64,000 bases of DNA, from IMG/VR virus record IMGVR_UViG_3300049491_000083, positions 12,009 to 76,008 of that record; one strand, 5' to 3'. This DNA is from a virus. The translations under genes were made by a program, and so were the position numbers. Positions 1 through 64,000 of the stretch are shown in pieces. Each line of letters starts with the position of its first letter. Within the stretch, counting starts at the first letter, position 1. Under the pieces are notes generated by a model, which worked only from the letters and a program-made list of their open reading frames with translations, was not told where the DNA came from and ran no database searches.

Positions 1-2
1 AT

Positions 3-584
3 CCCAAGCCCCCGGTCGTATCTCCTGTAGCACCTGAGGTAGTAGCATCTACTCAGTGTGAGGTTAATGGATCTGTTACTCCCGCAACTACTGCTAATGT
101 AGTTTATGTCGTTGGCGGTACCTCGCCCACGGCTATCACGGTAACGGCAACTCCTGCACAGGGATTCAAGTTTTCTGGTGAGTCTCAGCAGGTAGTCTAC
201 GGTCCATACGACGTGAGCGCAAGCAAGTGCCCATCGTCACCCCCAACAGAGCCACCCGCTCCCCCAGCAGGACCCCCTGCACCACCCAAGGACTTCTGTC
301 CTGATCTAGAGGGTGTCCAGTGGGAGAACTATGACTGCAATACCGGTCAGGTTGTGCCAGTGGCTCCTGTAGAGACTCCAACAGCGACACCGGTACCTAC
401 TGAGACTCCTGTAGTCGATGTACCCGTTGTTGAGGTTCCTGACAAGCCAGTCATCCCCAGCGAGCAAATTGACGCTGGCGAGCAGCCCGAAGGCAATCCT
501 TGGCTGCTTGGAATCCTGTACGGAATGATCATCGGTGGCGTAGCCGCTTGCGGAATCGCAGCAGTACGACTCTGGAATAAGTAG
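3..584 (+). CDS. 5'-truncated Pro/Thr-rich surface protein with C-terminal membrane anchor
   Basis: Frame is open from base 3 (PKPPVVSPVAPEVV...) into the listed 213..584 ORF; Pro-rich linkers, hydrophobic C-terminal helix and short basic tail. Confidence 0.7.
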   Translation, partial: PKPPVVSPVAPEVVASTQCEVNGSVTPATTANVVYVVGGTSPTAITVTATPAQGFKFSGESQQVVYGPYDVSASKCPSSPPTEPPAPPAGPPAPPKDFCPDLEGVQWENYDCNTGQVVPVAPVETPTATPVPTETPVVDVPVVEVPDKPVIPSEQIDAGEQPEGNPWLLGILYGMIIGGVAACGIAAVRLWNK

Positions 585-736
585 CATCACGGTCCTGAGC
601 ATGACCCTAAACTGCTCGCTTTCAAATGATACAATCAGTCTATGTACTGTGACATACATCAAACTAAATACGAACTTGATGAAGATGGTTGGCCCGATTG
701 CTTGACACGGGTACAGAAATAGGCTACAATAGTTCT

Positions 737-805
737 TGCGGGATAGTGAAACGGCATCACACCGGCCTCATAAGCCGGAATTAGGGTTCGACTCCCTGAC
801 CGCTA
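737..805 (+). tRNA. tRNA-Met/Ile2(CAT), imperfect acceptor stem
   Basis: ccggc-CTCATAA-gccgg anticodon arm, GGTTCGACTCC T-loop; acceptor stem has mismatches. Confidence 0.7.
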
Positions 806-806
806 C

Positions 807-879
807 GCCACAATAACTCAGTAGGTAGAGTGTCTCACTTGTAATGAGAATGTCGCGGGTTCGATTCCTGCTTGTGGCT
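807..879 (+). tRNA. tRNA-Thr(TGT)
   Basis: gccacaa/ttgtggc acceptor; tctca-CTTGTAA-tgaga. Confidence 0.93.
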
Positions 880-1064
880 CAAACGCTGTCTATCAGGCAA
901 CTAAAGATACTGTCTGGTATAAAGCAAACGGTCCTGCCGATCACAGGAATACGCGCAAAGTCAGACACAGCGGGAGCGGTTGCAAACGCTCTACCCTTCG
1001 TCCTCTGGACTGCAATCCAGCCACGGAGTTACCGGGAGACAAATTCACAAATCCCCGGTGCCAA

Positions 1065-1137
1065 GGTCCGTTGGAGTAGCGGTAATCTCGCTTCCCTCTC
1101 AAGGAAGAGAACAAGGGTTCAAATCCCTTACGGACTA
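1065..1137 (+). tRNA. tRNA-Glu(CTC)
   Basis: cttcc-CTCTCAA-ggaag; T-loop TTCAAAT. Confidence 0.92.
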
Positions 1138-1244
1138 CAGACCCATCCTCTGGTCACTGTGAGTAAGAATGTCCTTGTATAAGGAATCAGGTCAGGGGCT
1201 TACACAGCGGTACGCGCACTATCGTCGGGGCCAAGTGCGCACAA

Positions 1245-1318
1245 TGGAAGTTCGTCTAATGGCAAGACGACTGACTTTGGATCAGTCTATCGGAGTTCGA
1301 ATCTCTGACTTCCAGCCA
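1245..1318 (+). tRNA. tRNA-Gln(TTG)
   Basis: actga-CTTTGGA-tcagt; encoded CCA. Confidence 0.93.
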
Positions 1319-1498
1319 GTTTGTTCATGTTGGTGTGTTATGATGAACGTCACATATACCCCACATGAACGGAGGATGAACATATGAAAAGACTTGTATC
1401 CAAGTGGAAGTTCGACAAGGACGGCAAATTATATGCCGACTGGAAGAATCGCAAGGTAAAGAAGCATGTGCGCAGGCATCTGCTTGAACTAGTAAAGG

Positions 1499-1684
1499 AT
1501 GACAGTGCCAACGTACCAGTACAGTTGTGACTCGTGTGGCAGTCAGGAAATATTTCAGCAAATGTCCGACGATACCTTGCAATCCTGTCCATTATGCGGT
1601 AGACTAGGCTTCAAGAAAGTGTTCGCAGCGGTCGGGGTATCCTTCAAAGGCTCTGGCTTCTACTCAACAGACAAGGGAAAGTAA
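1499..1684 (+). CDS. FmdB-family zinc-ribbon protein
   Basis: PTYQYSCDSCG...CPLCG...FKGSGFYSTD signature. Confidence 0.9.
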   Translation: MTVPTYQYSCDSCGSQEIFQQMSDDTLQSCPLCGRLGFKKVFAAVGVSFKGSGFYSTDKGK

Positions 1685-1887
1685 TGAATGTTTGGACAGA
1701 GATAGGCCAAAGCCTAGCCAAGTGGTTTACCGGTTTTATCTACGTTGCAGGCATGACCGCCGCAGGATACCTGATTGGCTGGCTCATGGGCAACCAATGG
1801 ACAGTAGAAATGTTTGTTTTCTTTGCATATTTCGTGCTGCTCCCTTACGCCTTCGGGTATATCTTCAGCATTGAGAGGAAGTTGTGA
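1684..1887 (+). CDS. small two-TM membrane protein
   Basis: two hydrophobic segments; translationally coupled to neighbours. Confidence 0.65.
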   Translation: MNVWTEIGQSLAKWFTGFIYVAGMTAAGYLIGWLMGNQWTVEMFVFFAYFVLLPYAFGYIFSIERKL

Positions 1888-2111
1888 CCAATACCAGCAA
1901 AGCCAATTTTCATATCAATAACGGCATCGCCTACCTTGAGAATCTTGAAATAGAGATTAGCCGTGCGCTGGATCTTGCCAAGCCGGGATCATATCTCTCT
2001 GATATGCTAACCGTCGTGCTTACCAACATTGCTAGTATAAATACCAAGTTGTCGGTAGCAGACGAACTCACCCTTGATACCCCCACAAATACCAAGAATT
2101 TCATTCGCTAG
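1884..2111 (+). CDS. hypothetical protein
   Basis: GTGA overlap with the upstream gene. Confidence 0.55.
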   Translation: MTNTSKANFHINNGIAYLENLEIEISRALDLAKPGSYLSDMLTVVLTNIASINTKLSVADELTLDTPTNTKNFIR

Positions 2112-2150
2112 GGTATTGACACCCCGCACGCCTCATGATAGGATGAAGCC

Positions 2151-2483
2151 ATGAGAAACAAGGAAATCTTCGCACCGGTAGAGGAACGACGCTACATCGA
2201 AATCGATATGGCTCACCTTGCCGACATTGAGCATACCTTCAATGATTTTGCTCAGGAAACCGGGGTATCGGTAGAAGATATCACTATGGAAATAACCGAA
2301 GATGAATACACAATGTCAGAGGTCTACCTTGTTACCATGCGCGAGCCTAACGCCAAGGAAATAGCCGAGCGCAGGAAGGTGGCCGAAAGGTCAGCAGCCC
2401 TGACAAAGAAGTTGAAGGAAGAGCGCGAGGCTAACGAGCGCAAGATGTATGATAAACTCAGTAAGAAGTACGGGCCTCTGTAG
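2151..2483 (+). CDS. hypothetical phage protein (leaderless)
   Basis: TTGACA-like -35 and TAGGAT -10 six nt before ATG; coiled-coil C-terminus similar to 28600..28956. Confidence 0.75.
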   Translation: MRNKEIFAPVEERRYIEIDMAHLADIEHTFNDFAQETGVSVEDITMEITEDEYTMSEVYLVTMREPNAKEIAERRKVAERSAALTKKLKEEREANERKMYDKLSKKYGPL

Positions 2484-2546
2484 TTCAATGGATGAACGGC
2501 TGGCTTCTATCCAGCGCGTATGAAGGTTCGAATCCTTTCAGGGGCA
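2474..2546 (+). tRNA. tRNA-Arg(TCT)
   Basis: gctgg-CTTCTAT-ccagc; gcctctg/caggggc acceptor. Confidence 0.9.
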
Positions 2547-2569
2547 CACCTACGATCTAAGGACAAATA

Positions 2570-2824
2570 ATGGCTGGACGACGTAAGAAAATAGAGGATC
2601 ATACGCCTCAGAAGCGCGGATCTGCCCCCTGTGGATGGTGTATTACGGGCGATCATGCTGATTGCAAGCGATCCTACCTGTACTCCGACTGCTCATGCGC
2701 CTGCGCTGGCCCTGTGGCCAAGCCTCGCACACGAAAGGCACCGGTAGCGTCACCGGTAGCCCCAAAGATTTCTGTAGCCCCAGAGAGGCCCAGAAAGCCT
2801 CTCGTGCCCCGGAAGGGTGGATAG
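2570..2824 (+). CDS. small Cys/His zinc-binding basic protein
   Basis: CGWC-H-C-CSC; AAGGA RBS. Confidence 0.65.
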   Translation: MAGRRKKIEDHTPQKRGSAPCGWCITGDHADCKRSYLYSDCSCACAGPVAKPRTRKAPVASPVAPKISVAPERPRKPLVPRKGG

Positions 2825-2965
2825 CATGACCAAGGTAAGCATGGAATTCACTACTGAAGAGTGGGATCTTATCGCTGATGCCCTGAATACAGCCGGGGAA
2901 CAATGGAATGGCGACGATGCCGGTATGATTCACGATATAATCATGGATATCTACAGGCATCTACC

Positions 2966-3118
2966 ATGAAGCAATTCCCTAGGGACCATGACCCCATCCT
3001 CATTGCAGCAGAAACGGCATGGGCAGAAGGCGACAGAGAAGAGTATACTAGACTAGTCAATCGTTGGTGTAAAGAGAACGGCTATACATTCAACGGTTGG
3101 CGCTGGACGCGGGGATGA
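2966..3118 (+). CDS. hypothetical protein
   Basis: ATGA-coupled to the upstream small ORF 2826..2969; stop lies inside the tmRNA 5' end. Confidence 0.6.
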   Translation: MKQFPRDHDPILIAAETAWAEGDREEYTRLVNRWCKENGYTFNGWRWTRG

Positions 3119-3415
3119 AAGGTTTCGACCTTGCGGGAAGGTATCAGCAGTACCACAACACAACAATAAATGCAAACACACAAACCGCATTCGCCCTAGC
3201 AGCATGAGGGCCGTGGGGCCACTCCATAGGAACAGAAAGTGGCATGGAAAGATATCCTTTGCATTAATGTAAAGGGTAAGTTACACCGTCGGGGATATCC
3301 CCCGCAAACGCAACAAACACAAATAGTATGACCGTTGGTTGTGCTTTTTGTGGCTACAAAGACGCTGATATTGGAAGGCAATGGGACCGGGGTTCGATTC
3401 CCCGCATCTCCACAA
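3111..3415 (+). ncRNA. ssrA: tmRNA, tag (A)ANTQTAFALAA
   Basis: 5' GGGGATG-AAAGGTTTCGAC; 3' GGACCGGGGTTCGATTCCCCGCATCTCCA with G3-U pair; resume context ATAAAT-GCA, tag ORF 3172..3207. Confidence 0.96.
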
Positions 3416-3429
3416 CGAAAGGATAGGCA

Positions 3430-4251
3430 ATGTTCACTACATTCACGAGGGATCGCGCAGGCTTTGCTGGTGACTGGCACGGCAATACCGGCTGGGCACT
3501 CCATTGCCTTGACGTATTCAAGTCTCACGATATCTATACAATCTATCAGGTTGGTGACTTCGGGGTATGGGGTGGTAATGATGGTGCCTCGTACCTGCGT
3601 AAGATCAATACCAGATTGAACATGAACAATCAGGATTTGATCGTCGTACCCGGCAATCACGAGAACTACGATATGCTTGACAAGTTCCCGATCAATGAAG
3701 ATGGATTCATGCAGCGCCCTGACCTTGACCGCATTCAGTTTGCTCCCCGTGGGCATGTGTGGCATCACAATAGCGCTCGCTTTGCTGCCATGGGCGGTGC
3801 TTTCAGCATCGACAAGAACATGCGCACAGAGGGACGGTCATGGTGGCCTCAGGAGGCCATTACGCCTGAGGACGTAGAGGCTCTCAAGCGCAATCTTGAC
3901 AAGCGTCTATGGCTCAGCGTGGACGTGTTCCTGAGCCACGATATTCCTGCCGGGGTAGATGTAGGACACAAGGCCTTCGGCCTGCCTGCTGAATTGGAGT
4001 ATGAGGCAAATCGCCAGCGTGTACTGCTTCGCCATGCTGTTGACTATGCGCGTCCGCGAACGCTTGTCCATGGACATTGGCACAAGCGCATTCGTCAGAT
4101 CCTTATAGGCGACTCGCACACAGACGATTCCTATACGACTCAGATCTATGGCCTTGATATGGACGTGACGCAGGATAATATGATCGTGGCAGACGTGGCC
4201 CCGTTCATCGGACTGTACAATGTTCAAGTAATCACAGGAGAGCCAGAATGA
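3430..4251 (+). CDS. calcineurin-like metallophosphoesterase
   Basis: GDWHG, GDFG, GNHE, SHD, HGHWH motifs. Confidence 0.92.
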   Translation: MFTTFTRDRAGFAGDWHGNTGWALHCLDVFKSHDIYTIYQVGDFGVWGGNDGASYLRKINTRLNMNNQDLIVVPGNHENYDMLDKFPINEDGFMQRPDLDRIQFAPRGHVWHHNSARFAAMGGAFSIDKNMRTEGRSWWPQEAITPEDVEALKRNLDKRLWLSVDVFLSHDIPAGVDVGHKAFGLPAELEYEANRQRVLLRHAVDYARPRTLVHGHWHKRIRQILIGDSHTDDSYTTQIYGLDMDVTQDNMIVADVAPFIGLYNVQVITGEPE

Positions 4252-4668
4252 TCAATCAAGGGTGGCAATGCCCGGTATGCAAGAGAGTCTATGCACCATC
4301 GGTAGCAACATGCTGGAACTGTCCTCAGCAGTATCAGTATGGCTATGGGACCAATGAGCCTAAGACCCCTCGCTGGAATGGCAACGTATCGGTTCGCTGT
4401 GCCGTCCTGCACCCACCCGGCTATGTCTGCAACTACGGTCATGAGTAGTGGCATAGTCCTAGGATTCATCTATCTGGCATCGGCTTGGATACTTGTCGAA
4501 TCAATCGTACTCTGGAGAAGGAAATGAACATATCATACGACGACTGGCTGCAAATCGGCATTTTGGCTGGGTGGGCAGAGGAATTCTGCTATACGCACGA
4601 AAAGCGTCCGATGACGGACGACGAGTGGGTAGAGTTCTATGGCTCGGACCCGCATATCCGTGCGCTGG

Positions 4669-4995
4669 CTATTTGGCCGGGGAGTAAGCCGTACCGTATC
4701 CCTTTGCCAGCAATTCCTGATTCAGATTAAGACCATCAACAATGACGGTAGCAAGATACCTGCCGTACTTCTCCTGCTTGTCCATCTGGGTATTCAGGAT
4801 GACAGACTGACCGGGCCAGCACAATGACTGAACAAACGCTGTTGCTGCTTGGCCCTCAGGAGTGAATCGCTCGGGTGTATTAATACCCACAAGCCGAAAT
4901 CGCATCTTCAGGTAGACGTGGAATCCCACGTCAACGATAGCATCAAGAGTGTCCCCGTCAACAATACGGTCGATTGTGGCATTGTAGGTGTACAT
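4669..4995 (-). CDS. staphylococcal-nuclease-like (thermonuclease) protein
   Basis: RIVDGDT, RLVGINTPE, EKYGRYLA, LNQELL motifs; start MYTY 6 nt after TATAAT. Confidence 0.92.
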   Translation of the reverse strand: MYTYNATIDRIVDGDTLDAIVDVGFHVYLKMRFRLVGINTPERFTPEGQAATAFVQSLCWPGQSVILNTQMDKQEKYGRYLATVIVDGLNLNQELLAKGYGTAYSPAK

Positions 4996-5002
4996 AGAAC
5001 TA

Positions 5003-5281
5003 TTATAGCGTATCCGCAACAATAGTGACAAGGCGCTGAGACAGGTCTGTCCTGTCATGCTCCTTGTCGGCAAGGGCCTTGGCAATCAGGGGCCATGCCC
5101 CCATGCGCCGTGGGTGCTTCTTCACTACCCCGGACTTTACCCCGCTGATATCGCTGTATGCATAGGCATAGTTGCCCTTGATGTAGTTGCCTGTTGCGTC
5201 ATTCGCAATCAGCATGGTCTCTATCATGGTTGCCTTGGACTCATCGCCATGGGGCACGAGTTCTACGGTTATCCTGATCAT
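5003..5281 (-). CDS. hypothetical phage protein
   Basis: MIRITVELVP start 6 nt after TACAAT, with TTGACA upstream. Confidence 0.75.
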   Translation of the reverse strand: MIRITVELVPHGDESKATMIETMLIANDATGNYIKGNYAYAYSDISGVKSGVVKKHPRRMGAWPLIAKALADKEHDRTDLSQRLVTIVADTL

Positions 5282-5296
5282 GCTTTTATTGTACCG

Positions 5297-5360
5297 CGAA
5301 TTCGGCCAAATGTCAAAAATTTTTTGCAGACCGAATTTGGGCAAATGTTAAAATTTTGGA
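5297..5360. repeat. two ~30-bp A/T-tract direct repeats (35-bp period)
   Basis: cgaattcggccaaatgtcaaaaattttt / cgaatttgggcaaatgttaaaatttt. Confidence 0.75.
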
Positions 5361-5442
5361 AACTAGGACGATACGTAAAAACAGAAAGCAGCGCCCCGCT
5401 CTTTAGTGCGCACATAAGCACCAAAAAGCGTTGGCATTGCTA

Positions 5443-7040
5443 GGCTTACAGCCCTGCCTCTGTGATGAAGTTCAAGTATGCATATGCAATGCCTATGAGA
5501 ATGAAGCCTACAATTGCTCCCCGCGTTGTCAGCATCATTAGTAGATCCTCACATTCCAGATCGTGCATTCCTGTGCGTTGTTGATAGCAGAGGCGAGGTA
5601 GTGAAGCAACTGCCTATCACTGTTAGCCTCATACTCAATGGTAGTCGTACCCATCACGCTATCCAGATCGAATACTAGCGTACTCATAGTGACTGCTCCA
5701 TCCTTGTGATGATCGTAAGGCCATGCTTCACAGCCTGTCGTGCAGTGGTATCGAAGCCACGCTCAATAGCAACGTCAGCAGCGAAGTCAAGTAGTTCTAC
5801 TATCTGCTCCCACTCATTAGCCCTGAAGGTGATGGTGATAGGGGTAGTGCTCATTAGTGCCTCACACAGAAGGCGTGACCCTTGCGGCACTCAAAGAATG
5901 CACCGTCATCGGTCACGGTATCGAAGTAAAGAGCGGGAGCCACAGGCTCAGGCATAGGGTAGAGGGAAGAGCAAGCGTCAGCAAGCCAATTCCACTGAGA
6001 GCCGCACTCGCATGACACAAGGCCACGCACATAACGGTGCTGGTACATGTTAGACATGAGCATCCATCCAATCCCACACGTCCATGACAATGTGAGTCTT
6101 GCGAGGAAGGTCAGAGACAGTACCCACGTAGGTACCGTCGATCCGATCAGTCTCTTCGATGTGATCCCGGTGGATCTCAACATCGTAGCAGTCGTTGGAG
6201 TAAGGCCCAAAGACAAAGTAGGTGAAGGGCAGCCGACCCTTAGCGGTGTCATGATACACATGGTAGGTGGGGAGAGTCATTCTCTTACCTTCTTTCTATC
6301 TAGTCCTAGACTACACCCTGTACCCGCGAAAAGCAAGCCCAAAACGGACAATGACTGGTCATGCAATGGTCAATGACTGGTCATGCTGGGCGCGGGGTCA
6401 CCAACCCCCATCATCAAAGGATTCGTCACCGAAGAAACCATAGTCCTCATCAGTACCCCACCCAGCAGAGGCGAGCGTATCAGCATCAGCCTCAGCATCA
6501 CTCATTTGATACCCCTCGTACATGGCATCATCGAACTCTGCTTCCATCTCAGCATGATCCTCAGGCTCAAGGTCATCCCACTCGTACTCATCCATTAGAT
6601 CAGCCTCTCAGGCTCAGGTGCATCGGGTGTGTTGTACAGGTCACCTAGGTAGGCATCCCATTGCTCTTGGGTCATGAGGCCCTTGTACTCATGGCATGTG
6701 GGGCACACTACCGTACCATGTGCCCACTGGTTGTCACAGAAGCAACAGACAATGTAGTCGTACTCAGTCTCATCTGCATACCCGGTCATCGCACGTACCA
6801 TGCCTCATCGCTCACGTTGCTACGGGTGATGGGGGCCAGCATATCGAAGCCCCACAGGGCAGTAGTGCTCTCATGGCACACAGGGCAGGGGCCATAGGCC
6901 ACGTTCGTCCACCCATCACCACGGGAATGCGTACCCGCGTAGGGCAGGGGGTTGTGCAGGCCACGGCCCTCATAGGCACACTCTACACAGTCAATGGTGG
7001 CAGGGCTATGCTCTGCCTCGGTCTCTAGAATCTCACTCAT
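5443..7040 (-). other. two leftward operons of small hypothetical genes (e.g. 5684..5854, 6050..6280, 6398..6595, 6595..6789, 6786..7040)
   Basis: tightly coupled short ORFs, several with CxxC or very acidic composition, downstream of promoters near 6310-6340 and 7045-7070. Confidence 0.7.
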
Positions 7041-7655
7041 AGGGCTACTCTAGCACAGGGGGCTGACAGAAGCAACCCTGTAGGGCGGTCAATTCGGTCA
7101 TTGACCGGTCAAAGGTTTGCGGGGCGCGGCAATTTGGTAACCTAGGCTTGCCAAACCTATCTGGGTACTTTGGGCCGTAGCCCTCACCATATGTTGAGTG
7201 GTCGGGGAGAGGTTGGACTTCACTCTCACCCTTCCAAGTTGAGCGGAGGGTAACGCCTAAGCGATAGACCATAGCGATAACGCAGTCATCCCTCCGCAAG
7301 ATTGTGTAGGCTGGGGATCATGGAAAGTCCCGCATTTAATACCCTCCCGGTTCGTTTGGGTAACCTAGGGCTTATGCAGGCATTGGTGGCGAGAACCTCA
7401 TTTAACATCGAACGTGTCACTATTTGTACCTGCTGCCATTGGGGTTTCGTAGACTAGGCTAACCCGGCCTTGCCGGAGCGTTCGTTCCATACTTCTGAGT
7501 TCTTGCTAACCCGGTCTGCACCGGAGCGTACCTCAGTTTTCCCAAGATCTTGGTTGTTCCTCTATGTTCTTATAGTGCTACTCTACAGGAAAATCTGGCA
7601 AAACACAAGCCAAAAACGGTCATTGACCGGTCAGCCAGTGGTCATTGACCAGTCA
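6346..7655 (-). promoter_or_regulatory. GGTCA(A/T)TGAC(C/T)(G/A)GTCA operator repeats upstream of three leftward promoters
   Basis: 6346-6361, 6368-6383, 7087-7111, 7618-7633, 7640-7655. Confidence 0.8.
7131..7573 (-). ncRNA. candidate ~440-nt structured ncRNA
   Basis: own promoter (TTGTGT-N17-TAGAGT at 7608-7580), no credible ORF, many stems, duplicated hairpin module. Confidence 0.65.
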
Positions 7656-7765
7656 TCGCTCGGCGCGGAGCGCCCCGTCCTTCGTTATGAAACCGTTACC
7701 AAATAGGCTTGATTATTCGGTCTGTTTGTGATAGGCTGGCGTTAACGCCAACGAAAGGACACACC

Positions 7766-7873
7766 ATGGCTATCTTCGAATTCTCTGACGGCTTCGACGC
7801 TCAGGGCTGGTACATGGAGCAGATGCGTAAGGGTCACTTTGACGAGGACTTCGACTATGGGGACGAGGGGTAA
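7766..7873 (+). CDS. 35-aa acidic protein in a single-gene cassette
   Basis: GAAAGGA RBS, MAIFEFSDGFDAQGWY...DEG; flanked by GC boxes. Confidence 0.65.
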   Translation: MAIFEFSDGFDAQGWYMEQMRKGHFDEDFDYGDEG

Positions 7874-7901
7874 CCCTCTCCCGCGCCCCTTTCGGGGTAG
7901 T

Positions 7902-8851
7902 CTACGAATCCCATTCCATATTTCGCAGGGCCACGGAAATATCACGCTTAAGAGTTTCAATTGTCCTGAGTGCTTGTCCCAGAAGGATGAGGTCATTGTT
8001 GGTTGCCTGCACGAATGCATTGTCAAGATAGTTGCTGACATAGTTGGCATGATTCATCGCCAACTTGAGTTCATGCGAGTAGTTGAACTCACGCATGGTC
8101 ATCTGCTTGTTTGACTTCATTCTACTTCCCATGTTTGCAGTTGATAGAACCTCTGGTACTGTACCGGTTGAGATTCGATGTAGTATTGGGCATCCATCGC
8201 ATCACTGAAGATATGATCAAGGAACTTGGCACCGTCGCCAAGGTAGAATACGCAGAATACGTCCATCATCGCTTCTTAATCTCGTAGTTGTCGTAGTCCT
8301 TCTCGCCCATTGCTCGCTTGTGACCCTGAACATAGGTGAGTGCACGAGGGTAGTCAGAAAAGAACGAGAGGTATTGGCCCTTGTAGAACACAGTAAACAG
8401 CGGGGGAGGATTCAGGTCATCCTCAGTCAGCATAGGATTAGGCATCGACAACCTCCGAGAAGAGATAGATGACGTATGCACGAGAGGCAATGGAGGGATG
8501 CAGATTCCTACCCGCCTCAAACAGCGACTCAGCCTTGACAAGAATCTGACGAGGCTCGTCATCGTGCGAATACTCAACGGCATAGATGTTCATTCAGACT
8601 TCTCCTTGATAATCTCAGTCCAGTGGACGTAGCAAAGCGGGGTACCCGCCCAATTCTTGAATGCGGGGGTATCACAGTACCCAAACTCACAGATCACGGT
8701 AAAGGTATCCATTAGAACGGAGCCTTCCAGAACTCTTCACCGTCAACGATGACGCAATCCTCACCTACCCGCAGAACCACGGAGTAGTCAAACGCGGCAT
8801 CGTAGTCCGCGAGCATCCAGTAAACGGACGCCCAATGCTCTGACAGTGACA
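7902..8851 (-). other. leftward operon of very small hypothetical genes
   Basis: coupled short ORFs downstream of the TGTCAG-type promoter at ~8880-8901. Confidence 0.55.
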
Positions 8852-9051
8852 TTTCGTACCTTTCTGATCTGGTAGTCTCAGACTAACATGGGGGTCTGAC
8901 ACTCCCTGTCTGGATATTGGGGCAAAACGGACACCAAATATAACAGAATGGTAACGGTTTGCGGGGCGCTCGGTAGAAACGTTATCAAACTGTTACATAA
9001 ATGGTCGCTCAAACGACCATAAATGTCAGACCCCTCTGCTACAGTGTTCCT

Positions 9052-9309
9052 ATGAGTACACAGGTGAGCATTCAGAGTGCGTGTGGCAGGATCACTACGA
9101 GCATCGACCTCTTCGATCTTGAATTGAATCCTCATGGGGTGGTCTGCTGCCCCGAGTGCGAACTCATCATTGAGTCTCGTGATGCGTGGCTGGGTGTCTG
9201 CTATGAATGCGGAACTGATGTTCACCTGTACCCCGACACTCTCTGCCCTGAGTGTGCCTCGCAGTATATGTCCGACTACACGAAAGAGAAGTGGGGAGGT
9301 AGGTGGTAG
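9052..9309 (+). CDS. Cys-rich hypothetical protein (leaderless)
   Basis: ATG 6 nt after TACAGT; CxxC pairs. Confidence 0.65.
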   Translation: MSTQVSIQSACGRITTSIDLFDLELNPHGVVCCPECELIIESRDAWLGVCYECGTDVHLYPDTLCPECASQYMSDYTKEKWGGRW

Positions 9310-9536
9310 TGAGCAGGGTTGAATTCCATCGGGTTGATCATCCCTTCGTAGACGAGATTGGTGTCTATGACGTAGATGGTGATATTGCTGCGTCTGTTAT
9401 TGGATTCCGGGGCAATCGTGCTGTCACTGAGCCGATCCTTGAATTCTCAGACTACGCAAAGGCGTACAGCATCATGACGGCATATGGCAATGTGCCTCTC
9501 TATGTTATTAGTGCGTTCGTCAGGGATCACTCCTGA
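9303..9536 (+). CDS. hypothetical protein
   Basis: overlaps the upstream stop; ends just before a GC box. Confidence 0.6.
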   Translation: MVVSRVEFHRVDHPFVDEIGVYDVDGDIAASVIGFRGNRAVTEPILEFSDYAKAYSIMTAYGNVPLYVISAFVRDHS

Positions 9537-9679
9537 CGTTCCGCGCCCCGTTTTAGATCGTTACGAGATTGTTACAAATCCCCAATGCAACGTGTTACAA
9601 AGTATGTTATCATATTGTTACCTAAAAAGACCCCATTTCGCTTGCATCACTGGCTGATCTATGGTACCTTTAGGTTACT

Positions 9680-9739
9680 GGATCGGAGGAAGCGAGAGCC
9701 AAATCTGATCCCGGTCGGTTTCTTAAAAACTACACAGTG
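9680..9739 (+). promoter_or_regulatory. boxB-like hairpin plus boxA-like antitermination motif in the tRNA-array leader
   Basis: ggatcgga/tctgatcc stem, then TTTCTTAAAAACTACACAGTG resembling rrn boxA. Confidence 0.5.
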
Positions 9740-9749
9740 GAAATAGCAA

Positions 9750-9824
9750 GCACTCTTGGTGTAACGGTAGCACAGCGGATTCCAAACCCGCTAGGTGTGG
9801 GTTCGAATCCTACGGAGTGTGCCA
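9750..9824 (+). tRNA. tRNA-Trp(CCA)
   Basis: anticodon loop TTCCAAA; CCA end. Confidence 0.9.
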
Positions 9825-9825
9825 T

Positions 9826-9898
9826 GGTCCTATAGAGCAGCGGAGTGCTCGTCACCCTGTCACGGTGAAGGTCACGGGTTCGAATCCCGTTAGGATCG
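9826..9898 (+). tRNA. tRNA-Asp(GTC)
   Basis: tcacc-CTGTCAC-ggtga. Confidence 0.93.
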
Positions 9899-9943
9899 CG
9901 TTTGGCTAGGTACCTTATTAAAACAGGAGGCTAGCCACACCAT

Positions 9944-10025
9944 GTATGAGTTGAGCAGGCGGTGTGCTCAGCAGGCTGTAACCCTGTAGCCTTTGGGCAT
10001 GGAGGTTCGATTCCTCTCTCATACA
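9944..10025 (+). tRNA. tRNA-Tyr(GTA)
   Basis: gcagg-CTGTAAC-cctgt; long variable arm. Confidence 0.92.
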
Positions 10026-10029
10026 CTCT

Positions 10030-10101
10030 GGCCCTATCGTCTATTGGTTAGGATGTGACCCTTTCAAGGTTGCGGAGAGAGTTCGATCCTCTCTAGGGCT
10101 A
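10030..10101 (+). tRNA. tRNA-Glu(TTC)
   Basis: tgacc-CTTTCAA-ggttg. Confidence 0.9.
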
Positions 10102-10195
10102 CGGTCGGTGGCAGCACCGAGGCTGGTCAAGGACTCCCCCAATACCAGTCAAAGCGGAACCAGTGACGGGAGATTGCTGGGAATGTGGCTGCTTC

Positions 10196-10269
10196 GCCTC
10201 TGTAGTTTAATGGCAAAACAACTGTTTAGTAATCAGTTGACGAGGGTTCGATTCCTTCTAGAGGCTCCA
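10196..10269 (+). tRNA. tRNA-Thr(AGT)
   Basis: loop TTAGTAA, GCC/GGC acceptor, CCA end. Confidence 0.8.
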
Positions 10270-10270
10270 T

Positions 10271-10342
10271 TCTCCACTCGCCCAACGGCAGGGCAGCAGA
10301 CTGTTAATCTGTACGGTCTTGGTTCGAATCCAAGGTGGAGAG
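10271..10342 (+). tRNA. tRNA-Asn(GTT)
   Basis: gcaga-CTGTTAA-tctgt. Confidence 0.93.
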
Positions 10343-10348
10343 CGTCAA

Positions 10349-10422
10349 TGCGAGGTCATCTAATGGCAAGATGCAAGGCTCTGAACCTTGTCACCGGAGT
10401 TCGACCCTCTGCCTCGCAGCCA
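10349..10422 (+). tRNA. tRNA-Gln(CTG)
   Basis: caagg-CTCTGAA-ccttg; CCA end. Confidence 0.92.
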
Positions 10423-10423
10423 A

Positions 10424-10498
10424 GGGGGTGTAGTAGTAACGGTAACACAACTGTCTTGCACACAGTTATTCGGGGTTCGAATCCCCGCACTTCCACCA
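10424..10498 (+). tRNA. tRNA-Ala(TGC)
   Basis: actgt-CTTGCAC-acagt; G3-U70 pair. Confidence 0.92.
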
Positions 10499-10499
10499 C

Positions 10500-10571
10500 G
10501 GGATTGAAGCATTAATGGTGATGCTCTAGACTCTTAATCTTGAGATGAAGGTTCAAGTCCTTCCAGTCCCA
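10500..10571 (+). tRNA. tRNA-Lys(CTT)
   Basis: anticodon loop CTCTTAA. Confidence 0.88.
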
Positions 10572-10572
10572 C

Positions 10573-10644
10573 TGAGTCATGGTGAAACGGTTATCACAGG
10601 ATTCTGATACAGTCCTATTCCGGGTTCGATTCCCGGTGACTCTA
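10573..10644 (+). tRNA. tRNA-Ile(GAT)
   Basis: ggatt-CTGATAC-agtcc; U1-U72 mismatch. Confidence 0.85.
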
Positions 10645-10645
10645 C

Positions 10646-10716
10646 GCGAATGTTGCATAATGGTAGTGCCTCTGCCTTCCAAGCAGACGGTGCGGGTTCG
10701 ATTCCCGCTATTCGCT
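10646..10716 (+). tRNA. tRNA-Gly(TCC)
   Basis: tctgc-CTTCCAA-gcaga. Confidence 0.93.
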
Positions 10717-10721
10717 CGCCT

Positions 10722-10797
10722 GCCTCTCTAGTTTAATGGCAAAACCGCGTGCTTTTACCACGTCAGACTGGGGGTTCGAATCCCTCGGGGGGCACCA
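10722..10797 (+). tRNA. tRNA-Lys(TTT)
   Basis: gcgtg-CTTTTAC-cacgt; CCA end. Confidence 0.85.
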
Positions 10798-10798
10798 A

Positions 10799-10873
10799 GC
10801 AAGATTAACTCAACGGTAGAGTTCCTGTCTTACACACAGGCGGTTGGGGGTTCGAATCCCTCATCTTGCACCA
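10799..10873 (+). tRNA. tRNA-Val(TAC)
   Basis: cctgt-CTTACAC-acagg; CCA end. Confidence 0.93.
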
Positions 10874-10874
10874 C

Positions 10875-10947
10875 GCCTCTATAGTTCAATGGATAGAGCA
10901 TCTGGCTTCGAACCAGAATGTTGGGAGTTCGAATCTCTCTAGGGGCA
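10875..10947 (+). tRNA. tRNA-Arg(TCG)
   Basis: tctgg-CTTCGAA-ccaga. Confidence 0.93.
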
Positions 10948-10949
10948 CT

Positions 10950-11023
10950 GTGACTATGGTGTAATGGCAACATGATTGGTTGTGTCCCAATCGTTGAGGG
11001 TTCAAATCCCTCTAGTCACCCCA
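10950..11023 (+). tRNA. tRNA-His(GTG)
   Basis: attgg-TTGTGTC-ccaat; C73 plus CCA. Confidence 0.92.
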
Positions 11024-11095
11024 CGCGAGGTAGCATAAAGGTAGTGCGTCGGTCTCATAAACCGAAGAGTGATGGTTCAATTCCATCCCCCGCGA
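11024..11095 (+). tRNA. tRNA-Met(CAT)
   Basis: tcggt-CTCATAA-accga. Confidence 0.9.
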
Positions 11096-11099
11096 CTCA

Positions 11100-11170
11100 G
11101 GGTTATTAGCACAGTGGAAGTGCATCCGGTTGAAGCCCGGAGGACGGTGGTTCGATTCCATCATTTCCCA
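11100..11170 (+). tRNA. tRNA-Phe(GAA)
   Basis: tccgg-TTGAAGC-ccgga; two U-U mismatches in the acceptor stem. Confidence 0.82.
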
Positions 11171-11174
11171 CTCT

Positions 11175-11263
11175 GGAAGGGCTGCCATTGGTGAGGTAAA
11201 CTGTCTTGAAAACAGCCGTGGGTAATTCTGCTTGATTGGGTTCGATTCCCTCCCCTTCCGCCA
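11175..11263 (+). tRNA. tRNA-Ser(TGA)
   Basis: loop CTTGAAA, long variable arm, G73-CCA. Confidence 0.88.
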
Positions 11264-11264
11264 T

Positions 11265-11336
11265 GCCCCTATAGTAGAATGGATAGTGCATCCCTCTCCT
11301 AAAGGGAAGATTCAGGTTCGACTCCTGATAGGGGCA
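11265..11336 (+). tRNA. tRNA-Arg(CCT)
   Basis: tccct-CTCCTAA-aggga. Confidence 0.92.
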
Positions 11337-11426
11337 CTCCGCGCCACGCGATGATCGTTATACGATTGTTACCAAAATCCGCTGTTTCCACTTGTGTTTC
11401 CAATCCATCTATGATAGGCTCATCAC

Positions 11427-11774
11427 ATGAGCAGGACAGATGCACACCGCCCCTTCAAGGCACAGGTCCCCGATGCCCCTCGTGCGTGGCATGATCACTC
11501 CAATGGCGTATGCGACCTTCCCTCGTTGGAAGAGTGGCAGCGTATGAACCGGCGTATGTGGTGGACCCGTACCCGCTGCACTTGGCAGCCTGCCAACTGG
11601 CACACCTACAAGGGCTTCAAGCGTAACAAGGGTGAGGGCCAGTGGATCGCTGATCAGCGGTACAGGAAGTACGCTGATCATCCTGACAACTATGATCTTG
11701 ACATTGAAGAAGAAGAGCCGGAAGAAATCATCGAAGGCTGTATGTGGTGCTGTGGAGGATATGATGTACGTTAG
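11427..11774 (+). CDS. hypothetical protein (leaderless)
   Basis: MSRTDAHRP start 6 nt after TAGGCT. Confidence 0.7.
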   Translation: MSRTDAHRPFKAQVPDAPRAWHDHSNGVCDLPSLEEWQRMNRRMWWTRTRCTWQPANWHTYKGFKRNKGEGQWIADQRYRKYADHPDNYDLDIEEEEPEEIIEGCMWCCGGYDVR

Positions 11775-12103
11775 CGATACCGTTCTGAACGTGGTCTATG
11801 AAGAGACCCTCATTCTGCTCATTGAGCGAATGTCTGTTCATCCTCTGTTTGATCCTGAGTGTGATTGCATGATGCACTACTGCCAGTGTGAACATCAGGG
11901 ATGGATTCAGGCTGTGGCCTACATCGAAGATTGTCTGACGGGAGCCAAATGAGAGACATTGATTCCATACCCCAGAAAGAGTGGGAACTGATTGGTGATG
12001 CCGTGGTCATGGCGATTGACATAGCAGACCAGTTGGGTCTGGCCATTGCAACAGACTTCTCCAATGCACTATTCGAACTAGAGAGCCGAAGGCCATTCCA
12101 AAC

Positions 12104-12562
12104 ATGAACACCGCTTTTATCGTTGATATGGATGGGACGCTCGCTGACGTGCGTACCATTCGTCATCATGTTCGGCAACGTCCGAAGAACTTCGATGCCT
12201 TCCATGCTGAATCAGTCAATGTTCCTCCGCATGATCATGTAGTTGAACAGGTACGTCAGGCCAAGGCTGATGGTCACGATATCATTATCGTTACCGCTCG
12301 CAATGCCAAGTGGCGTAACCATACTGCCATGTGGCTTGCCCTGCACGACATTCCCAATGATGCCCTGTTCATGCGTAAGAACAAGGATCAGCGGGTAGAT
12401 GTTGAGGTCAAGCGTGACATTCTCAATGTAATCCGAGAGTCTTGGACTGTTGTCCATGCCATTGATGACAACCCTTCGATCATCGAACTCTGGGAATCCG
12501 AGGGTATCCCGACTACTCACGTAGAAGGTTGGGAAGTGGGTATTGACAGCAACACCCGCTGA
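12104..12562 (+). CDS. HAD-family phosphatase (polynucleotide kinase 3'-phosphatase-like domain)
   Basis: DMDGT, VTAR, LFMR, K, IDD motifs. Confidence 0.88.
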   Translation: MNTAFIVDMDGTLADVRTIRHHVRQRPKNFDAFHAESVNVPPHDHVVEQVRQAKADGHDIIIVTARNAKWRNHTAMWLALHDIPNDALFMRKNKDQRVDVEVKRDILNVIRESWTVVHAIDDNPSIIELWESEGIPTTHVEGWEVGIDSNTR

Positions 12563-12595
12563 TGCTATACTTGAGACCTACACAAAGGAGAACAT

Positions 12596-12733
12596 ATGGC
12601 AACAGTTGGCCAGTCCTTCACCACTGCACAGTCAGGCGTGACAGGCATTATCAAGGAAGTTCATCCCCGCTCTAATGGCGAGGTTCTGCTTCTGGACGTG
12701 AATGGTTCCGAGCGTTGGACCACTGCACGCTGA
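12596..12733 (+). CDS. 45-aa beta-rich protein
   Basis: TTGACA-N17-TATACT promoter and AAGGAG RBS. Confidence 0.75.
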   Translation: MATVGQSFTTAQSGVTGIIKEVHPRSNGEVLLLDVNGSERWTTAR

Positions 12734-12884
12734 AAACAGTGCTACAATAACAGAATAACTTAGGGAATGTGACCGCGAATACTGGGTTCGCATCGACTCA
12801 CTCCCCAAAGAGGGTGGTACTGAACAGAGCACGGCTCCACCATCCTTCAATAGCCTGAAAAAGACAGCATAGACAGGCACTCTA

Positions 12885-12934
12885 CTTCCCCCTTGGGACT
12901 GGACCTAGATCCTCCCTTGGGGGAGTTTCATTTT
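12885..12934 (+). terminator. probable intrinsic terminator
   Basis: cttcccc/ggggag stem followed by tttcatttt, abutting a GC box. Confidence 0.55.
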
Positions 12935-13026
12935 CCGCGCCCCGCCCTTCGAATCGTTACGAAGCCGTTACCAAATCCCCCGCCTCCGGGCTTGACTTTC
13001 CAGCCAATATAGACTAGGGTGGGTCT

Positions 13027-13167
13027 ATGACCATCCACCGACGCAAGCGGACCCGCGAAGAAATCCAGTATTGGCAGGATATTCGCCGGTCTAATGCGGC
13101 TCAGCCGCACCGTAATAAGTCTAAGTATTCACGCAAGGCTAAGCACAAGGGAAAAGAATATGTATGA
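13027..13167 (+). CDS. 46-aa basic peptide with ArfA-like motif
   Basis: MTIHRRKRTREEIQYWQDIRRSNAAQPHRNKSKYSRKAKHKGKEYV; leaderless start after TAGGGT. Confidence 0.7.
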   Translation: MTIHRRKRTREEIQYWQDIRRSNAAQPHRNKSKYSRKAKHKGKEYV

Positions 13168-13238
13168 GTTTCTATGGTTTATTGGCATGGTAGTATTCGG
13201 TGCCCTCCTAATCGCCTTCGTCCTAGATCGGTAATAAA

Positions 13239-13985
13239 TTGACTACTGCACTTGCTACCCGCTCCCTTATCGCATCCAAGGATCGTAAGGTGGCTTCCGC
13301 TACTAATGCTGCCGGTACTCAGGCTGCCTTTGAGAATACCTTTGGCCTTGCTAATGGCAAGGCTAATTCTTGTGTAGAGGCAACCGACTACTGCGAACTT
13401 ATCTGCTATGCGGGTAAACTGGAAAACCTGTTTACTGCCGTTGGCGTTAATATGCTGCACAATTGGAATCTGCTAAAGGATGCCAACCTCATTGACACGT
13501 TCGATATGCTCAATGAGATTATCTATGTATTCGATACTAAGTCGGATAAGCGTGGGTCAGAGAAGATTTATCGTATCCATTGGGACGGTGACTTTTTCTC
13601 CCCCGAGTATATCGAAGCGTGGGCATGTATCATCATGCTCTACCCTCAGATTCAGTTTTGGGTTTACACCCGTAATGCTGCGGCTGCCGTTGCCCTGCAT
13701 AAGATGACGCTTACTAACCTGTCGCTCTACTTTTCTGGCGACCCGTCGAATAAGCCTATCGCAGAAATGCTGCACCGTACCTACGGTATCCGAATTGCTT
13801 TCGTAGCCGAGACTTTCGCAGACTCGCAGGCAGCACTAAAGGATATCACCGGAAAGCCGGGAGCAAGGTGCCCCGAGCAGACTAAGCAAATTAAACTTAT
13901 CTCTGAGGCAGGGTCGGCATGTTCCGTGTGCGGCCTTTGCGTTTGGAATAAGGCCAACATCGCATTCTCTAGGAGCAAGAAATAA
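13239..13985 (+). CDS. gp88-like (radical-SAM-related Cys-cluster) protein
   Basis: CxxxTxxCxxxCYA, RIHWDGDF, FWVYTR, C-terminal CxxCxxC. Confidence 0.8.
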   Translation: MTTALATRSLIASKDRKVASATNAAGTQAAFENTFGLANGKANSCVEATDYCELICYAGKLENLFTAVGVNMLHNWNLLKDANLIDTFDMLNEIIYVFDTKSDKRGSEKIYRIHWDGDFFSPEYIEAWACIIMLYPQIQFWVYTRNAAAAVALHKMTLTNLSLYFSGDPSNKPIAEMLHRTYGIRIAFVAETFADSQAALKDITGKPGARCPEQTKQIKLISEAGSACSVCGLCVWNKANIAFSRSKK

Positions 13986-14252
13986 TGCCCAAGGTTGAAA
14001 TGCCGCGTGCATCATGGGAAAGTCTATTGGCTATGCTATCCATGCTGGATTCATGGCACGTTGATCCTACTCAGGTTGATATCATGTACCGCGAAATCTC
14101 CGAGCAGGTTTATAGTCAGGAGTATTAGCAGGCCCTTCGGGGTCCGCGCCCAGCAAGACCTTGTTACGAAATCGTTATTAAATCCCCAGTTCTAGGGCTT
14201 GACATGGGCCGGGTATGGGTGTAGAGTAAGCATTACCAACTAAGGAGACAAC

Positions 14253-14576
14253 ATGGCTGATACCGCTGACTACCTCATTCGTCAGATTGACGACTTCATT
14301 GCCGAACTCAAGCGTGACGTAAAGAACTCTGACATTGACGCTTCAATGGCTCAGAACTATGCTGAGTTCTTCAACCGTTCAATTTCTACCCGCGTGACTG
14401 GCACGATCACGGTGACCTTTGAGGTCGCTATGGATCTTGAGCCGGGTACTGACAAGGGCGATCTTGACCCTTCGGACTTCGACGCTTCCATCGAAACCGG
14501 ATGGGCAACTGAGGGTATCTGCATCGACTCTGCCGATGTGACCGACTTCGACTTCGATCTGGAGTATGACGACTGA
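14253..14576 (+). CDS. acidic hypothetical protein
   Basis: AAGGAG RBS; first gene of its cassette. Confidence 0.75.
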   Translation: MADTADYLIRQIDDFIAELKRDVKNSDIDASMAQNYAEFFNRSISTRVTGTITVTFEVAMDLEPGTDKGDLDPSDFDASIETGWATEGICIDSADVTDFDFDLEYDD

Positions 14577-14944
14577 TGAGCACCATGATTGACTATCCCG
14601 ATGAGTGGGATACCGAAGCCCTTACCCGCGATTTCGAAGTGGAGTCATTCTTCTATGATATCTGCTTCGTTAAGCGGAGGGCTGACGGTGTGAAGGGGAG
14701 CCTTACCTTCCACCGGGACCCTGAAAGGAACACCCGTATCTATACCAATTGGAGTGCAGAGTGAAGTCTGTCGTTTATCAGGTAGAGGTTCTTGCCGAGC
14801 AGCCCTTCGAATCCATGGACTTTGAGTTCGTGGCTGAGATTGAGGATGACGACGATCCTACCGACGTTCTCAATCCTGATCTGTATACTCAGATTCTCAA
14901 CAATCTGTCGATCAACTGCGACTTCCTGTATGTGGAGGATGAAG

Positions 14945-15139
14945 ATGCCTAAGTATGACGTGGCGGTACAACTGTCGGGCAACGACGGCAATGCCTATGC
15001 GATCATGGGATCAGTGTCCAAGGCACTCAAGCGAGCGGGGGCACCGAAGGAAGATGTTGATGCCTACCTCGCAGAGTCTATGTCTGGTGACTATGACCAT
15101 CTTCTCCAGACTGCTATCGAATGGGTGGAGGTTCACTAA
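14945..15139 (+). CDS. conserved small phage protein
   Basis: VQLSGNDGNAYAIMG...SGDYDHLL motif. Confidence 0.75.
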   Translation: MPKYDVAVQLSGNDGNAYAIMGSVSKALKRAGAPKEDVDAYLAESMSGDYDHLLQTAIEWVEVH

Positions 15140-15399
15140 TGCCTACCTATGAGAGCACCTACGTTGTACGCATGATCACCGATGCTGATTCGGAAGATGA
15201 GGCATTGGAAATTCAGGCAGAGGCACTTTCCGATATTGCCTATGACTGGGATTTCGCCTAGTCTGGAATGTCCCTTTTGGGGCATCTCCAGCGCCCCGCG
15301 AACCGTTATCAAAACGTTATCTAAATGTCCTATTTGAGTATTGACTCATGACCCGTACTAGTGTAGTCTAGGACTACCAACGAATGAAGGAGATTGAAC

Positions 15400-16410
15400 A
15401 TGGCTCATGCGGTAGAGGTCTTTGAGGATGGGTCGGCTGCCTTCGCATCCCTCCGTGTCCCCGCGTGGCACGCTCTCGGGACGGTATTCACCAAGCCCGT
15501 AACGACTGCTGAGATGCTGAAACTGGCACACCTGAACCACTGGAATGTTCACCTTGAGGAAATGGAACTCCCCTACGATTGCTACCGTGATTATTTCGCG
15601 GTTGTGCGTTCGAATCCTGTTGATCGGGACGAGAATGGTCGCAAGGTCAAGGAGATTCTTGGTCTCGTGGGTGCACGTTACAAGGTTGTCCAGAACGAGG
15701 AACTTTTCCAGTTTGGTGATGACCTGCTTTCCGATGGTCGGTGGGAAACTGCTGGCTCTATCAAGAATGGGACGACCGTTTTCGGTACCCTCGCTCTTGA
15801 CCGTAAGGTCGTTCTTGACCCCACTGGTGTATCGGACACGATCAACACCTACCTTCTGATCCACACTTCCCATGACGGTTCGGTCGCTGTTCAGGCTTCC
15901 GTTACTCCCGTTCGTGTCGTGTGCCAGAACACTCTGAACATGGCCCTTAAGGGTGCAAAGCAGACTTTCAAGGTTCGCCACACGCAGACTGTTGCCGACA
16001 AGGTGCAGGCTGCCAAGGAAGCCCTTGGTCTGGCTAACAAGTTCATCGACAAGTTCGAAGTTGAGTCTAAGACTCTCTTTGAGACCAAGGTGAACGCCAA
16101 GGTGTTCAACGATATCATCACCACTCTCTACCCCAAGCCCGAAGGTAACGCCAAGGGTGCAATGACCAAGTGGGAGAACAAGGTCGATGCTATCAACACC
16201 ATCTACACTGGTGACACTAACGGTATGATCGCTGGTACCGCTTGGGGTGCACTCAACGCCCTTACTGAGCGTCTTGACTGGTACCGTAACGGTCGTGGAG
16301 AGAATGCAGACGTGAACGCGGCTGCTGCGGCTTCCGGCTTCGACGTTGCTACCAACGCTCAGAAGGCTACCATCCTGTCCACTGTCAAGACTCTGGCGGG
16401 AGTCAAGTAG
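15400..16410 (+). CDS. DUF932-family protein
   Basis: PAWHALG, YKVVQNEELF, ETAGS, SHDGS, TPVRVVCQNTL, RHT, TAWGALNALTE motifs. Confidence 0.92.
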   Translation: MAHAVEVFEDGSAAFASLRVPAWHALGTVFTKPVTTAEMLKLAHLNHWNVHLEEMELPYDCYRDYFAVVRSNPVDRDENGRKVKEILGLVGARYKVVQNEELFQFGDDLLSDGRWETAGSIKNGTTVFGTLALDRKVVLDPTGVSDTINTYLLIHTSHDGSVAVQASVTPVRVVCQNTLNMALKGAKQTFKVRHTQTVADKVQAAKEALGLANKFIDKFEVESKTLFETKVNAKVFNDIITTLYPKPEGNAKGAMTKWENKVDAINTIYTGDTNGMIAGTAWGALNALTERLDWYRNGRGENADVNAAAAASGFDVATNAQKATILSTVKTLAGVK

Positions 16411-16414
16411 CAAA

Positions 16415-16459
16415 ATGGCTGGCCCCCACTGCTCACGAGGCGGTGGGGGTCTTGCCATT
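16415..16459 (+). terminator. long hairpin after the DUF932 gene
   Basis: ggcccccactgc/gcggtgggggtc inverted repeat, directly before a GC box. Confidence 0.6.
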
Positions 16460-16528
16460 CCCGCGCCCCGCAAAATTACCCCTTACGAAGGACTTGACAT
16501 TTCACCGGGAATCTGGTAGGCTCCGAGT

Positions 16529-19117
16529 ATGGAGCAGATAATAGAGCATGAGGGCCAAGTCTACCTGCGAGCAGAGGGGCTTATTGACTTACTTATTGAC
16601 AGGGTTGAGGCTCTGGCTATGGAACTTGACGTGTACCGCGACGGCTGGATCGAAGAGGATGTTACTGCATTCTCTAATCAGTTGAAGGGTTTCGCCAAGT
16701 GTATCAAAGTCATAACGATTGAGTATACCTCCTTGACTACCGACGAGAATCGTGCTAAGGTGTACCTAGACCTAGCCGACAAGATGCAAAGGATCATTGA
16801 CGCATGAACAAGTTCCAGTATCATTATGTGATCTGCTATGACGCGGAGACTCAGAAGTGGCATGTAGAGGATGAGACTAAGTACCTAGACGGTAACGTGT
16901 GGGATGACGTGCATGAGGAATGGTTCTGGCCCGTGGATGACACCGAAGAGGACTACCAGAATACCAAGTGCTACAACATGATCCAAGCCCTCGTTCCCAT
17001 TTGGCCGGTGCCCTAATGTGGACTGAATACGACAAGACGATGGTAGACTTCGTTGAGCCTAATGATATTGTCAAGTACCGGGGCAAGATCATCACGGTTA
17101 CCGAGGTAGATGATTCTGACAGTGACCGGGTAGCACTATTCGGGCTGGACTGGATGGACTACTATGTTGAGGTCCGTGTCCCTTGCGGAACCTACGTCCC
17201 GCTGGTATACTGGCAGGACTAACCCACGGGGGACGGCTGGCTGGTGGTCAGATGGTGTCTTATATACATCCTAGAGTAGGGTTCAATCCCCTAGTCCCCT
17301 ACAACAACAATGAAAGGATAGACAATGCCCACTTATACCGTTCATTTCTCGGCCTACTTCTCTGACTCCACTGAGGTAGAGGCAGACACCGAGGAAGAGG
17401 CGTGGAACATTGCAGGCCCCGTTATCTCTGATGACTGGTCGGCCTACTCCGCACAGGGCGGGTACACTGTACCGTTCGATGACATTCAGATTGAGGAAGT
17501 GCAGGAAGATGAATAGCAACCTGCCCGACTACATTAACGCTACGCAGACGTTCACCTATGACGTTGAGGCTGTCCGCGAATACCTGCGGGAGTGTGACAT
17601 TCGCCCCACCGACGATGCTGTTATTCAGACTATCGAAACATGGGCGGCAGAAGAGTTTGGATGGGGAGACTACATCCTCATAGGACCGGATGGAGAAGAA
17701 ATTGCCTAAGTACCTTGTTCGTTATCAGTCCCGCGAGTTCTACGAGATTGCGGTAGAGGCAGATTCGCCCGAGGATGCCGAAGAGAGGTTCTGGCTGGAG
17801 GATAAGATATGGGAGGGTCACCCCTATGACTCAGACACCAGCGTTATTGAAATTGAAGATGAGGATGGGGTTGTAACCTATGAATAGCAACGAATACTAT
17901 GACAACTTTGTTGTCCCCGTTCTGACTGGGCAGATGGACGAGTACCTAGAGGGTATGATCGACACCATTCGCCTTCGCCAGAAGGACAAGGCTCCCAAGA
18001 TTTGGGAGTTCAAGGTTGGCGATGCTGTCAAGTACGGCAACAACGTCAGGCCCAAGTACCTTGCCGGTGTCAAGGGCAAGATCGTGGAGATTCGTCGGAC
18101 CAAGGTTACTGTTGGTCTGGAGAAGCCCGTTGGTCGATTCGGTACCCGGATCGTGACTCCTATTAACCTGATTGAGAAGGTGTAACATGGGTAACCGTGC
18201 AGCATTTGGATTCCGCGACTATGAGGGACGCATCCTCTGGCTCTATGCCCACGAGGGCGGCTATGACATGTTCAAGAAACTTGCAGATGCCATTGCCCAT
18301 GCCGAGCCTAGGTGGGATGGGGAAGAGTGTACCTACGGTACCCGGATGATGATTAGTCATATGATCGGTGAGAAGTGGGATAGCGAGTACGGCTTCGGGA
18401 TCGGCTTTGACCTTCCTGATACCGCCCACTCTGTACCCGTTGTTGACTTTGGCACTAACGAGGTATGGCTGTACCCCTACCCCGGCTACAACCCCAATGC
18501 CTCAGGCAACAAGAATTGGGCACTTTCTGACCTTCCCAAGTACCGCATCGGCTTCGAACTCTTCTGCAAGAAATATGGTTCGTGGACGGTGAGCAACCGG
18601 TTTGCCCATGCCCAGCCCAAGTCTCTTAAGACTGAGACTGAGGAACCCCGGTACACGAAGGCTGAGTGGCTTGAACTACTCCGCACCCTCTAACCCTTGA
18701 CATTGGAGGCCCCACCCGGTAGAATTGCTATAGGAGGTACATCATGACGTGGATCAACTCAGAGTCCATTGCTAATAAGATAACCAAGATTCTGGGGGAC
18801 AATGCTCCTACTCCTTCGGAGTGGAAGTATGCGATCCCTGTTCATCTGGTCCAGTCACCCCTGCCTGTCGTTATCAACGCAAAGAATCTGGCAGACGGTA
18901 TCAACGAAGCCATTGAGAAGTACCATCCTGATTTCAAGGATGAGTGGCTGGCATTCGACGCACGCTCGGAGAAGTATCACATGGAGGATCAGTGATAGTC
19001 TGGATTGAAACAGATGAGTGGTCTGCACGCTGGGGAGATGTGCCTGAGGCTGATGCCGACTGGCTATTCAACCTAGCAGAGATTGCCCTTGGCCCTGCTG
19101 ACACCATAGCAACGTGA
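16529..19117 (+). other. operon(s) of small hypothetical genes (16529..16807, 16804..17016, 17325..17516, 17880..18185, 18187..18693, 18744..18995 and others)
   Basis: translationally coupled short, mostly acidic ORFs. Confidence 0.7.
17228..17301 (+). tRNA. tRNA-Ile(TAT)
   Basis: gggggac/gtcccct acceptor, ggtgt-CTTATAT-acatc, taggg-TTCAATC-cccta. Confidence 0.82.
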
Positions 19118-19170
19118 TCCTGTACCCCGCCCCGTATGAGGGTGCGGGGTCCGGGCGCGGAAGCCAAAAC

Positions 19171-19279
19171 TCATATTACGAAGGATCAAAATTTTCACCG
19201 AGTTTTCGAAAACTGGCATTACGAATGGAGGGAATTTTCACATGAATTCATATTACGAAGGAATGAAAATTTCACCGGG
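19171..19279 (+). repeat. three tandem ATTACGAA...AATTTTCAC repeats
   Basis: units at 19171-19200, 19217-19244, 19248-19279. Confidence 0.8.
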
Positions 19280-19290
19280 ATGGAGTATGC

Positions 19291-19797
19291 ATGACCTGTA
19301 TAGTAGCAGTAACACATGGAGATAAGGTATTCATGGCCGGGGACAGAGGTATGTCTGATGGTAATACCATAGTCAGTAGTAAGGAACCTAAGATATTCGA
19401 TACCGGTGAATATTTATTTGGCTGGGCAGGCAACATAGGCCTAGGCCAATCCATCATTCATGGCTTCGACTTCCCACTGATACAGGATGACGAGGAGATC
19501 TTTACCGTGTTCATCCCACATCTGAAGAAATACATTACGAAGCGCTTTGATATTTCCCCGGATGACCACAGTCACTTCATCCTAGGATACAATGGCCGGG
19601 TATATGAGATTAGCACTGATGGTTATGGCTGTATAGAGTATGACAACATAGCAATAGGCTCGGGTAAGGAATTTGCCATGGGTTCCCTATACAGCACAGT
19701 AGAGGAAGCACCATTGGTACGTGTCACCCTTGCTGTAGAGGCTGCCATTACCCTGAGTCCCGGCTGCGCCGGTCCTATTGACTGGGCAGAGATGTAA
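19291..19797 (+). CDS. HslV/proteasome-beta-like Ntn peptidase
   Basis: N-terminal MTCIVAV, D, K and AIGSG motifs. Confidence 0.82.
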   Translation: MTCIVAVTHGDKVFMAGDRGMSDGNTIVSSKEPKIFDTGEYLFGWAGNIGLGQSIIHGFDFPLIQDDEEIFTVFIPHLKKYITKRFDISPDDHSHFILGYNGRVYEISTDGYGCIEYDNIAIGSGKEFAMGSLYSTVEEAPLVRVTLAVEAAITLSPGCAGPIDWAEM

Positions 19798-19925
19798 AAA
19801 TCAAACTTTTCAAGCATTTTACCCCCACTTTTGGGGGTTTTTTGCTGTTTGGGGGCATGTTTCTGCAAATAATTTGGGATGGGGGCGACATTACGAAAGA
19901 TTAATAGTCTCGACAATCACCCAAA

Positions 19926-19950
19926 TCCTTATTGAAAATCATTATCAGAA
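19926..19950. promoter_or_regulatory. Zur/Fur-type box
   Basis: TCCTTATTGAAAATCATTATCAGAA, a near palindrome. Confidence 0.55.
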
Positions 19951-22397
19951 CAGAATATGCACTCTGGGAAATTTTTATGCATGTTTTATGCATGATCGTG
20001 CATATATTCATGGCCCTATGGCTAGAGCAAGGCCGCTCTGTATCTCGTGTTCAGGCCCCTATGGTCAAGCGATACCTCTACGATGGTTCCGTCTATGGTT
20101 ACTGCATATATTGTGTCTTTGTCGTCTATGGGGAAGCCTTCTGATTGCAGTACCCGGACGATTTCAGCCATGAAGGGCTTGCGCTTAATAGCCACGATAG
20201 CCCTCACGCTTGGCCCTGTATACGAAGCCGTTCTTGACCCATTCGATTTCAAGGTCACCCATGGAGCCATAGGAATACTCTGTTATGACTGCATCCCGGC
20301 CTATGACGATCCTGTACTTGCGTGCTATCTTGCGGACGGCTGCCTCCATTGCATCATACCCGCCCCGCTCTTCTACCCGTTGTATCTTAGGCATAGTTCC
20401 TCTATCTCCTTTACTAGTTCTGGGTCGTTCCCATTGATCTTGACGCTGACATACCATTGACTGGTACCCGGCGAAAGGCTGTCGATCTTGACATAGTGGG
20501 GCTTGAGGAAGCGTATCTCCAGCCTGTCAATGATCAGTCCGACGAGGGCATATGCCTGACTCAGCCGAAGATTAGCCTTGCTGTTGCGCCATACGATTTC
20601 AGTTTCAGTGTTCATTTGAGGTGTCCTAGGTTTTCGATTTTGATATAACTGTCGCCGTTGATTTTCAAAATTGGCTCATCCACGCGAATGACGAACTTTT
20701 TGTTCTTGGTTTCAATTTTGATTTTTGACAGGTTGGGCCAGTCATCGTTGTTGATATGGATATCTACGGTGTCCTGTTCCTTCCACTCCATGAGTTTGTA
20801 CCTCCCCTGAATGCTGGTCATATGCTGTAGTCCACTCTGCTCGTATCACGGGCATCTTCAATTCTCCCCCGCAGATTTGAGATTTCAGCATCGCGTTCCG
20901 CGATTATATCTTTTAGATCATGTATCATATCCAACCGATTGTCAAGTTGGAAGATGATAGCCCCTAGTGCTCTGCGGGTAATCATTATCTGCATATCCTC
21001 AGGAACCATGATGAGTTCATTGGCTTCGTCTATGTCTATGTAACTCATGATTGCTCCTTGATTGAGTACCCGCCCAATGGACGGAACATTTCGTAGTGCT
21101 CATCGCATGTGCGAATCACTACGTCAGTACCCACGTCGTCAACAAATCCAAACTTGGCCTTTATCTCATGGGTTGCAGGCACGGTTGCATACTCGCATAC
21201 CATACAGTATTCAGTCATTGGAGTACCCTTCTGGATATTCAAACACTACCCGGCTTACCACCGGCAGGATCATGCTGTCCTTGTCATAGTTGGTGTTCAT
21301 AAGGAACTTGATCTGGCTCTCTGTCACTCGCTGATTGCAGGCCCGGTAAATTTCCTGACTGATGAAACTGTATGGTGCATCGACTTCCCGCATGAACTCA
21401 GTTGATACCCATAGGAACATCTCAGGATCATCCTTAACGGGAAATCCCCACATCCTATGCCGCCTGTCGTAGGCCACCGTCAGGGTTTCAAAGTTGACTT
21501 CTGGTATGTCAGACATTGTTTGTCCAATTAGAATGTGCTGTCGTGCCATACATGGAGTCCATGCAATTGATATGCGGAACACCAGTAAATTGCTTCCCAC
21601 ACAATATACAGGTGTTTGCTTGATCTTTCCTGCCTTGCTCGTAGCCTTCTCTATACGCAAGTTCTGGTGTAGGGATTTCTGAACACGGGTTTGAGTCATT
21701 CCTAATTACTGAGATGCAGGAGTCGCGGGAGAACCAGTACGGCAGAGCCTTAACCTTTTGTACGACCCTTTCCCTTTCGGACGCACGGATCAAATCGACC
21801 GCAGCATCGGGAACGTCGATCCACTCACCGTCATGTAGGAACTGCATCACTGCCTCCCTTGACGTTGAGGATCATGCCCATGACGACAGCCAGAGCCTCT
21901 TTCCATTCGGGCGATGCTCCTGCCATGACTGCCTTGACCTCACGGTCAATGCGTTCCCGCTCGTCCCGCTGGCCCTGCTCGTAGCCGATTCCCTGCGCTA
22001 CGTGCGCCGCCTCGGCAAAGTCCTGCCATTCACTATTTGCCTGCTCCCGACCACGCTGCTCGCCACGCTGAAAGGCATCTGATGCTCGCTCGCTCATGCT
22101 GCGATACTGTAAGGCAAAAAACTTGCCCTGCTCCCGCATTCCTCTTTCGGTGGCATGATCACAGCCACACGGGCAGCCACCTTCACACCACGTCGATGTT
22201 CCGCAGCCACACATTATGTCACCACCACCTGTCTACCCAGAATCTTTTCATTGCATATGTCCCGGCAGCGAGGGCAGCAATAATGGCGATACCAGCCCAG
22301 CCAGTGGAAAGAATGATAAAGGCAATGAGTCCGAGAATCGCAATCACACCCATAAGACCGCAGAATGCTACACCATACTTATCAATATTATCTGCCA

Positions 22398-22814
22398 TTA
22401 GTTGGTCACCTGAGTCTCAAGGTCGATGTTGGGAACTATCACGTCAGGCTTGAAGATAACCCGGTAGTTGTAGGTGGAAACATTGGATGCCTCTACCTGC
22501 TCAACAAGATAGGATACGTTGTCGGACAGGCCAAGGAAATGCTTCTTGAATTCCGTGGGTCCTGTCTTGCAGGTAACCTCTAGACTACCGCCCAACTTTG
22601 AGTCGGAAGTCTCAACTGAGCAGTACCCCTGAATTTCAAGGATGTACTTGTCGGTGATGCCATTGATGAACACGATGCGACGGTTGACCTCAAACATCTC
22701 AGCAGCCTGCGACAAATTTGACGATGCAACGTCAGCATCGGTGGCACAGCCAGCCAGCAGGGTCGCACCCATGACGCCAGCAGCAGCGAGAGCAATAATC
22801 TTCTTATTCTTCAT
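22398..22814 (-). CDS. conserved phage lipoprotein
   Basis: signal peptide with lipobox LAGC; ADVASSNLS...RRIVFINGITD family motif. Confidence 0.85.
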   Translation of the reverse strand: MKNKKIIALAAAGVMGATLLAGCATDADVASSNLSQAAEMFEVNRRIVFINGITDKYILEIQGYCSVETSDSKLGGSLEVTCKTGPTEFKKHFLGLSDNVSYLVEQVEASNVSTYNYRVIFKPDVIVPNIDLETQVTN

Positions 22815-24607
22815 GATTCATCCTTAGGGGTTCCGGGGGTAGTTGCGGTGTCTTGCATTTCTGACCAGACTGCGTTAGTTCTCCACATCCACTGAGTCAG
22901 AGAGAAGTAGTAGTTGGGCGGGGATTCTTGGGGGCGTGCCCACCATTCTCCATTCCAGAAAATCGGGGTACCCGGCTCTGGCTCTGGCTTGTCGGGAACA
23001 AGGACAAGGTGCTCTGGATCGTAGTAGAGAGTGGTGGCGAACTGTGGAGTCTGCAAGCCAACCTGCCAGCCTACGCCCTTATCAAATCTTAGTTCCATTA
23101 CTTTGTAGGCCTTGGCCCAATCACGTTCCTTGTTCGTGACCCTATCGCCCAACTTGAATGGTGCATCGGGCTTGGGCCGGAAGATGAATTCAACCTTGCT
23201 AATATAATTAGCCCTTCGCCCATCGGCATAGCGGACGAGATTCGCGGGGCCGATCATGAGGGCATCGCCTTTCTTGGCTGCCTTGTACAACTTGCCAGTC
23301 TCCACAGACTCATGGCCCTTGCCGTCGTACCAGTACACCTTTACGATATCCCCGGCACGCATATCCTTGATTTCCATTAGTTCTCCAAAAGGTATTGGTT
23401 ATAGTATCTTTCAAAGTCGCTTGTGGCGGCAATGTAGCCTTCATCAAATCCCCGGCTATGGCCACGCCACCATTCTCCCCACAGGTCGTCCATGACCTTG
23501 CAGGAGGGGCAGGAGGGGGTACATTCGCCCTGTCCCCACACACACTGGGGATTAACGTGCAGGGCACGCTCTGCGTTCATCCCAGCGTTGTAGCCACTCA
23601 GCCAGTATTCATTATTGATAAGGATTGTCATTTCTGGCTCACTCCATGGGTATCTTCGAAGTCAAAGCAGTCGCACAGCCACGACTTGCAATCAGGGATT
23701 GTCTCTCCTGAGAAGGGGCACCTGTCATTGGCTACCTGTTGGTTGTAGAAGATTGCCCACTCTACCTGCTGGAAGTCATCCATATCTACCGGGCCATAAT
23801 AGGCTTCGTATGCGTTGCTCATCGGTTTCTCTTGTCCCTATCCTTGGAACGCTTTGCCGTGGTAGCAGCCTGATCCGCTGCCTGTGCCCAATGGCGAATC
23901 TGCAACCAGATACTCTTTACGGACTGGAATTCCTCTTCGGTCATGTTGGATGATATTGCCCCCATTTCCCTCTCCACGTTCCTGAGGGCATCGGCATAGC
24001 CGACCATGTACTCGTACCCGATCTTCACTGTGCCCCCAGCCAGTTGATACCGGCAATGATGAGGGCAATGATGGCTACTGTCATGGCAATGCCCAACACT
24101 GCACAGATGCTAAACCAGATTACGAACATCCTGTCGATAGCCTTGTCATCCATTATCATCGTCGCTCCCAAAGTACGTCATAGATTATGTCTCTAATGTC
24201 AGACTCAAATGCCACATTGAATGACTCCTGAGTCACCGGCTCTCCGCGACTAACAAATCCCTTGGTAATGAACCTGTTGGCAAACAGAGCCGCTATAGAT
24301 GGTTCCCAGTGATGCTCGCTATCCATCAGACACCGTACCTATTCTTTGCGTAGTTGATGCAGTCAGCGTACTGACCTTCGAATTGAATCTCTCCGAACTC
24401 ACCCTGAATCTCGTTCACGGCCCACCATGTATGCTTGTTGATGATGCAATGCTGGTCATAGCATCCTTCTCCAAATACTGTTCCACCACACTTGTTCTTT
24501 TCAATATGGTAGAGAGGGGTGGACTTGGTAGTTGAGATGTACATGCTGTCTCCTATGTCTGGATGATGGTACCATCCTATCAGGGATACCCGGCAAAGTC
24601 AAGGGTT

Positions 24608-24859
24608 TTAACGGAGAACTGGACGCTTTTTCTTGTCCTTGCGACCAGTCACCAGATACCAGATACCATAGACAATGGCAATGATTATCAGAATTGCGAA
24701 GAAGATTGCGAATGGAATCCAGAACGGTGCGAGGACCCACAGCCATGCCCAATCGATGACACCAGTCAACTTAAGAGTGATGAACACTATCCCCAGAATC
24801 CCCAGAATTGGGAAGGCGGGTCCAGAAACATAAACAGTCTTGCTAGTATTAGTAGTCAC
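24608..24859 (-). CDS. membrane protein
   Basis: IVFITLKLTGVIDWAWLWVLAPFWI. Confidence 0.75.
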   Translation of the reverse strand: MTTNTSKTVYVSGPAFPILGILGIVFITLKLTGVIDWAWLWVLAPFWIPFAIFFAILIIIAIVYGIWYLVTGRKDKKKRPVLR

Positions 24860-27444
24860 TTTTCTCCTTGAATTTTGCTGCCTGTATGTATAGGATCTGC
24901 TGGTCGAATACCTGTCTCAGAATGGTGCTGGTTGTAGCATAGTCTCCAACGATAGTTCTAACGTTGTAGGCATCCTTGCCGGGATCATATTGTATCTGTC
25001 GTTGTGGCAGATCGGGGTTGCACTTGAGGCACCGATCCCAACTACAGGGATTATCATTCACCCTGAGTTCATGCTCAAGCCTAGAAATTCTCTCGTCATC
25101 ACCCCAGCGGGTATCCAGAAGTTGATCAGCACTTGCTGTCCAGTTATACCCCACGGACTACCTCTTCAAGGCACTCCCGGCACTTGCAGGCATCAGACTC
25201 AAGAGCATCATCGAAGGCTACTGCGGCATCGTCACGACCGCCAGAGTATCCCTTTCGGTACCCGGCATCGAAGCCCTCGGCATAGCCCTTCTGATGAGAG
25301 TCCTTGATTATCTTGGTAATGGTATCAACGTAATACTTTGCGATTACCTCGTCCATGTTCATTAGTTGCACTCCCACACTAGATCTGGATACTTGATAGC
25401 GGCTACAGAAAGCCGCCTGAGCAGATCCCTACCACCATCAGCACTTCCCCATCCATTGGATGGGTTCATCTTACGATACACGTCGATGTAGTCATTCATG
25501 GTGGTATAGCCTGTAACAAGATCAACAAGTGTATCCCCGGCTCGCTGGCCTTCGATCAGATCCCGCAGGCTCTCCCCGAATATGCTATGAAACATAGGAC
25601 CAATGTTGTAGGTGTAGTTGTCCTGAAATACTTCGTCACCATCTTGGTCGTAGAGGTTGATATCGACGCTCACATCAGGCTCCTGACCGCATCCATGGCA
25701 TCCTGCAAGGCCTGCTCTCGGATATCGTCAGGATTATCCATGCCCCACTCGGCCTCCTGATACCCGTCGTCATAGGCCTCTGCCTTGATCTTCTCAATCT
25801 CTTCGAATGAGTAGATGCCCTCAGTATCAATAAGTTCTACAATGATCTTGCACTCGGGGCATTCATATGGATGGAAACTCGCCCACGACTTGCACATATC
25901 TTCGTGTTGCATTACGACTCCGACTCTATGATTGATAGGATTTCGTCTATTGGGATGATGACATTGGAGTTGTCCCACTTCTGGAACCTAAGATACTTGG
26001 TACCCGGTGGAAGTTTTTCCATGGTGTCCCACACAGCATCAAAGGTGTAGTGATTAGCCAAAAGAAAGGCGGTGTGATGCGTAGTATCCTTGACATACAG
26101 CCTGATCACAGTATCTCCACACTATAAATGATCTGCTCTGGATCGCCCTTGTCAAGGCTGATCATGAGCATGTTGTATACCTCGCCCATGTTGCGGGGTT
26201 CGGTCAACTTGATATGAATGTCCCAGTCAGTCTTTGTATACATTACATCTTCCCCCAATATACGACTGAATCTTCTGTTACCCCGAAATTGAGTACGAGT
26301 AGTTCCCAATTCCACAGGGTACCATCGTTTGCCTGAGACCACGCATCCTTGCCATTATCGGTCTGTCCATCCCACCACCTCATGCGCTGGAAGGCAAAGC
26401 CAGCCTGATCGACAACGACGCTGCCCATGGGCGGCTCTGCCGGGACGGGGAAATGCTCTAGAGATGTGGAAAGGTAGGAGTTTCCCGGCCCACCGTTATC
26501 AAGTTCAACAAACGTGCGGCCCTCATCGAAGTCACGACCGGGATAGATCTTGGTCACGATGCCAGAAATGTGATGATGATTGGTCTGTCGTACTCGCTCT
26601 CCAACTTCGAAAGTATTATCAAGTGCCGCATGGAGCATGATCCGCTCAGCACCGGGAGGGAAGGTAAAAGTCACCAGCCCATCGCCCTCAACCCATGTGA
26701 TGGTGCTATCCTTGTCAATCTTCATTGATTGTGCCTCTCTGCTTGGCTTATGGCCCTAGTCTACTACGACTAGTCCCAAGTGTCAAGCCTTTTCCCGGCG
26801 AATTCTCGCTGCATATCACGCAATGTCAGAACTGCTATTAGATCATACATTGGTGCCTTGTCCATCCATTGCTGGGTCACCGAGAGGCCACCCACCATGG
26901 TCATCCACTTGTGAGACACCATATATTCTGCGTCGGCTAGGCCAGCACGATAGCCGTCTACCCATACTTCGGTTTCTCTACCGATATTGCTCTTCTTTTT
27001 GCCCATTATTCACACCTTATCCACAGGATACAAAAGGATATTTATTAGACTACGGTCTTTCGGGCAATCATTCGTGCCCTTTCTGAACGCTTCTCGCTCT
27101 CAGTACGCTTACGCTTGATGATTCTGTCACGCCTGTTCTTTCCATTGGCCCACGCTCCACGCTCAGACAGGGCTAGGCCATAGGCCACCGGCTCACCATC
27201 GCGGAAGAGGACGTAATGCCAGAGGACCCAGCCCTTGCTTACTGCAATGATCCAGTCGTTCTTCATGTTACCGCCTTAATGGTTAGTTCTTCGATGTTCT
27301 CTACCCCGGTGAATTCGCGGCCTAGAAACGTGACGCTCTCAATACTATCAAGGTTATAGAAGGTATCAAGTGCGTCTGCATAGTCTATTGCGTCAACGTC
27401 GATAGCCATTTTGACTGTCTCCGTCCATGTAAATCTAAATGTAC

Positions 27445-28128
27445 TCATGGGGCTACCCTTCCGTTGTTCACGAACGCAGCGTGGGTAAGCGGCATTCGAT
27501 CTTCGAATATATCTTCATACTTCTCTGCCACCATCTCAATTTCCCGCTGAGGGAAGGATGGGAAGCGTGATTCCGGTGCCTTACGACGAAGGCTCAGGAA
27601 GTTCATCAGTGCCCGTGGATTCATGGTGACGTAAGCACTTGAATAGATGTTGACGGGCAAGACCATTCGGGCTACCTCTCGTGCGATACCAAGGTCAAGC
27701 ATGGACTGGTACTCTGCGTAGCAATTGGTGGACATTCGCTTGATTGCGGCTACCATTGCTAGATACTGAGGCTCGTTGCCCGGAACGAAACTGTATGCAC
27801 CCGGCTTGCCTACTTGAACAAGGTTACGATCAGGTCCGGGGATATAGAAGTCAGGCTTCAACTGGGTGTATCTGCCTGACTCTTCGTTGTAGTTTGCCAT
27901 GCGGTGACGCATATGCTCTCGCCATACGAAGATGGGAGCCTCTACCCGGAAGGTAATAATGCCATGCTCAAAGGGGGAGCCATGCCTGTCACGCATTAGA
28001 TAGTTAATCAAGCCCTCTGGATCGGCTGAACTATGGTCTGTACCGGTCGATACCCGTGCTGCCTTGGCAACCATTTCATCGCTGACGCACGATTCGATTA
28101 GTTCGACGTGCATATCAGATCTAAACAT
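27445..28128 (-). CDS. thyX: flavin-dependent thymidylate synthase
   Basis: HGSPFEH, RHR...NEESGRY, REVARMVLP motifs. Confidence 0.96.
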   Translation of the reverse strand: MFRSDMHVELIESCVSDEMVAKAARVSTGTDHSSADPEGLINYLMRDRHGSPFEHGIITFRVEAPIFVWREHMRHRMANYNEESGRYTQLKPDFYIPGPDRNLVQVGKPGAYSFVPGNEPQYLAMVAAIKRMSTNCYAEYQSMLDLGIAREVARMVLPVNIYSSAYVTMNPRALMNFLSLRRKAPESRFPSFPQREIEMVAEKYEDIFEDRMPLTHAAFVNNGRVAP

Positions 28129-28600
28129 ACCCTTGGCTCTCTTCTGTCATGTGCGTAGGCCACATGACCTCGCAGTCGGTGTGGCACAGCACAGGAGGCT
28201 CTATAGCGTCCCATGCGAAGGTCGGGTAGGCAACCGGGTCAAGTTCGAAGAGCCGCTGCCTATGGGACATATGGATAAGTTCATTGTCCAACCAGTCAGG
28301 CTCTACAATGCCGCCATTGGGGAAGGCGTAGAAGATCTTAAGAGCATTGTCCCACTCGCTGTCAAGATAGATACGGCGGTAGTCACACTCATCCTTGATA
28401 GTGAGCATGAACTCAAACAGGCAATCTCCATAGCCTCGCCATGCCTCTACCGCTGGATCATTATAGAGTATATTATTAGTGTCGTCTACCGCTAGAATTT
28501 TCAAAATTGTTTGCATATTGTGGAACTGCTGTTCCAAATCCTTGTCGCTCAAATCCTTGGCTGTCTGCTCAAAGGTTGAGTCTGTCATGTAGATTATCAT
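28121..28600 (-). CDS. divergent pyrimidine-dimer-glycosylase-like (MSMEG_6728-type) protein
   Basis: PAVEAWRGY, PDWL...HMSHRQRL..LDP..Y, C-terminal WP. Confidence 0.65.
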   Translation of the reverse strand: MIIYMTDSTFEQTAKDLSDKDLEQQFHNMQTILKILAVDDTNNILYNDPAVEAWRGYGDCLFEFMLTIKDECDYRRIYLDSEWDNALKIFYAFPNGGIVEPDWLDNELIHMSHRQRLFELDPVAYPTFAWDAIEPPVLCHTDCEVMWPTHMTEESQGYV

Positions 28601-29359
28601 TACTGCCCTTCAAACTTGGCCTTTAGTCGTTCGTACTCAGCACGTTCACGCTCTAGACTGCGGCGATTATAGACGCTCTTCCACTTCTCATTCTTCTCAA
28701 GGTTCTTAGCCACAACACCTAGACGGTGCTGCTGCTCAGCAGGGGACAGTGGCCTATCAACCTTGATATGGACAAATCCTCCCAGTTCGGCACTCTCCAT
28801 GACATTGCACGCAAGATCATCAAATAGTTCTTCTATGTCATGATCGGTTGCCTTTGCGGCATCGAATCTGACTACATCGATAACCTTGTGGCTGTAGACC
28901 GTCGTTCGGATCTTCATTGTCTCACCAATTCTCAACTGTATAGATAGACTCATCATAGGGCAGGCCGTCTAGGTACTTGTTCTGCTCTCGCACATACGCC
29001 TGATGCCTGCGGTATGCCCGTGGATGCAAGGCGGCATTGATCCAATAAATAAGAAACATCATTCGTCTATCTCCGTAATAGTGAAGGCGTTACCGAACTG
29101 CTCGCACCATTCCTCAGCATGTTCCCGCGTGAGGAAACTCCACGCGGGGGAGTCATCTACGTTTAGGGTGACTCTGTATCTAATCATTTCTTGTCCTCCC
29201 AATACACAGTAAGAATGGTCGCATCAGTCCTATAGTCGCTACGGATATTGAACTCGCTAGAACCCGGTACTCCGTAACTGGCTGCTGCATCAAGGAACGA
29301 TTGCATGATGTTAAGAGTCATCCTACCACCGGGGACTTCCTCTGTCAAGGAGTGTCTCA

Positions 29360-29947
29360 TTATTCTTCCAATGACTTGTAGAGTGCCCTGATCCAGTCGT
29401 TGGATTCATCTACGTTATTCTGCTCCCGCTCTTTTGCCTGAGTGTAATACTCAAGGTCACGCTCCGCAGCCTTTATTTCCTGCTCTGCATATTCCTTTGG
29501 GGTGATGCGAGCGGGAGAGGGATAGATCTTGCAGTCCCATTCAATGGACGATTCCAACTGATCAATCATGAATTTCTTAAGTTCTTCGTGCTTGGGAGTG
29601 GGTGGCTTCCATGCGGTTACATCAGAAAGCATCTGCTCGTACTTTACCCGGCGAGCAAGAGCCTTGGACGCACCCTCGCTCCATGCCTTGAAGTCTCGCT
29701 GATATGCCAACTCAGCCTCTTCAGCGATAGTCTGCTCAGACCAGTAGGAGACAAACCATATCCTTTCCTTGGCCCGTGCTATGTTCTTATCAGTATAGTC
29801 ATTAGTTGACCGCAAGGTTGGGGGATTGCTCAATGGTTCGTCACGCTGCTCAATAGTGGCACCAAATGCTCGTGCGCATTGCAGGATGAACTCGTTACGG
29901 GTGATGGGCTTAAGATCGTATAGGTCGGCGGTATATCCAGTAGGCAT
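29360..29947 (-). CDS. conserved phage hypothetical protein
   Basis: MPTGYT, CARAFGA, WKPPT..H..LKKFMIDQL motifs. Confidence 0.75.
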   Translation of the reverse strand: MPTGYTADLYDLKPITRNEFILQCARAFGATIEQRDEPLSNPPTLRSTNDYTDKNIARAKERIWFVSYWSEQTIAEEAELAYQRDFKAWSEGASKALARRVKYEQMLSDVTAWKPPTPKHEELKKFMIDQLESSIEWDCKIYPSPARITPKEYAEQEIKAAERDLEYYTQAKEREQNNVDESNDWIRALYKSLEE

Positions 29948-30110
29948 TAGACTTCCTCTATCCATGCATCTTCGTAGGATGACTCAAGTTCTACCCCGTC
30001 CTTGCGGGGATTAAGAGTGTCAAACAGTTCCTCGGCATCCTCTTCGTTGTCTGCTACTACGGTGAGCGTATACCATACCCTGTATAGGGTTGTCTGTTCA
30101 TATGTTGGCA

Positions 30111-30302
30111 TTATGCCTCCACTAGGTCTAGGGGTGTAGGTGCAGTTAGTTTGGCATGGCAGTAGGCACACTCAGCATTCATGAGGTACCCGGCGATTTC
30201 ATATCCTTCATCAAACGTTGCCTGAATTGTGAAAAGATCGCTCCCGCAGATACACTCCCGCGTAGGTATCCCTCTTAGACTTAACTGAGGGCGTGGGGCC
30301 AT
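30111..30302 (-). CDS. small zinc-binding protein
   Basis: PTRECICGS...CAYC...TAPTP. Confidence 0.7.
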   Translation of the reverse strand: MAPRPQLSLRGIPTRECICGSDLFTIQATFDEGYEIAGYLMNAECAYCHAKLTAPTPLDLVEA

Positions 30303-30656
30303 GCACCGAACAATCCATAGTCCAAACGATAGAACTATTAGTAAGGTCATATCTCTCCTGCCAAATGAAATTTCCCGCCATGACTTCAATTATATCGGTC
30401 ATGACGGGAAAAGTCAATGGCTGTGGTCAGATACTTCTACCGAAAATGGCATCTATCTCTGACAGTTCATTCGGTGATATGGCACGCGAACGCTGCCTAT
30501 CCCACTCCCTCTGGATGCTCGTAGTGCTTGTGGCACCGTCGAAGATCTTAGAGAAGAATTGTCCAATGGATCGCATTGTAGTTCCTCCTTGTTTGTTGAT
30601 ACTTCAATTGTATCAACTCTTTGCAGGAAATGCAAGCGGTTGCAGTGTGACGTTGG

Positions 30657-31139
30657 TTACTCAGGGACAGGCTTGTTCTGATTGTAACTAAATCTCACTG
30701 GAGGATCTGGACGATATGTTGGATCTGGTGCATCGCCTCTTAGACCTGATCGGCCACGGTTGAACGACGCTACTTGCTGTGCAGCACCGCTGCTTATTTC
30801 TGGATCGTTCTTGAGAATGGCATGGATATGACTACCCCAATACCCCGGAATCTCTGGCCTGAACCATGCAGCAAAGCCACTATCCTTGAGAGCACGAACA
30901 ACCTTTTTGCGATCTTCGTCTGTGAGATTGGAGTCAGAAATGTCTACTGCCCCTCCACCATCATGCGTACCAGCACTCTGAGAAACGCCGCCACGATTAT
31001 ACGAGCCTTGAGCGATTACATAGAGTTGCTTGATGCCGTCGATCTTCTCCGCGTACTTAAGCGCAGCAATAGTTCGCCGGTTCAGTTTCTTTGAGCGGAA
31101 ATACACTCGCTCCTGTGGGTCTTTTAGTGTTGTTGTCAT
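30657..31139 (-). CDS. peptidoglycan peptidase (M15-like endolysin catalytic domain)
   Basis: QGSYN, SAGTHDGGGAVD, HIH zinc motifs. Confidence 0.8.
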   Translation of the reverse strand: MTTTLKDPQERVYFRSKKLNRRTIAALKYAEKIDGIKQLYVIAQGSYNRGGVSQSAGTHDGGGAVDISDSNLTDEDRKKVVRALKDSGFAAWFRPEIPGYWGSHIHAILKNDPEISSGAAQQVASFNRGRSGLRGDAPDPTYRPDPPVRFSYNQNKPVPE

Positions 31140-31154
31140 GCAACAATTATACCA

Positions 31155-31712
31155 CTATGAAGCGATCCAGATTCCGTAGAGGTAAGGCTCCCCGTAGGTG
31201 CGAGAGTCAACAAAGTCAAACGCCTTGACTGTCCATCCTGCTCCTGTCATCAGGCCCTCTACGCCTTCACGATCCCACGCCCAGTAATGCTCAGCGTTAG
31301 TGTCGCCCCAGCATTCCAGCGGGGTAGACAGGACAAGATAGGATGACTTATCTCTGATCAGTGCAAGCACAAGGTCAGGATCATCAACATGCTCAAGAGT
31401 CTCACTGAGGATATAGGCATCCACATTGGGAATAAGGGCGAGGTTATCCTCTAGTCTGCCCGTGTACTGATACCCCGGAGCATAGTCCCCAAGGATCATC
31501 GTGGGGCACGCAAGAGCCTTGGCAATGTATGCGTTGCCACAGGACAGGTCGGCAATGGATAGCGTCTGCGCTGGCAGATGCTTGCGAGCCAACTTAACTG
31601 TAGCCGCTACCCGCTCACCATGACCACGACCATAGATAAGATGGTTGTGTGGTGTAGCATATATGCTACCAAGTTCCTCGTCTGTCCACTTGGGTCGTAC
31701 CCGCTCTATCAT
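31155..31712 (-). CDS. class I SAM-dependent methyltransferase
   Basis: ADLSCGNA, SETLEHVDDP, LSTP motifs. Confidence 0.88.
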   Translation of the reverse strand: MIERVRPKWTDEELGSIYATPHNHLIYGRGHGERVAATVKLARKHLPAQTLSIADLSCGNAYIAKALACPTMILGDYAPGYQYTGRLEDNLALIPNVDAYILSETLEHVDDPDLVLALIRDKSSYLVLSTPLECWGDTNAEHYWAWDREGVEGLMTGAGWTVKAFDFVDSRTYGEPYLYGIWIAS

Positions 31713-32398
31713 CGTACCACTCGCATATCGTGTCCTCGTGTCTCAATGGCCCCGACAGCCTCGGGGTAGTGCTTGGCGAACACGTCCTTGCGAACGTATG
31801 TCTTGATGCCCAATAGATCAATGGCATCCTTGTGGTAGCAGGGATCGTCCGACCCGTCAACCGGGTCCCAACGCCAGCGGATCTTGCGGAACACGTCACG
31901 ATGAATCATGATACATGCTGCCGATGCCATAACGTCCATGACGGGGAAGGGGAAGTCCGGTACGTCAGGGCCGATCAGGCAGTAGGTCCGAATGTAGGGA
32001 GCCACCAGAGGGTGATTCATCTCAAGCATTCTCGGGACGATATCATCGGGAGGCATACAGTCAGCAGCCATGAACAGCAACCAGTCAGCACCAGTAGAGA
32101 CAGCGTAGTCTGTTACTAGGTTCTGTCCATTGGTGATGTGTCGCAGTCTATTCGCTGTGGTTACCTGTACCCGCCCATCATCAAGGCTGTATGTCCAGTA
32201 GTCCCCGCCAATCTCTTCCAACTTCTGGAGCAGCGGAGCGAAAGGCTCAAGGCCCCGTGCGTCTACCTCAATGGCAGCGAATGGCTTGACAGTTTCGTTT
32301 GTGTTGGCACGAACCTGATCGATGTTCCTGACCCACGCTTCCCATGTATCCTTCTGATCCATGACAAAGGCTGCCAGTGTTGTTCCAATGACAATCAT
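31709..32398 (-). CDS. GT-A-fold glycosyltransferase-like protein
   Basis: DWLLFMAAD, CIMIHRDVF, SDD..Y and late His motifs. Confidence 0.75.
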   Translation of the reverse strand: MIVIGTTLAAFVMDQKDTWEAWVRNIDQVRANTNETVKPFAAIEVDARGLEPFAPLLQKLEEIGGDYWTYSLDDGRVQVTTANRLRHITNGQNLVTDYAVSTGADWLLFMAADCMPPDDIVPRMLEMNHPLVAPYIRTYCLIGPDVPDFPFPVMDVMASAACIMIHRDVFRKIRWRWDPVDGSDDPCYHKDAIDLLGIKTYVRKDVFAKHYPEAVGAIETRGHDMRVVR

Positions 32399-33276
32399 GA
32401 CTTCCCCTTAAGTGCCCTAGCAATACCCTCTTCAATGGTAATCTTGGGCTTGTAGATAGTATTCAAAAACGTTGGGTCGCCTACTCTGTAGGAGCATCCC
32501 CGTGGAGCATCCTTGCTGTATTCGATGGGCCTGACGTTACCTGCTGCCGTCATGAACATATTGGCAAGTCTGGTGAAGTCCACGCCACGCCCGGTAGAAA
32601 GATTGACAGGCTCTTCTATGTCAGCCTCAAAGATAGCCATGCACGCTCGCATGATATCATCGACGTGAATCCAGTCACGGGTCTGAGTACCGTCGCTCCA
32701 CACTTCGAATGTCTTGGTACGAGCCTTGGCTTTCTTGAGGAACGAACCGAATGGATAGTCTGGAGACTGAGTGGTGCCATAGCCACTGAAAGGCCTGACA
32801 ACATGGACTCTGGCCCCATGCTCGCGTGCTACGCTAGCCATGAACTCTCCGGTCAACTTAGACCACCCGTAGGTGTTGTCCGGGGTACCGTGAAGTTTCT
32901 TTAACTTGATATCGTTCTCTCGCAGGGCAATGTTGTACTCACCCTCCTGCAAGTAGGTGGGATACGCAGCGGAACTAGAGAAGTACAGGACGGGAGTCTT
33001 AGTCCTGACAGCCCAATTGAACATCGCCTGATCGATAGCCATGTTGCGTGCTACCCATAGCGGTGCCTTATCAATGGCTGCACGACCGCCCACATTGGCT
33101 GCCGCATGAATCAGCAGATCAAACTTGGAGTCGGCGTTCTCAAAATACTTTACCGCATCGTAGCGGTTGCCGTTGGCAATGTCGAACCCGAATGTTGACC
33201 ACTTGTTCTTCTTCAAATACTTAGTGAAGTTACTCCCGATGAAACCAGCATTGCCGGTGATCATTACGCTCTTCAT
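32395..33276 (-). CDS. NAD-dependent sugar epimerase/dehydratase
   Basis: TGNAGFIG, SSSAAY, YGWSK, RDWIHVDD motifs. Confidence 0.93.
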   Translation of the reverse strand: MKSVMITGNAGFIGSNFTKYLKKNKWSTFGFDIANGNRYDAVKYFENADSKFDLLIHAAANVGGRAAIDKAPLWVARNMAIDQAMFNWAVRTKTPVLYFSSSAAYPTYLQEGEYNIALRENDIKLKKLHGTPDNTYGWSKLTGEFMASVAREHGARVHVVRPFSGYGTTQSPDYPFGSFLKKAKARTKTFEVWSDGTQTRDWIHVDDIMRACMAIFEADIEEPVNLSTGRGVDFTRLANMFMTAAGNVRPIEYSKDAPRGCSYRVGDPTFLNTIYKPKITIEEGIARALKGKS

Positions 33277-33711
33277 TGCCGTGCCTTCCTGACACAATCG
33301 TCATAGTCATCATAGTCACCATCAGCAGGTATACCGAGAAGTTCACAGAAGTTCTTCCATGTTTCCTCTACCCGTGAGTCACCCTCATCTGTCAGGATGA
33401 CTAGATTATAGGCCACCGCCTGAGCCATGGGGATACCGAAGTCGTTGTAACTCACAAACGCCGTAAGTTTGTCAGCGGGATAGAATACGCGGTTATCCCG
33501 CATGAACTCCTCAATGATATTGCACTTGGTTTCTAGACTGGTCATCGATACCGCTTCTTCAATGGTCGGCGCAGTCCATGACGGACCAGTTCTGTAAATG
33601 CCTGTCCGTACTTCTTCTCTGCTCCCTCGCCAGACTTACCAGCGGTCTTGCGAACGTTGTCACCAGCAGCGGCAAAGGCACGCTCAAGCCTATCGGCCTG
33701 ATCCTTGTCGA

Positions 33712-34125
33712 TCATGCCGCCTCATCTTCCCAAGGGTTGTCAAGGTCAGGCTCTACGGCTGCCACTGGCTTTGCTGCGGCCTCTTCTACGACCTTGGGGC
33801 TAGAGAAGAGGATAGAGATACCAATGTCTGTTGCATCAATCTCATACCCGTAGCCGTCACGACCATCGGTGTGCTTGAATGCGCGGCCCTTCAACTTGCC
33901 GGTCACGATGACCTTCTGGCCCTTCTGCAACCCGGCTGCTGCCGTGCCCAACTTCCGCCATGCGGAAACATCGATGTAGGTGGACTCACCATCTGTCCAC
34001 TGTCCATCCTTATTTACTCGTTCATTGGTGGCCAGTCTCAATTTTGTGAGATTTGAGGTACCAAAGTCCTTGGCCTCGGCATCCCTAACAAGGTTGCCCA
34101 CGATAGTAATTGTATTAGAACTCAT
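33712..34125 (-). CDS. ssb: bacterial-type single-stranded DNA-binding protein
   Basis: ITIVGNL, KGQKVIVTGKL, acidic tail DNPW. Confidence 0.92.
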   Translation of the reverse strand: MSSNTITIVGNLVRDAEAKDFGTSNLTKLRLATNERVNKDGQWTDGESTYIDVSAWRKLGTAAAGLQKGQKVIVTGKLKGRAFKHTDGRDGYGYEIDATDIGISILFSSPKVVEEAAAKPVAAVEPDLDNPWEDEAA

Positions 34126-34411
34126 TGCATTCTCCTGTACGCATTCTTTAGATGCTCCGGTAGTGTTTCGCCTGTGTCTATCACTGGCTCAAGTGTAACA
34201 GGATTCCCGTTACTTGTCAAGATCTTTCGTATCTTTGCTAGGTACTTTACGCAGTCAAGTCGCTCTTTCTCAGTGAAGTAGTTCCACTGTGATTCGTATA
34301 TCCGTACAGACATAAAGCGTGGTGCGTAGTTCTCGTATTCGACAACCTCAATGATGAAGCCATGAGGCGGCTTGATTTCGTGAATGGCCCTACGCATGGC
34401 CGGGGTGTACA

Positions 34412-34735
34412 TCATTTCGACTCCATAAGTGCTGCCTGCCAGATATTGAACCAGTCCTGAGAAGTCTTGTGCGAGTTGAATTCCTTGGATATCTTGCCCT
34501 TCTCAAGGTAGACACCGCCCCATACTCCTGACTCCTGCTTGCTTACCCCGGTTGCTAGGCATTGACTCTGGACGGGGCACAACTGGCAGAACTGATCGAT
34601 GTTTGCTCTGTACTCTGGATCTTCAACACTGTCAGGATCATTGATATCCCTGCCAAAGTTCTCATAGAGGTCAAAGAATTCTGCCGTGTCCCTTCCAAGG
34701 CACAGGGCATCCTCTGACCACTTATACATGCTCAT
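34412..34735 (-). CDS. whiB: WhiB-family transcription factor
   Basis: four Cys (C...CxxCPVxxxC) plus GVWGG. Confidence 0.92.
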   Translation of the reverse strand: MSMYKWSEDALCLGRDTAEFFDLYENFGRDINDPDSVEDPEYRANIDQFCQLCPVQSQCLATGVSKQESGVWGGVYLEKGKISKEFNSHKTSQDWFNIWQAALMESK

Positions 34736-35193
34736 CCCCTAATCACCTTGTCTGGAATGATCCAGCCGTCAGGGGTAAGTTCATATGAGATGCGACGGTA
34801 CCACTTGTTGGTGTCCTTGTTGTAGACTCCGTTGGGCAGGTACTCAGCATAGTCATCCTCAATGAGTTGAACAATGTCCCAACCTTCCCATCCAAGCGTC
34901 TTGGTATTCTCAACAATCTCCTGAGCCTCTTCAAGGTTGCTAACTATCATTGGATGACCTCTCTGTTGTTATGAGTACCGCCATTGCTAGTGCTATTGTG
35001 GATAGGAAAATGAAGATGAATCCTACCTGACGTGTAGCAATTCCGTACACGAGGTTCATACCCACGGTCAACAGCCATGTGCAAATGAGGATGATATAGT
35101 TGAGCATATTGGGTCGCCTGAATACCGTCCAATAGAGCATGGCATAGTACAGGCCAGTAACGCCGAACATCACGAGCGACCAGTCGTTGAGAC

Positions 35194-35541
35194 TCATACC
35201 CGGAAAATCCCTACTTCGCGGTCAAGGAGTTCTGCCGCCGCGACAAGGCGGGATACAGGCTCACGCTTCTGACTAAAGTACGCCAGATAGTCAACTGTTT
35301 GAAGGCGATTCTCAATAGTCTTAGGCGGGTACATTCTGAATGTTACCCGGTGTCCCTTGGACTTTAGATAGTTTTCTGTAGAGTTGCAGAACGATGCCGT
35401 GAAGTTATTGATTTTGTGTGGACCGGCAGACCACACTTCGATAGGGGCACCGTCCGGTGCCTGCGATAGTGCGACTCCCATGGCACGCATGAAAGTCTCG
35501 TAGTCCGAGAACGTTTTTGTTCCCTCAACTGCAATAATCAT
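35194..35541 (-). CDS. YspA/SLOG-like protein
   Basis: IIAVEGTKTFSDY N-terminus typical of SLOG proteins. Confidence 0.5.
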   Translation of the reverse strand: MIIAVEGTKTFSDYETFMRAMGVALSQAPDGAPIEVWSAGPHKINNFTASFCNSTENYLKSKGHRVTFRMYPPKTIENRLQTVDYLAYFSQKREPVSRLVAAAELLDREVGIFRV

Positions 35542-35979
35542 TGTCTTATCCTAAGCCGTCTAGCACCTTCAACAGTTTGTGCATTTCCTCTTCGGGTAAT
35601 GCGTATGCATCTATTGGCTGTGCTGAGCCATGTACAACATGGCCGTCGATGAAGTCGCCTTGATAGAATACGTTGTCCTTGACCCAGTAGGCCTTGTCTC
35701 CGTGAATGGAGACTCGCAGGAGATTCTCTTTCCGCGTTTGGCCTATCTGGGACAAGGGCAGCGGTTCACTTGGCTGGCTTGGCTGCTCCGGTGTCGGGAA
35801 CAGCATTTCCTTCAAGTTGTGCCTTAAGATCATTAATGGTAGCCGTAGCCGAGATCTGATATTGAACGAAATCAAACTCAAGTTGACTGGACTTATTGCG
35901 GTAATAGTCCACCAAAGTCTGAAGATCCGCCGTTGGTTGGTCATTCATCATGTACTCCTTCTTGTAGGATTCAATTGTA

Positions 35980-36543
35980 TCAAATCGATAACGGCTTGTC
36001 AAGTGCACTGGAAGAAATAATTGTTCCAGTTGCATTCTTTTGTAGGCTTGCCACGCCAGCGGCGTGAGCCTTGCGAACAAGTTCCTCTTCGGATGCTCCG
36101 ATGCTCTTGTTCAGACCCCACTCTACGGGAATCTTGTCCTGCATATTAAGATCAACTGCTCGCTGCATTATGTGTCGCATAGCACGGCTGCCCGGATGAG
36201 CCTGCGCCTTTGTGAACAGGCCGATAGCCTTGTCCATATCCTCTGCGTCAAGGATCGGGAACGAGCCACTTTGCATGGCTTGACCACGATTGGCCATAAT
36301 TCTTAGGTCCCTATCTGAATACTTCTCTGTCATCTGCATATCTCCCATATCTTCGGTATTGTCTGCTGCCATGGCCGCTTCGGCTGCTGCTTGTGTTGCA
36401 TAACACCCCTGAAGTTCGCCGTCGCCATTGACAATTGCGTACCCGTCGCATCCGGGTACCCCTGTCTTGATAGAATCTCCATCCTTTCGGACTTCGTTCT
36501 TCCTCTTGCCGGTTGATTCCTTAGTCTCATCCTTAACAGCCAT
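35980..36543 (-). CDS. two-domain phage protein, possibly head-associated
   Basis: GCDGYAIV...GCY and GSFPI...AI...HI..RA...IP.W modules. Confidence 0.6.
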   Translation of the reverse strand: MAVKDETKESTGKRKNEVRKDGDSIKTGVPGCDGYAIVNGDGELQGCYATQAAAEAAMAADNTEDMGDMQMTEKYSDRDLRIMANRGQAMQSGSFPILDAEDMDKAIGLFTKAQAHPGSRAMRHIMQRAVDLNMQDKIPVEWGLNKSIGASEEELVRKAHAAGVASLQKNATGTIISSSALDKPLSI

Positions 36544-36690
36544 GTTATCCCTTTGCTCCAGACTTTATGTTCTTGGGGTAGGGCTGGGTAACCTTGTCGC
36601 TCGTGATGACGTTAGGGTCAACCTCTTCGACGTGTGGCTCCACAGCCATCTTATTGAAAGTGTTTTCTAGCATACCTAATTATACCACCC

Positions 36691-38469
36691 TTAGATGAGT
36701 TGGAAGCCCTTGAGGTAGTTGGCAATGTCATCGGGCATCTCAATTACCTTGGCCTCTTGCTCGTCCAGTCGCTCCTGCCTTGCCATAGTGGATGGGGTAT
36801 GAATCTCAACCTCACCGAACTGGTCACTCTTGCCCAGCCGAATGGCATTGGTCACCGATCCGGCGAGGGCATCGGACAAGTCCTTTGATTTCTTGCGAGG
36901 GTGGTCAATCTTGCCATTAGGCAGGATGCGCAACTCAAGCAATTCATCAAGCAGAATATCATTATGGGGACCAGCCAGTCGCTCGTCGTAGAACAGCATA
37001 GCCAGATCCTCGTAGTGCTTCTTCGCTACGGATACAGTCTCAGTCTTGATACCGATGGACTGCAACTCCCGCTGGATATCGAATGAGTTCCAACGGTCAA
37101 AGGATACGAGTCCTAGGTTGAATCCCATACGCCTGAGGTTGACGATGAAGTCACGCACGTCTGAAATGTCTACCGGGCCTTCCTTGTGTGGCTCCCACCA
37201 TGCAATGGCATCGACAACGACGAACGGGACTACCTGCTGGTAGTCATTGAACATCTGCATCTTGACCCACTTGTCCACATGGCTGATAGCCACGGCACAC
37301 TTGTCATGCTGCTGGGCGAGGTCGGCGTGGACGTAGTAAGTAGTTTCTGGATTCGGTCTAAAGTTAGGGTCAAAGACGCGCTTGCTGTCCACGGGGTTGT
37401 GCAACTTGAGGCAGGTTTCGATCTTCTCCCGTGACTTGAAGAATGTATCTGTTCCCTTACCCGGCATACAGGCAAAGCGCATAAGGCTGTCCTGAGGATC
37501 ACGGAAGAATGCACCAGCGAACTCATCAATGTGCCGGGTAGGATTGACCTCCCATGTTGGCCTGCATAGAGCAAACACCCTAGGTATCTCATACCTAATG
37601 ATATGATCTTCCTCCCATTCAATGTCGAATGAATTACCCGGTGCCTCTGGTGGAAGGCTGGGGTCAAGGACGAAGGTGTGCGACCGAATAATAACATCCT
37701 TCTCCGCTACCACTGAGTCATAGATCTGAGAGATGTAGTCCTTGTCATACCGGGGGAAGGAGAGCAGAACAACCTTGCCATAGTCGGGGAAGCGGGAGTC
37801 CACAGAGCCTCGGAAGGCCTTGTAGATGTTGTCAGAAGTCTTAGCCTGATCGTTGCTGCTGGCAGCACTGGTCATGGCGAAGCCAGAAATCTCGTCAAGA
37901 ATGGCAATGAGCAGGTTGAGTCCCTCGTGAGACTCACGCTCGGAGTGACCGGAGTACACCGTGACCGACTTGTCGAACTTGACATTGTTCACCTTGTCGT
38001 CGTACTTGCCGACGAACCATGGACTGTTGCGAATTTTCTTGACGAAGTTATCGAAGAACACGTTCTTGGCCTGCTCGGCATTGACGGCGATATTGATGAT
38101 ATCGATTGCGTCACCCGGAGGCTTGCCGAAGTACATGGCTGGGTCCCTGAGGCACAGTAACTTGTAGACGACGTAGGCTACGCCGATGGTACTAGTGTGG
38201 TCCTTGCCTGATCCCTTGCCCAGTTTAAGGATGACCTCTGTCTTGGTGTACTTCTCGAAATGGTCACGACCTTCGTCACCCCAAATACGAATAAGGTCAG
38301 CCTCACGGTAGATCTGGCTCATGCACTCGGCAAGAATGTATTGATACTCAGACAGTGGTGGCTGATTAAGGTAGTCCGGGGATGTGACAAATGTCCGTAT
38401 GTCTACCGGGATTTCTTCGAACGGGCTATCGTCCAGTGCTTCGAATAGATCGTTAAGATCAACTGTCAA
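36691..38469 (-). CDS. terL: terminase large subunit
   Basis: GKGSGKD Walker A, ILDE Walker B, nuclease motifs HADLA and KDLSDA. Confidence 0.93.
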   Translation of the reverse strand: MTVDLNDLFEALDDSPFEEIPVDIRTFVTSPDYLNQPPLSEYQYILAECMSQIYREADLIRIWGDEGRDHFEKYTKTEVILKLGKGSGKDHTSTIGVAYVVYKLLCLRDPAMYFGKPPGDAIDIINIAVNAEQAKNVFFDNFVKKIRNSPWFVGKYDDKVNNVKFDKSVTVYSGHSERESHEGLNLLIAILDEISGFAMTSAASSNDQAKTSDNIYKAFRGSVDSRFPDYGKVVLLSFPRYDKDYISQIYDSVVAEKDVIIRSHTFVLDPSLPPEAPGNSFDIEWEEDHIIRYEIPRVFALCRPTWEVNPTRHIDEFAGAFFRDPQDSLMRFACMPGKGTDTFFKSREKIETCLKLHNPVDSKRVFDPNFRPNPETTYYVHADLAQQHDKCAVAISHVDKWVKMQMFNDYQQVVPFVVVDAIAWWEPHKEGPVDISDVRDFIVNLRRMGFNLGLVSFDRWNSFDIQRELQSIGIKTETVSVAKKHYEDLAMLFYDERLAGPHNDILLDELLELRILPNGKIDHPRKKSKDLSDALAGSVTNAIRLGKSDQFGEVEIHTPSTMARQERLDEQEAKVIEMPDDIANYLKGFQLI

Positions 38470-38986
38470 TTACGATCACTCCCGAAGATACTTCAGATAG
38501 TCTAGAAAGTATTTCAGTTCGGATTTGAGGATGCTTAGTCGCAATCTCTTTAAGAATATTGATAATGATTTCATGCTTACGCTCCATGTTTGCAAGTTCT
38601 TCTGCAATTTCTTTGTTATCCAGCAAGCCTGCACGGTGGAGTTGGTCTAGTCGCTTTGCTTCAATGTCAGCGATCAACTTAATAGCGGCCAACTTGTTCT
38701 TGAGGTCGCTGTTAAGATCGGCTTCCTCAACGACTTCGTATGTACGATTGATCAGTTTGGAGTAATGAACGTCTGCTCCTGCTAGGGCTTCGCGTGCCCG
38801 TGCATGGATAGCCTCATTGCTACCGATCATTTCCCGCCAGTCGCTCAGCAAGGACACGACGCGGGTACGGGGAATGGAAAGTTCAGTAGCAATCTCTGAC
38901 GGACCAAGCCCCTCTAGGTACTTGGTTGCTACAGCATTGACTTGATCAAGATGCTTTACTAGTTGCTCTTCGGGCAGTTGTGCCAT
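38459..38986 (-). CDS. HTH protein, probable terminase small subunit
   Basis: N-terminal HTH, helical body, directly upstream of TerL. Confidence 0.65.
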   Translation of the reverse strand: MAQLPEEQLVKHLDQVNAVATKYLEGLGPSEIATELSIPRTRVVSLLSDWREMIGSNEAIHARAREALAGADVHYSKLINRTYEVVEEADLNSDLKNKLAAIKLIADIEAKRLDQLHRAGLLDNKEIAEELANMERKHEIIINILKEIATKHPQIRTEILSRLSEVSSGVIVIDS

Positions 38987-39265
38987 TCCGCTTCTTCCTC
39001 ACTGGTATATGCTTGACTCGCTCGGGGTAGAAGGATCGCCATGCACACGCAATGTAGACCCCTCCTGTACCCTTCTGCATTTCAAAGCAGTCTATCCATT
39101 GTACCCCATTTGCCGGGTTGGTGACGTGATTCAGGAACCTGAACCGCCTACCATGCTCTCCCGTGATCTTGATAACCTCGCCCTGCACGATGGTAATACC
39201 GGGGGATAGGACGAAGTGATCCTTCCGAAGGAAGGGGTCCTGAGACTTGATCTTTCGTCTGCGCA

Positions 39266-39499
39266 TCAGAATGGGGGCAACAGTTGTGGCTTGTCGAATG
39301 CTTCGATGCGAGCAATCTCACGGTTGACATACCATGCCGCTTTCTTAAGATCCTCAATCTGCTTCCCCTTGAGGTCGGCACGCATGATGTACTTGATAGC
39401 ATTGCCAAGGTTGAAATTCATATGCTCAGTAATCTGAATGACTTCTACCCCGCTTGGGTGGCTTGTGTAGTGCACCGGATGGTTGACTGGATCGCTCAT
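39266..39499 (-). CDS. DUF3310 protein
   Basis: DPVNHPVHY, GNAIKYIMR, EDLKKAAWY motifs. Confidence 0.9.
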   Translation of the reverse strand: MSDPVNHPVHYTSHPSGVEVIQITEHMNFNLGNAIKYIMRADLKGKQIEDLKKAAWYVNREIARIEAFDKPQLLPPF

Positions 39500-39648
39500 C
39501 TGTTTCCTCTCAGTTTGTACTTACGTATGTATCGGTAGACTTGCTGCAATGATGTGCCGCACTCGTCGGCTATCTGCTGCGGTGACTTGCGATCCTCATG
39601 GAGTCGCTTGCGCAGCCAATGCTCATTCTGGTAGAGGGTGCTAGCCAT
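39496..39648 (-). CDS. small HTH DNA-binding protein
   Basis: LYQNEHWLRKR...QIADECGTSLQQVYRY (below the ORF-track cutoff). Confidence 0.75.
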   Translation of the reverse strand: MASTLYQNEHWLRKRLHEDRKSPQQIADECGTSLQQVYRYIRKYKLRGNR

Positions 39649-40222
39649 TGAAGATCAACTTCTGATTCTCGGCTGCATACCACCCAATGCCAATGGCATC
39701 CGTAATATCGTTGTCCGTAAGGCTAAGTAAATACTTATTGTTAACGGAGTCGATAGTCATTTTTTTTCTTGTCTCTCGCTGCTTGGCCTTGTACCATGAT
39801 CGTGTGTGACCGGGGTACTCTGCAACTATAGCAGCCTTCTGCTTCGGTGTCAATAGTCCAGTGCCGATGTAGGTCTGCCACTGGATAGGTGCTACCGCCT
39901 TAATGATCGGAATGCCAGAAACCTGTGCCGCAGAGATGATTGCGCCTTGCACAAGTGACAATTGCATGGCTGTCTTTGGGCTATTACTGTATATCGTTCC
40001 TTCAATGACGATTGCGTCAGCCACAACTTCCCTAAAGAAAGGGAGGGACTTTTTGCAGGCATCCCCGGCCTTGTAGAATGCATCTGTACCGGTGAAGTTG
40101 ATCTTTCCATATCTAACCAGCCTTTCATCATCGAACACGGAGAACGCAAGGGAATTGGTGGAGGCATCAATACCGATGAATGACTTCGGCCTGCCAATGT
40201 CTGACAGTTTACTCAACATCAA
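39641..40222 (-). CDS. RuvC-like resolvase
   Basis: IGIDAST, VIE, DITDAIGIG motifs. Confidence 0.85.
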   Translation of the reverse strand: MMLSKLSDIGRPKSFIGIDASTNSLAFSVFDDERLVRYGKINFTGTDAFYKAGDACKKSLPFFREVVADAIVIEGTIYSNSPKTAMQLSLVQGAIISAAQVSGIPIIKAVAPIQWQTYIGTGLLTPKQKAAIVAEYPGHTRSWYKAKQRETRKKMTIDSVNNKYLLSLTDNDITDAIGIGWYAAENQKLIFNG

Positions 40223-40496
40223 AGTAGTCTTTCAAGTCCTTCATGAATGACTTCATCTTTTTCTTATGGATGATACAGTTGTCACACTTCCCGGTATCGT
40301 TGTAGATACTCAGGGCGGTGCCGCAGCCTCCTGCGCATAGCCTTACCTTGCCCACTCTTTTCTTGCGCTTCTCCAGATGGTATCGCTCAAGAATCTTACC
40401 CTTGCTTGCTAGTTGACGGCACTCTGCACCACAGTAGATCTGCTTGGACGACTTGCGTTCAAACTCATCATCACACCAGACGCAGAATGCCTTCAC

Positions 40497-41327
40497 CTAG
40501 AACTCTCCCTTTTCTTCCTTGCGCCGTTCGATCTTGACGACACCTTCCGGTGCAGCCTGACACGCCTGTTGCAGGGGGCAGTTGTTGCAGATCTTCACAG
40601 TGTTGCTACGGAAGGGAACCTCGGGGATCGTCTTGTCCTCCCAAGCCTTCCATACCCGGCGCATCCAGTCGAACAAGTAGTTGGTAAAGTCTACGTGCTT
40701 CTGATTGATGTTGACCGGGATTGCAAGCAACTCATGAGTATTCTTATTCTCATAGAGAAGGATACCATTCTTTTTCTTGTAGATCTTCATGTAGATCAGG
40801 AGTTGTAGAATCTGGTAGTTGCTTGCCGTCATGGTCCGCTTGTGCCTGTTGAATGCATCATCATTGCACGTCTTGATTTCTACAATGTACTCCTGACCCT
40901 TCCAGTTGATGAAACTATCGACATAGCCAAAGATTGGGGGATCGTCAAAGCGTGTCGCTCGCTCATTATCAATGAGAACCCCTGAGTCGGCAAGAGCCTT
41001 CTGGATTCTTGCGTGCCTGTCAGAGCCAGCATCCATGTTGGTAATGGCCTTGCCGGTCTTGTACTCATAGAAGGTGTTGCCCTCAAACGCGAGGTACCAA
41101 TACCGGGGGCAGATGCCATGATTCCATACCAGCGACGACGGTGCAAAGGACTTCTTCCTTGTGTCCCTTGGCAGGTTGTCTACCCGGTATCCCTCTTCAA
41201 TAGCCTCTACCAGTCCAGCCAGCGGACCATCGTCTACTGGCTGTGGCGGTGGGCCTGCGTTGTCCTGCTCGTACTGGTCTACGACAGCGAAAACGCTGCC
41301 CAATTTCTTAAGTGGGTTATCACCCAT
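40497..41327 (-). CDS. Cas4/RecB-like PD-(D/E)XK exonuclease
   Basis: CPR, GYVD, EIKT, QLLIY, CxxCPLxxxC motifs. Confidence 0.88.
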   Translation of the reverse strand: MGDNPLKKLGSVFAVVDQYEQDNAGPPPQPVDDGPLAGLVEAIEEGYRVDNLPRDTRKKSFAPSSLVWNHGICPRYWYLAFEGNTFYEYKTGKAITNMDAGSDRHARIQKALADSGVLIDNERATRFDDPPIFGYVDSFINWKGQEYIVEIKTCNDDAFNRHKRTMTASNYQILQLLIYMKIYKKKNGILLYENKNTHELLAIPVNINQKHVDFTNYLFDWMRRVWKAWEDKTIPEVPFRSNTVKICNNCPLQQACQAAPEGVVKIERRKEEKGEF

Positions 41328-41639
41328 AGTGACTCCTTGCCACGTATTTTAGAGCATCCGATAACTTATCCAATGCCTCTCGTGCTGAATAGTACACGTT
41401 CTTTTTGGCTGTGTTGCCTTTCTTGACGTTGGCATAGTAAGCAGCCATCATCGCGCACTTTGCACTGTATACCTGCAACTGCACAATCAACTTAGCAGCA
41501 GCGGCAGGCGGAATGTCAGGCTTTGCTATCATCTTTGCCACCATGACAAGTGCCTGAGTAAACTCTTCGTCATCCATGAACTCCGCAAGTTCGGTGAACT
41601 CGCTTACCTTGTTCAGGTAGTCGATGGTTGTCTCATCCA

Positions 41640-41960
41640 TTACTCTAACCCTTCATACATCGCACGATACTCTCGTAGTTCTTCAAACTCGTCCCAACTA
41701 ATTATAGCAAGTCTTGTCTTTGCGTGCTTTCCCAGCACGATGCAGAGGACTGGTTCCTTGCTATTGTCAACCTTGATGGTATCCATACAGATCTTGGCCC
41801 ACACATCGCGGGATACAGAGAAACTGTTCTCGTATTCCTTCACGTCAACGACATAGTGATCCATGCTGCCGTCACCCTTGACCATGCCCCGACCAGAGTT
41901 CTTGTGAGCCTTGGCACCGATGCGCTTCAGTTCATTGAGTTCAGTCTGTTTCGTTGCCAC
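41640..41960 (-). CDS. PD-(D/E)XK Holliday-junction-resolvase-like protein
   Basis: NSGRG..KGDG...DVKE. Confidence 0.75.
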   Translation of the reverse strand: MATKQTELNELKRIGAKAHKNSGRGMVKGDGSMDHYVVDVKEYENSFSVSRDVWAKICMDTIKVDNSKEPVLCIVLGKHAKTRLAIISWDEFEELREYRAMYEGLE

Positions 41961-42405
41961 GCCTGTCCTTCAGTTTGATGATCGACGTGAGTTCGCTATA
42001 CTTGAATGCGACCATTTCCTCGTCGTACCCAACGACATTGACGGCAATGATACAGTCGTCAAAGTCAAGCGGGAACTTCTCCCAGAGCATCTTGATATGG
42101 TCGGAGAACTCCTCGAATGTATTATCGATGTACCAGTACCCGCCGTCGCGCAACTTGATGATAGTCTTGGACGGCGGCTCGTACCTGCCGACCATGGCGA
42201 CTGAATCCATTGGCTGGCAATCCTTCGGCATTTCCTTGGTCTTTCTCTTGAACATCAGTATCCTCTTTCCTTGTTTATACTTACATGAGATACATGACCG
42301 CATGGACACTTCCATGTAAGGTCAAGGCTTGCCGGGTAGAAGCGTGAACTCATTACATCAGAGTCACACGACTGGCAGGCGAATGTTCCCCTGATCACAT
42401 CGTAC

Positions 42406-43407
42406 TTACCGGCAAAGGTCTGCAAGGCTCTTCAACTCCTCATGATTGTTGCGTAGGTACTCCACGGCCTTAGGACGGCCATTGAAGCGCTCTCCGTTTG
42501 GCATGGTGAACCATGCCCCACCCTTGGCTATTAAGCCCTTGGCGACCCCTACATCGAACACCTCGGCAGGGTAATCGATACCCACGAAGTCACCATCGAA
42601 GTAAAAGTCATACTGTCCATTGATGAATGCAGGACCGGTCTTGTTGAAGTCGATAGTCCATGTAACCTCACGACCAATGTCCTTCTCAAGGATCTTGTCA
42701 CCGACCTCAAACTTGGCACTGATAGCCTTCTTCTCAGATTCGCTTGACCACAACTTGATGATGGTGCTGCTAAAGAACTGGACAGCCTTCCCACCGGTAG
42801 GAATATGGCTGACGAACATGGAGCCAAGGCTGTTACGCTGCTGGCTGATGAAAATGAGCAGGGTATTCTCATTGGCATAGTTGAGCATCTTGACAGCGTT
42901 TGTCATATCGCGTGCCTCAGCACCGATCTGCTTGGTGTTCTCCAACTGCTTAAGGTCATCGCTGTCCTTCTCAAAGTAGATAGCAGGAAGCAGGGCACTG
43001 ATGGAGTCAACGACTACAATGTCTACCCCGGCCTTCATGAACTGCACACCATCATCGACCATTTCATTGATCGTCTTGGATGCTACATAGATAAGCCTAT
43101 CCGTGTCAACTCCAAGGCGTGCGGCCCACTCAGGATCAAACGATGCTTCCGCATCAATCCATGCACAGACCTTGCCGTCCTGCTGAGCCTCTGCTACCAA
43201 CTGCTGACAGAAACTAGACTTGCCGCTTGACTTGTTACCCCAGATCAAGACCTGACGACCATAGCCAAGGCCACCCCTGAGTGCTGAGTTAAGCCCCACG
43301 CTGGGGACAGGTTGCTTGGTGACAACCACGTCAGAGCCATGCTGGACTCGCTTGCGCAACTTGGGATCAAGTTGGGCGAAGATCTCTTCAATGTCTATTT
43401 CGCTCAT
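42406..43407 (-). CDS. recA: RecA recombinase
   Basis: GNKSSGKS, WIDAE, VVDSISAL, PTGGKA motifs. Confidence 0.95.
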   Translation of the reverse strand: MSEIDIEEIFAQLDPKLRKRVQHGSDVVVTKQPVPSVGLNSALRGGLGYGRQVLIWGNKSSGKSSFCQQLVAEAQQDGKVCAWIDAEASFDPEWAARLGVDTDRLIYVASKTINEMVDDGVQFMKAGVDIVVVDSISALLPAIYFEKDSDDLKQLENTKQIGAEARDMTNAVKMLNYANENTLLIFISQQRNSLGSMFVSHIPTGGKAVQFFSSTIIKLWSSESEKKAISAKFEVGDKILEKDIGREVTWTIDFNKTGPAFINGQYDFYFDGDFVGIDYPAEVFDVGVAKGLIAKGGAWFTMPNGERFNGRPKAVEYLRNNHEELKSLADLCR

Positions 43408-43735
43408 GCTGGCACCAACGCTCCGTCGAATGTAATACTATCGAATACCACGAATTTTCCGTTCTGAAGTTTAGCAATGTAAGTTACGAACGTTGCCTCC
43501 TGCTCGTCCTTGTAGAAGTCAAGCCTGTTATTGGCTCCACGCTCACCGAAGTCTGGATCGTATGTAAAGAGGTACATAGTTACCTCAGTCCTATTACCCT
43601 TGACAACTTCTTCTATGTACGAGGCCTTGCACCACTTGCCAACCTCCCTGAAGTTGAAACCATTAAGGATTCTTATTTCAACAATCGGGCTGACAAGCAT
43701 GAAACTTGTAGGCTCCTTGGTGTACTTGGTCATGC

Positions 43736-44071
43736 TCATGCCAATACTCCATGCATCGGGTCGCGTGTCTTGTTGTACTCTGTCTTACGAACGAGCATCT
43801 GGCTGATGGATTCTTTTGTGTACCCGCGTTGGCTCATACCAGCCCACAGGTCAAGCACCCGAATGATGATATCCGCGAACTCTTCCACAACCTTGTCGTC
43901 GCCATGCTCCTTGCGGATAGACTCCAAGGCTTCCGATGCCTCGCTGTGGATCATGGCAATCTGCTTGAGATAGAAGATAGTATCATTCCCATCATAACAA
44001 GCGTCCCAAAAGCCCTTGTCTACTGCGTTGCTATGAATGGCAAACGCAAGTTCATCCAAATCTGTGTTCAC
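43736..44071 (-). CDS. MazG-like NTP pyrophosphohydrolase
   Basis: HSEASEALE, EEFADIIIR motifs. Confidence 0.88.
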   Translation of the reverse strand: MNTDLDELAFAIHSNAVDKGFWDACYDGNDTIFYLKQIAMIHSEASEALESIRKEHGDDKVVEEFADIIIRVLDLWAGMSQRGYTKESISQMLVRKTEYNKTRDPMHGVLA

Positions 44072-47000
44072 TGTGACTCCCTTTTCAATATAGATTGCAA
44101 TGCTATTGTCCCATCCTTCAGTTCATTTGTCAACAACTTGACGACCTTACCCGGCTCGCACTTCATGTAGCCCTGAGAGAACATGGACGGGAACACGACT
44201 ACTGGAATGATGTTCTTATTCCAGTCTGCGAGAACCATGTGTGCCATTTTCTTCCCGGCCTTTGTGTTGCGTGCCCGGAAGGACAGCACGAGGTACTCGT
44301 CCTTGCCGTATGGCGGTGTGTCATAGTTGAGGAAGGTCACGATGGGATGGTTCTTGTGACTCTCCAATTCCTCTACGTTTATGTAGGATGCGATCCTGTT
44401 ATTACCCGCGAGGATGATGTAGGTCTTACCCTGTTCAATCTTTGAGTCTGCCTCATCGAAGATGCCGACGACACCAGTCTTGTCCAAGAACTCAATCCTG
44501 CACCAGCCCTTGCCTCTCTTAATCTTCTTTGAGATTCCCATGAGGATATGAGCCTTGGCCTCGTCGTAGTCCTCATTCTCATCAATCTGAGAATAGAAGT
44601 TGGCAGGCAGGGTGAAGTTGAACTCAGGAAGGTTGAGAACATCGTAGAGATTCTTGCGAACCTCCGTATCATTCCTAGGGTTATCTGGCAGTGCAAGGGC
44701 ACCAATGGAATTGAGGGCTGTTACTGCTCTGCTATTGATACCGCTTTTCTTCTCCAAGGACTTTTCCTTGAAGTCTGCATACGAAGCCCACGGACGATCC
44801 TTGATGATCCGCTGAGCCACGGCAGGAGAGACATACTTCGCTGCTGACAGGCCGAACCTGATCGACTTGTCCTCAATCTCAAAGTCGATACCAGACGTAT
44901 TGACGTGAGGAAGTTTCAGACTAATGCCCATGCGCTTGCACTCAATCAGATATTCTGTGCGCTTGTCCTTATCAGACTCAGACTTGAGAGTGGCGAACAT
45001 GAACTCAAGCGGGTAGTAGAACTTGAGCCAAGCCGTCCAGTAACTAATGATGGAGTAGGCTACCGCGTGAGACTTGTTGAATGAATACTCAGCGTGTGCT
45101 TCGAAGTCATGCCACAGGGACTCGGCAATGAAGGGGCTGACGTATGCCGATGCGTTCTGGACGAACTTCGCCTTGAACTCATCGAACTCCATCACGTCCT
45201 TTTTCTTACCAATGATCTTACGAACCTTGTTGGCCTCGGACATTGACATACCGCCAAGCGTGGTGCAGGCAAGCATAACCTGCTCCTGATAGAGGATCAT
45301 GCCGTAGGTATCCTTGAGATGCTCAGTCATGACAGGATGGATGTAGTCAACGATAGACTTACCATGCTTGCGATTCATGTACTCTGCACCGATGGTATTC
45401 ATTGCTCCCGGTCGCACAAGGGCGTTGGAGGCTACCAGTTCATCGAAGTTGCGCACGCCCATCTTGACAATGAGCCGGGTATACGGAGTCGCCTCACACT
45501 GGAACACGCCCTTGGTATTGCCAGACGATAGCATCTGATAGATCCTAGGATCATCCAGCGACAGTTCGTGCAAGTCAATGTCAATGTCGTGGCGAGCCTT
45601 GATACTCTTTATCGTATCATCGATAACCGTCAGGGTGTTGAGGCCCAGCGCATCGATCTTGACGAAGCCAATGTCTGCTACCTCGTTCATATCAATAGCG
45701 ACTACGGGAATACGCTGCTTGACACCGTTGATTTCCTTGTCGCGTGTCTCCATTGGGGCATACTTGAAGATGGGTTCCTTGGACGTGATCACGCCTGCTG
45801 CGTGGACACCCGTGCTACGGATGCGACCAAGCAACTGATTGCCGTAGAACTCAACCTCCGGGTACATATCCCTGAACCACTTGGCATTGGGGAACTTGCA
45901 GTAGTCGCTCCACGTATCAATCTGCTTAGATACCCGGTTGGCATCTGCCAGAGGAATGTTCAGGACGCGAGAGATATCCTTGACGATACCCTTGCCATTG
46001 AACTTGGTGAACGTGGCAATGCTGCTGACGTTCTTGTACTCATCTTCAAGATCCTGCTTGACCTCTTCACGACGATTATCCTGAAAGTCAGTGTCAATGT
46101 CGGGGAAGTCGTCACGCTCAATGTCAATGAAGCGGAAGAACAGCAGACCGTACTTGATAGGATCAACGTCTGTGATGCCCAAGGCATAGCAGATGAGCGA
46201 CCCTGCCGACGAGCCACGACCGGGACCAACACGAATACCCTTAGCCTTGGCCTTGGAGATAGTGTTGTACATGATGAGAAAGTATGCTGCGAAGTTCTTA
46301 ACCTTAACAATGTCAAGTTCCTCCATGAGCCTGTCTACATACTCAGGATTATCGAAGAGGCCACGGGCCTTAAGCCCATCGATAGCCAGACGGCGAAGAG
46401 TGTCCTGAGGGTGCTTGGCCTTGGAGGGCAGGAGGTTAAGGTTTGACTTAAGATTGTAGTCCTCTACCTTGTCGGCAATCTCCAGAGTGTTTGTATAGAT
46501 AGAGTCATCGAAGTTGCCGTGCGTGTTCATGGCGGTAGACATTTCATCATAGTCCAGCATATGAATGTCCAACTTGGTAAAGGACAACTTACGATCCGGG
46601 TACAGATAGTCCAGTCTCTCAAGCATGTTCTTGTATGACTTTGACTTCTCGTAGGTCGCATCCTTGTTCTTCTCAGGATGAGTATTCAGCAGGAGCATGA
46701 ACTCCTGCATCTCCTTCTGTTCCTTTACACAGTGATGACAGTCAGGAGTAACAATGCACTTGAGACTCATGGCATTGGCAATGTCGTAGAGTTCCTGATT
46801 CATACCCGGCGTGTTGTGGGGCATCAGTTCGACATAGAAGTCATCGCCAAAGCGGTCGCTGAACCACGCCAGATGATTCTTGGCCTGAGCGTACTCGCCC
46901 TGCTCAATAGCCTGATTGATCAGTCCACCCATGCAGGCGGTACTCACAATGAGGTCATCGCCGTACTTGTCCAGAATGTCGAAGTCCATGCGAGGCTTGT

Positions 47001-47358
47001 TGTAGAAGCCCTCTGTCCATGCAACCTCGTTCAACTTGTTAAGGTTCTCTAGCCCCTTCGCATTCTTGGCGAGGACGATAAGGTGATTGAAGATAACGTC
47101 CAGAGGATCTGTCCGCAGTTTCTTCTCACGCTTGTCAAATCTATCCTTGGCTAGGTATGCCTCTATGCCAAGGATGGGCTTGATGCCTTGTTCCTTGGCT
47201 GCTCTGTACATGGGACGATGACCGGATAGGCCACCGTGATCGGTGACGGCGATTGCAGGCATCTCAAGAGCCTTAGCCCGAAATGCATACTCTTCTGGAG
47301 TGGCAACGCCGTCCATGAGACTGAAATGGGTATGGACGTGAAGGGGTACGTAATTCAT
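44068..47358 (-). CDS. dnaE: DNA polymerase III alpha subunit
   Basis: PHP motif HVHTHFS, GRGSSAGS, PDIDTD, HAAGV, FNKSHA. Confidence 0.97.
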   Translation of the reverse strand: MNYVPLHVHTHFSLMDGVATPEEYAFRAKALEMPAIAVTDHGGLSGHRPMYRAAKEQGIKPILGIEAYLAKDRFDKREKKLRTDPLDVIFNHLIVLAKNAKGLENLNKLNEVAWTEGFYNKPRMDFDILDKYGDDLIVSTACMGGLINQAIEQGEYAQAKNHLAWFSDRFGDDFYVELMPHNTPGMNQELYDIANAMSLKCIVTPDCHHCVKEQKEMQEFMLLLNTHPEKNKDATYEKSKSYKNMLERLDYLYPDRKLSFTKLDIHMLDYDEMSTAMNTHGNFDDSIYTNTLEIADKVEDYNLKSNLNLLPSKAKHPQDTLRRLAIDGLKARGLFDNPEYVDRLMEELDIVKVKNFAAYFLIMYNTISKAKAKGIRVGPGRGSSAGSLICYALGITDVDPIKYGLLFFRFIDIERDDFPDIDTDFQDNRREEVKQDLEDEYKNVSSIATFTKFNGKGIVKDISRVLNIPLADANRVSKQIDTWSDYCKFPNAKWFRDMYPEVEFYGNQLLGRIRSTGVHAAGVITSKEPIFKYAPMETRDKEINGVKQRIPVVAIDMNEVADIGFVKIDALGLNTLTVIDDTIKSIKARHDIDIDLHELSLDDPRIYQMLSSGNTKGVFQCEATPYTRLIVKMGVRNFDELVASNALVRPGAMNTIGAEYMNRKHGKSIVDYIHPVMTEHLKDTYGMILYQEQVMLACTTLGGMSMSEANKVRKIIGKKKDVMEFDEFKAKFVQNASAYVSPFIAESLWHDFEAHAEYSFNKSHAVAYSIISYWTAWLKFYYPLEFMFATLKSESDKDKRTEYLIECKRMGISLKLPHVNTSGIDFEIEDKSIRFGLSAAKYVSPAVAQRIIKDRPWASYADFKEKSLEKKSGINSRAVTALNSIGALALPDNPRNDTEVRKNLYDVLNLPEFNFTLPANFYSQIDENEDYDEAKAHILMGISKKIKRGKGWCRIEFLDKTGVVGIFDEADSKIEQGKTYIILAGNNRIASYINVEELESHKNHPIVTFLNYDTPPYGKDEYLVLSFRARNTKAGKKMAHMVLADWNKNIIPVVVFPSMFSQGYMKCEPGKVVKLLTNELKDGTIALQSILKRESQ

Positions 47359-47417
47359 AATTGTCTCCTAGGTGAGGGGCAGGGCCGGATTGCGACCCCA
47401 CCCCCCACGCCTAGAGT

Positions 47418-48080
47418 CTACCACTCGCCAGAGTCAGTCGATGCAATATCGGCTGCCGTGCCTGTGTTGTTGCCAGTGTAGTAGGCTTCCTGCTGGTCGT
47501 AAGGAACCTTGTTAATCGCAAGGTCCAGATCGAACAGGGTGTAGGGAGACCAGTCGAATGGCTCCGTATCTGTTGGTCCGGGGAGCAAAGAGTAAGTAGT
47601 CTCTGTTGACTCGCCGCTGCGCTTGACCTTCCAAACATTCTGGGTCAGCGTTCCGTACTCTTCCGCATAGTCGCGGATCGTGCTGAAGGTGTTGGACTTG
47701 AAAGTGCCCATTCCCCATACAGCAATGTGGGGGTCCTTACCATCATCGATGAGGACGTTGGTGTAGAACCTCAACTTGGAACCCCACTTGGCCTTGAAGT
47801 CTCGCTTGTGCAGTTCGCAGGCGAAGCACTTGCCCTCATCATCCATGGTGCATTCCGCACGAATGGAGAAGTTGTTTGGACCCGGCTTTACATGCTCCTT
47901 GACAAGGAGGACGAGACCCCGCTCGGGGTCGTATCCCGATGACTCATCGGTTGTCTCATTGGCAAACCGTACCTTGACGGCCTTACCATCTTCGAACTTT
48001 ACCCAGCGGACGTTGCCACCAGATCCTTCTGACTTGCGCTCTTGCAACTCATTGAGTTGCCCTAATCCCTTATATGACAT
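47418..48080 (-). CDS. phage gp32-like ssDNA-binding protein
   Basis: H..C..CxxC zinc site, KRSG...TTY, acidic tail ending in W; lies between primase and DnaE. Confidence 0.75.
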   Translation of the reverse strand: MSYKGLGQLNELQERKSEGSGGNVRWVKFEDGKAVKVRFANETTDESSGYDPERGLVLLVKEHVKPGPNNFSIRAECTMDDEGKCFACELHKRDFKAKWGSKLRFYTNVLIDDGKDPHIAVWGMGTFKSNTFSTIRDYAEEYGTLTQNVWKVKRSGESTETTYSLLPGPTDTEPFDWSPYTLFDLDLAINKVPYDQQEAYYTGNNTGTAADIASTDSGEW

Positions 48081-48083
48081 CTT

Positions 48084-49055
48084 TTATCTCTTTTCTTTAT
48101 CAGTAATTTGTAATATGTAATCTAGTTCGTTATCAAATTGTGCTAGAAAGGATTCCAACTGCACGTCGTCCATATCGCCTATGTCCTTCATGCCTGCTGG
48201 TGGCTTTGCCGCAATCACTGTTGAACCTAGGTACTGCTTCAACTTTGTTCGCATTGCCAGACCAGCGTCGTCGTCGTCCTGTACTAATATTATACTATTG
48301 AAATACCTTTTTAGCAAGTCGATCTGAGCAGAACTTACGGAAGCCCCCAAGGTTGCTGCCGCATGGCGACCAGTCTGTTCAATCCGCATGGCATCGAAGG
48401 ATGCCTCAACAACGAATATCTTATCGTATCGCTTGATACGATGGAGATTGAACATCGTCCGACTACGAGGTAGCCCTGTGCTGTTCTTGAACTCCTTGCC
48501 GACGATTGATCTGCCGACAAAGCCCACGCACATTCCATCAGGAGAGTGCACGGGGATGGTAACCATTCCCTGCTTTTCACTATACCCAAGCAAGTATCTG
48601 TCTATGGATGCGTCGGTAATGCCACGCTTATGTAGATAATCCTTGCCCTTACCCGGCTGCTTAGCCGCATCGTTCAGCCGATAGATAACATCCATATCGT
48701 ACTGTTCGAATTCTTTCTTCGCATTGAGGATCTTTTGAACCTCATCAACGATGCTTTGATCACTGCCCTTGGCTTCGATCAGCCGTAGTGCCTCAAAGAA
48801 ATTCCTGTCTGACGTGAACATTACCAGTCCCGGCAGACTCTCCGAGTGCTGGCACCCGAAGCAATAGAACTGTCCTGTCTCTTTCGCTACCTCGCCAGCC
48901 GGGGTACGGAAGTTGCTGTGCCAAGGGCAGAAGATAAGATAGTCAGTATCGACTTCGCCCTCAATGCTTATCCCACAGGAGATAAGGACTTTTCGGACCT
49001 GACCCTCTGAGTAGGTTTCGAAATCATTCTGTTTTTGTCTACTCCCTCTAGACAC
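48084..49055 (-). CDS. dnaG: DNA primase
   Basis: CPWH...CFGC zinc finger, TOPRIM VVE, DDDDAG, KD motifs. Confidence 0.93.
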   Translation of the reverse strand: MSRGSRQKQNDFETYSEGQVRKVLISCGISIEGEVDTDYLIFCPWHSNFRTPAGEVAKETGQFYCFGCQHSESLPGLVMFTSDRNFFEALRLIEAKGSDQSIVDEVQKILNAKKEFEQYDMDVIYRLNDAAKQPGKGKDYLHKRGITDASIDRYLLGYSEKQGMVTIPVHSPDGMCVGFVGRSIVGKEFKNSTGLPRSRTMFNLHRIKRYDKIFVVEASFDAMRIEQTGRHAAATLGASVSSAQIDLLKRYFNSIILVQDDDDAGLAMRTKLKQYLGSTVIAAKPPAGMKDIGDMDDVQLESFLAQFDNELDYILQITDKEKR

Positions 49056-49313
49056 TGGGCCTGCCTCTTTCCAACATAGACACCGTACACGGATAAGCGA
49101 AAGTCGAACGAACTACCATTGTACAGGACTGTGAAGTCCGGGTCAATATCGTAACGTCGTGCGTATCCATCTTTTTCCATGAGACTTCCGAGGACAGCAA
49201 TGTGCTGATCCTTGAGCCTAGGAATATGGGCTTCATCGCCTATACTTCCTTCCAGATAGAAGCGCTTGATGTTCTTGTGGACAGGTACCATGTATCCATT
49301 ATACTATCTTTCC

Positions 49314-49706
49314 CTATCCCATGTTGCAGCGGGATACACTCGCAAGATCAATACTCGTGATGGAGTTACCGGTCACGTCATCGTTCATGATGCTTGTCTC
49401 ATCAGGGTTGTGCTGCGCTCCTAGGGAGTGCCCAATCTCATGAGTGATGATCTTTCTTAGCATCCTACCCGGTTTTAGATCTTGGTTCAGATAAATCCAG
49501 TCACCTTGTCGTGCGCCTTGCGTATACTGACCGAATTTTTCTTCGGTATCTGTCATGACGATATGAAACGTACCGTTATCAGTTTCAATGAAGTCCCTAC
49601 CGGTGACATTCTCCCACATCTGTACCGCTGCATACAGGGGCTTTCGCCAAGGCTCAGGCCATGATGGATCGACCGTGTACAGGTACGGCAAGCATAGGTC
49701 TATCAT
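49314..49706 (-). CDS. matrixin-like zinc metalloprotease
   Basis: HEIGHSLGAQH plus Met-turn SIM. Confidence 0.85.
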   Translation of the reverse strand: MIDLCLPYLYTVDPSWPEPWRKPLYAAVQMWENVTGRDFIETDNGTFHIVMTDTEEKFGQYTQGARQGDWIYLNQDLKPGRMLRKIITHEIGHSLGAQHNPDETSIMNDDVTGNSITSIDLASVSRCNMG

Positions 49707-49907
49707 CTTCGCCTCCTAGTTCTGCTACTGCTGGTCGATTCCAACGCTTGTGCTGCTGGTACTTGCCAGTGGCATACTCTCCGGTAAATCCGAATCCTGA
49801 CGACGTGTGGAGCCTCACAGAGCCAGTATGGTGCATCCTAGCGTGAATCTCCCAGCCCTTGGGACCACCTATGCCATGCGTAGGGCAGAGTTTGCATACC
49901 CACCTAC

Positions 49908-51137
49908 TCATGAGTTATCCTCAAAGTCCTTGTACCGGAACATTCCTAGATCGAAGTTTGTCTCAATCATGAACTCTCCTAGGAACCCGTGTCGATTCTT
50001 GCGGAAGCAGGCTTCGATCACGTCGCTGGTTGGCTCACGACCTAGGGCCAGAACCCAGTCAGCGTCATAGGCAAGTTGCTTCGACCATGCGACCTGACCT
50101 AAGGCGGGTACGGTGGTCATGTTCGTTGCATCGTCAGGAGTCGCTGAGGCGATAGCCACGATGGGCACCTGAGCAGACCCGGCAAGCATCTTCAATTCAC
50201 GACTGATGTTCTTGATCTTGACAGTCTCATTGTCCTGCGGGGTATTGGATTGCATCAACTGGATATAGTCAACGAATACAATGTCCGGTGCGTACTGGTC
50301 GATCTTTCCTCTCAGTACCGCTGGTGTTACCTCGCCGTCGCCATCGTTGCTGATGACGGGGAAGGACGGCTTGCCCTCCAAGTATGCCTTAGCCCACTTG
50401 GTAAAGGACTCCACATCGAAGTCCCCGCTGCTGATCTTCCTGTGCGAGAACAGGCCACCGCCCATGATAGTATACGCACGGTTACGGACCTCTGCCTCAG
50501 ACATTTCCAGACTGAGGATGAGAGGAACCTTGTTGTGCTTCCATGCTTGGATAGCCATGTAGAGCATGAGCCACGACTTGCCGATCTGAGGATAGGCCAA
50601 TAGGATGCCAAAGTGACCCGGCATGATACCGGCAGGAAGGTAGTTGTCGAATCCAGCCAGACCAGTCTTGATACCCTGACCAAGCCCAAGCCTGTTGAGT
50701 TCTTCCTGTCTCTCGTAATACTGAGTAGCATCCTCGTGATCGACCATATCAAGGTCACGGATGCTGGCGGTGTCCCGCTTGAGTTCCGCAGTCTTGTTAA
50801 TGAGAAGATTGAGTGCTGCTACCGGGTCCTTTTGGGCCAACTTGACAGCACTTTCCTTGATGATATCGTTGACACGACTATCTACATAGTGAGTCTGCAA
50901 TTCCTCTAGGTGATACTTGGTCGCCCCTACTTTTGGGACGGCATCGAAGTCACTGAAGTTTTCTTCAATTAGATGGACAGGAGGGACGGTCTTGTTCTTC
51001 TCGTGGTAATCTCGGATGAACTCCCAGATATCCAGATGGGTCTTGAATAGTTTGTCAGGGTTAGCCGACAGCAGGACGTGAATTTGCTTGTCCTCTAGCA
51101 AGGCCGATAATACCTTGGCCTCTGCATTGTCTGTCAT
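49908..51137 (-). CDS. dnaB: DnaB-like replicative helicase
   Basis: IGKS, SLEM, VDYIQL, YDAD, KNRHG motifs. Confidence 0.93.
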   Translation of the reverse strand: MTDNAEAKVLSALLEDKQIHVLLSANPDKLFKTHLDIWEFIRDYHEKNKTVPPVHLIEENFSDFDAVPKVGATKYHLEELQTHYVDSRVNDIIKESAVKLAQKDPVAALNLLINKTAELKRDTASIRDLDMVDHEDATQYYERQEELNRLGLGQGIKTGLAGFDNYLPAGIMPGHFGILLAYPQIGKSWLMLYMAIQAWKHNKVPLILSLEMSEAEVRNRAYTIMGGGLFSHRKISSGDFDVESFTKWAKAYLEGKPSFPVISNDGDGEVTPAVLRGKIDQYAPDIVFVDYIQLMQSNTPQDNETVKIKNISRELKMLAGSAQVPIVAIASATPDDATNMTTVPALGQVAWSKQLAYDADWVLALGREPTSDVIEACFRKNRHGFLGEFMIETNFDLGMFRYKDFEDNS

Positions 51138-51646
51138 TTAAGCCACTCCCTCGCTCTCGCTCTGTTCACAGCACGAATGCGCTGATCCTCTTCCTCTAGT
51201 TTCATTGCTTGCAGGACTTTCTCCATATTGTAGGAGAGCCACGTCCAGTCCGGGGACGAATTGATCTTGAAGTAGTAGTTGATGCCTTCTACGCACTCAT
51301 CATAGCCGAAGGATTCAATAAGAGCATCTGCCGCCCATTGCTGAGCGAACATATTAATATATGAGGACTTGCCTCGGGCTGACAGATGCTTCTTGAATTG
51401 GGTAAGAAGTGCGAAGCGCAACTTCTTGTCAGCCATTATCCAACCAGATCCTTCTTCGCCTGCGTTACCTTCGCCACCAACTGCTCTGCGATCACAGTGT
51501 ACAGGCTATCGATGCCCTCGTCAACCGTGGTGGTCGGGAGCAAGTCCTGAGTGGCCCCTACGTCAATCCGAATGTTCTGGAAGTTCCCTGTATTGAGGGT
51601 GTATCCCAAGGATACTGTAACAGAATTATTACTCATTGATAATCTC

Positions 51647-52186
51647 CTAATATGTTTTCTCTTGCCACGTTGGTATGAACTCTCCCGCTGGTGTTCTGGT
51701 GTACATTATCAGCGCATCCCCCATTTTAGCACGTAGTTCGTTCTCTGTCAATACCCCGGAAGTTGTGGTCAGTCCATCCTTGCGGGGCCTGCCACGATGC
51801 TTGGTAGCCATGTTAGATCTGATAGTGAAGAGGTCATCCTCTGAGTAGTAGGCTCTCCGCTGCCACTGTCTCTGTCCATCCTGAGATAGACCGACAGGCG
51901 GGGGAACCTCACCAGCCATGGCGTAGTTCTTGATCATCTTGGGGCTGCGTCCTAGGATTCTGCCTGCGCTCTCTAGGCTGTAGGCTCGCCTGCCATGCTT
52001 TTTGAAGTCAGACCACAGCATCGTCTGGCTCTTGTCCTGCGGGTAGTTGTAGAGATGAACAATGTTCATACCCCGGTTTGCTGCTATGAACCTTACCAGT
52101 TCACCATTAAGAAAGAATAGTTTCTTTGATGGTCTTACTGGCCGTTGAAACTCCTGAGAAACCTTTGCTCTGTTTGTGCCAGCCAT
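51647..52186 (-). CDS. MerR-like HTH DNA-binding protein with AT-hook
   Basis: YSLESAGRILGRS, RAYYSEDD, RGRPRK. Confidence 0.65.
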   Translation of the reverse strand: MAGTNRAKVSQEFQRPVRPSKKLFFLNGELVRFIAANRGMNIVHLYNYPQDKSQTMLWSDFKKHGRRAYSLESAGRILGRSPKMIKNYAMAGEVPPPVGLSQDGQRQWQRRAYYSEDDLFTIRSNMATKHRGRPRKDGLTTTSGVLTENELRAKMGDALIMYTRTPAGEFIPTWQEKTY

Positions 52187-52355
52187 GTAATATGGCCTCC
52201 TAGCGTCGATGGTGGATGGAACATCTTCCGTTTGCCGCAGACTATACAGAATACTTCCAGATGATCCGCTGCGGAGTGTACCCGATCTACAAACATCTTA
52301 CCACGGCAGCGGGGACAAGTCAAGCCATTCCCGTAACCTCTTTGCGGACCACTCA

Positions 52356-52787
52356 TTAGATTGTCTCTGAGAATCCAACGGCAATAACATTGACGTTAAT
52401 GTTGAGGCTGCCTCCGCGATTGAACCTGACTCGCATGGTGGCCTGCTGGCTGCTGATATTCTTGAACACTACCGTTGCATCGTCACCGATGTTGGATGAT
52501 GTTCCCGATACGATGGTTGCCGTAAGAACAGGAAGCCCCCGGAATGGGGGGTATGAAATGGTAACGTCTACCACGTCACCGTCTGTCTTGTTGGACGAGG
52601 CCACGACGTTGACTGACGTGGCGAAGATCTTCGTTTCCGAAGTCTTGACCGAGGTATTATTAATGCTTGAATACGATGTGGACCTGTCTCCTACGAGTGT
52701 GGTCAGTTGATTCACCTGTGTTACTATCTGCGCAATGTAGTCAACGTCCATCGGCTGTAGTCTGTTAGGTGTTGCTAGGATTCCCAT
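52356..52787 (-). CDS. putative tail-associated protein
   Basis: beta-rich sequence in the tail module. Confidence 0.55.
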   Translation of the reverse strand: MGILATPNRLQPMDVDYIAQIVTQVNQLTTLVGDRSTSYSSINNTSVKTSETKIFATSVNVVASSNKTDGDVVDVTISYPPFRGLPVLTATIVSGTSSNIGDDATVVFKNISSQQATMRVRFNRGGSLNINVNVIAVGFSETI

Positions 52788-52810
52788 AGGCCTTATTATA
52801 CACTAATGTC

Positions 52811-54580
52811 CTACGGCTGGTAGACGGTCTTGTGCAGAAGATAATTGGACAATATCTCTGATGGGAGCAGGACTCTATTGTAAACCTGCACCTTGGCAAT
52901 CTGGCCATAGAATTCAGTTGTCTCAATGTTTCCGATGCCAATAGCCTTGTTTGCTGCATTGTTCGATATTGTGTATGCAGCAGTGCTGGCTGGACTAATC
53001 AGGACTCCGTTGACATACATCGCTTGGGTTGATCCGTTTCTTGTATAGCATACATTGTCAGCACTACGATAGATCCACGTACCAACACCAGACACACCAA
53101 TCCTGTTTGTACCGGCCTCGTTCGTTCCGCATTCAAGAGAGAAACCGCCACCAGACCCGGCAAGGCGAGTCGAAAAGATAGAGTGACGAGCACCCATATA
53201 CGTTGGCCTTATCCATGCCTGAATACTGAATACCGTTCCAAACTGCAATGATGACGAGTTAGGTATAGAGACATATGATTTTGTTGGCCCGTCAATGTTC
53301 ATTCTACCTTGGTCATTTGACTGCCATGTGACATTCCTGACAAAGTTTCCGTTGTTGCTGTTGCCAGAAATGTCGTACCAGACGGTGCCTGTTCGTGGCA
53401 GTGGATAGGAAGCGGTATTCGCTGCATCAACGCTGAGAACAAGTCCCTCAGTAGCAAACCCACCCTGAATGGATGTACTTGCTTCTGGGTTATAGTTTGA
53501 TGCCACCCATACTCCATTTCCATTTGCAAGGTGGCCCGTGACAAGACCTGCCAATAGTTTTGTATCTTGGACCTCAAAGTTGACAGCATCAGATGTTACT
53601 ACTGCCCTTGATCCTGCACCAAACCCCCCGGTTACTGCCGAGCCTCCAAATATTGCGAGACCTTGGGCATTAACAAATGCGGGATAGATCTGATGACCGA
53701 ATTCAGTGTTGACATATGTCTTGGCTAACGTCCATGTTACTAGATCTGGCGAGGTATACACCCTTGCCTGAGTTCCGCCACCGGCAGGGGTTACATCACT
53801 TGTTGAACATGCCAGTATCCACTTTCCAGACTCACGATGGTATCCAATGCCAGAGAACGTGGCTAGCGGCAGGGTTGTTACCTGTGTCCAGTTAAGCCCA
53901 AGATCCGTTGACTTCCACATTTCTGGCCCGGTATCCGTGCCAAGAGGGGCGTTGGATATCATTGCCACCACGACACCATTGCCATACTTAATCGTGGACC
54001 CGAAACTGGATGCATTCTTGTACTGAGCGATAAGGTTGCCAGTCCACGACGTTCCATTGGTCGTGCTCAAGACGTAACAGGAGTTGCGACCGATAGACGG
54101 GAAAGACATTCGCATAGCAAGCATAAGGTACTTTGTTGGCAACTGGACACCATCAACACCAACAGTGGTGTTCCATCCCATTATGCTTGACCATGTTGCA
54201 TTCGTCCACGTTGAAAGGTTGGTAGATCTACCGTATGAACCATACGACCAGATGTAATTTCCATAGATGTAATCGTAGTGGGCTATCTGATTATCGACTC
54301 CAGTACCGGTTCCCTGCACCGTCCATGTGATTCCATCTGTTGACGTTACTGTCTGGGCATTACTGTTTGCCATGAAGAATCGGTCATTGGCAAAGTTCAT
54401 GGCATATGACTGCGTATTTCTAAATGGTGATGGGAGTGTTCTTGGTGTCCATATACCCCCACCCGCTACCGGCGGATAGTATGTGCCCACCGGAACAGTC
54501 CCACGGTTCTTTGTTTCTTGAGTAGGAATCCATGATGTAACGAGTTTGTTGCTTCTGATCCGTGGCTTATACTCAAGCAT
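52811..54580 (-). CDS. receptor-binding/tail-fibre protein (BNR-type propeller plus LamG/ConA domain)
   Basis: repeated S.DG..WT boxes; GLVLSVDAAN..SYP...WYDISGN and VYNRVL..EI..NY. Confidence 0.8.
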   Translation of the reverse strand: MLEYKPRIRSNKLVTSWIPTQETKNRGTVPVGTYYPPVAGGGIWTPRTLPSPFRNTQSYAMNFANDRFFMANSNAQTVTSTDGITWTVQGTGTGVDNQIAHYDYIYGNYIWSYGSYGRSTNLSTWTNATWSSIMGWNTTVGVDGVQLPTKYLMLAMRMSFPSIGRNSCYVLSTTNGTSWTGNLIAQYKNASSFGSTIKYGNGVVVAMISNAPLGTDTGPEMWKSTDLGLNWTQVTTLPLATFSGIGYHRESGKWILACSTSDVTPAGGGTQARVYTSPDLVTWTLAKTYVNTEFGHQIYPAFVNAQGLAIFGGSAVTGGFGAGSRAVVTSDAVNFEVQDTKLLAGLVTGHLANGNGVWVASNYNPEASTSIQGGFATEGLVLSVDAANTASYPLPRTGTVWYDISGNSNNGNFVRNVTWQSNDQGRMNIDGPTKSYVSIPNSSSLQFGTVFSIQAWIRPTYMGARHSIFSTRLAGSGGGFSLECGTNEAGTNRIGVSGVGTWIYRSADNVCYTRNGSTQAMYVNGVLISPASTAAYTISNNAANKAIGIGNIETTEFYGQIAKVQVYNRVLLPSEILSNYLLHKTVYQP

Positions 54581-54583
54581 GGG

Positions 54584-57271
54584 TTACGTGATCCTGTTGG
54601 CGAATCCATAAACAACGATGGTACTCGCGGTGCTGGCACTGCAATTGACATAGAGACCAGAGTTGAGGACCAAGCCGGGGACCAAGAGAGTCAATCCACT
54701 TGCTACCGTGAGTGTTGCCTCTATCTTTGATCCTCCAGATCCATTTCCAGTATTGGCGGCAGGCTGTGCCCACCATAGTTGAACCGATGTGGTTACTGCA
54801 CCTTGGTTTGCCGCATAAAGCCAGAGTTCATCCATGCTCCCGCCTGCACCATGTACTAGCAATCCTCCAGATGAAGGGGCAAGGATGCCAGCACCCGATC
54901 CAGAGCCACTGAGTTGTACGCGAGAGAATGTGGACATACCTAAATTATATCACGCGAACAGGCTGATGCCAATAGCAAGGTTAACATCTTGTGGGTCTGC
55001 TCCGGTAGTTCCCCAGCCCACAGCCCCATCCACATTGCTTGTCTTGACCAATGCTTGCCCAGTTGTTCCTCCGGGTGGAACAGATGTAGGAGCATCCTCC
55101 CAGAACATATCATAGTCTGCTGCACTCAACTTCGTGAGGATCTGGTCGGTTGCCCCACCCGCTGGCACGTCATGGTTATTGACAGGCTCAAGATAGTCTG
55201 TACCCGGTTGTGGAATATATGGCTGTGGAACCCATCCAACATCATAGTCTCCCGGTCCAGTCTTGACAGGGATATCTCCAGTATTACCTCCGGGTGGCAT
55301 GAGACCATCTGGTGGTGGTACCACATAGAGCGTCTGCTGCTCAACAAAGTTGATGACTGACCAGTCGGAGTACAGGTTTCTGTTCTCATTGACAATGCGA
55401 TAGCGAACCTTGTTGATCTGATCCCCGGTAGGGATGAACATATCACTCTGCGGAATAACCACTCTTGACATTAGTAGATGGATACCCCCATGCGGTATTC
55501 CATGTATCCCTGCGAGTTTTCGATCTTCTCAAGTGGCAGGCCGTCCTCTAGCGAGTTCTTCAACTTTGAGTAGGCCACCATGCCATAGAGAGGATTGGCT
55601 GTCTCAATATTATCCAGTCGTATTCCATCCAGTACAACGTATGACCCATCATATGCATCGAAGGCATCTAGCGTCTGTACGTACACAGATATCTTGTTGA
55701 CTCGTGCCCAACTGAATGACGGGCTTCCGATGTTGAAGTCCTTTATGGGGAATTCCAGTACCTGATACTGACTGTCACCTAGTTGTCCAGAGTATACGAC
55801 AGTACCGGCCCAAGCCACGATGCCACTCACGGTATCGGTAAACTCAAGCATGATGCGCACTCTGTCGGGGGATGCCCCTGCCTCTGCTGCATTGACGACA
55901 GAAAAAGCCAACTTGACAATATCGTTAGGAGAGTTCTTGCTCATGTTGAGGGCAAGTTCAGACGTGGTGACGTAGGTGCTGCTTGGAGAATTGAGGCCGT
56001 CATCAGCGAATGTGGTTAGGTCTCCACGAACAATCAGGCACCTGTTCAAGTACCGTGGTGTCTCATATCTATTCTTCCTGTCTGCATACGAGAAGATCTG
56101 GTTGTTTGAATTGGCAAAGACAGCAGCATTGATGACCGATGCCGATACGTCACCATACTGATCAGCAAGCGATTGTGTCGTGTAGTCGATAGGCTGATTG
56201 GCACCGTCGTAACGATTCCATCCCTCTGTCGTGAGAAAGCCTGCAATAGGCTTGCTGTCATAGCCAATGGCCAACTGATTGCTGGCCGCTGGGTAGATTG
56301 CTACCTCGGTCATCTCATACCGCTGATCAGGTGGTAACTGGGCCTTGAATACAAGGCGGTCACGAACATAAGTCAGACTTGCAATGTCTGGACCTGCCGC
56401 GTTCCAATAAATATCTGGTAGGGAGAGCGTATTGGCGTAGTTCACGGTAGAGCCGAAGGCACTAGTGGCAATGAAGGTTCCAGAGTACGCCGCCATTGAT
56501 GGATCAGCGAATGATATGGAGGCCTCGTCACCGACATTGATGCCATGGAGGGAGTTTGTCTCTATACTAATCCATGGACCGGAAACGGAATATATTCCTA
56601 CATCTATTGCGACTGTATCATTGACGATACCGCGAGATAGCACCGGTACCCGGAATGCCTCAAAGTCCATGGACTTCTTCGTTGGTAGAGTAGTGTCATT
56701 GGCTGCGACGAGCAGGGGTTTTGCCCCTACGCCCACAGCAAGGTAGGCCGCATACTCTGGTGCCTGTCCAAGCATGTACTTGGCGATAATCTGGTTTCCC
56801 TTATTGGTAATCATTTTCCCTCATATTATATATTCTACCAGCAGTCAGGACTTCCACCTGAACGAGTTCGTCGTCTTTCATGTTGTCAAATTCAATGACA
56901 AGATCTGTGTTCTGGAAGTACACGTTGGTACCGACATTGGTATCAGGAACTACGGTGTTTGAGTCATAGAAATCTGTCTCGGGAATTCTGTTGGCAAGCC
57001 TGATTGCATACCGGTCGAATTCTGACTGGTACCGAGACTTATTGATCAGCAGGAACGATGGATCGAAGAGCCTGTCCTGCACCATGAGGTCAGAAATCAC
57101 GGAGTAGTTAAACGTCATGCCAGATACGGAGTCATTGCGGACGAGGTTGATCAGTTCCGTACCGCCGATATCATTGAACAGATATTTCTCTATCTCCCCG
57201 GTATCTGCTACCTGAGTAATATTTGCCACAACGTCCCTGTTGGGCAACCGGATCGCGCTTGCATCTACCAT
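54584..57271 (-). other. minor tail/baseplate genes (54584..54937, 54950..55471, 55471..56814, 56801..57271)
   Basis: coupled ORFs downstream of the tape measure; MITNKG.. baseplate-type start, PxGGxTGQ fibre motifs. Confidence 0.7.
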
Positions 57272-60200
57272 CAGACCTCAACCACCTTTAGCACCTGTTC
57301 TACGGACCCAAGTTTCCGCGAGTATTCAATTTCCTTTATGACGAACCTCGCCGCTGGATCGATGACCTCAACATTGTCCGGTGTCGTATACTCTATTGTA
57401 ACAATATCTCCAACCTGCAATGTTGGCAAGGGGAAGGTGCGCACGACAAGTACCTGCCGTGGCTTGAGAGTCTTATTGATGAGCCACTCCATGAGGTTGC
57501 GAGCCTGATCCTCCGACTGCACGTACATAGAATCCATGGAGAACTGGCGCTCGCCGTACTTGGAACGGCTGGCCTTGATCCTGTTGAAGTCATTCTTGGA
57601 ATTGACTGGGGAGATAAGATAGTTGTTGTCGAACTGAGGATCAGAGGCATCTGAAATCTTGTTGTAGTAATCGTCCACAGTCATGCTGTTGACTGAATTC
57701 TGAGTAAATGTCACACCAAGGATACGCAGGTAACTGCCGCTTGTCTCATCAAGAACAATGGCCCTGTCAGCAGAGTTGAACACAAGGAACTCAGCCTCGT
57801 ATGCGCCGCCATAGAATCCTGATACGGTGAATGAGCGGTCGGTAGTAAACGTCTGGGCTATCTTGGAGTAGAAGGCGGGGTACGCCTGATCATAGTCGAT
57901 GGAGAAGTGTACGGCCTCGCGCATTATGGTGCCGAACTCCTCAAAGTACAACTTGACATTGAGCGGATTGGACGATGAGATGTTGGTTAGATATGCCGAC
58001 TGCACCATGCCAGAGATAGCATATTTCTTCATGAACTCATTTGTATTTACCCCGGTACTATCAAAGGCATCATCCACGTCAGCAAGGACGGAGCCTTGGT
58101 TCCTCGCAACGATATCCTCAATAGCGTAGATGTTCTCAAACATGCACTCTGTTGATGCCCGGACGAACAAGGCGCACGAGGTCAGGACGGGCAGAGGATT
58201 AACGTCCTTGACAACCTTCACAAGGATGTTGTTGATGAAGAGGTAGAAGTTTATTGCACCGCTGCTCAGTACCTCATACTCAATGGATAGATCGTAAACG
58301 GTGTTGTTGTCTGTTTGAGCCAGCCTATCCTGACCCACAAAGAGGCCGCTGTCCACAATGATATTGGTCAAGCCTCCCCATAGTTTCTGAGGCATGGCTG
58401 GTGCTGTCGCTCCGTCACCTGAGTTTGTGTAGCGATTCACCTTGTAGAAAATGATATTGTGAACCACTGTCTCTTGCCCATTTGCATCTGTGAGGGCCGC
58501 ATACTTCTCAATGTTGCTGTCGCTGAGAGCAGCAATCTCAAAGTAATACCCGCTTCCGTTTGATGGGTCCACCATGATGCCAATGCCACCAGAGCCACCA
58601 TTGACCGATACACTATCCTCAGCAGACTGGGCTTGGATGGAGTAGTAGTTACTTGATCCATTGGCTACCTGACCGAAGTTCTGATCAGCCTTGCCGATGA
58701 TACGCATACGTGTGCCAAAGTGCTTGAATGCAGAGTTGCCCGACAGATCCTTGTAGACATATGAAACAAGATCACGGGGATTAGGAATGGCTGGGTCTGG
58801 GCGAGGGCCACGCATGACTAGAGCAGATGACTGGATAGTACCAGCGTTGGTTGTCTTGAGTTTGTTTACCGCCCCATCCTCGTAGACCTTAGACGCAAGG
58901 AAGTTCTTGATAATACCGTTACGTGATGACTTCTTCGCAATGGTGTTTATTGCCGCTGTCTCTGTTCTGATCGTCCCGCTCAATGTCGGCGGGACAAGAT
59001 CCTCTGTTGGAGTAGTGGAGAACATGCCTGCCGAATACATCTTGATCCCATAGGTATTGGCATCGTCTGACCAGTAATCATTCAGGCCTGCAAGGTGTTC
59101 AGTCACGACAGTATCGAACTGTCCACGTCCATGAGCCTTGACGGGTCCGTTCTTCATGTACGTCACGCTGGCACTGACCTCATAGAATGGCTCGGCATAG
59201 ATTCTTACCCGGCCTGTGGGATAGATCTTACCATTGAATGGCAAGTTGGCAAAGTAGCGCTGATACTCCTGATTGCTAGTCACCCACGCAACGGGTGTCG
59301 ATGTACCGGGAATAGCGTACTCAACCGCATCGAATCTGATAATCTCGCCATTGGCATACAGATACCCTTGGAATCGTGGTAGCCAGTATACGCTCTCACC
59401 GAAGTCAATGACGTTGTTCGTCAGGGCATTGCTCACAACATATGGGACGCTGGCAGTCAGGTTGGCATTCAAGGCCATGGCTCCTAGAGCAAAGCCCGAA
59501 GCCTGCTTGCTGGCCTCATTGATTGTCTTTGTCTCTTGGTTTGCTGATACTTCCCATAGCAATACCGGCTTATATCTGTATGATCTCTCGCTGTCAAGGG
59601 ATGCGGTCTGGCCTACCGCCGCTACCTCACGCTGCACATATCTAATCGTATATCCGATGGTGCCACTGTTGAGGACGATAGACTCCTGAGGATCGATGGA
59701 TTCGATGTTGGCCAGTGGTGTAGCGTTACCACTGAGAACGAAGTCCACCGTGCGCTCACCCTCATCTGGTAGCAGATACTCCTTCGACATAACCACGAAG
59801 TTGTTGTACTCATCAAAGAACATGGCTGACTGAGTGGCAATGGCAAGACGCTCAAGAATCTCTGCTATGCTCGTGCGCTTCTCCACGAAGAAATAGGGGA
59901 GGATAACGTCGTCTGATGTATTGGCAAACCTAAAGATGTAATTGCTGAACCCGATAGAGTCCAGCAGGCTGGCTACAGCGTAGGTAAGCCGGGTATCCTT
60001 GTACAGGACACTAGGCGAGTTTGTTGTCTCTAGCCTGAAGAACAGGTCGCGTAATGGAATGTTCACGTCTTGGGTGCCGTCTACAGCAGAGAGGAACCTG
60101 TCTGCATAGAGTGTCTTGATGGGAATGTACTTGTTGTACCCGTTGATATCCAAAATGATTTCATAGGGCACGAACTTGATGTTCTGCTTGAGGCACGAAG

Positions 60201-61563
60201 CGATGATACTACCGTTGATACCGTCGAACGTGTTGGCCTCGTTGAAAGCATTGCCAACGTTGGCTAGGGAGATTGCTCCATTGGACGTGGCAAGTGATCC
60301 CACGGGTAGGCCATTCGCTGCACCAGACAACGGCTTGGTCACGGAGAACTCTGTCACACTATCAGATAGATCAACAGACAGGCGAGGGGACATTTCAATA
60401 AGGTCAAAGCATGTTTGAGGGGCATTCATTGTGCTGACAACGATTCTCATTCCACGGATACGCTGGAACTCTCGGTAGATAGTATCTGGACCTGATGTAT
60501 AGTAAGGGGGATCTATCAACGTGGTTGCGTTTCCGTTGCGCTTGATATGCACATCCTCAAGCAGTGACCACCCATATTGCAACGTTTCTGTACCCCATGT
60601 TGCACCATCCCATACGACAAGCGTACCGGCAGCAGCCGTCGATGAACCGTGAATGTATGCATCACCGACAAGGTTGCCAGATGTTGGCAGCATGGTAACG
60701 TCGATGTACCCCAGAAAGTCAAAGGTATCAATATAGCCCACTGGAGGCTTGATGCCATAGAACAGTTCTACCATTCCATCCTTGGGAACGATAGGCGACG
60801 AGTCTGAACGGGTAGAAAGATGGGTGAACGATGCTGCATCAACCCATGTATCGTCTGGTGCTAGCACTTGTATCTGCCAGTGCTTGGGAACACTTGCATA
60901 CTCATAGTCATATAGAGGATCATCAATGTACTCGTCATCGATTGTTCGTACCGTTCCCAAATCCACGGTACCGACATTGGTCTGCATCTTGACGACAAGC
61001 CTATTGGCATTGACGGGCTGGGAATATACCACGAACGGAACAGCGTCATCAATCATGTACGCTGTCGATGCCGTGACGAATGCGGTGGAGATTCCTCGCT
61101 CCTTTAACCCATCCTTACGGTAGGAACTCCAATACTTGAAGTAGTCATAGCGTGACGAGATATAGTACCGTGGACGATCACCAGAGCGAATGTTGTCAAT
61201 GTACTTACCGGAGAAGAAACGAGACTTGTTGATACCGGATCGTGGGCGGAAGGGAAGGATGCAATCGCCTAGGCTGTAGTAGTATGATGGACTCTTGTCC
61301 ACTACCACAAATGGGTTGGGATCTTCTGTGACCTTGTACTCTTCGTATGAAAGGTCGCTGCCGGTAAATGCAGCATCGTCGGGGAAGTAGGTATCTGTGA
61401 GGACAGGCCATGTCATATCCAGACCAGATGGGCGGTAGAAGTAATTGCCGATGCGCTCAACATTCTCAAGATCATTGAGATTGAACTCTGCCAGCATCAG
61501 GGTTGATAGGCGAAGAGTTGTCTCGGTCTGCAACGCAGCGTTAAGATCGTTGTCGATAAACAC
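57271..61563 (-). CDS. large minor tail (hub/central fibre) protein
   Basis: 1430 aa, second gene after the tape measure, LQVGDIVTI hub motif. Confidence 0.78.
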   Translation of the reverse strand: MFIDNDLNAALQTETTLRLSTLMLAEFNLNDLENVERIGNYFYRPSGLDMTWPVLTDTYFPDDAAFTGSDLSYEEYKVTEDPNPFVVVDKSPSYYYSLGDCILPFRPRSGINKSRFFSGKYIDNIRSGDRPRYYISSRYDYFKYWSSYRKDGLKERGISTAFVTASTAYMIDDAVPFVVYSQPVNANRLVVKMQTNVGTVDLGTVRTIDDEYIDDPLYDYEYASVPKHWQIQVLAPDDTWVDAASFTHLSTRSDSSPIVPKDGMVELFYGIKPPVGYIDTFDFLGYIDVTMLPTSGNLVGDAYIHGSSTAAAGTLVVWDGATWGTETLQYGWSLLEDVHIKRNGNATTLIDPPYYTSGPDTIYREFQRIRGMRIVVSTMNAPQTCFDLIEMSPRLSVDLSDSVTEFSVTKPLSGAANGLPVGSLATSNGAISLANVGNAFNEANTFDGINGSIIASCLKQNIKFVPYEIILDINGYNKYIPIKTLYADRFLSAVDGTQDVNIPLRDLFFRLETTNSPSVLYKDTRLTYAVASLLDSIGFSNYIFRFANTSDDVILPYFFVEKRTSIAEILERLAIATQSAMFFDEYNNFVVMSKEYLLPDEGERTVDFVLSGNATPLANIESIDPQESIVLNSGTIGYTIRYVQREVAAVGQTASLDSERSYRYKPVLLWEVSANQETKTINEASKQASGFALGAMALNANLTASVPYVVSNALTNNVIDFGESVYWLPRFQGYLYANGEIIRFDAVEYAIPGTSTPVAWVTSNQEYQRYFANLPFNGKIYPTGRVRIYAEPFYEVSASVTYMKNGPVKAHGRGQFDTVVTEHLAGLNDYWSDDANTYGIKMYSAGMFSTTPTEDLVPPTLSGTIRTETAAINTIAKKSSRNGIIKNFLASKVYEDGAVNKLKTTNAGTIQSSALVMRGPRPDPAIPNPRDLVSYVYKDLSGNSAFKHFGTRMRIIGKADQNFGQVANGSSNYYSIQAQSAEDSVSVNGGSGGIGIMVDPSNGSGYYFEIAALSDSNIEKYAALTDANGQETVVHNIIFYKVNRYTNSGDGATAPAMPQKLWGGLTNIIVDSGLFVGQDRLAQTDNNTVYDLSIEYEVLSSGAINFYLFINNILVKVVKDVNPLPVLTSCALFVRASTECMFENIYAIEDIVARNQGSVLADVDDAFDSTGVNTNEFMKKYAISGMVQSAYLTNISSSNPLNVKLYFEEFGTIMREAVHFSIDYDQAYPAFYSKIAQTFTTDRSFTVSGFYGGAYEAEFLVFNSADRAIVLDETSGSYLRILGVTFTQNSVNSMTVDDYYNKISDASDPQFDNNYLISPVNSKNDFNRIKASRSKYGERQFSMDSMYVQSEDQARNLMEWLINKTLKPRQVLVVRTFPLPTLQVGDIVTIEYTTPDNVEVIDPAARFVIKEIEYSRKLGSVEQVLKVVEV

Positions 61564-62126
61564 TAGACTTCCTCAACGGCAAGGGATACATTCCAGAGGT
61601 CTGTAATACCGCGCTTTTGTACTGAGTGATTGAAGTCTGAGAACATTACCCTGACGGCCTTGACATACTTGTTGGTCTGACCATAGGCTACATCGGCATC
61701 GTATGACAGGAGCAGCCAGAACGGGCCGGGATGAGACTCATACCACGATACAAGATCCCATCCACCAGCACCACCATCAGCCGTGTAGACAACAAGGCTT
61801 CCTGCGGTTGGTATGCCATTGGCATCGAACACTGGCTCCTGATCGTATGCGCGAGAGGGAAGCATTTCCCACGAGGTTGAGTAGGTGTTCTTATCAGCGA
61901 TATGATAGGACCGCATGGTGCCATTGATCATGCGCTTGCGATTCTCAATGCGCTCAGGCTTAACGTCTATCTCGCTGCGGCTGTGATCGGATAGGATGAT
62001 GAAGTCCTGAAATTCAGTACCGCTTGGGATATACCCGGCACTTGACGACGTGTAGGCATCTGTGAACAGCATGGCCTGAGGCTTGGTATAAGCCATACGA
62101 TTGCTCATGTACACGGGTAGCACCAT
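61563..62126 (-). CDS. distal-tail-like protein
   Basis: directly follows the tape measure; RMINGTMRSY, W...L.VEEV. Confidence 0.7.
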   Translation of the reverse strand: MVLPVYMSNRMAYTKPQAMLFTDAYTSSSAGYIPSGTEFQDFIILSDHSRSEIDVKPERIENRKRMINGTMRSYHIADKNTYSTSWEMLPSRAYDQEPVFDANGIPTAGSLVVYTADGGAGGWDLVSWYESHPGPFWLLLSYDADVAYGQTNKYVKAVRVMFSDFNHSVQKRGITDLWNVSLAVEEV

Positions 62127-64000
62127 TAGAACTTGTAACTCCTTATGTTACGATCCTGTGCGCTCTGGATCTTTCCAAGGACGGTGTTGGCAATATCATC
62201 TGCCGATGCATCCGTACCCGCGACATTCACGTTTATAGTGTAATTATACTCTATCTCGTTCCCGCCTGCTCCCTTCGCTGCCAAAGATGCCGCTCCATTC
62301 ATGCGTGGGAATACGTTTCCATTGAGTGCTGCAAGTTCTGCCCCAAAGCGTTGAGCCACTGGCTTACGCACAACAAATTCTCCGGGGGTAAGCATGGCAG
62401 GAATCTTGTCTGTCATACCAAGTCCGGGTACGAATCCTCCGCTGGCAAATCCAAGAGCCGTCAGGCTTCCGTTGATCCTGTTGAACCAGTCTCTCAGTCC
62501 TGCATCCTTAGCCGAATTAACATAGGGCTGAGCAGCATTGTAGTAGTTTCTTGATGCAGCATAGTTACCAGAGTTAAGAGCATTCTGCGATAGTGTCAGC
62601 CTATCATAGGCAAGTTTTGTATCGCCAGTAAGTGCTGGAGGGGTGGTAGATGACGTTGGTGGAGTAGATGATCCGGCTCCGGTGCCTGTTCCACTATCAA
62701 CACCCGGCACATTCTGAGTAGAAGGATCGTTCTTTGCCAGTCGGTTAATCTCAATCCAGTGGGCTTCCATCCGGGCGAGTTCGTTGTTGAGCGAGGCCAA
62801 CTTCAACTGCTGGTTGTTATAGGTATCGTTTAGTTGCTTTACCTTTGCATTGATAGCAGTCTGCTTGCCATAGATAGCATCGGCGTTGGCACGCTGCTGG
62901 TCCTGCAAGGTCTTGATTTCCTTCTCAATGCCCTTGCGCTGATCCTTGAGCACGTTGATCTGTGCATCGATAGCCTTGAGGGCATTGGTACGCGATAGTT
63001 CAAGGGCATCACGAGTTGACTTCTGATTCTCAGATGCAAGATCCTGCTGCAACTGCTGCATAGCACCGGCAGCACCAGCAACGTCACCGCGGCTCAGGGC
63101 ATTGGCAATGCCAAGTTGCGCCTGCTGAATCCTGAAGATCCTGTCATTGGCTGCCTCAATCTCGTCAAGAGCCTTGATCTGGATATCGAAGGACTCGTTG
63201 ATCTTCTCCTTCTGCTCCTCGTACTTGGAGATAGACTCATCAATTGCTTCCAATTCCCGGTTCTTGAGTTCGATGCTTCGGTCAAGAACATTGTTCTTCT
63301 CCTGCAATGCATCAATCTCATCCTGCAATGGCTGAATCTCAGTGGTCTCTGCAATCTGCCTCTTGATATCAAGAATGCCCTGCTGTGTGTCAAGCAGATC
63401 TGCGGTCTTGTCAAACACGCTCATGTTATTCCACTCAGCCTGCTTCAACTGCTCAAGGCTGGCGACAAGGCCATTGATCTTTGCCTTCGACATATTGGCA
63501 CTTACGCCCATCTCTGTCAACTTCTCAGCGATTTCTGGATTGATACCCATACCCTTGAATGCTGCCGTGGTATCAAGAGCATCCTTCTGCGTCTTGATCG
63601 CTGCCGCAGATGCCTCGTAGGAGGCAGACTGCATTGCCTGAATACCGGCCTTGGAGAACTTGAAGATGTACAGCAACTTGCGCTCTTCCTCGGAGAAGTT
63701 GCCCTTGTCCATGACCTTGTTCTTCTGCTTCTTGTTCAGTTCGTCAAAGGTCTTTCCGTACTTCCTACCAGAAATCTTGTTGGCCTTCATGGTTGCCTGA
63801 TTGTATCCGGCAATAGTTCCCTCTGGCATTGCACCAAGCAACTCTTCGATCTGCGAATTGCCAAGGCCCTGCTTGGATAGGGCTGCTGTGGCACGCTGGG
63901 TGCCCATAGACACCTGTGCCTGATTGCGCCATTGCGCTGGCATACCCTGCTTGACGTTGACAGCCAGTTGCGTCTGCTGCTTCATGAACAGGGCGTAGGC
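62126..64000 (-). CDS. tape measure protein, C-terminal part (5'-truncated)
   Basis: long coiled coil; FASGG.VPG...DKIPAMLTPGEFVV motif. Confidence 0.9.
   Translation of the reverse strand, partial: AYALFMKQQTQLAVNVKQGMPAQWRNQAQVSMGTQRATAALSKQGLGNSQIEELLGAMPEGTIAGYNQATMKANKISGRKYGKTFDELNKKQKNKVMDKGNFSEEERKLLYIFKFSKAGIQAMQSASYEASAAAIKTQKDALDTTAAFKGMGINPEIAEKLTEMGVSANMSKAKINGLVASLEQLKQAEWNNMSVFDKTADLLDTQQGILDIKRQIAETTEIQPLQDEIDALQEKNNVLDRSIELKNRELEAIDESISKYEEQKEKINESFDIQIKALDEIEAANDRIFRIQQAQLGIANALSRGDVAGAAGAMQQLQQDLASENQKSTRDALELSRTNALKAIDAQINVLKDQRKGIEKEIKTLQDQQRANADAIYGKQTAINAKVKQLNDTYNNQQLKLASLNNELARMEAHWIEINRLAKNDPSTQNVPGVDSGTGTGAGSSTPPTSSTTPPALTGDTKLAYDRLTLSQNALNSGNYAASRNYYNAAQPYVNSAKDAGLRDWFNRINGSLTALGFASGGFVPGLGMTDKIPAMLTPGEFVVRKPVAQRFGAELAALNGNVFPRMNGAASLAAKGAGGNEIEYNYTINVNVAGTDASADDIANTVLGKIQSAQDRNIRSYKF

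Follow-up and report, generated by a model that had tools for sequence, protein, structure and literature searches.

The window analysed here is a stretch of 64,000 nucleotides from a 76-kb viral contig that is 64% complete. It contains an array of what appear, from the sequence, to be about 14 small transcription units, and a 10-base GC-only word, CCGCGCCCCG, recurs at the unit boundaries. Including degenerate ones, there are 15 copies of this word (the box) in the array, and they span positions 5389-19160 of the window, or 13.8 kb. The boxes and the units that go with them are as follows:

5389..5398 (+): GC box CAGCGCCCCG, one mismatch; inverted relative to, and so opposed to, the downstream minus-strand unit (promoter 5288-5316, genes 5257-4669)
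6386..6395 (-): GC box CCGCGCCCAG; then two GGTCA-type palindromic operators and promoter 6308-6336(-); cargo 6280-5446(-), five small genes
7120..7129 (-): exact GC box; then GGTCA-type operators and promoter 7047-7075(-); cargo 7040-6398(-), three small genes
7659..7668 (-): degenerate GC box CCGCGCCGAG, two mismatches; then GGTCA-type operators and promoter 7580-7608(-); cargo about 7130-7580(-), a unit without an ORF
7668..7677 (+): degenerate GC box GAGCGCCCCG, two mismatches, back to back with box 7659; then a CGTTAT/CGTTAC pair and promoter 7709-7737(+); cargo 7766-7873(+), one gene of 35 aa
7881..7890 (+): GC box CCGCGCCCCT, whose CCCC pairs with a GGGG downstream; convergent junction without a promoter, between stop codons at 7873 and 7902
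8962..8971 (-): degenerate GC box GAGCGCCCCG, two mismatches; divergent junction with CGTTAC/TGTTAY pairs on either side; serves units 8852-7902(-) and about 9052-9536(+), both with TGTCAGACC-type promoters
9541..9550 (+): exact GC box, 3 nt past a hairpin; then five GTTAC repeats and promoter 9642-9670; cargo 9750-11337(+), 18 tRNA genes
11339..11348 (+): GC box CCGCGCCACG, 1 nt past tRNA-Arg; then an operator pair and promoter 11392-11420; cargo genes 11427-12733(+), including a PNKP-type phosphatase
12935..12944 (+): exact GC box, directly past a terminator hairpin with a T tract; then an operator pair, AAATCCCC and promoter 12992-13020(+); cargo 13027-14128(+), a DUF7230 peptide and a GP88-family protein
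14144..14153 (+): GC box CCGCGCCCAG, adjoining a hairpin; then an operator pair and promoter 14199-14227; cargo 14253-15261(+), five small genes
15289..15298 (+): GC box CAGCGCCCCG, past a hairpin; then a CGTTAT pair and promoter 15341-15369; cargo 15400-16410(+), the DUF932 gene alone
16461..16470 (+): exact GC box, past a hairpin of -32 kcal/mol; then a TTACGAAGG site and promoter 16494-16522; cargo 16529-19117(+), including tRNA-Ile
19125..19134 (+): CCCCGCCCCG, one mismatch, in the 5' arm of the terminator hairpin that closes the long unit; probably not an independent box
19151..19160 (-): GC box CCGCGCCCGG, inverted relative to the downstream plus-strand unit; three ATTACGAAGGA..AAAATTTCACCG repeats lie between it and an HslV-like gene, 19333-19797(+)

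Approximately 33 of some 40 proteins scanned have no Pfam family, which fits a plastic region of small genes without known function.

Chance or base composition as the origin of the boxes is ruled out by comparison with shuffled sequences and by their confinement to a single region. There are four exact matches to CCGCGCCCCG (0.04 expected from shuffles) and 12 matches at up to one mismatch (2.4 expected), a number that was never attained in any shuffle. Three further copies with two mismatches, 7659-7668(-), 7668-7677(+) and 8962-8971(-), were found by reading the sequence. The original prediction had counted about 14 copies, all intergenic, and none in the other 50 kb of the window; we find 15, all of them intergenic by our own gene calls. 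At up to one mismatch the box occurs neither in the rest of the window nor in the 12 kb of contig upstream of it, i.e., there are 0 copies in the other 62 kb of the contig, and the word is thus not equally frequent outside the array. Outside a core of 10-12 bp its information content drops to approximately 0, and this holds for the window, for the Streptomyces phage Karimac and for four relatives that share the window's word. Furthermore, nine strong intergenic promoters elsewhere on the contig have neither a box nor operators. The box is a discrete element limited to the promoter class of the array.

The usual order at a junction is a stop codon or terminator hairpin, the box, one or more operators and a TTGxxx-17-TAGxxT promoter; the grammar of hairpin, GC box, operator pair and promoter given in the original prediction is real. 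At tandem junctions the box lies 0-11 nt past the hairpin or stop codon, and what lies upstream of it is either a hairpin of -8 to -32 kcal/mol or the 3' end of a tRNA; the hairpin is lacking at the divergent junctions and at 6386. Ten boxes are followed on the same strand, 23-91 bp downstream, by TTGxxx-N17-TAxxxT, in which the spacer is always 17 nt, and an eleventh, 8962, stands ahead of a TGTCAGACC/TAGTCT-type promoter. The variable distance from the box to the -35 element (23-91 bp) argues against a classical activator or repressor geometry. Every unit of the array has its own predicted promoter, presumably of the housekeeping-sigma type; a standard E. coli-type promoter scan is uninformative here because the -10 element of the array is TAGxxT. 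The boxes are on both strands and track gene direction, and 10 of the 12 that have one assignable downstream promoter match its direction. Several arrangements noticed earlier were also confirmed, including the promoter-less box at the convergent junction 7881, the back-to-back boxes claimed at 7661/7670 (mapped here to 7659-7668(-) and 7668-7677(+)) and the three types of cargo, i.e., a one-gene unit (7766-7873), an ORF-free unit (about 7130-7580(-)) and the tRNA array between boxes 9541 and 11339.

The source phage is an uncultured actinophage related to the cluster BE Streptomyces phages (Stanwilliamsviridae), the closest phages in culture being Streptomyces siphoviruses of that family. The array matches the early region in the terminal repeats of the cultured BE phages and is probably the counterpart of this host-takeover region, the contig being a fragment. 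Junctions of the BE phages are organised in the same way and have related words (CCGCCCCGG in BE1, GACCGGCCCGGTC in BE2). For example, all 21 of the boxes GCCGCCCCGG in the first 30 kb of Karimac (BE1) fall in 743-12657, where they sit between the terminator hairpin and the operator/promoter in almost every terminal-repeat gap. The word of Tomas (BE2) is GACCGGCCCGGTC, and two word types occur in its single array. The central triplet is only CCC or GGG in BE1 and GCC or GGC in BE2. Between four and seven of the 18-21 boxes in each BE1 genome are flipped (one orientation count gave 14 CCC boxes and 5 GGG boxes), and the orientation sometimes differs at one junction between two close relatives. 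The boxes at the two edges of the array, 5389(+) and 19151(-), had been singled out as facing inward; they are indeed opposed to local transcription, but each is part of an ordinary tandem junction and is followed by repeats and a promoter on the opposite strand, and the edges do not look special, since flipped boxes are also common in the BE1 phages.

Among uncultured relatives, the window's own word is present 6-10 times around the DUF932 gene in loci L010, L016/L018, L023 and L061, which are only 41-50% GC. At the corresponding junction ahead of DUF932, other relatives have GGGGCGCCCC, GGCCCGGGCC or CCGGCCCC, or lack a word, and one whole clade has the same layout without a GC word, which indicates that the word is not essential to the layout. 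The box is kept at matching junctions of relatives while the flanks diverge, and in L050 it lies directly ahead of promoters with no hairpin at all. The word type differs even between phages with near-identical DUF932 proteins, a turnover more easily explained by cassette transfer, or by concerted evolution of a recombination handle, than by protein-DNA co-evolution. A megablast search of the array against GenBank phages gave no match, and no relative in the IMG/VR and JGI metagenome scan exceeded 66% amino-acid identity in DUF932, so that the window itself has no relative near enough for breakpoints to be compared base by base. A pattern scan of the collection for the box plus CGTTAC returned mainly chance single matches in high-GC contigs, and GACGTC was not enriched in the loci of array relatives, except weakly in L025. 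Literature searches found no description of the BE box or of the junction grammar.

The gain and loss of units in relatives displays some informative patterns. In four BE1 events (cassette indels that measure 370-379, 282 and 910 bp, and the replacement of 242 bp of cargo), neither breakpoint is more than 13 bp from a box centre; the overlap is 11-20 bp, and the pure indels leave exactly one box behind. One BE1 cassette was deleted twice independently, with the crossover in the hairpin arm in one case and inside the box in the other, which suggests short-homology recombination rather than a fixed cleavage site. At one matching junction of BE1 phages, a block of box, operator and -35 element was swapped. 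L023 and L061, which both have the window's word, differ by an inserted 1.05-kb unit that is flanked by inverted boxes in L023, whereas L061 has only one box at that place. The units common to the window and L016 (families F39-F38, F20, F21 and F19-F18), each box-bounded in the window, are reordered and inverted. Loci L016 and L018 are 99.9% identical; all that separates them is a 76-bp indel, one end of which falls inside a box, and the insertion of an HNH endonuclease gene that is unrelated to the boxes. Many other gene indels of relatives lie inside operons, far from any box. The coincidence of breakpoints and boxes is partly forced because the window has a box at every unit boundary, and precision at the base level comes only from relatives that have a different word or are distant.

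The stretch itself is present in four public DNA runs as assembled low-depth contigs; among public sequencing runs, no RNA run is listed as carrying it. Apparent joints in the tRNA array in these contigs were explained as cross-matches of other tRNA genes, and a 34-nt skip starting inside box 9541, in one low-depth contig of an approximately 92%-identical relative, is too weak to use. The original prediction proposed that the box is a boundary element for modular exchange or a site for a phage protein, and the latter is still its most likely primary role. The alignments of relatives agree with modular exchange inasmuch as the box delimits self-contained units, and deletions, insertions, replacements and inversions of units have breakpoints that coincide with such boxes or are only a few bases away. 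A dedicated recombination or nicking system is not supported, since crossover points vary, many indels are away from boxes and no recombinase was found in the contig. The earlier observation that the window has no integrase holds over the whole 76-kb contig (64% complete), where searches for integrase, resolvase, RecT, ERF, tyrosine or serine recombinase and repressor found none; PF00589 (tyrosine recombinase) had no match while the controls matched.

Thus, we consider it rather probable that the array is a set of PeSL-like early regulatory cassettes (PeSL, promoter-early stem-loop) in which the box is a putative protein site and units are shuffled by short homology. The box is most likely a sequence-specific protein-binding site, and its protein is probably phage-encoded. 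Such a protein would mark or insulate the unit boundaries, either as a stoperator-like roadblock or as a common switch that shuts off the early genes. Rare short-homology recombination between junctions would cross over in or beside the box because it is the longest sequence common to all junctions. Recombinants that keep whole units would survive, and the array would therefore evolve by modular shuffling, like the PeSL cassettes of T4-type phages, and could do so without a dedicated recombinase. The search for a reader compared the presence or absence of gene families across 61 loci, of which 29 have a GC word and 32 have none, and yielded no binding protein. The sole strong association, an antisense ORF inside DUF932, was an artefact of GC content, and the other associations follow phylogeny. 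ParB-like and Lsr2-like proteins, which are encoded in BE terminal repeats, were rejected as readers because they are absent from this contig.

An unlikely alternative, although the one that survives best, is that the box is a structural GC clamp or annealing handle without a reader, for which any GC-only run of 9-14 bp would suffice. It would act as a barrier to duplex melting between the terminator palindrome and the promoter, or as microhomology for strand annealing, and copies within a genome would be identical only through homogenising box-to-box recombination. The variation of the word by lineage, always GC-only and in the same position, would fit this explanation, as would its turnover among phages with near-identical DUF932, the flips at one junction between close relatives, the two words of Tomas and the crossovers inside the box. 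However, conversion tracts would be expected to blur the sharp conservation edges at 10-12 bp, the central triplet is restricted rather than free among GC letters, the orientation is biased with transcription, and the wordless clade functions with the same layout.

It is more doubtful still that the box is a private GC-only address word for each lineage, read by a putative dedicated phage protein that both insulates the units and targets exchange. If true, this would be an integrase-free, integron-like swapping of ready-to-express takeover genes, with exchange between co-infecting phages that share the word.

We give very little credence to the box being part of the upstream unit's terminator, a GC-rich element that would aid termination by slowing RNA polymerase, in a host where many terminators have no U tract. 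Its position just past the hairpin or stop codon at tandem junctions, also in Karimac, and its presence at the promoter-less junction 7881 would be explained. However, boxes 7659/7668 and 8962 are at divergent junctions with nothing to terminate, box 6386 follows a stop codon without a free hairpin, the boxes of L050 directly precede promoters, and a good terminator just outside the array (19821-19838) has no box.

The least probable explanation is a dedicated site-specific recombination or nicking site, integron-like or T5 nick-like, that mobilises cassettes: the cassettes are bounded by direct or inverted boxes, pure indels leave one box, and phages with T5-type long terminal repeats carry site-specific nicks, but no tyrosine or serine recombinase was found in the 76 kb (64% complete), the same cassette was deleted twice at different points, the box has no attC-like extended structure, the cassettes bring their own promoters, and the boxes follow transcription on both strands.

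Dozens of cluster BE Streptomyces phages that are in culture and easy to grow have this junction grammar, which makes the reader of the word, the insulation or shut-off of early genes and the reshuffling of host-takeover genes testable. If the word is a protein site, it would mark a global regulator of the early program in a widespread group of actinophages from soil and freshwater; were it no more than a recombination handle, it would be a clean case of a sequence selected for evolvability. In uncultured relatives, the box can also serve as a simple marker for the limits of early transcription units and of mobile gene modules.

Several known systems resemble the array. Like an integron, it has small units, a recurring boundary element and cassette gain and loss. 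However, integron cassettes are promoter-less and use a common promoter, whereas each unit here has its own; an attC site is a folded imperfect inverted repeat of approximately 55-140 bp, whereas conservation at the box covers 10-12 bp with flanks near 0 bits; and no integrase matched in the 76-kb contig (64% complete). The variable crossover points, together with the absence of any integrase or resolvase match in the contig, imply that this is not an integron-like site-specific system. T5-type nick sites are physical interruptions of a single strand and are all on one strand; the boxes are on both strands and track gene direction, which would argue against such sites.

The stoperators of cluster A mycobacteriophages such as L5 and Bxb1 are spread genome-wide in temperate phages, where the immunity repressor reads them. 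They are also short, asymmetric, multi-copy sites between genes, mostly oriented with transcription, and a protein roadblock is a possible common mode of action. The boxes differ in being GC-only and confined to the early array, and neither a repressor nor an integrase was recognised in the contig.

The terminal-repeat early regions of the cluster BE Streptomyces phages (PMC5764925) are closer. Their DUF932/DUF945 gene has approximately 70% nucleotide identity with that of the window, tRNA arrays and a tmRNA are shared, and their small genes each have a hairpin, box, operator and promoter, with the boxes limited to the early region. The words differ (CCGCCCCGG or GACCGGCCCGGTC instead of CCGCGCCCCG), and the BE array runs in one direction with almost as many units as genes; in the window, units face both ways and may comprise several genes. 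The host-takeover modules in the terminal repeats of SPO1 and T5 may be analogues of the BE early region.

The PeSL cassettes of T4-type phages form mini-circles by exchange between neighboring motifs (Arbiol et al. 2010, PMC2839356; Comeau et al. 2014, PMC4122927). Both systems have a composite motif of a terminator and a host-type early promoter between small ORFan genes of a plastic region. The array has a predicted sigma-70-type promoter (10 boxes, 17-nt spacer) and a stem-loop (-8 to -32 kcal/mol) in the same intergenic motif. Indels and replacements end in the motifs (four events in BE1, one between L023 and L061), and homology recombination between motifs would need no dedicated recombinase. 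The array differs in having a separate 10-bp GC-only word between the hairpin and the promoter, and operators between this word and the promoter. The word is specific to each lineage, is conserved more than any other part of the junction, and can also stand where a promoter or a terminator is missing. Its phage is related to siphovirus-type actinophages rather than to T4-type myoviruses, and since its nearest cultured relatives are siphoviruses, we liken the array to PeSLs rather than class it as one of them.

The boundary box, the GC-only 10-base word CCGCGCCCCG, is a real and strongly non-random feature. Four exact copies are present versus 0.04 expected from shuffled sequences; when one mismatch is allowed, there are 12 copies versus 2.4 expected, a total that no shuffle attained. 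These 12 are all within 5389-19160. Three additional boxes, found by reading the sequence, have two mismatches each:

7659-7668, minus strand, box with two mismatches
7668-7677, plus strand, box with two mismatches
8962-8971, minus strand, box with two mismatches

All 15 boxes are intergenic in a gene call based on codon usage. The original prediction, that copies of the box delimit the array and are not equally frequent elsewhere, agrees with these counts, as a search of the other 62 kb of contig sequence at up to one mismatch found none. A box is present in 13 of the 17 array gaps of at least 28 bp, and the four gaps lacking one are short and lie inside units. Information content is high over 10-12 bp only and is about zero in the flanks; therefore, the box is a discrete word rather than a piece of a longer repeat. 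A separate peculiarity of this region is that the palindrome GACGTC is absent from 3001-24000 (21 kb), where about five copies are expected from composition. Nor does GACGTC serve as a boundary word in the relatives' loci, among which only L025 shows a weak enrichment.

Ten of the boxes are followed, 23-91 bp downstream in box orientation, by TTGxxx, exactly 17 nt and TA(G/C)xxT, a predicted promoter of the actinobacterial housekeeping form. The box at 8962 is the eleventh ahead of a promoter, which in this case is of the TGTCAGACC/TAGTCT type. The interval between the box and the -35 element is occupied by one of several types of operator:

Box-to--35 interval, (C/T)GTTAC pair with 11-bp spacing, then AAATCCCC
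Box-to--35 interval, two GGTCAnTGACC palindromes
Box-to--35 interval, TTACGAAGG-type site

Tandem junctions have either a hairpin of -8 to -32 kcal/mol or the 3' end of a tRNA, 0-11 nt upstream of the box. The proposed order of hairpin, box, operator and promoter describes the tandem junctions; the edge copies at 5389 and 19151 do face inward, inverted relative to local transcription, yet they are in otherwise normal tandem junctions. The box that was said to lack a promoter is indeed solitary between two convergent stop codons (7881), and divergent promoter regions have either one box (8962) or the paired copies that had also been noted (7659/7668). Both box and operators are missing from nine strong intergenic promoters checked in the rest of the contig, and so the box is the mark of a single promoter class rather than of promoters or terminators generally.

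Some other sites in and around the array are also associated with promoters. For example, three direct repeats, ATTACGAAGGA-N2-3-AAAATTT(T)CACCG (19170-19290), precede the HslV-like gene, and a related site, TTACGAAGGAcTTGACATTTCACCGGGA (16475-16505), overlaps the promoter after box 16461; these look like a third operator class. Two direct repeats of ~30 bp, AAAATTTTnACATTTGsCCnAATTCGG (5290-5360), overlap the -35 of the minus-strand promoter at 5288-5316. An ATG (5281-5283) lies ~5 nt after the -10 of this promoter, out of frame with the called gene (GTG start 5257). A second promoter class has TGTCAGACC between the -35 position and an extended -10, TGnTAnnnT (8890-8900 and 9022-9032); it is conserved across the family and is also present in the relatives' loci L010, L023 and L050.

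Most of the cargo consists of small proteins without a family. Those with an assignment are DUF932, a GP88-family protein, a PNKP-type phosphatase, an HslV-like peptidase, a DUF7230 peptide and zinc-ribbon proteins. The cargo types originally listed all have a counterpart, namely a one-gene unit before 7881, an array of 18 tRNA genes and, for the ncRNA, a unit free of ORFs. The latter (7130-7580, minus strand) has a box, two GGTCA-type operators, a promoter (7580-7608) and ~440 nt without a plausible ORF, which makes it a candidate structured RNA. The tmRNA (3111-3413), a large tRNA set (9750-11337), the PNKP-type phosphatase (12104-12562) and the basic DUF7230 peptide (13027-13167) are clustered and may form a translation-rescue or RNA-repair kit.

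The source contig is a linear, 76-kb IMG/VR viral sequence with an estimated completeness of 64%; the window is its bases 12009-76008 and encodes 24 tRNA genes and one tmRNA. Its sole similarity to cultured phages is the DUF932/DUF945 gene, with ~70% nucleotide identity to cluster BE Streptomyces phages (Stanwilliamsviridae). Public runs containing the sequence are freshwater and freshwater-sediment metagenomes. This similarity and this source, together with the following gene, which supports the assignment, indicate that the host is probably an actinobacterium, although not necessarily Streptomyces:

34511-34720, minus strand, WhiB-like gene (PF02467, E = 8e-12)

Eighty IMG/VR loci were recovered with the DUF932 protein (57-65% identity). 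Five of them (L010, L016, L018, L023 and L061) have the window's word, with 6-10 copies around DUF932, even though these loci are only 41-50% G+C; it is frequently present as GGGGCCGCGCCCC, and operators and promoters adjoin it there too. In other lineages the corresponding junction ahead of DUF932 has a different GC-only word, e.g., GGGGCGCCCC, CCGGCCCC, GGCCCGGGCC or CGGGCCGCCCCG, and about a third of the DUF932 loci have no such word there. In a quick DUF932 tree, with the window on a long branch, different words accompany even nearly identical proteins, and the loci with CCGCGCCCC do not form a single clade. These patterns would imply either fast turnover of the word or movement of the DUF932 cassette itself.

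In locus L050, GGCCCGGGC occurs 24 times, mostly a few bases past a TAG stop and just ahead of extended -10 promoters. About 15 mini-cassettes of ~200 bp (TAG stop, GGCCCGGGC, TGTCAGACC promoter, short gene) occur at L050:1168-5200, including tandem paralogous genes, as though the set had grown by unequal exchange at the junctions. Several relatives have DnaA-box-like sequences (TGTGGATAAC, TTGTGGACA) beside or in place of the GC box:

L023:4790-4845, L061:95-140 and L010:5420-5450, DnaA-box-like sequences
L022, L027, L035 and L037, DnaA-box-like sequences upstream of DUF932

The cultured phages have a similar organization. The terminal repeat in cluster BE is about 10.8 kb (PMC5764925), and in Karimac (subcluster BE1) this region has 26 small genes, mostly separated by ~80-240 bp. 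Nearly every gap contains a GC hairpin, GCCGCCCCGG, tcAAAAGATCTT and then TTGxxx-TAGACT, and all 21 boxes of the first 30 kb fall within 743-12657. The BE1 word, CCG-CCC-CGG, has palindromic arms, and its central triplet is either CCC (13-14 copies per genome) or GGG (4-7 copies). Tomas (BE2) has the near-palindrome GACCGGCCCGGTC at 14 of 18 sites. Two word types share one array in the reverse complement of Tomas 1-12500, with 14 copies of CCGGCCCGG and, at the junctions closest to the DUF945 end, three copies of the BE1 word CCGCCCCGG; this mixture suggests either that cassettes were imported from BE1-type phages or that homogenization is incomplete. A literature search found no description of these boxes.

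Comparison of six BE1 terminal repeats revealed pure cassette indels in which both breakpoints are no more than 13 bp from box centers, with an alignment overlap of 11-20 bp that corresponds to two boxes in one phage versus one in the other:

370-379 bp, gene 2
282 bp
910 bp
242 bp, alternative cargo

One cassette is missing from both IchabodCrane and StarPlatinum, but the crossovers that removed it differ, one being in the hairpin 3' arm and the other inside the box. In Yaboi and Wofford, the junctions are exact chimeras whose parts meet within taGCCGCCCCGG, and at one matching BE1 junction the box, operator and -35 block has been swapped between phages while the hairpin and -10 did not move. 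Among the uncultured relatives, the single box of L061 corresponds in L023 to a 1.05-kb unit flanked by inverted boxes. The units common to the window and L016 are reordered and inverted: box 7881 is the counterpart of the L016 box preceding the F39-F38 unit (gene-family labels of this analysis), which in the window is elsewhere, inverted, behind box 7120. The expectation that breakpoints fall at the box was borne out by the BE1 indels and by L023/L061; however, many indels in relatives are intra-operon and far from boxes, which counts against an exclusive role. L016 and L018 are 99.9% identical; one of the two contigs has an inserted HNH endonuclease gene, unrelated to boxes, in place of the upstream gene's end (L016:2849-3300), and a separate 76-bp indel eliminates the box, the operator and the promoter that follow a tRNA.

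The dedicated recombination site originally suggested is not upheld. Site-specific recombination at the box is argued against by the variable crossovers, as in IchabodCrane and StarPlatinum, by the shortness of the element and by the contig (76 kb, 64% complete), in which no integrase, resolvase, RecT or ERF genes were found. For the same reasons, cassettes would be shuffled by short-homology recombination between repeated regulatory junctions, a mechanism proposed for the promoter-early stem-loop (PeSL) cassettes of T4-type phages (PMC2839356; PMC4122927).

As for the word itself, we favor a putative site for a sequence-specific protein, because its conservation edges are sharp, its central triplet is constrained, its orientation is biased with transcription and it persists at corresponding junctions whose hairpins and operators have been replaced. 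A serious rival is a GC handle or clamp that has no reader, which would fit both the rapid change of words and the clade that has no word at all. The box is unlikely to be part of a terminator, given the boxes at divergent junctions and the terminator at 19821 that has none.

PeSL-like cassettes are already known, whereas no description of a lineage-specific GC boundary word was found in the literature searched; its presence in cultured BE phages opens it to experimental test there. Like the PeSL system, this array would consist of mobile regulatory cassettes, to which the lineage-specific GC boundary word is added here.

Follow-up and report, generated by a model that had tools for sequence, protein, structure and literature searches.

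A cassette with a predicted promoter and no plausible gene in an uncultured freshwater phage: a candidate non-coding RNA with a conserved 5′ module

What would be transcribed from a phage cassette that has its own operator and promoter and no plausible ORF? The question is raised by positions 7131-7573 (minus strand) of the DNA analysed here, a window of 64,000 nt that corresponds to bases 12009-76008 of a 76-kb IMG/VR record (judged to be 64 % complete) of an uncultured freshwater phage. A preliminary description had proposed that the cassette specifies a single large structured RNA of about 440 nt, perhaps related to the GOLLD and ROOL RNAs; direct reading places all of the motifs that it listed on the minus strand where it had put them. 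We consider it likely that the cassette is a gene for a non-coding structured RNA. The fuller reading that we prefer, a stand-alone gene with a conserved 5′ module whose product is probably a stable RNA acting in trans, has in our estimation about an even chance of being correct (roughly 0.5).

Setting and layout of the cassette

DNA polymerase III alpha (PolIII alpha), DnaB, primase and RecA are all specified by the phage itself. The G+C content of the window is about 51 %, and 24 tRNAs and one tmRNA are present in it (ARAGORN and Rfam gathering scores), with an array of Y-RNA units with tRNA-like arms just beyond the window edge in the same phage (G000:C1:9034-9619, G000 being the label of this genome). 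PolIII alpha proteins at about 58-68 % identity are encoded by more than 590 IMG/VR contigs, and the group of uncultured phages to which it belongs is thus large and, as it appears, mostly of fresh water; megablast and blastn searches against 50,697 phage records gave no match to known phage DNA. The features of the cassette and its surroundings are as follows.

7655-7678, minus strand: GC-rich palindromic box variant at the start of the cassette, read directly, positioned as are the CCGCGCCCC boxes of neighbouring cassettes
7640-7654 and 7618-7632 (within 7618-7654), minus strand: two palindromic operators GGTCA-A-TGACC, GACCGGTCAATGACC, from a motif scan compared with shuffles
7580-7608, minus strand: predicted promoter, TTGTGT (7608-7603), 17-nt spacer, TAGAGT (7585-7580), 6 nt and predicted start at A7573, read directly
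7547-7573, minus strand: 5′ leader AUAAGAACAUAGAGG..., whose initial 14 nt are found again in the second phage, G001, where each of two tandem units starts with them (repeat D1)
7376-7546, minus strand: conserved structured 5′ module, from homology to G001, G002 and L099 and from RNAalifold
7131-7372, minus strand: 3′ domain, closed by 7369-7362/7148-7141 and 7359-7354/7156-7151 and holding an 8-bp stem
7120-7129, minus strand: box CCGCGCCCCG at the start of the next cassette, marking the likely end of the RNA unit
6786-7110, minus strand: next cassette, with operator at 7096-7110, TTGCTT-17-TAGAGT and a gene for a protein of 84 aa whose ATG, at 7040, is leaderless

The operator and promoter had been taken as regulatory signals of the cassette, and they do form a regular module: the order GC box, operator pair, −35, 17 nt, TAGnnT, 6 nt and start is followed by about 12 neighbouring cassettes between 5.3 and 19 kb. 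The TTGnnn-17-TAGnnT-6-start part is common to protein and tRNA cassettes, and in several of them the start is a leaderless ATG. The operator motif has four matches in the window, a number reached by none of 100 shuffles, and it also precedes the promoters of the two cassettes that follow to the left (7096-7110, and 6368-6382 with a second copy); the next cassette has the same −10 word, TAGAGTAGC. A generic sigma-70 scan did not call the cassette promoter, since its −35 element is weak. The placing of the cassette between two GC boxes holds exactly for the downstream box, where CCGCGCCCC is matched perfectly at 7121-7129, whereas the upstream box at 7655-7678 is a degenerate palindromic variant. 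On the plus strand, the small gene at 7766-7873 is judged real by its codon-usage score of 0.545, which makes the interval 7574-7765 a divergent control region.

The next GC box, operator and promoter directly adjoin the cassette (7129-7047), so that the RNA would be the sole cargo of its unit. No intrinsic terminator with a U-tract is present at the end of the unit; an alternative terminal hairpin, GGUUUGG (7157-7151) with CCAAAUU (7137-7131), can be read directly. The 84-aa protein of the next cassette has a coding score of 0.15 and is 83 % identical at the amino acid level in G001 and G002.

Coding capacity

The cassette has no coding capacity, as had been claimed for it. TAA, TAG and TGA are each found in all three of its frames and no suppressor tRNA is present among the 24 tRNAs of the window, which rules out a recoded genetic code. 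ORFs inside the cassette are 28-44 aa long, the longest being of 30-44 aa, and an 84-aa frame opening with TTG extends across the next operator and promoter. When codon usage was scored by a log-likelihood trained on eleven long genes, no frame gave a consistent signal over 7100-7940 of the minus strand.

Very small proteins could still be the product, for example from a 28-aa UUG frame that starts at 7545 or a 30-aa ATG frame at 7490-7398, and the 5′ end does carry a purine-rich, Shine-Dalgarno-like GAGGAA such as is seen in the leaders of neighbouring mRNAs. We regard this explanation as very improbable. The small ORFs have codon-usage scores of −0.05 to −0.20, compared with 0.15-0.48 in most of the real neighbours (two of which score about 0), and no frame stays in register between the window and the G001 variants, owing to an indel of 7 nt and to the replacement of a hairpin, while the conservation of the two runs on beyond the stops of all the small ORFs. 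There is no conserved reading frame, as for a non-coding RNA. Pfam and PHROG searches with the small ORFs also gave no match, although this is uninformative since real neighbouring genes lack matches too.

The conserved 5′ module

The secondary structure of the module was predicted with RNAalifold and, together with the two copies of a bulged hairpin discussed below, comprises the following elements.

7543-7541/7444-7442, minus strand: helix P1, a short closing helix (RNAalifold)
7536-7532/7499-7495, minus strand: helix H1, CUGAG/CUCAG (RNAalifold)
7505-7529, minus strand: hairpin copy 1, ACGCU-CCGGU-GCAG-ACCGG-GUU-AGC, at the tip of H1 and specific to this phage
7492-7487/7453-7449, minus strand: helix H2, enclosing the bulged hairpin P2a (RNAalifold)
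7458-7481, minus strand: hairpin copy 2 (P2a), orthologue of the single G001 copy
7479-7472/7468-7462, minus strand: helix P2a (RNAalifold)
7433-7427/7382-7376, 7420-7417/7392-7389 and 7412-7409/7400-7397, minus strand: helix H3, a long interrupted hairpin (RNAalifold)

The input consisted of two sequence variants, that of the window and that of G001, and 35 pairs were predicted. Four of these show compensatory changes, two have changed one partner by way of G-U and no pair is lost; the structure was selected on the very sequences used to score the covariation, which with only two variants amounts to one pairwise comparison. The compensatory changes are UA and AU to GC and GC in H2, C-G to U-A at the top of P2a, and C-G to U-A in H3. 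Ten of the 13 substitutions in the core fall in stems and all ten preserve pairing, while indels are confined to the hairpin tip and the linker between P1 and H3 (the 7-nt indel). The inner 45 nt of H3 are almost invariant between the window and G001, and the model includes several G-U pairs. A tertiary pairing of GAACG (7487-7483) with CGUUC (7414-7410) is possible. When the 3′ partners were slid by 1-3 columns no compensatory pairs were found and only 30-48 % pairing, and at least four compensatory pairs were obtained in one of 1500 column shuffles of the core, each re-folded; the covariation tool's own shuffle control, which is weak with only two rows, gave 26 of 500. Conservation of the 5′ module is thus pair-preserving.

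The core is no more stable than its shuffles (z-score of +0.27 in the window and −0.62 in G001), and the whole 456 nt fold no better than shuffles (z-score of −0.58). The proposal of a structured RNA is supported for the 5′ part by its pair-preserving conservation. A covariance model of the module (R1) scores 221-223 bits and its matches are restricted to the window and to G001 and G002. These comparisons support the interpretation of the 5′ module as a structured RNA of about 170 nt.

These changes also bear on whether the element acts as DNA, either as a transcript-primed replication origin or as a site for recombination or cassette exchange built on the palindromic CCTAGG/GGTTACC repeats. 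The region is free of ORFs, bears repeats and would be transcribed into, three of the nine GGTWACC sites of the 64 kb lie within 740 bp here, and the phage has a PolIII alpha, DnaB and primase of its own. Nonetheless, compensatory changes and G-U pairs favour RNA over DNA, the repeats are missing from the G001 copy, and neither an AT-rich tract nor an iteron array is present. An origin in particular is disfavoured by the GC skew, which does not turn at 7.5 kb and has its sole turn near 20 kb. A DNA-level role thus seems to us quite improbable, if not to the same degree as a product of tiny ORFs.

The module in a second phage lineage

The other lineage is represented by G001, a complete genome of 98.9 kb with terminal repeats, and G002 (both IMG/VR contigs), and by a JGI contig, L099; the three are identical across the module region. 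The copies in the window and in G001 are 86 % identical over 130 nt (7378-7500), to which a 16-nt block (7546-7531) can be added, and the homology includes perfect runs of 16, 16, 22 and 31 nt. G001 is not a close relative, as indicated by protein identities of 58 % for PolIII alpha and 56 % for DnaB. Coding DNA shared by the two phages is mostly 65-80 % identical (84 % in one stretch of 141 nt) and the tRNAs are 80-96 % identical, which places the module among the best conserved stretches outside the tRNAs; only tRNAs match or exceed it. The accessory cassettes are shuffled and partly inverted between the two genomes, and the module itself travels between phages as a cassette. Because of this shuffling, the high identity could stem from a recent exchange of cassettes and not from long-term constraint.

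Homologues of the module were sought by exact-word scans of IMG/VR, JGI metagenomes and GTDB genomes, with matches checked by blastn or by reading and the covariance model. Beyond G001 and G002 only L099 proved to be homologous, the remaining matches being chance words. Covariance model R1 found no copy in 47 related phages, and BLAST searches over 47-50 PolIII-alpha relatives, complete genomes included, found no homologue of the module. The idea of a single conserved RNA class of about 440 nt is thus not upheld: conservation is confined to about 170 nt and to one other lineage, and the 240 nt at the 3′ end are peculiar to this phage.

The G001 leader that holds the module has 430 nt and no ORF. 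Two tandem promoters precede it, and six tRNAs follow on the same strand, some 130 nt beyond the module. The predicted transcript start, AUAAGAAMAUAGAG, is shared with the window, and G001 has an extra 150 nt between promoter and module. The module is thus the sole cargo of its cassette here and is fused ahead of tRNAs in G001, from which it appears not to serve one particular downstream gene; the two contexts suggest a stable trans-acting RNA and not a leader tuned to one gene, and argue that the RNA works in its own right.

The main competitor is a leader acting in cis, by processive antitermination of the put type, as a 5′ stabilizer or as a processing platform, with transcription running on into the sequences downstream. 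The put RNAs of phage HK022 are paired stem-loops of about 70 nt that act in cis as antiterminators behind early promoters, and the cassette RNA shares with them a position just behind an early promoter, two similar stem-loops and the absence of a protein product. In both phages the module is 30-170 nt from the promoter at the head of units on the same strand, and the cassette lacks a U-tract terminator before the next one. The cassette module is, however, much larger than put and has no sequence relation to it, and no known leader is matched in Rfam. Here the downstream cassette has its own operator, promoter and leaderless ATG start, so that a read-through transcript would be poorly translated; the cargo is wholly different, small proteins in this phage and tRNAs in G001; and the 150 nt inserted in G001 alter the distance from promoter to module. 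We therefore think a cis-acting leader unlikely, and favour the stand-alone, trans-acting RNA.

The duplicated bulged hairpin

Two copies of a bulged hairpin had been described at 7505-7529 and 7458-7481, and they are indeed repeats, with exact arms of 9 and 10 nt recurring 47-48 nt apart. The closing pair of P2a is C-G in the window and U-A both in G001 and in copy 1. In G001 an unrelated tip occupies the same CUGAG/CUCAG stem (H1), and the hairpin motif is found nowhere else in G000 or G001. Duplication has thus placed the hairpin in another helix, where its insertion at the tip leaves H1 unbroken; the flanks ACGCU/GUUAGC are identical in the two copies, and the loop and closing pair vary. 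A hairpin copied with its flanks fixed and its loop free is what a recognition element would be expected to show, and the duplication, which had prompted the suggestion of a protein sponge or scaffold, is compatible with protein binding.

Two specific forms of recognition were considered and rejected. The bulged hairpin is not a K-turn, as by inspection there are no tandem G-A pairs beside the bulge. A sponge for CsrA-like proteins is not supported, given the lack of enrichment in motifs of the CsrB/RsmZ type (8 GGA against 9.7 expected, and 2 ANGGA against 2.6), the density being the same genome-wide; a match of CsrC to the G001 leader is noise (10 bits, E-value 1.4).

The 3′ part of the cassette

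Exactly two copies of CCUAGGUUACC are present (7369-7359 and 7146-7136), and the closing pairing of the 3′ fold joins these two repeats; a second closing helix pairs CCAAAC with GUUUGG (7359-7354 with 7156-7151). Inside it, the 8-bp stem of GCGGAGGG (7297-7290) and CCCUCCGC (7250-7243) is present in both the minimum free energy (MFE) and centroid folds, although by our own estimate, which is not the result of a tool, a lone stem of 8 bp is near chance in a region of this size. The long-range pairing suggested between GGACUU (7330-7325) and AAGUCC (7220-7215) is recovered in the MFE fold of the 3′ part but is absent from the centroid. The segment 7128-7375 has a folding z-score of −2.50 on the minus strand (1 of 200 shuffles) versus −0.63 on the plus strand. 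This strand preference adds to the G-U pairs and to the position of the G001 module, on the tRNA strand behind two promoters, as support for the assigned sense strand.

The 3′ segment of about 240 nt has no homologue in the complete G001 genome, in G002, in 50 relatives searched by BLAST or in exact-word scans of IMG/VR, and we propose that it is a separate domain particular to this phage. The CCUAGGUUACC repeats are also part of imperfect 17-nt direct repeats around the lineage-specific 220 nt, in the manner of an insertion; they may represent either a closing helix or the footprint of an insertion.

Such a footprint would suit a functionless relic, in which a piece of a G001-type tRNA leader has recombined behind a spare promoter and become fused to junk or to a decayed gene, its conserved look reflecting nothing but recent transfer. 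This history draws on the shuffling and inversion of accessory cassettes between the two genomes, on the restriction of the homology to a middle part common to both, on the narrow distribution and on the core's want of a thermodynamic signal. It accounts poorly for other observations: the 13 core substitutions leave every predicted pair able to form, the complete promoter and operator grammar is retained, the hairpin was duplicated into a helix tip with the helix left intact, and the unusually good folding of the 3′ part is restricted to the sense strand. A relic origin, with its appearance of conservation due to transfer, seems to us about as doubtful as the cis-acting leader, and we continue to prefer a functional RNA gene.

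Comparison with known RNAs

When region 6900-7800 was searched on both strands with cmscan against all 4227 families of Rfam 15 at E≤10, there were no matches, and at gathering scores the whole window gave only the tRNAs and the tmRNA; the G001 leader produced only noise. This comparison had been suggested as a test of novelty, and no known family was found for the cassette. Membership in GOLLD, ROOL, Y RNA, tRNA-like, 6S and RNase P families accordingly fails, and ARAGORN likewise made no tRNA or tmRNA call for the cassette RNA. Some words of the cassette resemble what we take to be conserved regions of RNase P RNA, although the resemblance has no backing from Rfam and RNase P RNA was rejected. 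An antisense regulator of phage genes was rejected as well: the longest complementarities in G000 and G001 are 11-13 nt, about as many as chance alone would give, with no match common to both phages.

By context, the closest analogues would be the T4 RNAs C and D and the GOLLD and ROOL loci near tRNA islands. RNA C and RNA D are located in the tRNA cluster of T4. The cassette RNA resembles them as a phage-encoded, non-coding candidate for a stable RNA with a tie to a tRNA cluster, since in G001 six tRNAs follow the module and their processing would release it. It differs in being larger, in having two domains, in lacking any relation at the sequence or Rfam level, and in having, in this phage, a cassette to itself that is under operator control, lies apart from the tRNA arrays and runs on the other strand. 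The two T4 RNAs are described as 'RNAs of yet unknown functions' (PMC9697503).

GOLLD and ROOL are 'often near tRNA islands', and GOLLD has one conserved and one variable half (10.1101/2024.12.08.627333). The cassette RNA is also phage-borne, ORF-free and multi-helix and lies in a tRNA-rich setting (24 tRNAs and a tmRNA in this phage, and six tRNAs directly behind the module in G001), a setting that is not sufficient for assignment to these families. It too has one conserved and one variable half, but here it is the 5′ half that is conserved and in GOLLD the 3′ half. The earlier suggestion that it might be a distant member of these large ornate RNAs, which assemble into multimeric cages, is not sustained: no covariance model is matched even at E≤10 (RF03087 for ROOL included), the conserved part of about 170 nt is three to five times smaller than RNAs of about 580 and more than 800 nt, the remainder is lineage-specific with no large multi-pseudoknot core, no ornate, deeply covarying structure can be demonstrated, and the RNA is found in two lineages only. 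We consider such a relationship highly improbable. The cassette RNA is outside every described RNA family and is not a giant ornate RNA.

The YrlA-type Y RNAs, which with Ro60 (Rsr) act by protein binding, are represented in the same phage and are likewise structured non-coding RNAs. The cassette RNA differs from them in that the handle words of the Y units (GAGUCGRAUUG ... AUAUUCG) and the T-arm-like GGUUCGAAUCC are absent from it, and in having no match to an Rfam Y-RNA model.

Possible roles

What is shown for the cassette is its lack of coding capacity, its grammar and its pair-preserving conservation; we infer that it is transcribed, where its RNA would begin and end, and that this RNA would act in trans with a protein as partner. 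No RNA sequencing run was listed as containing the stretch, and four runs yielded only short DNA contigs for it, uninformative about the RNA. In our reading, transcription by the RNA polymerase of the host would begin near A7573, at a promoter of early type under operator control, and yield some 440 nt of RNA. The initial 170 nt or so would fold into a three-way junction (P1, H1 and H2 with P2a) and the long interrupted hairpin H3; the remaining 240 nt or so would form a separate, phage-specific domain closed by pairing of the CCUAGGUUACC repeats. In G001 the module would be co-transcribed with the six tRNAs and could be freed by RNase P cleavage at the first of them. The most likely action would be protein binding through the bulged hairpin ACGCU-CCGG...CCGG-GUU-AGC and the invariant interior of H3, although we advance a trans-acting protein binder only tentatively, as something like a one-in-three proposition and well short of our confidence in the RNA gene itself. 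More speculative still, and on balance doubtful, is that the phage makes an undescribed ribonucleoprotein with the 170-nt module as its RNA subunit, in which the bulged hairpin and the invariant H3 interior bind a host or phage protein of RNA metabolism. If so, the module would be part of the phage's tool-kit of tRNAs, tmRNA and Ro60-Y RNA, the 3′ domain or the tRNA tail would be swappable cargo, and phages would be exchanging, in cassette form, a trans-acting RNA of a new class.

The value of the module is limited by its rarity, as it is present in two lineages. Phages rich in tRNA arrays repeatedly carry enigmatic non-coding RNAs (T4 RNA C and RNA D, GOLLD and ROOL), and a small undescribed module joins these, with RNA modules being swapped among freshwater phages in the way that protein cassettes are. 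What the window adds to the G001 arrangement is the stand-alone cassette, the duplication of the hairpin and the separate 3′ domain.

Cassette organization and rearrangement

Between window positions 5389 and 19160 about 12 expression cassettes share a common grammar, in which a CCGCGCCCC box is followed by paired operators of the GTTAY or GGTCA type, TTGACx, a 17 nt spacer, TAGnnT, a further 6 nt and the start. Several cassettes begin with a leaderless ATG, for example after 12935, after 16461 and in the 84-aa gene at 7040.

Divergent from the RNA promoter lies a small gene:
7766-7873 (+), 35-aa acidic protein, good codon-usage score (0.545)
Its homologue in G001, the complete 98.9 kb genome of another phage lineage with the RNA module, is 79 % identical in nucleotide sequence, inverted and directly upstream of the 84-aa gene, an arrangement that demonstrates cassette inversion between the two phages. 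Coding DNA too can reach high identity between them, since a 141 nt stretch of the source phage (G000:C1:11864-12004, in locus L135) that is 84 % identical to G001 lies inside the gene for a secreted-looking small protein (MKRFIKIG...).

Leaders and further RNA features

G001 has tandem promoters:
L004 5160-5330 (-), two units 134 nt apart, each beginning with AUAAGAAAAUAGAGAG
Behind the second unit the leader also has three UUGGGA...GAAAGC repeats, none of which is found in the window's RNA. The large tRNA array of the window has a leader of only ~70 nt that does not resemble the RNA module, and in this G001 differs. Five GTTAC-type half-sites lie upstream of its promoter:
9545-9750 (+), large tRNA array promoter (TTGCAT, 17 nt, TACCTT)

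Two further features belong to this phage, the second located just before the window:
3111-3413 (+), phage tmRNA, tag ANTQTAFALAA
L135 9034-9619 (G000:C1), array whose units have GAGUCGRAUUG ... AUAUUCG handles and T-arm motifs like those of tRNAs
The ...FALAA ending of the tag appears similar to that of betaproteobacterial tags, which may be a clue to the host.
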